Below, one piece after another: positions 1 to 34,291 of a stretch of DNA of 34,291 bases (positions are counted from its first letter, which is position 1; every line of letters starts with the position of its first letter). The stretch is from a bacterium. Its GTDB lineage: Bacteria > Sysuimicrobiota > Sysuimicrobiia > Sysuimicrobiales > Humicultoraceae. The notes under the pieces were generated by a model. That model was not told the DNA's origin. It made no database searches and saw only the letters and a list, made by a program, of their open reading frames with translations. The stretch covers positions 1 through 34,291 of the forward strand of contig JBGQGY010000027.1 of NCBI GenBank assembly GCA_041497675.1, written 5' to 3'. The translations under genes were made by a program, and so were the position numbers.

Positions 1-1
1 A

Positions 2-1972
2 TTTCCACACGACGCCGCGCTGTCGCCCGACGGCGGCCGCGTTCTCTACGTTCTCGCCCGGCTGGATGAGAGCAGCAATGAATTCCGGGGGAACCTGTGG
101 ATCACCTCGACCACCGGGACGCCGCCGCGCCCTTTCACCGCCGACGAAGGCCGCGACACCTCTCCCGTCTGGTCGCCCGATGGCCGTTGGGTCGCGTTTC
201 TCTCGAACCGCGGCGCCAGGCGGATGGGCCGGAAAAAGGCCGCCATGCAGTTATGGGTGATGCCGGTGGACGGTGGGGAGGCCCGGCAGTTGACATTCTT
301 CAAGGCCGGGGTGGCTCAGCCGGGCTGGTCAACCGATGGGCGCCACCTGACGTTCGTGTCTCGCGGCTCGCTGGATCGCCGCGAGACCAAAGCCGATGAC
401 GAGGACCTCATCGTCCGCGAGATCACGCGTCCCAAGTACAAGTTCGACGCCATGGGTTTCCTAGAGGGATTCGCGCACATCTGGATTGTCCCGGCCGCCG
501 GCGGCGAGCCCACGCGGCTCACCGATGGCGACTACGACCATGACACGCCGGCCTACCTGCCTGGTGGGCGCGAAGTGGTGTTCATCACCAACCGCACGCG
601 GGACGCCGACTTCTCGTTCGCGCGCGACGTGTGGGCCGTTGAGGTCGAAACCGGCCGGCTGCGCCAGATCACGCACAACGCCGGCCCCTGCACGTCCGCC
701 GTGCCTTCGCCGGACGGCCGGCTGATCGCGTTTGTCGGGCACGACTTTCACGTGAAGACCGCCACCAACCTGAACGTGTGGGTCGTGCCGTCAGCGGGCG
801 GTGAGGCGCGCAACGTGACCGCCTCCCTCGACCGGTCGATCGGCAATGCGGTCGGGAGCGACGCCCGCCTGGCCCCGCTCGTCCCGCAGATTGCCTGGAC
901 GGCGGACGGGAGCGCAGTCGTGTTCAATGCGACCGACAAGGGGCGGTCGCATGTGTACCGCGTCGGCGTCGCCGAGGCCGGGGTACAGCAGCTCACCGAC
1001 GGCGTTGAGGTGATCGCCGACCTGACGGCGGCGGCAGGGTGGATCGTCTACCAGCGCATGAACCCGACGTCGATGGACGAGCTCTGGGTGCTGCCGCCGG
1101 GCGGTGAATCTCGCCGGTTGGTGGCTCCAAATGATGACCTGCTGGCGACGCTGTATGTCAACGATCCACAGCACTTCACCTACGCCGGCGTCGACGGCTG
1201 GCCGATGGACGGCTGGCTGTTGACCCCGCCGGGTTTCGACGCATCGAAGAAGTACCCGGCGATCCTGCGTATCCACGGCGGGCCGCATTCGGCCTACGGT
1301 GACACGTTCAACCACTACGTGCACTTTCTGGCCGCGCAGGGCTACGTCGTGGTCTGGACCAACCCGCGCGGGAGCCAGGGCTACGGCGAGGCCTTCACCA
1401 AAGCCGTGGTCGGCGACTGGGGCGGGAAGGACAGCCGCGACATCCTGATGGGACTCGATGCGGCCATCGCCAAAGGATTCATCGACCCCGAGCGTGTGGC
1501 GGTGACTGGAGGTTCCTACGGAGGGTTCATGACCAACTGGCTGATCACGCACACCAGCCGGTTCCGGTGCGCGATCACCGAGGTATGCGTGAGCAACCTC
1601 TACAGTTTCTGGGGGACCAGCGACGTCGGGTCGACGTGGGGCGAGATCGAATGGGGGGCGAATCCCTGGGACGATCCCGACCGGCTGTTGATGCAATCAC
1701 CGCTGGCGTTTGTGCGGAACGTGACCACCCCGGTGCTCGTGACGGCGAACGAAGAGGATCACCGGTGCCCCATAGAGCAGTCCGAGCAGTTCTACATGGC
1801 GCTGCGCAAACTCGGCAAAACGACGGCCTTCTTGCGCTTCACAGAGTCCAGCCACACGATGGCGTCCAACGGCAAACCGAAGCAGCGCCTCGAGCGGATG
1901 CGTCGGTTGCTGGCTTGGTTCAACAAGTACTTGCAACCCGCAGCCGAACCGGCGACCGTGCCGGGATCTTGA
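2..1972 (+). CDS. S9 family serine peptidase (acylaminoacyl/dipeptidyl aminopeptidase, beta-propeller plus alpha/beta hydrolase), 5'-partial
   Basis: Frame open from position 2 (FPHDAALSPDGGRV...WSPDGRWVAFLSNR, PD40-like repeats) into ORF 224..1972; IHGGPH, NPRGSQGYG, nucleophile motif GGSYGG, Asp in EEDHRC, His in ESSHTM. True start lies upstream of the window. Confidence 0.93.
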   Translation, partial: FPHDAALSPDGGRVLYVLARLDESSNEFRGNLWITSTTGTPPRPFTADEGRDTSPVWSPDGRWVAFLSNRGARRMGRKKAAMQLWVMPVDGGEARQLTFFKAGVAQPGWSTDGRHLTFVSRGSLDRRETKADDEDLIVREITRPKYKFDAMGFLEGFAHIWIVPAAGGEPTRLTDGDYDHDTPAYLPGGREVVFITNRTRDADFSFARDVWAVEVETGRLRQITHNAGPCTSAVPSPDGRLIAFVGHDFHVKTATNLNVWVVPSAGGEARNVTASLDRSIGNAVGSDARLAPLVPQIAWTADGSAVVFNATDKGRSHVYRVGVAEAGVQQLTDGVEVIADLTAAAGWIVYQRMNPTSMDELWVLPPGGESRRLVAPNDDLLATLYVNDPQHFTYAGVDGWPMDGWLLTPPGFDASKKYPAILRIHGGPHSAYGDTFNHYVHFLAAQGYVVVWTNPRGSQGYGEAFTKAVVGDWGGKDSRDILMGLDAAIAKGFIDPERVAVTGGSYGGFMTNWLITHTSRFRCAITEVCVSNLYSFWGTSDVGSTWGEIEWGANPWDDPDRLLMQSPLAFVRNVTTPVLVTANEEDHRCPIEQSEQFYMALRKLGKTTAFLRFTESSHTMASNGKPKQRLERMRRLLAWFNKYLQPAAEPATVPGS

Positions 1973-2017
1973 GTTCCAGTAAGCGTTTGACTGACCTCGT
2001 AAATCGTGGTGTACTCT

Positions 2018-2039
2018 AATGTAGACGTCTGTCTACATT
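2018..2039. promoter_or_regulatory. Perfect inverted repeat, candidate transcription-factor operator
   Basis: AATGTAGAC-gtct-GTCTACATT: 9-bp perfect arms, 4-bp spacer, in an AT-richer island, ending 3 bp upstream of a -35 hexamer. Confidence 0.6.
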
Positions 2040-2042
2040 GGG

Positions 2043-2071
2043 TTGATCTTGAAAGTCCTCGACCTTACTAT
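2043..2071 (+). promoter_or_regulatory. Sigma70-type promoter for the HTH-MFS unit
   Basis: TTGATC (2043-2048), 17-bp spacer, TACTAT (2066-2071). A weaker upstream match TTGACT-19bp-TACTCT (1987-2017) also exists. Confidence 0.65.
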
Positions 2072-2077
2072 GCCTCA

Positions 2078-2225
2078 GCGGGAACTCCGGGTCCGGACCG
2101 ACCCCTCGCCGGCGGCACTGCACCACATAGCGTTGCTCCGTGCTGCGCACCTGGTCCACCCTGCGGACCGACCGCGCCCGCGCCGCGGCTGCCGAGTGGC
2201 TGGAGTTCGTTCATGCTTAGGGAGG
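2078..2225 (+). ncRNA. Candidate structured 5' leader RNA, family not recognised
   Basis: Closing stem GAACTCCGG (2082-2090)/CTGGAGTTC (2200-2208); inner stems CGGCGGC (2110-2116)/GCTGCCG (2188-2194), GCAC (2120-2123)/GTGC (2140-2143), GGTCC (2153-2157)/GGACC (2165-2169); lies between the predicted start site and the SD GGAGG. Confidence 0.35.
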
Positions 2226-2233
2226 ATCGCGCA

Positions 2234-2452
2234 ATGACGTCCCGCGGCACGCTGGTCGATCACGAGATTCTCACCGTGGAGCAGGCGGCCGAGTACCTTC
2301 AGGTACACAAGATGACCGTGTATCGGTACATCCGTGAGGGGATGTTGCCTGCCGCAAAACTCGGCAAGATGTACCGGCTCTTTCGCCGCGATGTCGAGGC
2401 CTTTGTCGCCGCGATGAAGCATCAGCCGGGGGTCGAACCGTCCCGCAAGTAG
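2234..2452 (+). CDS. Excisionase-like (HTH_17/BldC-type) small DNA-binding protein, 72 aa
   Basis: ILTVEQAAEYLQVHKMTVYRYIREGMLPAAKLGKMYRLFRRDVEAF fits the family pattern; SD GGAGG at 2221-2225 before ATG 2234, so the ORF-track start at 2006 is too far upstream. Confidence 0.88.
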   Translation: MTSRGTLVDHEILTVEQAAEYLQVHKMTVYRYIREGMLPAAKLGKMYRLFRRDVEAFVAAMKHQPGVEPSRK

Positions 2453-2453
2453 C

Positions 2454-3701
2454 GTGGCCAGTCTCGCCGCAGGTTCAACCTTCAGTGCGCTGCGACACGC
2501 AAACTTCCGTCGATTTTGGTGGGGCGGGGTCGTGTCGCTGGTCGGTTCGTGGATGCAGATCACCGCGCAGTCGTGGCTTGTCTACGATTTGACGAAGTCG
2601 CCCCTGATGCTCGGCACCGTCACCTTTGCCAACACGATCCCGATGATGCTGTTGGCCCTGTTTGGCGGTGCGGTCGCGGATCGGTCGGAGAAGCGGTATT
2701 TGCTGATCGGGTCGCAGACGACCTTCATGGTGGCGGCGATCATCCTAGCTGCGCTGGTGCTCACCGGCCACGTGCTCGTCTGGCACATCCTGGCCCTTAG
2801 CGCAATGACCGGGATCGCAAGCGCCCTGGATATGCCGGCGCGGCAATCCTTGATCCCGCACCTCGTCCCGCGATCGGACATGATGAACGCCATCGCGCTG
2901 AACTCGGCCGGGTTCAACGGCTCACGTATCATCGGGCCGGCGATCGCGGGGCTCGTGATCGAGCACTTGGGCGGACGGACCGGGGCGGGCTGGTGTTTCG
3001 CGATCAATGCGGTATCGTACCTCGCGGTGATCGGCGCGCTGACGAAGTTGGATGTCAACTCGCGGCTCGAGATCGCCGACCGCCACAACATGCTGAGCGA
3101 CGTGCGGGAGGGAGTCGGGTTCGCCTGGCGGCACCCCGCACTGCGGACGTACCTGCTGGCGATGGCGGTCTTTGGTGTGTTTGGGCTGTCCTATTCGGTG
3201 CTGATGCCGGTGTTTGCGCGTGATGTGCTGCGTGTCGACGCGGGGGCCTACGGGGGCATGCTGACGGCCAACGGGATCGGCGCCACGATCGGCGCGCTGG
3301 CCCTAGCCACCGTCCGCCCGGCGCGCCCGGGCATCGTGATCATCAGCATGATGGCGGCCTGCTCGGTGCTGCTCGGCGCCTTCGCCTCGAGTACGGCGTA
3401 TGGGCTCTCGCTGGCGCTGATGGTCGGAGTCGGCGGGACGATGGTGGGCTACATGTCGCTGAGCAACACCACGATTCAGTCGATGGTGCCGGATGCGCTG
3501 CGCGGCCGCATCATGAGCATCTACATCCTCTCATTTTTCGGGACGGCGCCGATTGGGGGGCTCGTGATGGGCTCGCTCGCACAGGCCCTGGGGGCGCAGG
3601 CGGCCGTGTTTGCGGGCGCGGCCGTGTGTGCGCTGTGCGCCATCGTTGTGTGGGCCACAGCCCGCGACGTGTACCGGGCGGCCCCCGTGACCATCGGCTA
3701 G
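2454..3701 (+). CDS. MFS transporter (MFS_3 / H+-antiporter type)
   Basis: ALRHANFRRFW...SLVGSWMQITAQSWLVYDLT, GGAVADR, DMPARQS, NAIALNS..FN.SRIIGPAIAG, VPDALRGRIMS; about 12 hydrophobic segments; starts 1 bp after the HTH stop. Confidence 0.92.
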   Translation: MASLAAGSTFSALRHANFRRFWWGGVVSLVGSWMQITAQSWLVYDLTKSPLMLGTVTFANTIPMMLLALFGGAVADRSEKRYLLIGSQTTFMVAAIILAALVLTGHVLVWHILALSAMTGIASALDMPARQSLIPHLVPRSDMMNAIALNSAGFNGSRIIGPAIAGLVIEHLGGRTGAGWCFAINAVSYLAVIGALTKLDVNSRLEIADRHNMLSDVREGVGFAWRHPALRTYLLAMAVFGVFGLSYSVLMPVFARDVLRVDAGAYGGMLTANGIGATIGALALATVRPARPGIVIISMMAACSVLLGAFASSTAYGLSLALMVGVGGTMVGYMSLSNTTIQSMVPDALRGRIMSIYILSFFGTAPIGGLVMGSLAQALGAQAAVFAGAAVCALCAIVVWATARDVYRAAPVTIG

Positions 3702-4000
3702 CGCCAGCCGTGGCGCTTCAGGTCGACGATCCCGTTCTTGAATCGTACGCCTTCATGCGCGAGCCGGCGGCGCTGCTCCGCGGCCGCACGGCGCAGCGCA
3801 ATCGTGCCATCACCGCGGATCACGCGCCACCACGGCGCCGCTTCAGCGGTGGGGAGGGAATGGAGGGCCCAACCAACGGTGCGCGCGCCGTTGCGGAGGC
3901 CGGCGAGCCGGGCCACGTCGCCATACGTCGTGACCCGCCCGCGCGGGATGCGGCGGACAAGCGCGTAAATCCGCGGGAAGACCGAGTCCCGCGGCGACAC
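3698..4000 (-). CDS. Alkyltransferase-like protein (ATL/YbaZ type; MGMT family lacking the catalytic Cys)
   Basis: IPRGRVTTYGDVARLAG...ARTVGWAL...PWWRV (Trp at the PCHRV cysteine position)...QRRRLAHEGV. Confidence 0.9.
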   Translation of the reverse strand: MSPRDSVFPRIYALVRRIPRGRVTTYGDVARLAGLRNGARTVGWALHSLPTAEAAPWWRVIRGDGTIALRRAAAEQRRRLAHEGVRFKNGIVDLKRHGWR

Positions 4001-4001
4001 C

Positions 4002-4763
4002 TCAGGAGCCTGAGGGTTTTCCGCTCAGCTTCCGCCAGAGCCAGAGCACCGGATCGTAGTAGCGGTCGACGATGCGCTCTTTGAGCGGGATGATCGCGTT
4101 ATCCGTGATGTGAATGTCCTCGGGGCAGACTTCCGTGCAGCACTTGGTGATGTTGCAGAAACCGATGCCCGCATCTTGTTTGATCTGTTCGGTGCGGTCC
4201 GCCGTGTCGAGCGGGTGCATTTCCAGCGACGCCAGCAGCACGAAGAAGCGGGGACCGGCGAACTTCGGTTTGTTCTCGTCGTGGTCTCTGATGACGTGGC
4301 ACACGTCCTGGCACAAGAAGCACTCGATGCACTTGCGGAACTCCTGCACCCGGTCGATGTCTTCTTGTAGCATCCGCCGCGTGCCGTCTGCCGCCTTCGG
4401 CCCCGGGGTGAACGGCGTCACCTCCTTGGCCTTCTCATAATTCCACGAGACATCGGTGACGAGGTCCCTGATCACCGGGAACGCCTTCATCGGCGTGACG
4501 ACGACCGGATTGTCCGCCGGCAGGCTCTCCACGGCGGTCATGCAGGTCAAACACGGCTTGCCGTTGACCTCGGCGCTGCAGGAGCCGCATTTGCCGGCTT
4601 TGCAGTTCCAGCGCACGGCGAGATCCGGCGCCTGGGTGGCCTGGATGTGGTGCAGCGCGTCGAGGACGACCATGCCTTCAAAGACCGGCACGGTGTAGTC
4701 GTGAAATTCGCCCCCGCCGGCATCGCCGCGCCAGACCCGCAGGTTGCGATCGGGGGTCGCCAT
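4002..4763 (-). CDS. sdhB: Succinate dehydrogenase/fumarate reductase iron-sulfur subunit
   Basis: CKAGKCGSC...C ([2Fe-2S]), CIECFLCQDVC and CNITKCCTEVCP; start overlaps the sdhA stop (TAATG). Confidence 0.95.
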   Translation of the reverse strand: MATPDRNLRVWRGDAGGGEFHDYTVPVFEGMVVLDALHHIQATQAPDLAVRWNCKAGKCGSCSAEVNGKPCLTCMTAVESLPADNPVVVTPMKAFPVIRDLVTDVSWNYEKAKEVTPFTPGPKAADGTRRMLQEDIDRVQEFRKCIECFLCQDVCHVIRDHDENKPKFAGPRFFVLLASLEMHPLDTADRTEQIKQDAGIGFCNITKCCTEVCPEDIHITDNAIIPLKERIVDRYYDPVLWLWRKLSGKPSGS

Positions 4764-6565
4764 TACCGCTTCTCCTCCAACAGGGGCGTGAGATCCTTGG
4801 ACATCTGGGGCACTGGCTCATTCGTCAGCTGGAACTGGCCGTTGACCTTTTTCACGATGACGTTCCGCTTACCCCAGACTGGATCGACGTTGGGAAAGTC
4901 CACGCGACTGTGACCGCCGCGCGTCTCCTTGCGCTCCAAGGCCGCCATCGTGACGACTTCGGCCACCGTGAGCATCGAGTAGAGATCGCGGCTGAGATGG
5001 TACCCGGGATTGTATGCGGCCGTGCCGGTGACCCGCACCTGCTGCGCGCGGCGCTTGAAGACGGCGATCTCGTCCAGGGCCTTCTTGAGCCCCGCCTCGT
5101 CACGATAAATGCCGACGTGCTCCTGCATGCACTCTTGCAGCGCCCGCTGGATGTCATACGGGTTCTCGTTGCCGCTCCGCTCGAACGGGGCGAGGAGCAT
5201 TCGGGCTGCGTCCTCGGCCTGCGTCAGATCGGCTGTGGGCCGGGTCGCAAGACTCTTCACGTACTGCCCCGCACCCAGACCGGCCCGCCGGCCGAAGACG
5301 ATCAGATCGGAGAGCGAGTTGCCACCGAGGCGGTTCGCGCCGTGCAGACCTCCCGCGACTTCGCCGGCGGCGAACAGACCGGACAGCGTGGAGGCCGCTG
5401 AATCCGCATCCACACGCACGCCGCCCATACTGTAGTGGCAGGTGGGATAGACTTCCATGGGCTCTTTGGTAATGTCGAGGCCCGCCAGGTTCTTGAACTG
5501 GTGGTACATGGACGGCAGCCGCTTCTTGATGTCTTCGGCCGAACGCCGCGTGGCGATATCCAGGAAGACGCCTCCATGCGGGCTGCCGCGACCGGCCTTG
5601 ACCTCGGCGTAGATCGCGCGCGTGACCTCGTCGCGGGGGAGCAACTCGGGCGGCCGGCGGTTGTTCTTCTTATCGGTGCGCCAGCGTTCGGCCTCCTCGA
5701 TGGTGTCCGCGGTTTCCGCGCGGAAGAACTCCGGAATGTGCTCGAACATGAACCGCTTGCCCTGGGCGTTGCGCAGGATGCCGCCGTCACCGCGGACGCC
5801 TTCGGTGACGAGGAGGCCGCGCGCGCTCGGAGGCCAGACCATACCGGTCGGGTGAAACTGCACCATCTCCACATCGATGAGCTCCGCGCCGGCATCCACC
5901 GCGAGCGCGATCCCATCGCCCGTGCTCTCCCAGGACATCGACGTGTACTTCCAGACTTTCCCGAACCCGCCGGTGGCCAGCACGACGGCCGGGCACCGGA
6001 ACACCATTAGGCCGCCGGTGGCGCGCCGATACCCAAACGCGCCGCTGACCCGGGTGCCATCGGTCAGCAGCCGCGTGACGGTGCACTCCATAAAGACGTC
6101 CACATTCAGGTAGATGAGTCGATATTGCAGGGTGCGGATCAATTCCAGGCCTGTGCGGTCGCCGACGTGAGCCAGCCGCGCGTAGCGGTGCCCTCCGAAG
6201 TCGCGCTGCAGGATCAGACCGTCTTTAGTGCGATCGAATACCGCGCCCCACTCCTCGAGCTCCAGGACCCGATCGGGCGCTTCTCTGGCGAAGATCTCCG
6301 CCATGCGCGGGTTGTTAATCAGCTTGCCTCCGCGCATCGTGTCGCGGAAATGCACGGACCAGTTATCCTCGGACCACACCGTGCCGAGCGCGGCCGCAAT
6401 ACCACCCTCGGCCATGACCGTGTGCGCTTTGCCCAGCAACGATTTGCAGATGATGGCGGTGCGCGCCCCCTGGGCGGCCGCCTCAATGGCCGCGCGCAAC
6501 CCGGCGCCGCCCGCCCCGATGACCACGACGTCGTAGTCGTGTGTTTCGTATGGCCCGGCGGCCAT
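4763..6565 (-). CDS. sdhA: Succinate dehydrogenase/fumarate reductase flavoprotein subunit, 600 aa
   Basis: VVIGAGGAG, KAHTVMAEGG (FAD-linking His), QFHPTG, TEGVRGDGG, CHYSMGG, LHGANRLGGNSL, ETRGGH. Start reassigned to ATG 6565, overlapping the upstream stop (TGATG). Confidence 0.96.
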   Translation of the reverse strand: MAAGPYETHDYDVVVIGAGGAGLRAAIEAAAQGARTAIICKSLLGKAHTVMAEGGIAAALGTVWSEDNWSVHFRDTMRGGKLINNPRMAEIFAREAPDRVLELEEWGAVFDRTKDGLILQRDFGGHRYARLAHVGDRTGLELIRTLQYRLIYLNVDVFMECTVTRLLTDGTRVSGAFGYRRATGGLMVFRCPAVVLATGGFGKVWKYTSMSWESTGDGIALAVDAGAELIDVEMVQFHPTGMVWPPSARGLLVTEGVRGDGGILRNAQGKRFMFEHIPEFFRAETADTIEEAERWRTDKKNNRRPPELLPRDEVTRAIYAEVKAGRGSPHGGVFLDIATRRSAEDIKKRLPSMYHQFKNLAGLDITKEPMEVYPTCHYSMGGVRVDADSAASTLSGLFAAGEVAGGLHGANRLGGNSLSDLIVFGRRAGLGAGQYVKSLATRPTADLTQAEDAARMLLAPFERSGNENPYDIQRALQECMQEHVGIYRDEAGLKKALDEIAVFKRRAQQVRVTGTAAYNPGYHLSRDLYSMLTVAEVVTMAALERKETRGGHSRVDFPNVDPVWGKRNVIVKKVNGQFQLTNEPVPQMSKDLTPLLEEKR

Positions 6566-7344
6566 CAGAAGATCCTCAGGTCGGTAATGATTCCCATGGA
6601 CACCAGGCGAACGTACAGGTCGGCGAGCCCGACGCCGACCAAGCTCACCCAGGCGATGGCGCCGTGTCGCTCGTTCAGCCGCGTGACGACGCGCCACAAC
6701 CACTGGCGCCGCGGCGAGCGGGAGAACACGTCGACCGCCCCGCCACAGATGTGACGGCACGAGTGGCACGAGAACGTGAACAGGGACAAGAGCGCCGCGT
6801 TCGTCAACAGGACGAGGGTCCCGACTCCGAGGCCAAACCCGCTGGGAAAGCGAAACGCTATCAATACATCCCACCAGAGGAACGCGACAACGACGATGGA
6901 GAGCCAGAAGAAGTAGCGATGCAGGTTCTGGACGAGCCACGGCGCGCGGGTCTCACCCGTATAGGTTTTGGACCGGTCCGGCACGGCGCAGGCGGGCGGC
7001 GCCCAGAAGAACGCTCGATAGTAGGCCTTGCGATAGTAGTAGCAGGTCGCCCGTAACCCACCAGGGATCCACAGGACCAGGAATGCGGGAGACAGCGTCC
7101 ACCACCGGCCCACGAGCGGCAGCGAGACGTGCGCGCAGGTCGCGGATAGGCAGGGTGAGTAGAAGGGCGAGAGGTAGGGCGCCGCAAAGTAGTGCGCGTT
7201 CTGCAGGGCGGCCCACGTCGCGTAGACCGTGAATCCCCCCAACAGCGCGATCGTCGGCAGGATTTCTAGCCACCAGGGGTCGCGCCGCAGCGTCGGCCCG
7301 AGCACCACAGAGCCGCGCTGATCACGCAGCCATCGGATCACCAT
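6565..7344 (-). CDS. Succinate dehydrogenase membrane anchor of mycobacterial Sdh1 (type F) kind, probable Rieske-type Fe-S site
   Basis: Hydrophobic 259 aa protein coupled to sdhA; motifs YLSPFYSPC, RATCYYYRKAYYRAF..PPACAV, NLHRYFF, SCHSCRH..GG, LNERH recalled from the Rv0249c-like family. Confidence 0.82.
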   Translation of the reverse strand: MVIRWLRDQRGSVVLGPTLRRDPWWLEILPTIALLGGFTVYATWAALQNAHYFAAPYLSPFYSPCLSATCAHVSLPLVGRWWTLSPAFLVLWIPGGLRATCYYYRKAYYRAFFWAPPACAVPDRSKTYTGETRAPWLVQNLHRYFFWLSIVVVAFLWWDVLIAFRFPSGFGLGVGTLVLLTNAALLSLFTFSCHSCRHICGGAVDVFSRSPRRQWLWRVVTRLNERHGAIAWVSLVGVGLADLYVRLVSMGIITDLRIF

Positions 7345-7348
7345 CGTG

Positions 7349-8767
7349 CTACCCTCCGCCTGGGATCCCGCGCACGCCGGGTTCTGTCATGGCCGCGGCG
7401 TCGAGGATTTCTTCCAGTTGCGCTGCCGTGAGCTTGGTGCGCACCAGGGCGACCTCGCGCACGGTTTTGCCTGTACGTGCCGCTTCCTTGGCAATCTCCG
7501 CCGCCGCATCGTACCCGATGGCCGGCGCCAGCGCGGTGGCCAGCATCAACCCGCGTTCGACCGACTGGGGTCCGGCCTCCGTCGCCTGCAACCCCGTCAC
7601 GCACTGTCGTGCGAAATTGCGTGAGACCGCGGCGAGCAGGCGGATCGATGACAGCAGGTTGTGCGCCATCACGGGCATCATGGTGTTGAGCTCGAAGCTG
7701 CCCCACTGATTACCCACGCCGACGACGACGTCGTTGCCGATCACCTGGGCGCACGCCTGGAGCACCGATTCGGTGATGACCGGGTTCACCTTGCCGGGCA
7801 TGATCGACGAGCCCGGCTGCACGGCGGGCAGCGCCAGTTCCCCCAGACCCGCGCGCGGGCCCGAACCCATCCAGCGAATGTCGTTGGCAATCTTCGTGAG
7901 CCCGGTCGCATACGCGCGCAACACGCCGGAGGCAAACGTCGCGGCATCGAGACACGCCTGCGCCTGGAAGTGGGCCTTCGTTTCGTGGAGCGGAATGCCG
8001 GTGAGCGCGGTCAGCCGGGCGCAGACACGGGCGGCGAACTCGGGGTGGGCGTTGATCCCCGAGCCCACCGCGGTGCCGCCCAGCGCGACCTCGCTGAGCT
8101 CGGTTTCGGCATACCCCAGCCGCCGCCGTGCACCGGCCGTCTGATCCGCGTAGCCCTCGAACTCCTGACCCAGACGCACCGGTGTGGCATCCATCAGATG
8201 GGTCCGACCGGTCTTGATGATCCCGTGGAACGCTTTGGCCTTGTCGCGTAGCGCGCCTTCGAGCTCATCAATCGCCGGCCGCAGCTCCTCGCGCACCACG
8301 AGCAACGCCGCCAGGTGGATGGCCGTCGGGATGACATCGTTGCTGGACTGGCAGATGTTGACGTGATCGTTGGGGTGGACCGTCTTGGCGCCGCGGGCCG
8401 CCCCCAACAGCTCAGCGGCGCGGTTGGCGATCACCTCATTGGCGTTCATGTTCGTCGATGTGCCCGATCCTGTTTGGTAGATATCGAGCGGGAACTCGAC
8501 ATCGAACGTTCCGTCCGCGACTTCCTGGGCCGCGCGGATGACAGCGTCGGCGATCTTCCGATCGAGCAGCCCGAGATCGGCGTTGACCTCGGCGGCCGCC
8601 CGCTTGATCAATCCCAAGGCCCTGATGAACTCGCGTGGAAATCTGAGACCGCTGATGGGGAAGTTTTGAACCGCCCGCGCCGTCTGCGCGCCGTAAAACG
8701 CCTCGGCGGGAACCTCCATCGGGCCCAGCGAATCGCGCTCGCTGCGCGTCTTGGCATCTGGCGTCAT
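7349..8767 (-). CDS. fumC: Class II fumarate hydratase
   Basis: YGAQTARA..NF, QTGSGTSTNMNANEV, HPNDHVN..QSSND, KTGRTHLMDATP, GSSIMPGKVNP signature. Confidence 0.96.
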   Translation of the reverse strand: MTPDAKTRSERDSLGPMEVPAEAFYGAQTARAVQNFPISGLRFPREFIRALGLIKRAAAEVNADLGLLDRKIADAVIRAAQEVADGTFDVEFPLDIYQTGSGTSTNMNANEVIANRAAELLGAARGAKTVHPNDHVNICQSSNDVIPTAIHLAALLVVREELRPAIDELEGALRDKAKAFHGIIKTGRTHLMDATPVRLGQEFEGYADQTAGARRRLGYAETELSEVALGGTAVGSGINAHPEFAARVCARLTALTGIPLHETKAHFQAQACLDAATFASGVLRAYATGLTKIANDIRWMGSGPRAGLGELALPAVQPGSSIMPGKVNPVITESVLQACAQVIGNDVVVGVGNQWGSFELNTMMPVMAHNLLSSIRLLAAVSRNFARQCVTGLQATEAGPQSVERGLMLATALAPAIGYDAAAEIAKEAARTGKTVREVALVRTKLTAAQLEEILDAAAMTEPGVRGIPGGG

Positions 8768-8851
8768 AGGGGTCTCGATGGTGTGGGCAAAGCCCTCACA
8801 AGATCAACATACGCTGGGGGGTGGATTCGGTACCCGCGCACGGCGTTCCTG

Positions 8852-8880
8852 TTGCTGCCCCCCAGGCTTTACGCTAGAGT
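8852..8880 (+). promoter_or_regulatory. Candidate sigma70 promoter for icd
   Basis: TTGCTG (8852-8857), 17-bp spacer, TAGAGT (8875-8880) in the divergent fumC/icd spacer. Confidence 0.45.
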
Positions 8881-8950
8881 TGAATAGGATTTCCCGCAAC
8901 ACGCACCTAACCCGCGCCACGCGCGCCAACAGTCACGAGGACGGTGACAG

Positions 8951-10198
8951 ATGCTCCAGTTGGAGACGTTGAAACCCCCGACACAAGGGCAAAAGATCGA
9001 CATCAAGGACGGCCGGCTCGTCGTGCCCAATCAGCCGATTATTCCGTTCATTGAGGGCGACGGCACCGGCCCGGATATCTGGCGGGCCAGCCAGCGCATC
9101 TTCGATGCCGCGGTGACCAAGGCGTACGGCGCTACCCGGAAGATCGTCTGGTTCGAGGTCTTCGCCGGGGAGAAGTCGTTCAACGCGTTCAAGTCCTGGC
9201 TACCCGACGATACCCTACGGGCGTTCCAACACTACATTGTCGGCATCAAAGGGCCGCTGACGACGCCCATCGGCGGCGGGTTCCGCAGCCTCAACGTGAC
9301 GCTCAGACAGCTGTTGGATCTCTACACGTGCATCCGGCCGATACGCTACTTCGAGAACGTGCCGAGTCCCGTCAAGCGCCCAGAGATGGTCGATATGGTG
9401 ATCTTTCGCGAAAACTCCGAGGACATCTATCTGGGTTTCGAGTGGCCTTCGGGCTCGGCCGAAGCCAACAAGCTGATCGACTTCGTGAAGAATGAGTTCA
9501 AGTGGAAGATCCGCGAAGGCTCAGCCGTTGGGCTGAAGCCGATGAGCCCATTTGGCACGAAGCGGCTGGTGCGCAAGGCGATCCAGTATGCCATCGACCA
9601 CAAGCGCAAGAGCGTCACCTTCGTCCACAAGGGCAACATCATGAAGTACACGGAAGGTGCCTTTGCGACTTGGGGGTATGAACTGGGTCGGGAAGAGTTC
9701 GGTGACCGGACGATCTCCTGGCAGGACGTGGCGGAGAAGCACGGCGGCAAGACGCCGGCAGGAAAGATCCTTCTTCAAGATTACATCGCCGACGTGACCT
9801 TCCAGCACGTGCTCACGCGGCCGCAGGACTTCTCAGTCATCGCCACCGGCAACCTCAACGGCGACTATCTCTCCGACGCGATCGCGGCGCAGGTGGGCGG
9901 TATCGGCATGGCGCCCGGCGCCAACATGAGCGACTTTCACGCGATCTTTGAGGCCACGCACGGCACGGCGCCCAAGTACGCCAATCAGGACAAGGTGAAC
10001 CCCGGGTCGCTCACACTGTCGGGCGTCATGATGCTCGAGTACATGGGCTGGCAGGAAGCCGCGGACAAGATCGTCAAGGGGATGGAGAAGACCTTCCAGC
10101 AGAAGATCGTGACCTACGATTTGGCGCGGTTGATGCCGGGGGCGAAAGAGGTCAAGACCAGCGAATTCGCCACGGCCGTCATCGACAACTTGCCCTAG
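8951..10198 (+). CDS. icd: Isocitrate dehydrogenase, dimeric type, probably NADP-dependent
   Basis: [58 protein letters not shown] (Lys-Tyr NADP determinants), VTYD. Confidence 0.96.
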
Positions 10199-10229
10199 GA
10201 AACATGCCGTAGGATTGGGGAGGCCGTTC

Positions 10230-11162
10230 GTGCCGAAACGAGCCAAAGTCTCGATTGTGGGCGCGGGGACCGTCGGGACCACCGCGGCCCACTGGATCGC
10301 CAGCCGGGAACTCGCCGACGTCGTCCTGGTCGACATCATCGAGGGGCTCCCGCAGGGGAAGGCCCTCGACATCACGCAGGCGGGCCCGATCGCCGGCTTC
10401 GACGTGAAGGTGACCGGCAGCAACGATTACGCCGCCACGGCTGGGGCGGACGTCGTCGTCATCACCGCCGGCATCGCCCGTAAGCCCGGCATGACGCGCG
10501 AGCAGTTGATCGACACGAATGCGGGCATCATGCGCAGCGTCGTCGGGCCGGTCGTGCAGCACTCGCCCGGCGCCACGCTCGTCGTCGTGACCAACCCGCT
10601 CGACGCGATGACGTATCTGACGGTCAAGGCCGCGGGGCTGCCGCGCGCGCGCGTGATCGGCGAATCCGGCGCCCTCGACTCGACGCGGTTCCGCACGTTC
10701 CTGGCGATGGAGCTGGGTGTGTCGGTGAATGACGTCCACGCGCTCGTCGTCGGCGCGCACACGGACAAGGACATGGTCCCGCTGCCGCGCTATGCGACGG
10801 TGCGCGGCATTCCTGTCTCACACTTTCTCTCTCCCCAGCAAATCGACGCGGTCGTCGCGCGCACGCGGCGTGGTGGCGCCGAGATCACCGAACTGATGAA
10901 GGCCAGCGCGTTTACAGCGCCCGGGGCGTCGATCTGCGAGATGGTCGAGGCGATCCTTCGCGATCAGAAGCGCGTCATCCCGTGCTGCGTCTACCTCGAC
11001 GGAGAGTACGGCGAGCGTGACGTCTGCGTGGGCGTGCCGGTCGTGCTCGGCGCAGGCGGGATGGAGAGAATCATCGAACTGCCGCTGGACGCAGCAGAGA
11101 ACGCCGCATTCAAGGCGTCCGTTGGGGCGATCCGGGAGATGCTCGGGGCCATGAAGGCCTGA
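10230..11162 (+). CDS. mdh: Malate dehydrogenase (LDH-like type)
   Basis: GAGTVG, GKALD, TAGIARKPGMTR (Arg specificity residue), TNPLD, LDSTR, GGAEI; SD GGAGG 10219-10223 favours GTG 10230. Confidence 0.9.
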   Translation: MPKRAKVSIVGAGTVGTTAAHWIASRELADVVLVDIIEGLPQGKALDITQAGPIAGFDVKVTGSNDYAATAGADVVVITAGIARKPGMTREQLIDTNAGIMRSVVGPVVQHSPGATLVVVTNPLDAMTYLTVKAAGLPRARVIGESGALDSTRFRTFLAMELGVSVNDVHALVVGAHTDKDMVPLPRYATVRGIPVSHFLSPQQIDAVVARTRRGGAEITELMKASAFTAPGASICEMVEAILRDQKRVIPCCVYLDGEYGERDVCVGVPVVLGAGGMERIIELPLDAAENAAFKASVGAIREMLGAMKA

Positions 11163-11165
11163 CCG

Positions 11166-11756
11166 GTGCACGTCGAGCCGGTTACACTCGATGGGACCCA
11201 CGTACGGTTGGAGCCGCTCTCGCTCGCTCATGACACCGACCTCGCCAAGGTCGGCCTGGATGAGGATCTGGTCGGTCTGACCCAGGCGTACGCGCCCACA
11301 CCCGAAGGGTTGCGAACCTATATTCAGACCGCCCTCACCTGGCAGGCCAACGGTACGGCAGTACCGTTTGCCGTGATTAGTAAGGCGGCCGGACGCGCCA
11401 TCGGCAGCACCCGCTATGCGAACATCGACAAAGCGAACCGCCGCCTGGAGATCGGCTGGACCTGGTACGGCCGCGCCTTTCAGCGGACGGCGGTGAACAC
11501 CGAGACCAAATATCTCCTCTTACAGCACGCGTTTGAGACGCTCGGCTGCATCCGCGTCGAGTTCAAGACCGACGTCTTGAACGAGCGATCGCGGCGGGCG
11601 CTGCTACGGATCGGGGCGAAGGAGGAGGGAGTCTTTCGCCGCCACATGATCCTGGCCGACGGCCGAGTCCGCGATACCGTGTACTTCAGCATCATCGATA
11701 GCGAATGGCCCGGAGTGAAAGCGCAATTGGCTCAGAAGCTGGGACGTTCGCCATGA
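11166..11756 (+). CDS. GNAT acetyltransferase, RimJ/RimL type
   Basis: VRLEPL, IGSTRY, LEIGWTW, QRTAVNTETKYLLL.HAFE, RVEFKTD..N.RS...RIGA..EG..R.H, RDTVYFSI...EW. Confidence 0.9.
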   Translation: MHVEPVTLDGTHVRLEPLSLAHDTDLAKVGLDEDLVGLTQAYAPTPEGLRTYIQTALTWQANGTAVPFAVISKAAGRAIGSTRYANIDKANRRLEIGWTWYGRAFQRTAVNTETKYLLLQHAFETLGCIRVEFKTDVLNERSRRALLRIGAKEEGVFRRHMILADGRVRDTVYFSIIDSEWPGVKAQLAQKLGRSP

Positions 11757-11764
11757 GATTGGCA

Positions 11765-11773
11765 TGCTACCAT
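11765..11773 (+). promoter_or_regulatory. Candidate extended -10 promoter for sucCD
   Basis: TGcTACCAT 46 bp before the sucC ATG, inside the short palindrome GCATG-ctac-CATGC; no convincing -35. The same TGnTACCAT precedes the ATPase operon. Confidence 0.4.
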
Positions 11774-11819
11774 GCTGAGGGACGATAGGTCGTCGCGCTA
11801 ATCCAACCGAGGGTGATCG

Positions 11820-12926
11820 ATGAAACTGCACGAGTATCAGGCCAAAGAGATCTTCGCGTCGTACGGCATCCCCATCCAGAAGGGGACCGTCATCGACCGG
11901 CCCGAGCAGATCGATGAGGTCGTCCTCAAGTATCCGGTCGTCCTCAAGGCGCAGGTGCTCGTCGGCGGTCGGGGTAAAGCCGGGGGGATCAAGCTTGCCA
12001 ACGACGCCACCGAAGCGCGCGAGAAGGCGCGGGCGATCCTCGGGATGGACATCAAGGGCGAGAGAGTGCGCCGGCTGCTGGTCGCCGAGGCCGCCAACAT
12101 CGGCGCCGAGTACTACCTGGCGTTTACGGTCGACCGTGGCGCGGGGCGACTTGTGGTGATCGGCTCGGCGGCCGGTGGGATCGACATCGAAGACGTCGCC
12201 CGCACGACGCCCGAGAAGATCGCCAAGATGCACATCGATCCGTTCATGGGATTCGAGCCGTATCATGCCCGCGAGTTGGGCCGAAAGCTCGGATTTGAGG
12301 GCAAGCTCCTGCTGCAGTTTGCGACGATCGCGTTCAACCTTTCGCGCATTTGCAGCGAGATGGACGCCGAACTCGCGGAAATCAACCCGCTGGCGGTCGC
12401 CGATGGCGCGCTGCTGGCGGTCGACGCGAAACTCATCATCGATGACAATGCGACGTACCGCCATGACCGCCTGCCGAAGAACGAAGAGCTGACCGAGCTC
12501 GAGCAGATGGCGAAGAGTCAGGATCTTTCGTACGTGGAGCTCGACGGGAATGTGGCCATCATCGGCAACGGCGCGGGATTGGTCATGTCCACCCTCGATA
12601 TGATCGCGCATTTCGGGGGGCAGCCGGCCAACTTCCTCGACGTCGGCGGTGGCGCGACGACCGAGAACATGGCACACGCCATGAACATCGTCCTCCGGAA
12701 GCCCGGCGTGCGCGGGCTGTTCATCAATATCTTTGGCGGGATCACCCGCTGCGACGACATCGCCCGCGCCATCGCGGCGCAGCCGCCAAAGGTCCCGATG
12801 GTCGTTCGCCTGACCGGGACGAATGAGACCGAGGGCCGGGCGATCCTCGAAGCGGCGAAGATCCACGCCTTCACCGATCCGGAGGCGGCGGCCAGGGAAG
12901 TCGTGAAACTTGTTGGGGTTGCCTGA
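11820..12926 (+). CDS. sucC: Succinyl-CoA synthetase beta subunit
   Basis: MKLHEYQAK, KAQVLVGGRGKAGG, GGIDIE, EINPL, DAK, GNGAGL, PANFLDVGGG, NIFGGITRCD, RLTGTN. Confidence 0.95.
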   Translation: MKLHEYQAKEIFASYGIPIQKGTVIDRPEQIDEVVLKYPVVLKAQVLVGGRGKAGGIKLANDATEAREKARAILGMDIKGERVRRLLVAEAANIGAEYYLAFTVDRGAGRLVVIGSAAGGIDIEDVARTTPEKIAKMHIDPFMGFEPYHARELGRKLGFEGKLLLQFATIAFNLSRICSEMDAELAEINPLAVADGALLAVDAKLIIDDNATYRHDRLPKNEELTELEQMAKSQDLSYVELDGNVAIIGNGAGLVMSTLDMIAHFGGQPANFLDVGGGATTENMAHAMNIVLRKPGVRGLFINIFGGITRCDDIARAIAAQPPKVPMVVRLTGTNETEGRAILEAAKIHAFTDPEAAAREVVKLVGVA

Positions 12927-13798
12927 TGGCCATCTTGATCGACGAACGGACGCGCGTCGTGGTGCAGGGGATCACCGGCTACCAGGGCGAGTTCCACGCG
13001 CGCCGTATGCTGGAGTTTGGGACCAAAGTCGTCGCCGGCACCACGCCCGGCAAGGGTGGGCAGAAGGTCGGCGATGTCCCGGTGTTCGACACGGTCGCCG
13101 AGGCTGTCGCCCAAACCGGCGCCACCGCGTCGTGCATCTTTGTGCCGGCTCGGGGAACGAAGGACGCGGCGCTCGAGGCCATCGCCTCGCGTCTTGATCC
13201 TATCGTGATCATCAGCGAGCACGTCCCGGTCCACGACGCGATCGAAGTCGTCGCGGCTGCGCGCGCCGCCGGGGTGCGGGTCGTGGGCCCGAACGGACCC
13301 GGCCTGACCTCACCCGGACGCTGCAAGATCGGCATCATGCCCAATCATCTGTTCAAGCAGGGCGGCATCGGGTTCGTCTCTCGCAGCGGCACGCTCACCT
13401 ACGAGATCGTTGCGGGTCTCACCAACGCGGGGATGGGGCAGAGCACGGCGCTGGGCCTGGGCGGCGACCCCGTCGTCGGTCTCTCGTTCACCGAGGCGAT
13501 CAGGCTCTTCAATGACGATCCGGAGACAACCGCGATCGTGCTCGTCGGCGAGATCGGGGGGAGCGCGGAAGAAGAGGCCGCGCGCTTCATCAAGGCCTCC
13601 GTGCGGAAACCGGTCGCCGGATACATCGCGGGACGCACCGCCCCGCCGGGCAAGCGCATGGGTCACGCGGGCGCCGTCATCTCAGGGACGGAGGGCACAG
13701 CGCAGGCGAAGATCGCCGCGCTCGAGGCCGCAGGCGTGCACATGGTCGAGTTGCCGGGGCGTGTGCCGGATGTGTTGAAGGCCGCGCTCCGAGTCTAG
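12926..13798 (+). CDS. sucD: Succinyl-CoA synthetase alpha subunit
   Basis: VVQGITG, GPNGPG, SRSGTLTYE, GLGGD, GEIGG, RMGHAGA (phospho-His); start overlaps the sucC stop. Confidence 0.96.
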   Translation: MAILIDERTRVVVQGITGYQGEFHARRMLEFGTKVVAGTTPGKGGQKVGDVPVFDTVAEAVAQTGATASCIFVPARGTKDAALEAIASRLDPIVIISEHVPVHDAIEVVAAARAAGVRVVGPNGPGLTSPGRCKIGIMPNHLFKQGGIGFVSRSGTLTYEIVAGLTNAGMGQSTALGLGGDPVVGLSFTEAIRLFNDDPETTAIVLVGEIGGSAEEEAARFIKASVRKPVAGYIAGRTAPPGKRMGHAGAVISGTEGTAQAKIAALEAAGVHMVELPGRVPDVLKAALRV

Positions 13799-13828
13799 CA
13801 TCCCGTTTGTCGGGAGAGACACGTCGCC

Positions 13829-14680
13829 GTGTCGTCGGCCTGGCTGGAATGGGTGAACGCCCTCCTGCGCTGGATCCATGTGGTCGCGGGCATCATGTGG
13901 ATCGGCGACTCGCTGCTCTTCATGTGGATCGACAGCCATCTGCATCCCGATCCCCAGTCGCGTAAGGACGTCAACGGCGTCACCTGGCTGCTCCACGGCG
14001 GGGGGTACTACCAGCTCGAAAAACGACTGCTGATTCCGGGGCGTCTGCCACCGTCCCTTCGATGGTTCTGGCTCGAGGCCACCACAACGTGGCTGTCCGG
14101 CTTCCTGCTCCTGATTGTCGTGTACTATGTGAGCGCCTCGGTCCTCATGGTGGATCGCGACGCCGCGCTGACTCCCGAACAGGCGGTCGCCGCGGGCGTG
14201 GGAATGCTGCTGGCCGGATGGTTCGTCTACGACGGCCTCTGGCGGTCGCTGGCCCGGCGCCCGGCATTGGCGGCGGGCGCGTCCCTTGCGCTCCTGGTCG
14301 CGATAAACTACGCGGCCACCCATGTGATGAGTGCCCGCGCGGCGTTTCTACATGTGGGGGCCATGGCCGGCACGATCATGGCGGCCAACGTGTGGGTCCA
14401 CATCATCCTGCCGCAGCGGCAGATGGTGCGCGCGGCGCGTGAAGGCCGCGAGGTCGACTACTCGCCTGGCCGGCACGCGAAAACTCGGTCGACGCACAAC
14501 ACCTATCTGACGTTCCCTGCCATCTTCTTGATGATCAGCAACCACTTCCCGAGGATCTACGGCGGTCCGCAGCGGTGGCTCGTGCTGACGTTGATCTGCC
14601 TCCTTGGGGCAGGCGTGCGCCACCTGATGCTCGTCGGCGACAAGCCGCGCACGGGGTATAATGAGACGCTAGGTCAGTGA
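13829..14680 (+). CDS. PuuD-like (urate hydroxylase, Urate_ox_N) membrane protein without the cytochrome c domain
   Basis: RWIHVVAGIMWIG, W..HGGGYY..EK, WF..EA..TWLSGF, HVGAMAGTIMAANV...I.P.Q, AK.RS.HN.Y.T.P..F.MISNHFP; 283 aa, no CxxCH. Confidence 0.8.
   Translation: MSSAWLEWVNALLRWIHVVAGIMWIGDSLLFMWIDSHLHPDPQSRKDVNGVTWLLHGGGYYQLEKRLLIPGRLPPSLRWFWLEATTTWLSGFLLLIVVYYVSASVLMVDRDAALTPEQAVAAGVGMLLAGWFVYDGLWRSLARRPALAAGASLALLVAINYAATHVMSARAAFLHVGAMAGTIMAANVWVHIILPQRQMVRAAREGREVDYSPGRHAKTRSTHNTYLTFPAIFLMISNHFPRIYGGPQRWLVLTLICLLGAGVRHLMLVGDKPRTGYNETLGQ
14657..14662 (+). promoter_or_regulatory. Consensus -10 hexamer, probable promoter of the yvlD-rapZ-yvcK unit
   Basis: Perfect TATAAT in GC-rich DNA, 29 bp upstream of ATG 14692 and its SD GAGGAGG; -35 poor. 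Confidence 0.55.
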
Positions 14681-14691
14681 GGAGGGGTGCC

Positions 14692-15036
14692 ATGTTGCGC
14701 GGGTTCCTGACGCGGTGGCTGTTCAACGGCCTTGCCATTTGGGTCACCACGCTCCTCCCGATCGGCATTAGCGCCCCGGATACTCGGACGATCATCTGGG
14801 CCGCACTGGTGCTGGGTCTTGTCAATGCGTCGATCCGATGGCTGTTTATCATCCTCACCCTGCCGCTCAGCATCCTGACGCTCGGACTCTTCACCCTGGT
14901 CGTCAACGCGCTGATGCTGTATATCGTCAGCGCAGTGGTTCCAGGATTCCAGCTCGCCAACTTCTGGTCTGCCTTTGTGGGAGCGCTGATCATTGCCATC
15001 GTCAGCACGGGCCTCAGCCATCTCCTCGGACGGTAG
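14692..15036 (+). CDS. YvlD-like membrane protein (4-TM phage holin family)
   Basis: ALVLGLVNASIR...ILTLPLSILTLGLFTLVVNALML...VPGF....FWSAFVGA; strong SD before ATG 14692. Confidence 0.9.
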   Translation: MLRGFLTRWLFNGLAIWVTTLLPIGISAPDTRTIIWAALVLGLVNASIRWLFIILTLPLSILTLGLFTLVVNALMLYIVSAVVPGFQLANFWSAFVGALIIAIVSTGLSHLLGR

Positions 15037-15115
15037 CCGGTCCGCGCGCGTGCAGCGCCCGCGGGCTGGCGTCCACACGCGCCGGCGCGGCCCTCGCCAC
15101 CAGCCTGGCCGCGGG

Positions 15116-16000
15116 GTGCAGTTTGTCATCATCACGGGTCTGTCGGGTGCGGGCAAATCCAACGCCATGAAAGTGTTCGAGGACCTGGGCTTCTTTTGTG
15201 TCGATAATCTGCCGCCGGCCCTGCTTCCGAAGTTTGCCGATGTCGTGCTGCACTCGGGCGGCAAGGTCCGCCGCGTGGCGCTTGTCATCGACATCCGTGG
15301 CGGCGAGTTCTTCGACGAGCTCTTCGTCGCCTTGCAGCAACTCACGCGTCTGGGGCTGCGGTACGACATCCTGTTTCTCGACGCCGGCGACGACGTGCTC
15401 GTCCGCCGCTTCAAAGAGACCCGCCGCAAACACCCGCTCGCGAAGACCGGTCGCGTGCTGGACGGGATTCGCGCCGAGCGCCGGCGCCTCGAAGTCGTGA
15501 AGGGGCGAGCGGACAAGATCGTCGACACCTCGACGCTGACGGTCAAGGAACTCCGCGACGAGATCGTCTCGACGTACCTGCGGGACCGCAGGCCGGCGCG
15601 GCAGCTCGAGGTGAGCGTTATCTCCTTTGGATACAAGTACGGTATTCCGATCGATGCGGATCTCATCTTGGATGTCCGGTTCCTCCCTAACCCGCACTAC
15701 CAGGCGGCGCTCCGCCCGCTGCCCGGACATCACCAACGGGTCCGGCGGTTCGTGCTCGATCAACCCGAGACGCGTGAGTTCCTCCAGCGAATGTACAATT
15801 TCATTGACTACCTGCTGCCCCAGTTCGTTGCGGAAGGGAAGACACACCTGACCGTCGGCCTCGGCTGCACAGGTGGCCGCCACCGGTCGGTCGTGCTCGC
15901 CGATGACCTCGCGCGTCATCTGCGCGCCAGCCGGTGTCGCGTGCACGTGCGGCACCGCGACGTCCGCAAGGATCTGGCGCTGGCTGAGGCGGCGGAATGA
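15116..16000 (+). CDS. rapZ: RNase adapter RapZ / YvcJ P-loop NTPase
   Basis: FVIITGLSGAGKS, GFFCVDNLP, DIRG, RRFKETRRKHPL, SFGYKYG.P.DAD...DVRFLPNP, GCTGGRHRSV. Start uncertain (GTG 15116 or GTG 15050). Confidence 0.94.
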   Translation: MQFVIITGLSGAGKSNAMKVFEDLGFFCVDNLPPALLPKFADVVLHSGGKVRRVALVIDIRGGEFFDELFVALQQLTRLGLRYDILFLDAGDDVLVRRFKETRRKHPLAKTGRVLDGIRAERRRLEVVKGRADKIVDTSTLTVKELRDEIVSTYLRDRRPARQLEVSVISFGYKYGIPIDADLILDVRFLPNPHYQAALRPLPGHHQRVRRFVLDQPETREFLQRMYNFIDYLLPQFVAEGKTHLTVGLGCTGGRHRSVVLADDLARHLRASRCRVHVRHRDVRKDLALAEAAE

Positions 16001-17352
16001 GCAAGCGTTGGGGGCGCTGGCGCCGATGGTTGGCCCCGGGAATCGGGATCAAGCGATGGGGGGCGATGATCGCCGCAGGCGTGTTGGTGTTCGGGGCCGG
16101 CTTCGCCTTGCTGATCAACGAACGTTTTCTCACGCAGTTCGAGGCGGCGATCTTCCGGCTGGCCCAGTCGCTGGGACGTGTGACCGGTTACGAGGCCTCG
16201 CCCATGGCCCTGGGTGTCCTTGGGGTGACCCTCGGCGTCCTGGCCACGTTCTTCGGCGTCCGCGGGATGCTGCGCTCCATCGACCGCGTGTTGTTTCCCT
16301 CGGGGAGCCCGACGCTGGTCGACTTCCTCCGCCAAGAGCGCCGGCGCCGCCGCGGCGTGAACATCGCCGTCCTGGGCGGCGGGACGGGGCTCGCGACACT
16401 GTTACGCGGTCTGAAGCAGTACTCGTCGAACCTGACGGCCGTGGTGACGGTGTTCGACGACGGCGGATCGTCCGGGCGACTGCGGCGCGAGCTCGGTATC
16501 CTGCCGCCCGGTGATATCCGCCATTGTCTGGTGGCGTTGGCCGAGGCCGAGCCCCTGATGACCAAACTGTTCGAATATCGGTTCCGCGGCGGCGCTCTCG
16601 ACGGCCACGCCTTCGGGAACCTGTTCATCGCCAGCCTGGCCGGGGTCACCGGGGATCTCGAACTCGCGGTCAAGGAGACGAGCAAGATCCTCAAGATCCG
16701 CGGTCGAGTGCTGCCCACCACTGCGCACGACGTCGTTCTGGCCGCCGAACTCGACGACGGACGCATCATCGAAGGTGAGTCCAAGATCACCGGCGCCCGG
16801 GGCCGCATCACCCGCGTCTCGCTCCGCCCCGCCGATCCGACGCCGCTGCCCGACGCGCTCGAGGCCATTGCGGACGCCGATGTCATCGTCCTCGGCCCGG
16901 GGAGCCTCTACACCAGCCTGATCCCCAATCTGCTCGTCCCCCGTGTCGCCGACGCGCTGCGCGAGTCCGATGCGCCGTGTGTCTACATCTGCAACATCAT
17001 GACGCAGCCGGGCGAGACCGATGGGTACACCGCCGCCGATCACGTCCGCGCCATCCACGCGCATACGGGGACGGGGATGTTCTCACACGTGATCGTCAAC
17101 ACACAGATGCCGCAGAGCCGCGCGTTACGGGATCGCTACGCCGGGCAGGGCAGCCGCCCGGTCGAGCCCGCGATCGGTGAGTTGGAAGCCATGGGGCTTG
17201 TGGCGGTTGGGTTGCCGCTCATGAGCGAAGAGGAGCTTCTGCGACATGATCCGGTCCGGCTGGCCGCGGGGGTGCTGCACGTGATGGATCTCGCCCACGT
17301 CCGGCCGAGGCGCGGTCGCCGCCTCGCCGCGCTCGCCCAGGCGCGACGATAA
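15997..17352 (+). CDS. yvcK: YvcK/GlmR (UPF0052) protein with N-terminal membrane segments
   Basis: GGGTGL..LLRGLK, VTVFDDGGSSGRLR, PPGDIR.CL, GHAFGNL, GES.I, GPGSLYTS..PNL, NIMTQPGET, RHDP; ATGA overlap with rapZ. Confidence 0.93.
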   Translation: MSKRWGRWRRWLAPGIGIKRWGAMIAAGVLVFGAGFALLINERFLTQFEAAIFRLAQSLGRVTGYEASPMALGVLGVTLGVLATFFGVRGMLRSIDRVLFPSGSPTLVDFLRQERRRRRGVNIAVLGGGTGLATLLRGLKQYSSNLTAVVTVFDDGGSSGRLRRELGILPPGDIRHCLVALAEAEPLMTKLFEYRFRGGALDGHAFGNLFIASLAGVTGDLELAVKETSKILKIRGRVLPTTAHDVVLAAELDDGRIIEGESKITGARGRITRVSLRPADPTPLPDALEAIADADVIVLGPGSLYTSLIPNLLVPRVADALRESDAPCVYICNIMTQPGETDGYTAADHVRAIHAHTGTGMFSHVIVNTQMPQSRALRDRYAGQGSRPVEPAIGELEAMGLVAVGLPLMSEEELLRHDPVRLAAGVLHVMDLAHVRPRRGRRLAALAQARR

Positions 17353-17355
17353 ACC

Positions 17356-17460
17356 CGCGCGACGATGCACTCGCGATAGGATTCTCGACGCCCCACGACG
17401 AACCCGACGCCTCAGGTCCATACGGGTCCCGGAACGTCGAACCTTTGTTGTCGTCGCGCG
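17356..17460. ncRNA. Candidate rod-shaped structured RNA or repeat element between yvcK and nuoA
   Basis: Nested inverted repeats: CGCGCGACGA (17356-17365)/TCGTCGCGCG (17451-17460), TCGACG (17385-17390)/CGTCGA (17435-17440), ACCCG (17402-17406)/CGGGT (17423-17427). Confidence 0.35.
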
Positions 17461-17533
17461 TTCGGCGCTGAACACAGCCGCGTGAACGCGGGGGCGCAAC
17501 CGGTGGCCCGCGCGTGTGTGACGGGTGACGAGA

Positions 17534-17893
17534 ATGCTGCTGGTTGACTGGCTGTACGTGGGCGTGTTCGCGATCGTGGGGCTGCTGATGGCCGCGTTGC
17601 CGCTGGCGATCGTGTGGGCCCTGGCGCCGCGCTTGGCGCTTCCCCAGAAGCGCATGACATATGAATCTGGCGTCGTGCCCTTCGGTCAGGCCTGGGCGCA
17701 GTTCAATGTGCGCTACTATCTGTTCGGTCTGATCTTCGTGATCTTTGACGTCGAGGTCATCTACCTGTATCCCTGGGCCATCGTCTTCCGCCAGCTGGGC
17801 AAGTTTGCGTTCGTGGAAATGCTGATCTTTCTGGTCATCCTGATGATCGGCTTGGCCTACGCGTGGCGGAAAGGCGCGCTCGAATGGGCGTAG
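17534..17893 (+). CDS. nuoA: NADH-quinone oxidoreductase subunit A
   Basis: K..TYESG..P.G loop, [32 protein letters not shown]. Confidence 0.95.
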
Positions 17894-17924
17894 CATCGGG
17901 TCCGGGACGCCGGAGGACCTCAGG

Positions 17925-18929
17925 GTGGAGGTAAGCTGGCCGCTCGAGATCGCGAGGGCCGTCGGGCTGGCGGTCGTGATGTTCACCTTCATCGCGGTTG
18001 TCGCCGCGATGCTCGGGGTGCTGCTCGAACGCAAGATCGGCGGATGGATTCAATCCCGGTTGGGACCCAAACACGTCGGGCGCCAGGGTCTGCTGCAGAC
18101 GGTGGCGGACACCATCAAGTTGCTGCAGAAGGAACATATCACCCCGCACGCCGCCGACGGGCTGATCTTCAACACCGCGCCGTTGATCGTCGCCGTCGCC
18201 GGCCTCCTCGACTGGATCGTCATTCCGTTCGGCGTCGTGCACATCGGTGGGACCACGGTGCCGCTGGTGGTCCGGGACCTCAATATCGGCGTGCTCTTCT
18301 TCGCGGCCATGGCGTCCCTGACCGTGGTCGGGATCCTGGCCGGCGGGTTCGCCTCGAACAACAAGTATTCGTTGCTCGGCGGTCTGCGGTCGGCCTCGCA
18401 GATGATCAGCTACGAGTTGCCGCTCGCCACGGCACTCATTGCGGTGGCGATGCAGGCGGGCACGCTTTCGACCGTCGGGATCGTGAAAGCGCAAGAAGGC
18501 TGGTTTGGGTCGTTTGCGTTCTCACAGTTTCCGGCATTTGTCATCTTTCTGATCGCGGCGACCGCGGAAGTCAATCGCGTACCCTTCGATTTGCCGGAGG
18601 CTGAATCGGAACTGGTGGCGGGCTACTTCTCCGAATATACCGGGATGCGCTTCGCCCTGTTCCAGTTGGGCGAGTATGCCGAGATGTTCGCGATGGCGGC
18701 GCTGGCCACCACGCTGTTCCTGGGCGGGTGGAAGGGGCCGCTGCTGCCCCCGCTGATCTGGTTCATGATCAAGATGTACGCGGTGGTGTTCTTCCTGATG
18801 TGGACCCGCTGGACGTTCCCGCGGCTGCGGCTGGACCAGCTGTTGAACCTCTCGTGGAAGGTACTGCTGCCGGCAGGACTCGTCTGGATTCTCCTGACCG
18901 GGTTCGCGATCACGTTTCTGGCCAAGTAA
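17925..18929 (+). CDS. nuoH: NADH-quinone oxidoreductase subunit H
   Basis: ERK....Q.R.GP...G..GLLQ..AD..KLL.KE, SNNKYSLLGGLRSASQMISYE, AEVNRVPFDLPEAESELVAGY..EY.G, R...PR.R.DQL. Confidence 0.96.
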   Translation: MEVSWPLEIARAVGLAVVMFTFIAVVAAMLGVLLERKIGGWIQSRLGPKHVGRQGLLQTVADTIKLLQKEHITPHAADGLIFNTAPLIVAVAGLLDWIVIPFGVVHIGGTTVPLVVRDLNIGVLFFAAMASLTVVGILAGGFASNNKYSLLGGLRSASQMISYELPLATALIAVAMQAGTLSTVGIVKAQEGWFGSFAFSQFPAFVIFLIAATAEVNRVPFDLPEAESELVAGYFSEYTGMRFALFQLGEYAEMFAMAALATTLFLGGWKGPLLPPLIWFMIKMYAVVFFLMWTRWTFPRLRLDQLLNLSWKVLLPAGLVWILLTGFAITFLAK

Positions 18930-18932
18930 CCC

Positions 18933-19424
18933 ATGGGCGAATTGGCGGTCTTTGTCATTCTCTCGGCGATCACGCTGGCGTCGGCCGTCGTGGTCGTGAA
19001 TTCGGGCAACGTCGTGCGCGCGGCCCTGGCGCTTGTGCCCACGTTTCTCGGCGTGACCGGGTTCTATATCATGCTGCAGGCAGAGTTCGTGGCGGGCATC
19101 CAGGTGCTGATCTACGCCGGCGCGATCACGGTGCTGATTCTCTTCGTGATCATGCTGACCGAAGGGGGCACCGGGCAGCGCGTCCGCCAGCGCAACGAGC
19201 AGGTGCCGCTGGGGCTGCTGACGTCGGCGGCGCTGGCGGCGATCCTCATCTCGGTGCTGGCGCGCACCGAGTGGCCGAAGTCGACCGCAACGCTGCCGCA
19301 GTACACCGCGAGCGCGATTGGCACCACGTTTCTCACCGACGCGGTGCTCCCGTTCGAGGTGACCAGCTTGGTGCTGCTCGTTTCGCTGATGGGCGCGATT
19401 ATCATCGCGCGGCGCGAGAAGTAG
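18933..19424 (+). CDS. nuoJ: NADH-quinone oxidoreductase subunit J
   Basis: NVVRAAL.L, LQAEFVAGIQVLIYAGAITVLILFVIML, IG..F....LPFEVTSLVLLVSLMGAIIIAR. Confidence 0.94.
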   Translation: MGELAVFVILSAITLASAVVVVNSGNVVRAALALVPTFLGVTGFYIMLQAEFVAGIQVLIYAGAITVLILFVIMLTEGGTGQRVRQRNEQVPLGLLTSAALAAILISVLARTEWPKSTATLPQYTASAIGTTFLTDAVLPFEVTSLVLLVSLMGAIIIARREK

Positions 19425-19444
19425 AGACGGGGAGGGGCGGGCGC

Positions 19445-19756
19445 GTGCAGGTCGGTCTCACGCACTACCTGGTGGTCAGCGCGCTGCTGTTCTGCTTGGG
19501 CCTTTACGCGATGCTCACCCGCCGGAACGCCGTAGCGATCCTGATGGGCGTCGAGTTGATGCTCAACGCGGCCAACGTCAACCTGGTGGCGTTCAACAAG
19601 TTCGTCGCACCGGCGGCGGTGTCGGGGCAGGTATTCGCCCTAGTGGTGATCACTCTGGCCGCGTGCGAGGCGGGGGTAGGCCTGGCGCTCGTGATGGCCG
19701 CCTATCGCAACCTCGAGACGATTCACGTCGATGAGATCAATGTGATGAAGTGGTAG
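19445..19756 (+). CDS. nuoK: NADH-quinone oxidoreductase subunit K
   Basis: 3' part of ORF 18728..19756: YLVVSALLFCLG...RRN...LMGVELMLNAANVN, GQVFAL....AACEAGVGLA; SD GGAGGG before GTG 19445. Confidence 0.95.
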   Translation: MQVGLTHYLVVSALLFCLGLYAMLTRRNAVAILMGVELMLNAANVNLVAFNKFVAPAAVSGQVFALVVITLAACEAGVGLALVMAAYRNLETIHVDEINVMKW

Positions 19757-19760
19757 GCTG

Positions 19761-21704
19761 ATGCTCAACCTGGCGTGGCTGATCCCGCTGTTCCCGCTTG
19801 CGGCCTTCGTGCTGATCATCTGGCGCGGCCGCCGGCTTCCCGGTGAGGGCGCTTACATCGCGGTGGCCGGCATGGCCCTGGCCGCGGCGATGTCCATCGG
19901 GATCTTGTTCAACATGCTCGGCCACCCCCAGCCGGTCGACATGAACGTGAAATGGATGATGTTGGGCACGGTGCCGCTGGAGCTCGGGATCAGGGTCGAC
20001 CAGTTGACCACGATCATGTTGCTCGTGGTAACAGTTGTTGGGTCGATGATCTTTACGTACTCGATCGGGTACATGCACGGTGATCCGCGCTATCCTCGGT
20101 TCTTCGCCTATTTGTCATTGTTTGGCTTTTCGATGCTCGTGCTGGTGCTGGCGAACAATCTCCTGCTGCTCTACGCGGGGTGGGAGCTTGTCGGGCTGTG
20201 CTCGTACCTGCTGATCGGTTTCTATTTCGAGAAGCCGTCGGCGGCGCGGGCGTCGATGAAGGCGTTCTTGACCACGCGCGTCGGCGACTTCTTCATGTTT
20301 CTGGGGATCTTGCTGATCTTCTTCCACCTGGGGACGTTTCGGTTCGAAGAGATCTTCACCAAAGTGCATGAAGGGGCGCTCAAGGACTTGACCGTGGGTG
20401 GGTGGCCGCTCCTCACCGTGGCCGCGGTGCTGCTTTTTGGCGGCGCCGTGGGCAAATCGGCGCAGGTGCCGCTTCATACCTGGCTGCCGGACGCGATGGA
20501 GGGCCCGACACCCGTTTCAGCCCTGATCCACGCCGCGACCATGGTGGCCGCGGGCGTGTATCTGGTCGCGCGTACCTACACGCTGTTTTTCGCGTCGACG
20601 GGCCAGGAAGCGCTGCACGTGGTCGCCTGGATCGGGGGCATCACGGCGCTGATGGCTGCGACCATCGGGGTCGTCCAAAACGACATCAAACGCGTGCTGG
20701 CCTATTCGACCATCAGCCAACTCGGGCTGATGATGATGGGTTTGGGCGTGCTGGGGTATACGGCGGGCATGTTCCACTTGATGACGCATGCCTTCTTCAA
20801 GGCGCTGTTGTTCCTGGGCGCGGGTAGTGTCATCCATGCCATGCACACGAACGACATCAAGGACATGGGCGGTCTGGCCAAGGTCATGCCGTCGACGTAC
20901 TGGACCTTCCTGATCGGCACGCTCGCACTGGCCGGCGTGTTCCCGTTTGCCGGCTTCTGGAGCAAGGACGAAATCCTGTTGGAGGCGTTCCACCACAACA
21001 CGGCGCTTTTTGCGATGGGCGCGCTCACCTCGTTTCTGACGGCGTTCTACATGTTCCGCGTCATCTTCTACACGTTCACGGGGACGCTGCGCAGCCATTC
21101 CGCGCATCCGCATGAGAGTCCAAACGTCATGACCCGGCCGCTGTGGGTGCTGGCAATCTTCTCGGTGTTCATCGGCCTGGTCGGGGCGCCGTTCCTGGGG
21201 AACCCGTTCCACAAGTTCATCCACTTCGAAGGCATCGAGGCGATTCCGTTCGACGTGACGCTGGCACTCGCGTCACTCGCGATTGCGGGGGCCGGGATCC
21301 TTTCCGCGGCGGCCGTGTACTACTGGAAGGTCATCCCGTCTGCGTCGCTGCGCCGGGCCGTGGGGCCGCTGCACGCCCTGGTCGTCAACAAGTACTACTT
21401 CGACGAAGTGTACCAGGCCGTGTTTGTGCGCGGGACGCTGTGGATCGGCCAAGCGCTGCGCGCGTTCGACGTCTACGTCATCGACATGCTGGTGAACATG
21501 GTGGGGCTCGGCGGTATCGGGCTGGCAAACCTCTACGGGTGGTTTGACACTCACATCGTAGATGGCATGGTGAACTTGACGGCCTACGTGGTGGGCGCCG
21601 CGGGCGGGCGGCTGCGGTACTGGCAGACCGGACGCGCACAGAACTACCTGCTCGTGATCGCGCTCGGCGTGATCATTTTAGTCGCGGCCGGGCTGCTCCG
21701 GTGA
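19761..21704 (+). CDS. nuoL: NADH-quinone oxidoreductase subunit L with lengthened lateral helix
   Basis: YSIGYM, RFFAY..LF, GWELVGLCSYLLIGF, GKSAQVPLHTWLPDAMEGPTPVSALIHAATMV, DIKRVLAYSTISQLG, HLMTHAFFK, GFWSKDEI, QTG..QNY. Confidence 0.96.
   Translation: MLNLAWLIPLFPLAAFVLIIWRGRRLPGEGAYIAVAGMALAAAMSIGILFNMLGHPQPVDMNVKWMMLGTVPLELGIRVDQLTTIMLLVVTVVGSMIFTYSIGYMHGDPRYPRFFAYLSLFGFSMLVLVLANNLLLLYAGWELVGLCSYLLIGFYFEKPSAARASMKAFLTTRVGDFFMFLGILLIFFHLGTFRFEEIFTKVHEGALKDLTVGGWPLLTVAAVLLFGGAVGKSAQVPLHTWLPDAMEGPTPVSALIHAATMVAAGVYLVARTYTLFFASTGQEALHVVAWIGGITALMAATIGVVQNDIKRVLAYSTISQLGLMMMGLGVLGYTAGMFHLMTHAFFKALLFLGAGSVIHAMHTNDIKDMGGLAKVMPSTYWTFLIGTLALAGVFPFAGFWSKDEILLEAFHHNTALFAMGALTSFLTAFYMFRVIFYTFTGTLRSHSAHPHESPNVMTRPLWVLAIFSVFIGLVGAPFLGNPFHKFIHFEGIEAIPFDVTLALASLAIAGAGILSAAAVYYWKVIPSASLRRAVGPLHALVVNKYYFDEVYQAVFVRGTLWIGQALRAFDVYVIDMLVNMVGLGGIGLANLYGWFDTHIVDGMVNLTAYVVGAAGGRLRYWQTGRAQNYLLVIALGVIILVAAGLLR
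21465..21620 (+). repeat. Degenerate 78-bp (26-aa) tandem repeat in the NuoL lateral helix
   Basis: FDVYVIDMLVNMVGLGGIGLANLYGW (from 21465) and FDTHIVDGMVNLTAYVVGAAGGRLRY (from 21543); TGGTGAAC recurs at 21490 and 21568, 78 bp apart. Confidence 0.85.
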
Positions 21705-21768
21705 CCACGCTTGTCCCGAGGCCGGTTGAGCACATCTCGTGTTGTTATATGAGGAGGACATTGGGCTG

Positions 21769-23277
21769 ATGGAGAGCCACCTGCTGACGATCACCGTGTT
21801 CCTCCCGCTGCTTGGCGGGCTGGTCGTCTTGCTGATTCCCAAGCAACACGAAGCCACGATGAAGCAGGTGGCCCTGATTGCCGCAGTGCTGGCGTTTCTG
21901 GCGTCGCTGTGGCTGTTGGGTGTCTTCGAGATCGGCAAGGCCGGGATGCAACTCCAGGAGCGGTTCCTGTGGGTTCCCGGTATCGGCGCGAACTACCACC
22001 TGGGGATCGACGGACTCAGCCTCCCCCTGATCATCCTCACGACGCTACTCTCTCTGCTCTCCATCGTGTACTCCTGGCGCATCGACATGCGTCTCAAAGA
22101 GTATCTGTTCCTCTTCCTGCTGCTGGAGACCGGTATGCTGGGCGTGTTCGTCGCGCTCGACTTCTTCCTGTTCTACGTGTTCTGGGAAATCACGCTGGTG
22201 CCTATGTACTTCTTGATCGGCATCTGGGGCGGGCCGCGCCGCGAGTACGCGGCCATCAAGTTCTTCCTCTACACGCTGGTCGGCTCGCTCGCCATGCTGC
22301 TGGCCATCCTGCTGCTGTACTTCAACGCCGACCCGCACACGTTTGGCATTCTCGAGTTGATCAAGCAGCAGCCGCTGGCCAAGGCGCCGGTTCTGGCGGG
22401 CCTGGCGTTCTGGGGATTCTTCCTCTCGTTCGCCATCAAAGTGCCGATGTGGCCGTTCCATACCTGGCTGCCCGATGCCCACGTCGAGGCGCCGACGGCC
22501 GGCAGCGTGATCCTGGCGGGTGTCCTGCTGAAACTCGGGACCTACGGCTTCATCCGGGTTAGCCTCCCGATGCTGCCCGAGGCGTTCAAGGAGTTCGCAC
22601 CGATCGTCGCCATCCTCGCGCTTATCGGCATCGTCTACGGCGCGCTGGTGGCCATGGCGCAACCCGACTTGAAGAAGCTCGTCGCGTACTCGAGCGTGAA
22701 CCACATGGGCTACGTCATGCTGGGCATCTCGGCCGCGGCCGCCGCCGTTGGGGTGCCCGAAAAGGCCCACGCGGCGACCATCGCCCTCAACGGGGCTGTG
22801 TTTGAGATGATCGCGCACGGCGTAATTACCGGCGCGTTATTCTTGATCGTCGGCGTGATCTATGACTACCGGGCGCACACCCGCGGCGTCAACGACTTCG
22901 GCGGTCTGGGCGCGCGGCTCCCCGTCTATACCGGCGTGACCATGGTCGCGATGCTGGCGTCGTTGGGTCTGCCGGGGTTGATGGGATTCGTCGCTGAGTT
23001 CCTGATCTTTGTCGGATCGTTCGGCATCTTTCCGCTCCTGACGACGGCGGCCGTGACGGGCGTGATCTTCTCTGCCGCGATGTTTCTCTGGACCATCCAG
23101 CGCATCTTCTTGGGCCCGCTGAATCCCAAGTGGGCCGATCTGGCCGACATCGATCGGCGGGAGGTGCTGGCGCTGGCCCCGCTGGCCGCGCTCATGCTGC
23201 TCTTCGGGGTGTATCCGAAGCCGCTGCTGGACATGATCAATGCCGCGATGACGACGTTGATGACCGTCGTCAAGTAG
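21769..23277 (+). CDS. nuoM: NADH-quinone oxidoreductase subunit M
   Basis: LGIDGLS, FYVFWE..LVPMYFLIGIWG, AAIKFFLYT, AIKVPMWPFHTWLPDAHVEAPTAGSVILAGVLLKLG.YG, KKLVAYSSVNHMG, GLPGLMGFVAEF; SD GAGGAGG 21751-21757 supports ATG 21769. Confidence 0.96.
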   Translation: MESHLLTITVFLPLLGGLVVLLIPKQHEATMKQVALIAAVLAFLASLWLLGVFEIGKAGMQLQERFLWVPGIGANYHLGIDGLSLPLIILTTLLSLLSIVYSWRIDMRLKEYLFLFLLLETGMLGVFVALDFFLFYVFWEITLVPMYFLIGIWGGPRREYAAIKFFLYTLVGSLAMLLAILLLYFNADPHTFGILELIKQQPLAKAPVLAGLAFWGFFLSFAIKVPMWPFHTWLPDAHVEAPTAGSVILAGVLLKLGTYGFIRVSLPMLPEAFKEFAPIVAILALIGIVYGALVAMAQPDLKKLVAYSSVNHMGYVMLGISAAAAAVGVPEKAHAATIALNGAVFEMIAHGVITGALFLIVGVIYDYRAHTRGVNDFGGLGARLPVYTGVTMVAMLASLGLPGLMGFVAEFLIFVGSFGIFPLLTTAAVTGVIFSAAMFLWTIQRIFLGPLNPKWADLADIDRREVLALAPLAALMLLFGVYPKPLLDMINAAMTTLMTVVK

Positions 23278-23287
23278 AGTCGGGTCG

Positions 23288-24730
23288 ATGCGGATCCCTG
23301 TCGAAGAACTGGCCCTGCTGGCCCCGGAGTACTGGCTCGCCGCCCTCGGGGTCCTGCTGGTCCTCCTGGATCTCTTCACAGCGGATGACCAGAAAGTGAT
23401 CGTCGGGTGGGCGGCCATCGCGGGTCTGGCGCTGAGTCTGATCCCGATCCTCGGGATGTTCGGCGCTCCCGGCCGGACCGTCTTTTTCAATACGTACGCC
23501 GTCGACGGGTTTGCGGTCTTCTTCAAGATCATCATCGTCGTCTCGACGATCCTGGTGATCCTCGCGGCCATGGACTACTTCCGCGGGCAGACCCGGTTCG
23601 AGGGCGAAGTGTACATTTTGATGACCTTTGCCGCGCTGGGGCTGTTCTTGATGGCGGGCAGCGCCGATTTGATCCTGCTGGCGCTGTCGATCGAGTTCGT
23701 GAGCCTGGCGTCGTACGTCATGGCCGGGTACTTCAAGATGAACGCCAAGAGCAACGAGGCCGGTATCAAGTACTTTCTCTTCGGCGCCGGCGCGTCGGCC
23801 CTGATGATCTATGGGTTTTCCATCCTCTACGGCCTGACCGGTGAGACCGGCCTCTACGCGATCGCCGAAAAGGTGAAGTCGAGCCCGCAGCCCGCGCTCA
23901 TCGTTGCGATCGGTTTGGCGCTGGCCGGGTTTGGCTTCAAGATCTCGATGGTCCCGTTCCACCAGTGGACGCCGGACGTCTATGAGGGCGCGCCGACACC
24001 GATCGCGGCGTACCTGTCGGTGGCGTCGAAGGCCGCCGGGATCGCGGCGCTCGTGCGTCTGCTGCTGGTGTCGGTCGCGCCGAGCGCGGTGGATTGGGTC
24101 ACGCTCATCGCGGGGCTGTCGGCGCTCAGCATGACCGTCGGCAACCTCATGGCCCTGCCGCAACGCAACATCAAGCGCATGCTGGCCTATTCGAGCATCT
24201 CGCATGCCGGCTTTCTCTTGATGGGTGTCGCCGCGTATAAGGGGACCTTCGGGGCGCCGGGCTTGCTGATCTACATCCTCGCCTACACCTTTACGAATCT
24301 CGGCGCGTTTTTCGTTGCGACCCAAGTCGAGGAACGACTGCGGTCCGAAAGCATTTCCGACTATGCCGGGCTGGCCCAGCGCTCACCGATGCTGGCGTTC
24401 CTGATGGCGTTGTTCATGTTGTCCCTGACCGGCATCCCGCCGACCGCGGGGTTCTTTGGAAAGTTCTACATCTTTGGGGCCGCTATCAACAACGGTCTCC
24501 TGTGGTTGGCGATCGTCGGGATCGTGAACAGCACCATCTCGCTCTACTACTACGTGGCGGTGATTCGCGCCATGTACCTCCTGCCGCCCGCCTCTTCAGA
24601 ACGCATCGCCGAAACGCCCGCGCTCGGCGTCGCCCTTGCTATCACCGGGGTGGCCACGCTGGTCATGGGCATCTTCCCCCAACCATTCATCGACCTCGTC
24701 GGGAAGGCAGCGTTGTTCTTGCGCTTCTGA
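23288..24730 (+). CDS. nuoN: NADH-quinone oxidoreductase subunit N
   Basis: SIEFVSL.SY, SNEAGIKYF, GFKISMVPFHQWTPDVYEGAPTP, ASKAA, NIKRMLAYSSISHAG, SLTGIPPTAGFFGKFY, SLYYY. Confidence 0.96.
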   Translation: MRIPVEELALLAPEYWLAALGVLLVLLDLFTADDQKVIVGWAAIAGLALSLIPILGMFGAPGRTVFFNTYAVDGFAVFFKIIIVVSTILVILAAMDYFRGQTRFEGEVYILMTFAALGLFLMAGSADLILLALSIEFVSLASYVMAGYFKMNAKSNEAGIKYFLFGAGASALMIYGFSILYGLTGETGLYAIAEKVKSSPQPALIVAIGLALAGFGFKISMVPFHQWTPDVYEGAPTPIAAYLSVASKAAGIAALVRLLLVSVAPSAVDWVTLIAGLSALSMTVGNLMALPQRNIKRMLAYSSISHAGFLLMGVAAYKGTFGAPGLLIYILAYTFTNLGAFFVATQVEERLRSESISDYAGLAQRSPMLAFLMALFMLSLTGIPPTAGFFGKFYIFGAAINNGLLWLAIVGIVNSTISLYYYVAVIRAMYLLPPASSERIAETPALGVALAITGVATLVMGIFPQPFIDLVGKAALFLRF

Positions 24731-24752
24731 GACGAAGCGCGTGACGGTCTGA

Positions 24753-24784
24753 AAGCCGCGTCAGGACTGCGTCGCGGCTTCTTG
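24753..24784 (+). terminator. Hairpin after nuoN, possible weak terminator
   Basis: AAGCCGCG (24753-24760)/CGCGGCTT (24773-24780) with only a short U-containing tail; a further hairpin GCGCTTC/GAAGCGC (24721-24740) spans the nuoN stop. Confidence 0.4.
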
Positions 24785-24811
24785 ACGCGTCCTGGGAGCG
24801 TTTGTTACCAT
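24782..24811 (+). promoter_or_regulatory. Sigma70-type promoter of the V/A-ATPase operon
   Basis: TTGACG (24782-24787), 18-bp spacer, extended -10 TGtTACCAT (24803-24811). Confidence 0.65.
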
Positions 24812-24825
24812 GGCGTAGGTGTGTG

Positions 24826-24856
24826 CCCCCAGGGCGCCGCGTCCTGGGGGTTTCTT
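24826..24856 (+). terminator. Terminator-like hairpin in the ATPase leader
   Basis: CCCCCAGGGCG-ccg-CGTCCTGGGGG (11 bp, one G-U pair) followed by TTTCTT. Confidence 0.5.
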
Positions 24857-24884
24857 GTGACGAATCGCCGAGGGCCAGGGTCGC

Positions 24885-25241
24885 ATGAGCACGCATAAGG
24901 CGGATCACGGGCACGACCATCGCACCGGCGACCATCTCCTCAACCTCATCGCCGAGAAAGAACGAGAGCTTGAAGGCCGCGTCAGCGCCGCACGCCAGGA
25001 GGCGGCGTCGATCGCCGCCCAGGCGCGCACCGAAGCCGAGCGCATCTTGTCCGAGACCCGCCAGCAGATGGTGGTCTTGACCCGCGAGCACGAGCAGCGT
25101 CTTGAAGCCGAGACCGCCCGGATCCAGCGCGAACTCATGAGCCAAGGCCGCGCTAATGTCGAGACGCTCCGCCGGCAGGCGGCGTCCCGCCGCGCGGCAG
25201 CCGTCCAGCTCGTCGTCGACCACGTCATCACAGGCGTTTGA
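24885..25241 (+). CDS. V/A-type ATP synthase peripheral stalk subunit G (also named H)
   Basis: Charged, Ala-rich coiled coil (IAEKERELEGRVSAARQEAASIAAQARTEAERIL); first gene of the operon as in Thermus. Confidence 0.8.
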   Translation: MSTHKADHGHDHRTGDHLLNLIAEKERELEGRVSAARQEAASIAAQARTEAERILSETRQQMVVLTREHEQRLEAETARIQRELMSQGRANVETLRRQAASRRAAAVQLVVDHVITGV

Positions 25242-25244
25242 CCC

Positions 25245-27188
25245 ATGATCGTTGAGATGAACCGGGTGCTCCTCTTCGGCCCGAAGCGCCTGCTTGCCGG
25301 CGTGCTGGACGAAGTGCAGCGCATTGGTGCCGTCCACATCGATCGTATCGAGGCCGAGGAAGGCCCGCTCGCCGCGATGGGGGTGGACCAGGAGGCGGCG
25401 GCAGAACAGGCCGCCCTCGAACGCCTACGCGTCCGGGTCGACGGACTACTCGGTCTCTTGCCCGAGGTCCCCGGCGAGCCCACTAGGAGTGGCGACCCGA
25501 CGCCGACCGGCATCGATGCGATTGACGCAGCCGTCGGCGCGATCGAGGCTGACATCCAGGGCCCGAGCAAGCGGCGCGTCGAGCTTCAGGAGGAACTCGA
25601 ACTCATTCACATGTACGAAGGCGCCGTCCGCGTCCTGGCACCACTGCACGGCGCGCTCGCGGGCAGCCGGTCGCTCAAGACCGTCGGGTTCATCCTCCGC
25701 AGTAAAGACCTCACCGTCGTCGCCGCGCTGCGCCATCAGCTCGCCGAGATGACCGAAGGGCGCGTCGAGGTCGTGAGTCGCGTGATCGAGGAAGGCAAGA
25801 TCGGCGTGGTGGTGGCCTTCCTGCACCGCGATGCCGAGACCATCCAACGGTTCCTGACGCAGGCCGGGATCTCCGAACTGCGGCTCCCAGAACGCTACGG
25901 CGGGATGGGGCCCATGGAAGCGATCCGCCTCATGGAGCAGCGACTCGCCGCGCTGCCGGCTGAACTGGATGCGGTACGCAACGCGCTGACGGCCGCTGCG
26001 CGGCGATACCGGCCGCAGCTAATGGCGCTGCGGGCGCCGGTCGCCGACCGGCTGGCCCAGCTGCGCGTCCTGCCCAACCTGGCGCAGTCGAGATACGCGT
26101 TTGTCGTACACGGCTGGGCGCCGGCGGCAACAATGACGGAGATTCGCGCGACGCTGCGCCGGCGGTTCGGCGACGACGTCGTCGTCTACGATGCCCCGGC
26201 CGATCCACACGAAGCGGCACAGGTCCCGGTGCTGCTGGACAATTCCCCTGCGCTTCGGCCGTTCCAGCGGCTGTTGGGATTGTTCAGGCCGCCACGCTAC
26301 GGCACGCTCGATCCCACGCTCTACCTGGCGATCTTTTTCCCAATTTTCGTCGGCGTCGTCATTGGCGACGTCGCCTACGGCGCGCTGCTCTTTGCCTTCG
26401 GGTGGTGGATGCGCAACAAGGCGCGAAAAGGGGAGACCTGGGTCGTTCCTCTTGTGGGGTTTCGCCTGTCGCCTGTCGTCCTCGTCGATGCCTCCTGGAT
26501 CATCCGGGTCATGTCGACGTGGACCATCATCTTCGGCGTCTTCTATCTGGAGTTCTTCGGGAACCTGCTGGAGCACCATCTTGGCTGGCACCCGATTTTC
26601 AACAGGGTCGAGCTCACGACGGCCTTCTTCGCTTTGACCATCTCCCTCGGGATCGTACAGGTCATGTTAGGCTACGTGCTGCACCTCATCCTGGCCGCTC
26701 GGCACAAGCACGCCTTCGGTATCGTCGAGTCGCTGGCCATGATCTGCGGCGTGCTGGGCTTGCTCGCGGTGCTCGGGGCCATGGGGAAGCAGTTGCCGCA
26801 GGCACTCTTCACGCCCGGCGTCTTCTTGCTGATGGCGTTCCTGGCGTTCGTGCTGATCGGTGTGGCGCTCAATCGGCTTGCGCTGATGTGGCTGCTGGAA
26901 GCGATCTCGGGCATGGGCAACGTGTTGTCCTATGCCCGGTTATTTGGCGTCGGGCTGGCCGCGGCGGTACTGGCGAACGTCGCGAATCAACTCGGCGGCC
27001 TGGTGGGGTCCATCTGGGTCGGCATCGTGGTCGGCATCTTCATCCAGATGGTTTTCTTCATCTTTACGATCCCGGGCCACATCATCCAGCCGGCCCGTCT
27101 CAATTGGGTCGAGTTCCTGACCAAGGTGAAATACCACGATGAAACCGGCAACTCGTATCGTCCGCTCGAAAAAACAGGAGGTGACTAG
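25245..27188 (+). CDS. atpI: V/A-type ATP synthase subunit I (a)
   Basis: GW.P, VPVLLDN....PFQ, PRYGTLDPT, GDVAYG, GNVLSYARL (essential Arg), GHIIQPARLNWVEF. Confidence 0.93.
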   Translation: MIVEMNRVLLFGPKRLLAGVLDEVQRIGAVHIDRIEAEEGPLAAMGVDQEAAAEQAALERLRVRVDGLLGLLPEVPGEPTRSGDPTPTGIDAIDAAVGAIEADIQGPSKRRVELQEELELIHMYEGAVRVLAPLHGALAGSRSLKTVGFILRSKDLTVVAALRHQLAEMTEGRVEVVSRVIEEGKIGVVVAFLHRDAETIQRFLTQAGISELRLPERYGGMGPMEAIRLMEQRLAALPAELDAVRNALTAAARRYRPQLMALRAPVADRLAQLRVLPNLAQSRYAFVVHGWAPAATMTEIRATLRRRFGDDVVVYDAPADPHEAAQVPVLLDNSPALRPFQRLLGLFRPPRYGTLDPTLYLAIFFPIFVGVVIGDVAYGALLFAFGWWMRNKARKGETWVVPLVGFRLSPVVLVDASWIIRVMSTWTIIFGVFYLEFFGNLLEHHLGWHPIFNRVELTTAFFALTISLGIVQVMLGYVLHLILAARHKHAFGIVESLAMICGVLGLLAVLGAMGKQLPQALFTPGVFLLMAFLAFVLIGVALNRLALMWLLEAISGMGNVLSYARLFGVGLAAAVLANVANQLGGLVGSIWVGIVVGIFIQMVFFIFTIPGHIIQPARLNWVEFLTKVKYHDETGNSYRPLEKTGGD

Positions 27189-27189
27189 G

Positions 27190-27513
27190 TTGAAGAAAGG
27201 ACTGTTCTTGCTTGGACTGACCGCCGTCGTCTTGTTGCTGGGGGCCTCCTTGGCGCTTGCGGCAGAGGCGACCCCCGAGGGGGGCAAGCAACTTACCCTG
27301 GCGCACGGGTTGCTGGGCCTCGCGGCGGCGCTGGCGGTCTTCGGTGGCGCCATCGGCACCGCATGGGCGCAGTCTCGCATCGGCGCGGCGGCGGCCGGCG
27401 CCATCGCCGAGCGTCCGGAGATCGGCGGCCAGATGCTGATCTTCCTCGTGCTTCCCGAGACGCTCATCATCTTTGGCTTCCTCGTCGCGTTCTTTATCAT
27501 TGGCAAGATCTAG
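27190..27513 (+). CDS. atpK: V/A-type ATP synthase proteolipid subunit K/L (c) with signal peptide
   Basis: AQSRIGAAAAGAIAE.P...LIFLVLPETLIIFGF; SD AGGAGG 27176-27181 gives TTG 27190; N-terminus MKKGLFLLG...ASLALA is signal-peptide-like. Confidence 0.93.
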   Translation: MKKGLFLLGLTAVVLLLGASLALAAEATPEGGKQLTLAHGLLGLAAALAVFGGAIGTAWAQSRIGAAAAGAIAERPEIGGQMLIFLVLPETLIIFGFLVAFFIIGKI

Positions 27514-27520
27514 CGTTGGC

Positions 27521-28102
27521 ATGAGCTCCGAACTCATCACGCTGCTGGAGCGCGAGGCCGCGGCCGAGCGGGAGAATATTCTCACCGAGGCGCGAGCCCA
27601 GACCGAGACGGTCGTGGCGGAGGCCCGCCGGCAGGCCCAAGAACTGCTGGCGGCCCACAAGGAACGGCTGGAGGCGGAGGCCCGGGTGGCCCGGGTGCGG
27701 GCGCAGAGCACCGCGCACCTCCGCGCCTCCTCGCAGGTCTTGCAGGCGAAGGAAGAGGAGATCGCGCAGGTCTTTGCGCGCGCCGAGGCCGAATTGGCCC
27801 GGATCCCCGGCGACGGGCAACGGTACCCGGCCATCCTGCGCGCGTTCATCGACGAAGGGTTGGGCGGTCTCGAGCGTGCGGGTGTCGTCACGGTCAACCC
27901 GGCCGACCAGGCCGCCGCACAGGCGTTGCTGAAAGAGCGCGGGTCGGCCGTCACCGTGCGCACCGATCCCGCGATAGTCGGCGGGGTCAAGGTGACCTCG
28001 CCCGACGGGCGATTTGTCTTGACCAATACCCTGGCGTCGCGTCTGGAGCGGGCCCGCCCGATCGTCGCGGCGGACGTGGCACGGGCCCTGTGGGAGTCAT
28101 GA
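27521..28102 (+). CDS. atpE: V/A-type ATP synthase subunit E
   Basis: N-terminal coiled coil (LLEREAAAERENILTEARAQ), VNPAD, IVGGVKV.S.DG....NTLASRL; ATG 27521 follows the subunit K stop. Confidence 0.9.
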   Translation: MSSELITLLEREAAAERENILTEARAQTETVVAEARRQAQELLAAHKERLEAEARVARVRAQSTAHLRASSQVLQAKEEEIAQVFARAEAELARIPGDGQRYPAILRAFIDEGLGGLERAGVVTVNPADQAAAQALLKERGSAVTVRTDPAIVGGVKVTSPDGRFVLTNTLASRLERARPIVAADVARALWES

Positions 28103-28111
28103 CCTCGGCGA

Positions 28112-29143
28112 ATGCCTGACTTTCCGTACATCAACGCCCGTGTGCGCGCGATGCGCAGCCGGCTGATGACCCCCGGCCAGCTTGAAGAGTCGCTGGGCGC
28201 GCCGACATTGGACGCCTTTCTGCAGGGACTCTCCACGACGCCCTACAGCTTCGACCTGCAAGAAGCGCTGCTACGGTACGAGGGGCTCCGTGCGGTCGAT
28301 GAGGCATTGTCGCACAGCCTGGCGAGGACCACGCGGACAATATTGGGATTTGCCGACGGGCGGGCGCGCGACCTCATCAGCCTCGTGCTGCTGCGCTGGG
28401 ATCTGGCGAACCTCCGGGTCATCGTCCGTGGCAAACGCAGCGGCCGGCCAACCGACGAGATCGTCCAGGCGCTGCTGCCGGCGGGCAACCTGAGCGACGT
28501 GGTGCTCAAAGAAATGGCCGGGTACCCGGACATCGCGGCGCTGGCGGGGACGCTCGAGTCATTGGACCATCCCTTGGCGGGTCCGCTCGCGCAAGGGGTC
28601 GCCGCGTATGCGAAGACCAAAGATGTTATGGAGCTCGAGCTGCATCTCGAGCGCGGGTATGCCGAATTCGCTCTGCGGCAGGCGAAGCGGCTCGGTCAGG
28701 ACGCGGCAGTCCTGGGCGAGTTCTTCCAGGCCGAGGTCGACGCCTCCAACGTGAAGACGGCGCTGAAACTGGCCTCGGCGGACGGCCTCTCGGAGGAGCG
28801 GCGTCTGCAGTTCTTCATCCCGGGCGGCGCCGGCGTCAACGACCGGCTCTTTGCGGCGTTGTCGTCCGCACAAACGCAGGCGGCGGCGTGGGAGCGGCTC
28901 CGCGCCCACCGATTCCCGATCAAAGAACTGCCACAGGATCTGGTCGCTTTCGAGCGCGAGCTCGACGGGCGGATCGGCAAGGCGCTCGCGGCCCGCTATC
29001 GGGGTGACCCGCTTGGCGTCGACATCGTGCTCGGGTATCTGGCGATGAAATCGGCGGAAGTGAGCAACCTCCGGATGATCGCACGGGGCAAGTTCCTGGG
29101 GCTCCCGCGCGAAGCCGTGAGGAAGGAGATGCTCGTTGTATAA
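28112..29143 (+). CDS. atpC: V/A-type ATP synthase subunit C (d)
   Basis: F.YINARVRAMRSRL, RWDLANLRVIVRG, FIPGG, YLAMKSAEVSNLRMIARGK. Confidence 0.92.
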   Translation: MPDFPYINARVRAMRSRLMTPGQLEESLGAPTLDAFLQGLSTTPYSFDLQEALLRYEGLRAVDEALSHSLARTTRTILGFADGRARDLISLVLLRWDLANLRVIVRGKRSGRPTDEIVQALLPAGNLSDVVLKEMAGYPDIAALAGTLESLDHPLAGPLAQGVAAYAKTKDVMELELHLERGYAEFALRQAKRLGQDAAVLGEFFQAEVDASNVKTALKLASADGLSEERRLQFFIPGGAGVNDRLFAALSSAQTQAAAWERLRAHRFPIKELPQDLVAFERELDGRIGKALAARYRGDPLGVDIVLGYLAMKSAEVSNLRMIARGKFLGLPREAVRKEMLVV

Positions 29144-29453
29144 GCTCGGCATCATCGCCGATCCTGAGAGTGCAACCGGTTTTCGGCTGGCCGGCGCGGA
29201 AGTGCGCGAGGCCACCTCACCACAGGCGGCCCTCGAGCACCTTCGACACTTCGTGCAACACGACTACGGATTGGTGGCGATCATTGAATCGCTGCTCGTG
29301 GGCACCGAGGAGCAGCGGTTTCGCCTGATGCGCGGCCGCGATCTGCCGATCATCCTCCCGATCCCGGCGCCGCAGGCCGAGATCGAGAGCGGCGAGGCAT
29401 ACATTGCGCGGTTGGTCAAAGAGCATATCGGCTTCTACGTGAAGTTGCGATAG
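29136..29453 (+). CDS. atpF: V/A-type ATP synthase subunit F
   Basis: [35 protein letters not shown] start with SD AAGGAG. Confidence 0.92.
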
Positions 29454-29466
29454 CGAGGGGGTTGTG

Positions 29467-31227
29467 ATGGCGACGCAGGGGAGCGTTATCAAGATCGCCG
29501 GCCCGGCGGTCATCGCGCGCGGGATTCCCGGGGCCCGCATGTACGACCTGGTCCGCGTGGGTCAGGAGGGTTTGCTCGGGGAGATTATCCGCCTCGACCG
29601 TGAGACCGCGTTTATCCAGGTGTACGAAGACACCTCGGGTCTGCGGGTCGGCGAGGCGGTGGTCAGCAGCGGCACGCCGCTGTCGCTCGAGCTGGGCCCC
29701 GGGCTGTTAACGAGCATCTTTGACGGGATCCAGCGCCCGCTGGAGAGCATCCGCAAGCAGAAAGGCGACTTTATCGCGCGCGGCGCCGTGACCGAGGCAC
29801 TCGACCGGGCGAAGAAGTGGGCATTTACGCCGTCCGTCAAACAAGGCCAGAAGGTTGCCCCTGGCGATGTGATCGGCGTGGTCAAAGAGTTTCAGTTCGA
29901 GCATCGCATCATGGTGCCGCCCACCTCGAAAGGCGGCGACGTGACCGAGATCCGCTCCGGCGAGTTCACGGTCGATGAGGTCATCGGCCGTCTCTCCGAC
30001 GGCACCGAGTTGCGCCTCATGCACCGCTGGCCGGTTCGCTCACCACGGCCGGTGGCGCGCAAGCTCGACCCGCGCGAGCCCTTCATCTCGGGCCAGCGTA
30101 TCATCGACGTGCTCTTCCCGGTGGCCATGGGCGGCGCCGCCGCGATTCCCGGACCGTTTGGCTCGGGTAAGACCGTCATGCAGCAGACGCTGGCCAAATG
30201 GTCCAACGCGGACGTGATCGTCTACGTGGGCTGTGGTGAGCGCGGCAACGAGATGACCCACGTGCTCGACGAGTTCCCCGAGCTGGAAGACCCACGCACC
30301 GGCCGGCCGCTGATGGAGCGCACGGTCATCATCGCCAACACGTCGAACATGCCGGTCGCGGCGCGCGAAGCCTCGGTCTACACCGGCATCACGATGGCCG
30401 AGTACTGGCGCGACCAAGGCTACAAGGTGGCCCTGATGGCCGACTCGACCAGCCGCTGGGCAGAGGCCATGCGCGAGATCTCCTCCCGCCTCGAAGAGAT
30501 GCCCGCCGAGGAAGGCTATCCACCGTACCTCTCGAGCCGGCTGGCAGCCTTCTACGAGCGCGCGGGCCGTGTGATCTGTCTGGGGACGCCCGAGCGCAAC
30601 GGCTCGGTCACCGTCGTGGGCGCGGTCTCACCGCCCGGCGGCGACCTCTCTGAGCCGGTGACGCAGTCGACGCTGCGGATCACGGGCACCTTCTGGTCGC
30701 TCGACGCGAGCCTGGCGTATCGCCGGCACTTCCCGGCGATTCACTGGCTGCGATCGTACAGTCTCTACACGCCGCTCTTCAAAGAGTGGTACCGTGAGAA
30801 TATGCCCGAGGATTTCGAGACGCTGCGCGATCGGGCGTCGGCCTTGCTCCAGCGTGAGTCCGAACTGCAAGAGATCGTGCAGCTGGTCGGGCCGGATGCC
30901 CTTCAGGACGATCAGCGACTGATCATCGAAGCCGGCAAGATGTTGCGTGAGGATTTCCTGCAGCAATCGTCGTTCTCCGAGATCGACGCCTACTGCCCGA
31001 TGGAGAAAGCGTACGGTATCCTCCAGGCGATCACGGCCTTCTATGATGAAGCCGGCGCGGCGCTCAAACGCGGCATGCTGATGGACGACATCTTGAACCT
31101 GAAGCAAATCGAAGAGATCGCGCGGATGAAGGAAATCCCCAACGATCAATTTAGCGCCTACATCAAGGGTTGGCTGCAACAGCTGCCTGAGGCGTTCGGC
31201 GCGAAGGCCGCGGCGGGAGGCGCATAG
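29467..31227 (+). CDS. atpA: V/A-type ATP synthase catalytic subunit A
   Basis: IQVYEDT.GL, WPVR.PRP, P-loop [62 protein letters not shown]; no intein seen. Confidence 0.97.
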
Positions 31228-31231
31228 CTCC

Positions 31232-32647
31232 ATGCAACTGACGACGAAGCAGTACCAATCGATCTCGTACATCTCGGGCCCGCTGATGTTCGTGGAGGGG
31301 GCGCACGATCTCCCTTACGGGGCGATCGTCAACATCCACCTGCCCGAGGGCGGCATCCGCGGCGGCCAGGTCATCGAAGTGTCGGAGAAGAACGCGGTCG
31401 TCCAGGTGTTCGAGGAGACGGCGGGACTCGACCTGGCGCGGACATCGGTGAGCCTCCGCGAGGACGTCGCGCGGATCTCCTGCTCGCGGGAGATGATCGG
31501 CCGCCGGTTCAACGGCCTGGGCGATCCTATTGACGGACTCCCGCCAATTATCCCCGAAAAGCGCCTGCCCATCATCGGCGCCCCGATCAACCCGGTGGCG
31601 CGGCAGCGCCCGCAGGAATTCATCCAGACCGGTATCTCGTCGATCGACGGTCTGAACACCCTCGTGCGCGGGCAGAAGCTGCCGATCTTTTCGGGCGCAG
31701 GCCTCCCGCACAATGAGATCGCCGCGCAAATCGCGCGCCAGGCCAAGGTCTTGGGCGGGGCCGAAGAGTTCTCGGTCGTGTTCGGGGCGATGGGCATCAC
31801 GCAGCGTGAGGCGGCGTACTTCATCGAACAATTCGAGTCCACCGGGGCGTTGGCGCGTAGCGTCGTTTTCCTCAATCTGGCGGACGATCCTGCCATCGAG
31901 CGGTTAATGACCCCGCGTATGGCGCTGACCACCGCCGAGTATCTGGCGTTCGATCTCGAGATGCAAGTGTTGGTCATTCTCACCGACATGACCAACTACT
32001 GTGAGGCGCTGCGTGAGATCGGCGCAGCACGGGAAGAGATCCCCGGCCGCCGTGGGTACCCGGGCTACATGTACACCGACCTGGCGTCGATCTATGAGCG
32101 GGCCGGCCGCGTGCACGGGCGCAAGGGATCGATCACGCAGTTGCCGATCCTGACGATGCCCGACGACGACATCACCCATCCGATCCCCGACCTGACGGGC
32201 TACATCACCGAGGGCCAGATCGTCCTCGCGCGGGCGCTGCACCGCAACGGCATCTATCCACCGATCAACCCGCTGCCCAGCCTGTCGCGGCTGATGAATG
32301 ACGGCATCGGGGCGAAGCGTACCCGCCCTGACCACTCCAATGTGAAGGACCAGGTGTTTGCGTCGTACGCGAACGGCGTCGACCTGCGCCGCCTGGTGGC
32401 CATCATCGGCGAAGAGGCCCTGACCGATCGCGACCGGCTGTACCTGAAGTTCGCCGAAGCGTTCGAGAGGGAGTTCCTGGGGCAGGGAATGACCGATCGC
32501 TCGATCGAAGAGACCCTGACGCTGGGGTGGAAGCTACTCTCGGTGTTCCCGAAGGGCGAATTGAAGCGCATCAAACAGGATCACGTGGACAAGTACTACT
32601 TCGGCGAGCAGATGGACCAGCTTTGGGAAGACAAGGTGCGCCTGTAG
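31232..32647 (+). CDS. atpB: V/A-type ATP synthase subunit B
   Basis: [81 protein letters not shown]. Confidence 0.97.
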
Positions 32648-32678
32648 GGCGCAGCGGATCCAGCAGGGAGCCGGCAGC

Positions 32679-33320
32679 ATGGCCGACATGATCAGCCCGA
32701 CCCGCATGAACCTGCTGCAGCGCCGCGACCAGCGGCGTGTGGCCGAGCAGGGCGTCGACCTCTTGAAGCGCAAGCGTGACGCCTTGGTCGCGGACTTCTT
32801 CAAAATTGTGAGAGCGTCGCTGGCCGCCCGGGAACGGCTGGCGGCGGCCTGCCGTGAGGCCTACGTGATGCTGTCCGTGGCCAAAGCGGTCGAGGGCCGC
32901 GAAGCGCTCGAAGCGGCCGCGCTGCCCGCGGCGCGCGACATCACCGTGGAGATCGACATCCGCAACGTCTGGGGTACGAAGATCCCCGAAGTCACCGTCA
33001 CCCCGATCCGCCGCCAATTGCTGGACCGCGGCCAGAACCCCGTCGCCACCAGCGCCCGGGCCATCGCCAGCACCGCCAACTTCGAAGAAGTCGTCGAAGC
33101 CATCCTCGCGGTGGCGGCCACCGAGATCAAGCTGCGCAAGATCGGCGAAGAGATCAAGAAGACGACCCGGCGCGTGAACGCCCTGGAGCAGGTGGTCATC
33201 CCGCGGCTGCGGGCGGAGATCCGCTTCATCGCCTCGGTGCTCGAGCAGCGGGCGCGGGAAGATGTGTTCCGGCTGAAGCGTATCAAGAAGAAGCTGGAGG
33301 CCAAGGAAGCGGGGGCGTAG
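32679..33320 (+). CDS. atpD: V/A-type ATP synthase subunit D
   Basis: PTRMNL, G.DLLKRKRDAL, NVWG...P, EEIKKTTRRVNALEQVVIP, LEQRARED.FRLKRIK. Confidence 0.96.
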   Translation: MADMISPTRMNLLQRRDQRRVAEQGVDLLKRKRDALVADFFKIVRASLAARERLAAACREAYVMLSVAKAVEGREALEAAALPAARDITVEIDIRNVWGTKIPEVTVTPIRRQLLDRGQNPVATSARAIASTANFEEVVEAILAVAATEIKLRKIGEEIKKTTRRVNALEQVVIPRLRAEIRFIASVLEQRAREDVFRLKRIKKKLEAKEAGA

Positions 33321-33321
33321 C

Positions 33322-34077
33322 GTGGCCACACCGGCGTGGCCTCTTCGGGGACCACGCGAACGTCGCTGGCAGGCGGTGATCGCGGGTCTGCTCGCGTTCA
33401 TCGGGTTCGTCGTCGTGACGCAGATCCGCCAGGAGTGGCTGATCAAGCGGACGCTGCGCATCCCCTCGACCCGTCTGGGCGAACTCGCCTTTGTGCTGCG
33501 TGAGCAAGAGCGCACGCGGGCCGCGCTTGAGGCCCAGGTCGCCGAACTCCGAGGCCGGATGGTGGACTACGAGCGCGCCGCGACCGAAGGCCGCACCGCC
33601 GCCACAAAACTCACCCGGCAGCTGCAGGAGATGCGCGTGCTGGCGGGTCTGACGGCACTTGAGGGCCCCGGCATCGTCGTCGAGCTCAACGACAGCACCC
33701 GCGCGCCAAAACCCGGCGAGGACCCCAACAAGACAATCCTCCACTACACCGACATCTACGCCGTTGTCTCCGAATTGTGGGCGTCCGGCGCCGAGGCGGT
33801 CGCCATCAATGGCGAGCGCGTGGTGTCCAGTACCGGGATCAGCTGCGTCGGGACGACGATCCTGTGCAACACCAAACGGCTGGCCCCGCCGTACCTGATC
33901 ACGGGCGTCGGCGACGCCAAGAAGATGCTGGAGTACCTGCGGCGTCCAGGCGGCAGCCTCGAATTGCTCACGTCGTTCGATTTTCCCGTCAAGCTGACCT
34001 CGCGCGCCCGCGTGGAGTTGCCGGCGTACCGCGGGACGTTTCGCTTCGAGCACACCACTGCCGGCAGACAGGAGTAA
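33322..34077 (+). CDS. DUF881 (YlxW/YlxX-like) protein
   Basis: N-terminal TM segment, coiled coil, AGLTALEGPGIVVELND, LHYTD...VVSELWASGAEAVAINGERV, PPY.I..VGD. Confidence 0.9.
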   Translation: MATPAWPLRGPRERRWQAVIAGLLAFIGFVVVTQIRQEWLIKRTLRIPSTRLGELAFVLREQERTRAALEAQVAELRGRMVDYERAATEGRTAATKLTRQLQEMRVLAGLTALEGPGIVVELNDSTRAPKPGEDPNKTILHYTDIYAVVSELWASGAEAVAINGERVVSSTGISCVGTTILCNTKRLAPPYLITGVGDAKKMLEYLRRPGGSLELLTSFDFPVKLTSRARVELPAYRGTFRFEHTTAGRQE

Positions 34078-34082
34078 GGGCG

Positions 34083-34291
34083 ATGTGGCTGCCGGTCATC
34101 GGGCTGATCGTGGGCGTGGTGCTGGGCTTCCTGTTCTCCGTTGAGATTCCGCTTGGGTACGTCAAGTACACGGCGATCGCCATCCTGGCGGCGATCGACA
34201 CCATTTTGGGCGGATTGCGTGCGCAGGTGGAGGATCGGTTCGACCTGCCGATCTTCCTTTCGGGATTCGTCATCAACGCGGCGTTTGCGGC
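34083..34291 (+). CDS. sbp: Small basic protein Sbp (DUF1290), 3'-partial
   Basis: Not in the ORF track; translates MWLPVIGLIVGVVLG...IPLGYVKYTAIAILAAIDTIFGGLRAQVEDRFDLPIFLSGFVINAAFA; usual neighbour of DUF881. Confidence 0.88.
   Translation, partial: MWLPVIGLIVGVVLGFLFSVEIPLGYVKYTAIAILAAIDTILGGLRAQVEDRFDLPIFLSGFVINAAFA

Follow-up and report, generated by a model that had tools for sequence, protein, structure and literature searches.

The analysed stretch of DNA (34,291 nucleotides, hereafter the window) carries seven genes, nuoA-H-J-K-L-M-N, arranged head to tail on the + strand from 17525 to 24730, each open reading frame matching one membrane-subunit family in Pfam (Table 1). The full seven-subunit set of the complex I P-module (A, H, J, K, L, M and N) is present; NuoH, L, M and N pass the NCBIfam cut-offs, and NuoL is of normal length and includes the C-terminal lateral-helix region. 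For nuoA, the ATG at 17534, which was chosen in an earlier note on this DNA, is as possible a start as position 17525.

In the leader that precedes nuoA the promoter scan found no sigma-70 consensus site and the Rfam search no family, the latter returning zero families for the whole window. The sole consensus site of the promoter scan is located in the interval from nuoN to the ATPase genes, the count of such sites being not above that in shuffled sequences; the same interval holds a predicted terminator, a hairpin with a stem of 12 pairs, 9 of them G-C, followed by TTCTTGT. In each of the 14 related loci extending beyond nuoN, an A/V-type ATP synthase operon comes 3′ of that gene, and a cofD-like gene is found 5′ of nuoA in 18 related loci. 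The ATP synthase operon is a conserved neighbour and stands outside the complex I enzyme.

Table 1. Features of the membrane-arm locus and its surroundings (positions in the window)
Feature	Position	Strand	Evidence
rapZ and cofD/yvcK-like genes, conserved neighbours directly 5′ of nuoA	14993..17352	+	Pfam
Leader, non-coding, cofD/yvcK-like gene to nuoA	17353..17524	+	ORF list: none assigned
nuoA	17525-17893	+	PF00507, 9.5e-36
nuoH	17925-18929	+	PF00146, 1.4e-116; NF004741, 343 bits (cut-off 305)
nuoJ	18933-19424	+	PF00499, 7.5e-36
nuoK	19445-19756	+	PF00420, 2.3e-29
nuoL, 647 aa	19761-21704	+	PF00361, PF00662, PF01010; NF005141, 708.8 bits (cut-off 556)
nuoM, one copy	21739-23277	+	PF00361; TIGR01972, 588.8 bits
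nuoN	23288-24730	+	PF00361; TIGR01770, 413.5 bits
Terminator-like hairpin (predicted), interval between nuoN and A/V-ATPase operon	24825..24851	+	Consensus match
A/V-type ATP synthase operon	24885..33320	+	Pfam V-ATPase subunits G/H, I, E, C, A, B, D

Junctions and residues of the membrane arm

The nuoA/nuoH gap amounts to 31 bp and the nuoH/nuoJ gap to 3 bp. The earlier note had described a membrane-only operon with these gaps and with the peripheral-arm genes absent from the locus, and both statements stand: tblastn with the genome's own NuoB, NuoC and NuoI gave zero matches on the window's contig, and none of the matches from whole-genome searches for the NuoD, NuoB, NuoC and NuoF families is located there. 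Misassembly at the two junctions, which the note had raised, is ruled out by 29 relatives and by contigs of four out of four independent public runs (one of which may be the source sample of the genome itself), which cover both junctions at 99% identity or more; one contig spans both in runs X1 and X2, and two overlapping contigs do so in each of X6 and X18.

The view that the arm represents neither decay nor an Mrp antiporter is likewise borne out. The motifs YESG, ERK and PFDLPEAESELVAGY, as well as ELM and CEA of NuoK, are present and essentially invariant among orthologues. In NuoA, the Glu of YESG and that of FDVEV are kept in 57/57 orthologues, and the one variable position among those checked is Asp75 (D in 35, A in 13, E in 8 and S in 1). 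With this exception, the E-channel and antiporter-like charged residues (TM5 Glu; TM7, TM8 and TM12 Lys/Glu; the two Glu of NuoK) occur in the window and are missing from at most two of the orthologues covering any one position. Eight acidic residues of NuoH are kept in every orthologue covering the respective site (58-59), the TM3 Tyr of NuoJ in 58/58, Glu37 and Glu75 of NuoK in 57/57 and 55/57, and the Glu, Lys, His, Lys and Lys-Asp sites of NuoL in every covering orthologue; the same is true for E150, K234, K265 and E420 of NuoM (15-16 of 15-16 covering orthologues) and for E136, K218, K248 and K392 of NuoN (15/15). We take these motifs to have the structural roles assigned by motif-to-role mapping, and the same motifs are seen in alignments to solved chains. 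The best solved relatives of NuoH are Mycobacterium smegmatis NuoH and cyanobacterial NdhA, and those of NuoL and NuoN are T. elongatus NdhF and NdhB; residues 4-562 and 595-640 of NuoL align to NdhF, with the C-terminal lateral helix and its anchor present. The dN/dS values range from 0.04 to 0.26 against three closer relatives and from 0.15 to 0.52 against the more distant locus L096. An Mrp-type cation/proton antiporter, built of MrpA-G without NuoH or NuoA, was considered and rejected, given that NuoH, NuoA and NuoJ are present and that the scores of L, M and N on Nuo models far exceed those on Mrp models. The membrane arm is an intact P-module.

The orphan quinone module and the complex I-like inventory

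The expectation that a peripheral partner would be encoded elsewhere in the genome proved correct: a nuoB-D-I-C block lies on contigs C191 and C219, whose ends share exactly 141 identical bases. Since this block is without nuoEFG, the second enzyme of the genome would be of the 11-subunit type. It encodes the four Q-module subunits B, C, D and I, with the ligands of clusters N2 and N6a/b and the quinone-site His and Tyr present. In NuoB2 the CC...C...C ligands of cluster N2 are retained, in NuoI2 both CxxCxxCxxxCP motifs, and in NuoD2 the equivalents of His38 and Tyr87 of T. thermophilus Nqo4, the NuoD2 residues being taken from the orthologue in relative G009 (the genome's own nuoD2 is split by a contig break). 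The gene nuoC2 is separate and lies 3′ of nuoI2, C and D being unfused. The solved chains nearest to NuoB2, NuoI2 and the window's NuoM are non-cyanobacterial.

The genome, assigned to the uncultivated candidate phylum CSP1-3 / Sysuimicrobiota and to an organism of sediments and hot springs, is a metagenome-assembled one of 272 contigs, 98.6% complete with 3.6% estimated contamination, so that chimeric junctions might account for the missing genes, or another organism for the B-D-I-C contigs. However, the junctions recur in the contigs of all four runs and in the 29 relatives, and both loci of the near-complete relative G009 share a contig of 3.15 Mb, at a distance of 1.73 Mb; an assembly or binning artefact is therefore extremely improbable.

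What may feed electrons into this module was sought among its neighbours. Clustering of all open reading frames from 15 loci yielded no fifth conserved gene, only B, D, I and C being found in 15/15. A SUOX-family molybdoenzyme encoded 3′ of nuoC2 in 11/15 loci was rejected as an electron-input module, as its catalytic domain is predicted to be periplasmic; it should face the periplasm because four hydrophobic segments are followed by a Tat-type SRREFL signal. A small Rieske ferredoxin 5′ of nuoB2 was dismissed as the donor, adjoining in only 4/15 loci.

The rest of the inventory comprises a complete 14-gene nuoA-N operon including E, F and G on contig C4, two group-4-hydrogenase-like clusters (C57; C115 and the start of C23), each with its own antiporter-like and NuoH-like subunits and one of them incomplete at contig ends, and a soluble Hox-type hydrogenase on C23. 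The nuoB-D-I-C block is the genome's only NuoB/NuoD-type module without membrane subunits of its own. Because all others own membrane subunits or are soluble, exactly one orphan Q-module stands against one orphan P-module. The earlier note had pictured a stand-alone pump accepting one or several arms and had proposed a survey of the nuoB/C/D/I and group-4 loci; this survey does not support several arms, as a single module lacking a membrane arm was found. The membrane arm might still be a shared docking platform for the canonical NuoBCDEFGI, the orphan NuoBDIC and hydrogenase-type modules, as it is encoded apart from any Q-module in a genome with several NuoB/NuoD-type modules, and Moparthi and Hagerhall suggest that 11-subunit enzymes may be docking platforms for various donors (PMC11238625). 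Yet the platform idea, in the passages that present it, concerns donors to the Q-module and not Q-module swapping, hybrids between complex I clades are described as rare in the relevant part of Spero et al., and the other modules are self-equipped or soluble, which makes such sharing decidedly unlikely.

Another possibility is that the two-locus enzyme is an NADH dehydrogenase which borrows the single NuoEFG of the canonical operon. An EFG-bearing canonical operon does co-exist in most genomes of the phylum, 84/94 of them having at least two NuoH matches. The genome has two NuoF homologues only, which belong to the canonical operon and to the Hox cluster, respectively, and no nuoE, nuoF or nuoG was found beside either split locus in 15 relatives. 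Against borrowing, NuoD2 and NuoH group with enzymes from organisms with EFG-less operons; in the NuoH tree the window clade falls with the EFG-less types and the canonical copy of the genome on the other side of a branch with support 81/94. Moreover, NuoD2 carries a deletion of about 25-28 residues that is common to NuoD of 11-gene EFG-less operons (Dehalobacter, Thermincola, Desulfarculales, Melainabacteria) and of separate Anaerolineae Q-loci, while the segment is present in 8/8 NuoD sequences of the 14-subunit type examined. The deletion marks the clade but is no proof, because cyanobacterial NdhH keeps the segment despite having no N-module. Taken with the grouping, it leaves the borrowing of NuoEFG unlikely.

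Conservation of the split and comparison with known systems

Among 30 loci examined, nuoA adjoins nuoH in every one, without B, C or I matches, and nuoJ is 3′ of nuoH in 29, the exception being a contig end. The order D-I-C is found in 30/30 loci of the other type, with B upstream in 28 and the remaining two ended by the contig. Window-type NuoH is present in 91/94 genomes of the phylum, and only one nuoM occurs in the window, as in the 15 CSP1-3-type loci extending as far as this gene (L096 and L097, labelled Bacillota, among them). The comparison of synteny in relatives, suggested at the outset, thus revealed a conserved split into A-H-J-K-L-M-N and B-D-I-C. Simple operon fragmentation, with one ordinary block elsewhere and the same split throughout the lineage, had been named as what would speak against a stand-alone module. 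In essence this is what was found, a single block elsewhere and a lineage-wide split, and it counts against such a module. The block is without nuoEFG, however, and the split is not the product of one cut. It is a module-wise reorganisation, because two separate excisions (BCD and I) and reordering are needed.

A module-wise gene split has been published for the '2M' complex I of Chloroflexi (Chadwick et al., 2018, as reported in PMC7117926 and PMC6606698). As here, 2M keeps its membrane genes together in a single operon, has nuoBCDI at another place and lacks nuoEFG; in Anaerolineae the order A-H-J-K-L-M-M-N was found at L109, A-H-J-K at L156 and L157, and a separate (B)-C-D-I at L189 and L190, the NuoD of such separate Q-loci sharing the deletion of NuoD2. 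However, 2M has a second nuoM between nuoL and nuoN, whereas the window has one, and NuoL of the window, with 647 aa, falls within the range of 617-672 aa of one-M enzymes and is shorter than its counterpart of about 720 aa at the 2M locus L109. Further differences are the fused nuoCD of 2M, C and D being separate here, the order of the Q-operon (B-C-D-I in 2M, B-D-I-C here) and the phylum. With regard to a shared origin of the split in the window and Chloroflexi types, the NuoH branch has support 52/19 and the AU test on NuoD gives p = 0.17.

The 11-subunit enzymes without EFG possess the same eleven subunits as the window system, with intact Q-site and Fe-S ligands, the same NuoD deletion and the same side of the NuoH tree. 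They are encoded in one contiguous 11-gene operon (L102, L106, L110), in contrast to the two distant loci described here, and, unlike them, the window system co-exists with a canonical 14-subunit enzyme. The genes of cyanobacterial and chloroplast NDH-1 are scattered over several loci, and the enzyme has an eleven-subunit core without N-module, as does the window system. The donor of the EFG-less 11-subunit enzymes is thought to be ferredoxin, from which cyanobacterial NDH-1 can also accept electrons (PMC11238625). The window system differs from the latter in that NuoD2 is without the segment present in NdhH and in that NdhS (PF11623), the ferredoxin-docking subunit, was not found in the 98.6% complete genome, the Synechococcus control being positive.

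In Salinispora, Streptomyces and Kocuria, orphan nuoAHJKLMN operons termed 'partial NDH-1' occur besides complete nuoA-N (PMC3314556; PMC6676996). The likeness is one of gene content: the same seven-gene membrane-only set and a full nuo operon. Penn and Jensen (PMC3314556) and PMC6676996 take these operons as ion pumps, horizontally acquired and stand-alone, and report no partner Q-module in their sections on them; by analogy with this suggestion for marine actinomycetes the window's arm could be an ion translocator or antiporter working without a Q-module, and the adjoining ATP synthase operon would fit such a role. The window system, in contrast, has a dedicated Q-module and is vertically conserved. 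NuoH and NuoA keep residues of the Q-module interface and of the quinone cavity, a matching intact Q-module is conserved alongside the arm, and a pump without a redox module has no energy source, all of which render this reading very improbable.

The proposed enzyme and its significance

The window very probably holds the complete P-module of a second, N-module-less complex I of the 11-subunit type, with NuoB, D, I and C on C191 and C219 as its Q-module. The pairing of the two loci would follow from the inventory together with co-occurrence; the latter cannot discriminate between partners, since nearly all genomes of the phylum carry both loci as well as the canonical operon. We infer from these comparisons that the two gene sets physically assemble, which donor serves them and in which direction the enzyme works. 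NuoA-H-J-K-L-M-N and NuoB-D-I-C would form one enzyme, in which electrons would enter at the clusters of NuoI from a non-NADH donor, most likely reduced ferredoxin, would proceed via cluster N2 in NuoB and would reduce quinone at the NuoD/NuoH pocket, while protons would be pumped by NuoH/A/J/K and NuoL, M and N. The genome has five 2-oxoacid:ferredoxin oxidoreductase alpha-type genes, which show that reduced ferredoxin is produced in the cell.

One may ask whether the sorting of genes by module, with the pump beside the ATP synthase and the redox part elsewhere, has a function. It may allow independent regulation and assembly of the two halves, the P-module being paired conditionally with NuoBDIC or with canonical NuoBCDI-EFG, or standing transiently without a Q-module, which would turn a fixed enzyme into a switchable coupling site; this is a highly speculative idea with a slim chance of being true.

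The analysis extends a little-studied arrangement of pump operon and quinone-module operon, known before, to the whole candidate phylum CSP1-3 / Sysuimicrobiota, in whose genomic description nuo genes are unmentioned. The NuoD deletion offers a simple sequence marker for N-module-less enzymes, and annotators should take care not to call complex I incomplete or decayed in genomes of this kind. Two complex I-type coupling sites occur in members of the phylum: the first is NADH-linked, and the second probably connects the quinone pool with ferredoxin that stems from autotrophic pathways and 2-oxoacid oxidoreductases.

The membrane-arm operon and its integrity

The nuoA-H-J-K-L-M-N operon of the window, described in the earlier note as free of peripheral-arm genes, is real: seven consecutive plus-strand ORFs match one Pfam complex I membrane-subunit family each, with gaps of 31 bp between nuoA and nuoH and 3 bp between nuoH and nuoJ, and neither family searches nor tblastn found NuoB-, C-, D-, I- or F-like sequence on its contig (C27). 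Misassembly at these two junctions, by which that note considered its reading could fail, is excluded, since both were covered by independently assembled contigs in 4/4 public runs (0-6 mismatches per piece; one run is possibly the MAG's own source).

Upstream of the operon lie the TCA-cycle genes sdhAB, fumC, icd, mdh and sucCD, then rapZ and a cofD/yvcK-like gene, and 3' of nuoN there is an A/V-type ATP synthase operon. The 154-bp stretch from nuoN to the first ATPase gene contains a promoter-like site as well as a strong hairpin, which suggests separate nuo and ATPase transcription units. The ORF without Pfam match, flanked by fumC and the gene of the succinate dehydrogenase flavoprotein, may encode the membrane anchor, and the flavoprotein ORF has either a true start further in or an N-terminal extension.

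Table. Coordinates and content of the features in the window and of nuo-like modules on other contigs (C) of the MAG
Feature	Position	Strand	Evidence or content
nuoA	window 17525-17893 (alternative start ATG 17534)	+	Pfam
nuoH	window 17925-18929	+	Pfam; NCBIfam cut-off passed
nuoJ	window 18933-19424	+	Pfam
nuoK	window 19445-19756	+	Pfam
nuoL	window 19761-21704	+	Pfam; NCBIfam cut-off passed
nuoM	window 21739-23277	+	Pfam; NCBIfam cut-off passed
nuoN	window 23288-24730	+	Pfam; NCBIfam cut-off passed
Promoter-like site, hairpin	window 24782-24851		then T-rich run
Succinate dehydrogenase flavoprotein	window 4763-6940	-	725 aa; FAD domain from residue 137
ORF without Pfam match	window 6565-7344	-	259 aa
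Canonical operon	C4		complete nuoA-B-C-D-E-F-G-H-I-J-K-L-M-N
Membrane arm	C27 (window)		A-H-J-K-L-M-N
Peripheral module	C191 end + C219 end		Rieske ferredoxin, nuoB, nuoD (split by contig break), nuoI, nuoC, SUOX-family molybdoenzyme, DUF2203
Rieske [2Fe-2S] ferredoxin	C191 (L015) 3163-3513	+	small, soluble; dioxygenase-ferredoxin/NirD type
SUOX-family molybdoenzyme	C219 (L016) 402-2081	-	559 aa
Group-4-hydrogenase-like	C57 5876-13070		NuoB-like, NuoH-like, two antiporter-like, fused NuoC/D-NiFe large subunit
NuoK-like fusion and neighbours	C115 6006-11577		two antiporter-like; NuoB-like and NuoC-like genes running off contig
NuoH-like fragment	C23 1-584 (contig start)		with 2x[4Fe-4S] gene
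Hox-type NAD-linked hydrogenase	C23 10376-14789		soluble; NuoF-like, NuoB-like fusion, NiFe large subunit

In the membrane arm (P-module) we checked the Glu of the NuoA loop, eight acidic residues of NuoH (the PFDLPEAESELVAGY motif among them), the Tyr in TM3 of NuoJ, both NuoK Glu and, for NuoL, M and N, their Glu/Lys/His sets, all in motifs which we take to have structural roles in complex I. Apart from NuoA Asp75, which varies, each is either invariant or changed in no more than two of the orthologues that cover it, and the same motifs are conserved in alignments to solved chains. Pairwise dN/dS of orthologous genes, for which dS is near saturation, ranged from 0.04 to 0.26 for three closer relatives and from 0.15 to 0.52 for the more distant locus L096; NuoN of L082 (0.73 at 29% identity) was left out as a paralogous match past the contig end. 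Among the orphan peripheral subunits, the NuoD2 orthologue retains the equivalents of His38 and Tyr87 of Thermus thermophilus Nqo4, NuoB2 has the four N2 cysteines and NuoI2 both CxxCxxCxxxCP motifs. From the retained residues of both modules and the dN/dS values, the operon is, in agreement with the earlier note, neither decayed nor an Mrp antiporter.

The probable partner module in the same genome

The MAG (272 contigs, 98.6% complete, 3.6% contamination) was inventoried by family searches, tblastn and Pfam (table). Of its two group-4-hydrogenase-like membrane complexes, one is interrupted by contig ends and lacks an assembled large subunit. The ends of C191 and C219, between which the orphan Q-module (nuoB-D-I-C) is divided, share an exact overlap of 141 identical bases, and nuoD is uninterrupted at the break position in all relatives; together with the inventory, this leaves the genome with a single peripheral module that has no membrane arm and a single membrane arm that has no peripheral module. 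A partner encoded elsewhere was thus correctly anticipated, whereas the proposal of a stand-alone arm, or of one serving several peripheral arms, is not supported.

The gene of the SUOX-family molybdoenzyme, with orthologues in L161-L175, comes after nuoC2 in the same orientation in 11/15 relatives. The protein scored below the cut-offs of SorA, SoxC, SorT and MsrP, and its four N-terminal hydrophobic segments precede an internal SRREFL signal of Tat type; it may be a Mo enzyme of an uncharacterised sort, anchored in the membrane, facing the periplasm and drawing on the quinol pool. The Rieske ferredoxin gene lies directly 5' of nuoB2 only in the window's own family (4/15 loci), and six other Q-loci have more distant Rieske homologues 2-4 kb away.

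Conservation of the split and known counterparts

The organism was placed near 'Candidatus Fervidifonticultor' (Humicultoraceae) in candidate phylum CSP1-3 / Sysuimicrobiota, a single order in the collection sampled (94 genomes). Among 30 P-loci (the MAG's own and 29 relatives, seven families), nuoA adjoins nuoH in all and nuoJ follows nuoH in 29, the remaining one being cut by a contig end; none contains a NuoB, C or I match. The order D-I-C is found in 30/30 Q-loci, with nuoB upstream in 28 and the other two cut by contig ends. Two loci in each set of 30 come from G010 and G019, which are unpublished; the conclusion is independent of them. In the four-contig assembly of the relative G009, both loci lie on one contig, 1.73 Mb apart. 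Window-type NuoH (at least 62% identity) is present in 91/94 genomes, the three without being 68-84% complete, and 84/94 have a canonical-type copy as well; window-type NuoI is whole in 34/41 genomes and a contig-end fragment in two more, the five without being 59-92% complete. The block sucCD, rapZ, cofD-like, nuoAHJKLMN, A/V-ATPase is conserved, with ATPase genes 3' of nuoN in all 14 loci reaching that far. In one subgroup of CSP1-3-type loci (L098, L099, L100 and L101), NuoH is 385-388 aa long, against ~325 aa otherwise, through an insertion of ~50 residues that breaks the tblastn match in two around residue 270-280. The split is common to the lineage and the peripheral block is single, the very outcome that the earlier note had set against its own reading; this block is without nuoEFG.

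For the Chloroflexi complex I with two nuoM (2M), a split arrangement is in print, in a passage of PMC7117926 citing Chadwick et al. Anaerolineae loci read A-H-J-K-L-M-M-N (L109) or A-H-J-K (L156, L157), and these genomes have C-D-I or B-C-D-I at other places. In contrast to 2M, the window has one nuoM and its NuoL is ordinary in length (647 aa vs ~720 aa), and in the CSP1-3 system C and D are unfused and the Q-locus order is B-D-I-C. In the best NuoH tree, CSP1-3 and Chloroflexi split types fall together to the same side of a branch, but its support is only 52/19, and a joint NuoD clade was not rejected (p-AU 0.17); nearest in sequence are contiguous 11-gene operons without nuoE, F and G. Orphan nuoAHJKLMN operons of marine actinomycetes, which resemble the window's operon by gene set, are read as stand-alone pumps in parts of PMC3314556 and PMC6676996. 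The literature searched did not describe this split for CSP1-3, and 'nuo' is absent from the main text of the phylum's genomic paper.

Calditrichia and Planctomycetota scatter nuo genes in ways unlike CSP1-3: L104 (Calditrichia) has A-C-D ... H-J-K-L-M-N and gave no match to NuoB or NuoI, and many nuoH genes of Phycisphaerae and Planctomycetes stand apart, no other nuo gene lying within up to 9 kb on either side (scattered loci: L113, L115, L136, L137, L142, L144, L145, L147, L148, L152, L154).

Enzyme type, electron donor and origin of the split

No nuoE, F or G lies beside the P-locus or Q-locus in 15 relatives, and the MAG's only NuoF homologue outside the canonical operon is part of the Hox hydrogenase; that the second enzyme shares the canonical NuoEFG is improbable. 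NuoD2 lacks a segment of ~25-28 residues (DRKVALPPR...SMEAVIHHFK) kept by 8/8 NuoD sequences examined from complex I with the full nuoA-N set. The deletion is carried by every NuoD examined from an EFG-less operon or separate Q-locus, including contiguous 11-gene operons of Dehalobacter, Thermincola, Desulfarculales and Melainabacteria and separate Q-loci of Anaerolineae (aligned loci: L161, L164, L165, L187-L190, L102, L103, L106, L110, L119, L160). Since the segment is present in T. thermophilus Nqo4 and in cyanobacterial NdhH, its loss marks a clade and is by itself no proof of an absent N-module (NuoEFG); it could serve to recognise the EFG-less / separate-Q-locus clade. The NuoH tree likewise groups the window's clade with EFG-less types, with the MAG's canonical copy opposite (separating branch support 81/94). 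For EFG-less enzymes the donor is not established and ferredoxin is the usual proposal, as stated in part of PMC11238625. The MAG has five 2-oxoacid:ferredoxin oxidoreductase alpha-type genes, NdhS was not found in it, and the chances that ferredoxin would be the donor of the second enzyme are about evenly balanced.

As judged from gene orders, A-H-J-K-L-M-N and B-D-I-C would not be reachable by one cut of a contiguous operon. Starting from A-B-C-D-H-I-J-K-L-M-N, BCD and I would have been removed from two places and then joined, with C shifted behind I; no intermediate order was seen among the loci examined. What stands of the original interpretation is an intact arm with its partner encoded elsewhere; its promiscuous or stand-alone use is not supported. 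The rearrangement would have given the membrane proteins and the soluble Fe-S proteins an operon each.

Follow-up and report, generated by a model that had tools for sequence, protein, structure and literature searches.

A third 26-residue unit in the lateral helix of NuoL, encoded in an operon with a single nuoM

The "2M" form of complex I is reportedly due to Chadwick et al. 2018 (ISME J). As excerpts of later papers describe it, complexes of this form combine a 26-residue insertion in the lateral helix HL of NuoL with a second NuoM (PMC9040806, PMC6606698). HL is said in an excerpt of PMC7419157 to connect the "TMH7s" of the antiporter-like subunits, and according to an excerpt of PMC3274701 the E. 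coli complex tolerates flexible insertions of 6-7 residues at several HL sites, including G532 and P564. Excerpts of two papers place nuoBCDI apart from the 2M operons of Chloroflexi (PMC7117926) and describe non-operonal nuoM and nuoL genes in N. moscoviensis (PMC6606698). A mismatch between helix and gene content is also in print, in that Complex_I_1 and Complex_I_2 of the Manganitrophaceae are described, in an excerpt of PMC9040806, as having canonical gene content and order together with the 26-residue HL insertion in NuoL.

The DNA analyzed here, a 34,291-nucleotide stretch from a member of the Humicultoraceae (the window), provides a further case of the mismatch that this excerpt reports for the Manganitrophaceae, with a 26-residue HL insertion and a single nuoM in the cluster. 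The Manganitrophaceae differ from the window lineage in belonging to the Nitrospirota; as the excerpt has it, their genomes also carry a two-nuoM cluster, which could lend a subunit. A search of the literature for further cases in which a lengthened NuoL accompanies one nuoM found only PMC9040806, and the passages found of an HMM survey of complex I (PMC12361115) do not mention the combination. Judged by what the excerpts of citing papers say of 2M complex I, the window NuoL is similarly longer by about 26 residues within HL, the cluster lacks nuoE/F/G like those of Nitrospira and Chloroflexus, and the operon is split, with nuoBCDI elsewhere, like the Chloroflexi 2M operons (PMC7117926). Unlike the 2M systems so described, the window and the 28 surveyed loci with the same long helix that reach nuoN are missing the defining adjacent second nuoM.

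Among solved structures, the closest relative is NdhF1 of cyanobacterial NDH-1 (6hum_F, 6khj_F; 45-46% identity, TM-score 0.81-0.84). NDH-1 with NdhF1 is an 11-subunit type without NuoEFG, and likewise no NuoEFG is encoded in the window, but the HL of NdhF1 has two units. The canonical NuoL proteins of E. coli (3rko/7z7r), Thermus (4he8), Paracoccus (8qby) and M. smegmatis (8e9g) share the fold and the L-M-N order; they too differ from the window NuoL in having two HL units, and profile matches stop at the extra unit or jump it.

The operon and the additional helix unit

The nuo content of the window is nuoA-H-J-K-L-M-N, the membrane-arm half only (Table 1), and a Pfam scan of 30 ORFs in the window found no domains of nuoB/C/D/I/E/F/G. 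The original prediction had described an operon in the order L-M-N with one nuoM. The order and the single nuoM hold, both by NCBIfam names and by six-frame tblastn with NuoL, NuoM and NuoN, which found no further copies of the three genes in the 34-kb window; the "operon", in turn, has to be narrowed to its membrane-arm half. One each of nuoL, nuoM and nuoN in order is a hallmark of the canonical arm, and the other canonical hallmark, a two-unit HL with the YFDE aspartate and QTG about 48-50 residues apart, is absent. Two hallmarks of the 2M type are present, namely the HL insertion of about 26 residues and a cluster without nuoE/F/G, and the third, a second nuoM in the nuo cluster, is absent within the 34-kb window. 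Since nuoB/C/D/I and nuoE/F/G lie elsewhere and the genes of the complex are thus scattered, finding one nuoM in this operon says little about whether the whole genome has only one. The summed lengths are 1629 residues for L+M+N and 2131 for L+2M+N.

Shine-Dalgarno scores were 4.67 for nuoM, 4.44 for nuoL and 3.94 for nuoN, and the L-M spacer had a median of 42 nt in 18 three-unit loci versus 4 nt in 31 two-unit loci, these loci being related to one another. Shine-Dalgarno strength and spacer length were considered as a proxy for a doubled dose of NuoM and rejected, the scores being near equal and the loci related.

Table 1. Features of the membrane-arm operon and of the NuoL lateral helix (window coordinates)
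Feature	Coordinates	Strand	Evidence
nuoA, first gene of the membrane-arm operon	17525..17893	+	Pfam Oxidored_q4 9.5e-36; NCBIfam NF005839 NuoA, E 4.5e-38, 130.3 bits (below the 163-bit cut-off)
nuoH, directly after nuoA without nuoB/C/D between	17925..18929	+	Pfam NADHdh 1.4e-116
nuoJ, without nuoI between H and J	18933..19424	+	Pfam Oxidored_q3 7.5e-36
nuoK, GTG start at 19445	19445..19756	+	Pfam Oxidored_q2 5.1e-28 on the enclosing frame
nuoL, 647 aa	19761..21704	+	NCBIfam NF005141 708.8 bits (cut-off 556); Pfam Proton_antipo_M/N/C
HL unit 1 (K544-F569, KYYFDE...)	21390..21467	+	common to canonical NuoL; D548 invariant in 60 rows
HL unit 2 (D570-F595), extra unit	21468..21545	+	lies within the gap of every two-unit row; net +26 vs 6hum_F; 108/110 relatives in register; entropy 0.96
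HL unit 3 (D596-W621), the canonical second unit	21546..21623	+	D596, D601 invariant; canonical-unit profile 15.3 bits
QTG junction (622-624) and anchor helix TM16 (626-646)	21624..21698	+	alignment conservation; helix 626-646 in the AlphaFold2 model
nuoL-nuoM spacer, 64 nt	21705..21768	+	strongest Shine-Dalgarno match of the operon (GAGGAGGA)
nuoM, 502 aa, sole copy in the window	21769..23277	+	NCBIfam TIGR01972 588.9 bits; tblastn
nuoN, 480 aa, last operon gene	23288..24730	+	NCBIfam TIGR01770 413.5 bits

Three 26-residue units lie between TM15 and TM16 of the window NuoL, in a region bounded by the landmarks NKYYFDE (residues 543-549) and QTG (622-624), the latter followed by QNY (627-629). 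The doubled motif from which the original prediction started, FDVYVIDMLVN and then FDTHIVDGMVN, is located exactly where it was placed: the codons of F569 and F595 start at 21465 and 21543, a spacing of 78 nt or 26 codons. The YFDE aspartate (D548) is 74 residues from Q622, and K544 is 78 residues from Q622 versus 52 in the sister lineage L004 (by eye). Within the window alone, the second motif is not significant by itself. The two copies share 4 of 26 residues in the register of the aspartate and 5 of 26 in the F-register used originally, and a profile of 46 canonical single units scores 15.3 bits at residues 596-620 and 2.7 bits at residues 570-582, the latter below the best 5 of 1000 shuffles (3.5-5.3 bits). 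The significance of the repeat comes from the net insertion of 26 residues, from the occurrence of two profile matches exactly 26 residues apart in 108 of 110 relatives (the misses are the truncated P0040 and P0113), and from the identity between units 2 and 3, which averages 10.6/26 in the family versus 3.9/26 for units 1 and 3.

The family consensus of unit 2 begins DVYVIDGAVNAVG and that of unit 3 DLYVVDGLVNLVG; unit 2 includes the D-x4-D-G-x-V-N signature of the contact unit, and the two units are equally conserved (entropy 0.96 and 0.95). By these sequence comparisons unit 2 is a diverged copy of unit 3. Tandem Repeats Finder returned 0 rows, that is, no repeat at the DNA level, which indicates that the duplication is old, and the extra unit D570-F595 is an old tandem copy. 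D548, D596, D601 and G624 are invariant in a 60-row alignment that includes both helix types, and Q622, T623, Y629 and G636 reach at least 90% in two-unit and three-unit rows alike. With both ends of the region canonical (unit 1 by TM15, and unit 3 with QTG and TM16), the extra unit is placed in the middle.

The expectations that canonical NuoL carries the motif once, and that an alignment would reveal a net insertion of about 26 residues, were borne out by the two-unit homologues. Residues 562 to 595 of the window protein align with 597 to 604 of T. elongatus NdhF (6hum_F), the best solved match at 1.4e-151, for a net gain of 26, and in the 60-row MAFFT alignment each two-unit row is interrupted cleanly, and once, by a gap of 25-27 residues. 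The first copy of the motif is the one matched by Paracoccus 8qby_L, the second the one matched by 6hum_F and M. smegmatis 8e9g_L. Every solved homologue matched has two HL units and none with three was found among them, an absence that is noted against the split arm considered below. M. smegmatis 8e9g_L was examined as a candidate for a solved three-unit case, given that related Actinomycetota loci have three units, and was rejected on finding two.

AlphaFold2 predicts residues 544-621 as one continuous straight helix without a hairpin, in a NuoL model with a pLDDT of 90.1 that ranges from 60 to 84 along this helix and from 60 to 75 in its last third. Foldseek superpositions gave an rmsd of 10-12 Å against full chains and 3.5 Å against 8qc1_L, 7aqw_L and 7ar8_L. 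The first of these is a focused refinement and the second a membrane-tip model, so that the far end may be absent from both entries; 7ar8_L is described as a complete complex.

Helix length and nuoM number among relatives

A survey of relatives for the combination of insertion and single nuoM found it, and found also that the window is not singular in this respect. Of 72 related loci, 30 have the three-unit helix, and these are spread over eight phylum labels; the remaining 42 have the two-unit helix. Spacings between the YFDE aspartate and QTG are distributed bimodally, at 48-50 residues in the two-unit form and 74-77 in the three-unit form; 25 of the three-unit loci were assigned by script on this distance and 5 by eye. 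Among 121 closely similar NuoL sequences, that of the window among them, 109 also have the extra unit. One unit has been cleanly lost in L004, with the L-M-N order kept, and a clean one-unit deletion is likewise found in P0114-P0124. The three-unit trait had at least two origins.

Of the 30 three-unit loci, 28 extend as far as nuoN, and none of these has a second nuoM between nuoL and nuoN. No other antiporter-like ORF was found in the 30 loci, save an N-like fragment where the L065 contig begins; nuoM is flanked by at least 7 kb on each side in just 12 of these loci. The mismatch between helix and nuoM number is therefore common in several bacterial phyla and not special to the window.

Unlinked nuoM genes do exist in related bacteria. 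Three Terriglobia loci (L038, L052 and L063) carry full NuoM-family genes among unrelated neighbours; these branch as sisters of the NuoM encoded in the cluster of a three-unit Terriglobia locus (99-100% support) and make up 3 of the 6 rows of the Acidobacteriota subclade of the NuoM tree. In the NuoM clade of the window, no unlinked nuoM was found in 30 rows by a contig scan of the best 80 of 593 relatives, which was seeded by exact 8-residue words and which a divergent paralogue would escape. Among the 120 protein-database matches listed for the NuoM of an Anaerolineae locus (L010), no same-contig pair was seen by eye.

Possible arrangements of the membrane arm

The conserved three-unit helix and the single nuoM of a split operon would be best explained, in a reading that we hold tentatively, by a four-pump arm of the 2M type whose fourth subunit is a nuoM-like paralogue encoded outside the operon. 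HL would be built of units of about 26 residues, each about 39 Å long as a helix, with one unit running along each antiporter-like subunit that is strapped to NuoL. Canonical NuoL would have two units, for NuoM and NuoN, and the window NuoL three, following an ancient tandem duplication of the second. The extra unit would move the NuoN-side anchor about 39 Å further from NuoL, and the extended helix would leave room for one more antiporter-like subunit, giving four positions and probably one more proton per turnover. The gene for the fourth subunit would be unlinked, like the Q-module genes nuoB/C/D/I, and a window without nuoB/C/D/I/E/F/G shows that this complex already has genes lying apart from the operon. 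The unlinked nuoM genes of the Terriglobia and the non-operonal nuoM reported for N. moscoviensis also count in favor of this reading. Against the split arm, the second nuoM is adjacent rather than unlinked in published 2M clusters, as far as the excerpts describe them, and it was found neither in the window nor in the three-unit loci that reach nuoN, nor did the contig scan reveal an unlinked nuoM in the 30 rows of the window's NuoM clade. Furthermore, the tolerance of E. coli HL for insertions of 6-7 residues means that a longer helix need not by itself imply an extra subunit.

That tolerance also favors a standard L-M-N arm held by a lengthened strap, in which TM16 would reach past NuoN towards NuoK/J/A/H, or the helix would bulge at the membrane surface, contributing stability (e.g. 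in thermophiles) and no pump. We regard such a strap as possible but doubtful. The window has the canonical gene set, HL functions as a clamp that accepts insertions at G532 and P564 (excerpt of PMC3274701), L004 went to two units with the L-M-N order unchanged, so that both lengths fit one gene set, and model confidence drops along the helix, to a pLDDT of 60-75 over its last third. The insert, however, is a copy of a conserved contact unit with its D-x4-D-G-x-V-N signature rather than a loop, is exactly one unit long in 25 of 30 loci (distances 74-77), and is modeled within one straight helix, and the conservation of the QTG/TM16 junction across both forms argues for the same docking site.

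A different solution would have the window lineage, and other three-unit lineages with a single nuoM, place one nuoM product in two adjacent positions of an L-M-M-N arm, with the three-unit helix as the ruler that fixes the number, the HL unit count setting the pump count, and tandem nuoM1-nuoM2 clusters coming later. We consider this arrangement unlikely, and we know of no complex I relative that uses one antiporter-like gene product twice, which counts against it. In its favor are the finding that 28 three-unit loci, under eight phylum labels and with at least two origins, have one nuoM and no more between nuoL and nuoN, and the failure to see an unlinked nuoM in the 30 rows of the window's NuoM clade. 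An M-M contact would be feasible, since any nascent 2M complex would have had two copies of the same M subunit next to each other. The strong Shine-Dalgarno match and 64-nt spacer of nuoM, with the longer L-M spacers of three-unit loci, would point weakly in the same direction, but the scores of M, L and N barely differ and these features have been set aside as evidence.

The original prediction had also offered the insertion as a relic; the lineage would once have been L-M-M-N and have lost one nuoM, with the extra unit now decaying. Unit 2 of the window is indeed the more diverged, with 4/26 identity to unit 3 versus the family mean of 10.6 and with 2.7 bits to the canonical-unit profile. 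Such decay is nevertheless highly improbable, as units 2 and 3 are equally conserved over 108 relatives, unit 2 is always in register, the length shows no drift (74-77), and the clean deletions in L004 and P0114-P0124 demonstrate that removal is possible yet rare. The original interpretation as a whole is partly supported.

The H+/2e- ratio of complex I is set by how many antiporter-like subunits it has, and this ratio sets both the energy yield and the driving force for reverse electron flow to low-potential carriers. If HL length reports pump number, then the 26-residue ruler between TM15 and TM16 would predict stoichiometry better than nuoM counts, and screens that count genes would miss a case like the present one, as was originally predicted. 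If one NuoM does serve in two positions, five-proton complex I would be far commoner than gene counts suggest, and the tandem nuoM1/nuoM2 clusters would represent a later stage in which gene duplication fixed the arrangement. By the 26-residue ruler, 30 of the 72 loci score as "four pumps" with clusters that encode three. Either unrecognised split-2M or subunit-reusing enzymes are present in many bacteria, or the accepted view that a longer helix goes with an additional pump is mistaken.

The extra unit of helix HL

Helix HL of NuoL, which joins TM15 to TM16, is best described by a series of 26-residue units (see table), of which canonical proteins carry units 1 and 3 alone. The original prediction of a doubled FDxxVIDxxVN motif proved exact in its coordinates, with the codon for F569 at 21465, that for F595 at 21543 and a period of 26 codons. 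The net insertion that it implied was borne out by comparison with T. elongatus NdhF (6hum_F), which gives 26 extra residues in NuoL; the alignment breaks at query 562/chain 597 and restarts at query 595/chain 604. Paracoccus NuoL aligns with the first motif copy and both NdhF and the M. smegmatis NuoL with the second, and in a 60-row alignment all shorter sequences show a single clean gap of 25-27 residues.

Judged by the window alone the second motif is weak, and its significance comes from the family. In the window's NuoL the two copies have 4 of 26 residues in common, and the extra copy scores 2.7 bits against a profile from 46 canonical units, less than the five top-scoring shuffles out of 1000 (3.5-5.3). 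Two profile matches lie exactly 26 residues apart in 108 of 110 relatives, the consensus units across the family (DVYVIDGAVNAVG... and DLYVVDGLVNLVG...) have a mean identity of 10.6/26, and the extra unit and its twin are equally conserved (entropy 0.96 and 0.95). The duplication must be old, because Tandem Repeats Finder detected no DNA-level repeat in the window. The motifs are 27 residues apart in the NuoL of one Armatimonadota locus (L006, 7622-9829), the sole such case among loci where the motif pattern caught both copies.

D548, D596, D601 and G624 are invariant, and Q622, T623 and Y629 nearly so, in two-unit and three-unit forms alike; therefore both ends of HL are canonical and the extra unit lies in the middle. 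An AlphaFold2 model built with the 60-row alignment (mean pLDDT 90.1) predicts one continuous helix at 544-621 (pLDDT 60-84), with no hairpin, followed by TM16 at 626-646. Foldseek matched this model to NuoL/NdhF/ND5 chains with TM-scores near 0.8 and rmsd values of 10-12 A on full chains and 3.5 A on three entries; two of these (8qc1_L and 7aqw_L) may lack the far end of HL, and the description of the third (7ar8_L) is of a complete complex. No three-unit HL was found among the solved chains matched.

A single nuoM in the operon and its relatives

The nuo operon (17525-24730) encodes the membrane arm only, as nuoA-H-J-K-L-M-N, and a Pfam scan of 30 ORFs of the window detected no nuoB, C, D, I, E, F or G. 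That there is a single nuoM, in the order L-M-N, was also predicted originally, and is upheld both by NCBIfam naming and by six-frame tblastn of the window, in which just the three genes matched and no further NuoL, NuoM or NuoN copy appeared. The same contiguous order occurs in L003, L004, L005, L007, L010 and L011, and gaps of a size fitting B/C/D and I are present in L006, L009 and the Actinomycetota loci. The nuoL-nuoM spacer (21705-21768) is the longest gap of the operon at 64 nt and contains its best Shine-Dalgarno match, GAGGAGGA; with kinship ignored, the median L-M spacer is 42 nt in three-unit loci (n=18) versus 4 nt in two-unit loci (n=31). In the public collection, the most similar proteins are labelled Armatimonadota. 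A Urate_ox_N ORF (PF06181, 13829-14680, 3.1e-98) lies between sucD and the rapZ-like gene.

Features of the window, units of HL, and stand-alone nuoM genes of Terriglobia
Feature	Position	Strand	Remarks
sdhA/B, fumC		minus	TCA-cycle genes (Pfam), upstream of nuo operon
icd, mdh, sucC/D			TCA-cycle genes (Pfam), upstream of nuo operon, after fumC
rapZ/cofD-like pair			Between TCA-cycle genes and nuo operon (Pfam)
nuoA	17525-17893		First gene of compact nuo operon
nuoH, nuoJ			Between nuoA and nuoK, in order
nuoK	19445-19756
nuoL	19761-21704		NCBIfam NF005141 NuoL, 708.8 bits (cut-off 556)
HL unit 1	K544-F569		Begins KYYFDE
HL unit 2	D570-F595		Extra unit
HL unit 3	D596-W621		Followed by QTG and TM16
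nuoM	21769-23277		NCBIfam TIGR01972, 588.9 bits
nuoN	23288-24730		NCBIfam TIGR01770, 413.5 bits
118-aa ORF	24885-25241		No family match; ahead of ATPase subunit I
V/A-type ATPase operon	25245-33320		Subunits I, E, C, F, A, B, D (Pfam), complete; ~500 nt past nuoN
nuoM, L038	9998-11539		No other nuo gene within 10 kb
nuoM, L052	9968-11536		No other nuo gene within 10 kb
nuoM, L063	9968-11542		No other nuo gene within 10 kb

Among the closest 121 NuoL proteins, the window's included, 109 are three-unit, 11 two-unit and 1 truncated. A NuoM scan of species-representative genomes, seeded on exact 8-residue words, was limited to the best 80 of 593 relatives; 72 of these 80 loci contain the C-terminal end of NuoL. 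Distances between the YFDE aspartate and QTG fall into two classes (48-50 or 74-77), and classification (65 loci by script, 7 by eye) put 42 loci in the two-unit group and 30 in the three-unit group, the latter from Actinomycetota (10), Armatimonadota (5), Chloroflexota (4), Acidobacteriota (3), Elusimicrobiota (2), Sysuimicrobiota, Bacillota and Abditibacteriota (1 each) and genomes with no phylum label (3). Exactly one nuoM, as nuoL-nuoM-nuoN, is found in 28 of the 30, and the other two stop at nuoM. No other antiporter-like ORF was detected inside these 30 loci, of which 12 cover at least 7 kb on either side of nuoM, apart from a fragment in the three-unit Actinomycetota cluster L065. This fragment (3-806, at the contig start, ~1 kb upstream of nuoA) covers the C-terminal portion of an additional NuoN-like gene and may mark where a second nuo cluster ends.

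In an 80-row NuoM tree (quick search; L061, with a partial NuoM, excluded) the HL trait requires three changes. One 30-row clade holds the window, 26 other three-unit loci, one two-unit locus (L004) and two of unknown state, and an Acidobacteriota subclade marks a second origin. L004 (4358-6253) and proteins P0114-P0124 form a close sister lineage (NuoM 67%, NuoL 57-59% identical) that has cleanly lost one 26-residue unit and kept the A-H-J-K-L-M-N order.

What the longer helix would mean

HL links the TMH7s of the antiporter-like subunits (PMC7419157), and the insertion in 2M complex I lies in HL and is 26 residues long (PMC9040806). In the 2M operons of Chloroflexi the second nuoM is adjacent to the first, and nuoBCDI stand apart from the operon (PMC7117926), a split that the window's operon shares; the Chloroflexus cluster is given as nuoABCDHJKLMMN (PMC8004040). 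The same HL insertion, left unexplained, is reported from two Manganitrophaceae clusters whose genes and gene order are canonical (PMC9040806), and these clusters are a direct precedent for the mismatch between helix and nuoM seen here.

Conservation at both ends, a length of exactly one unit, the conserved contact-unit signature and the straight-helix model point to an HL that would span three subunit widths beyond NuoL, and the membrane arm probably has four positions. The fourth could be filled by the product of a gene encoded elsewhere, the most favoured single reading though short of even odds, which fits an operon that is already split and the recorded cases of nuoM outside nuo clusters. 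In three loci from Terriglobia (L038, L052, L063) a full NuoM-family gene stands amid genes unrelated to it, among them those for a RecQ-type helicase, sulfate assimilation and 2-oxoglutarate dehydrogenase, and its product is sister to the NuoM encoded in the nuo cluster of L078, a three-unit Terriglobia locus (99-100% support). The exact-word scan (best 80 of 593 relatives) found no unlinked nuoM in the window's own clade, and with these settings a divergent paralogue would escape it. NuoM homologues akin to an Anaerolineae locus (P0125-P0244) are ~497-514 or ~538-588 aa long among the matches listed.

Use of the same NuoM product twice is unlikely; it fits the lack of a second gene in all 28 three-unit loci that reach nuoN, and the logic that every 2M complex started from a pair of identical M subunits. 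Somewhat more likely than this, yet less likely than not, is an ordinary L-M-N arm held by a longer strap; short flexible insertions are tolerated at several HL sites in E. coli, in a study that argues for HL as a clamp, not a piston (PMC3274701). That the extra unit is a decaying relic is very unlikely, since it is conserved and a clean one-unit loss exists in the L004 lineage. This lineage also provides a natural two-unit control for stoichiometry tests.
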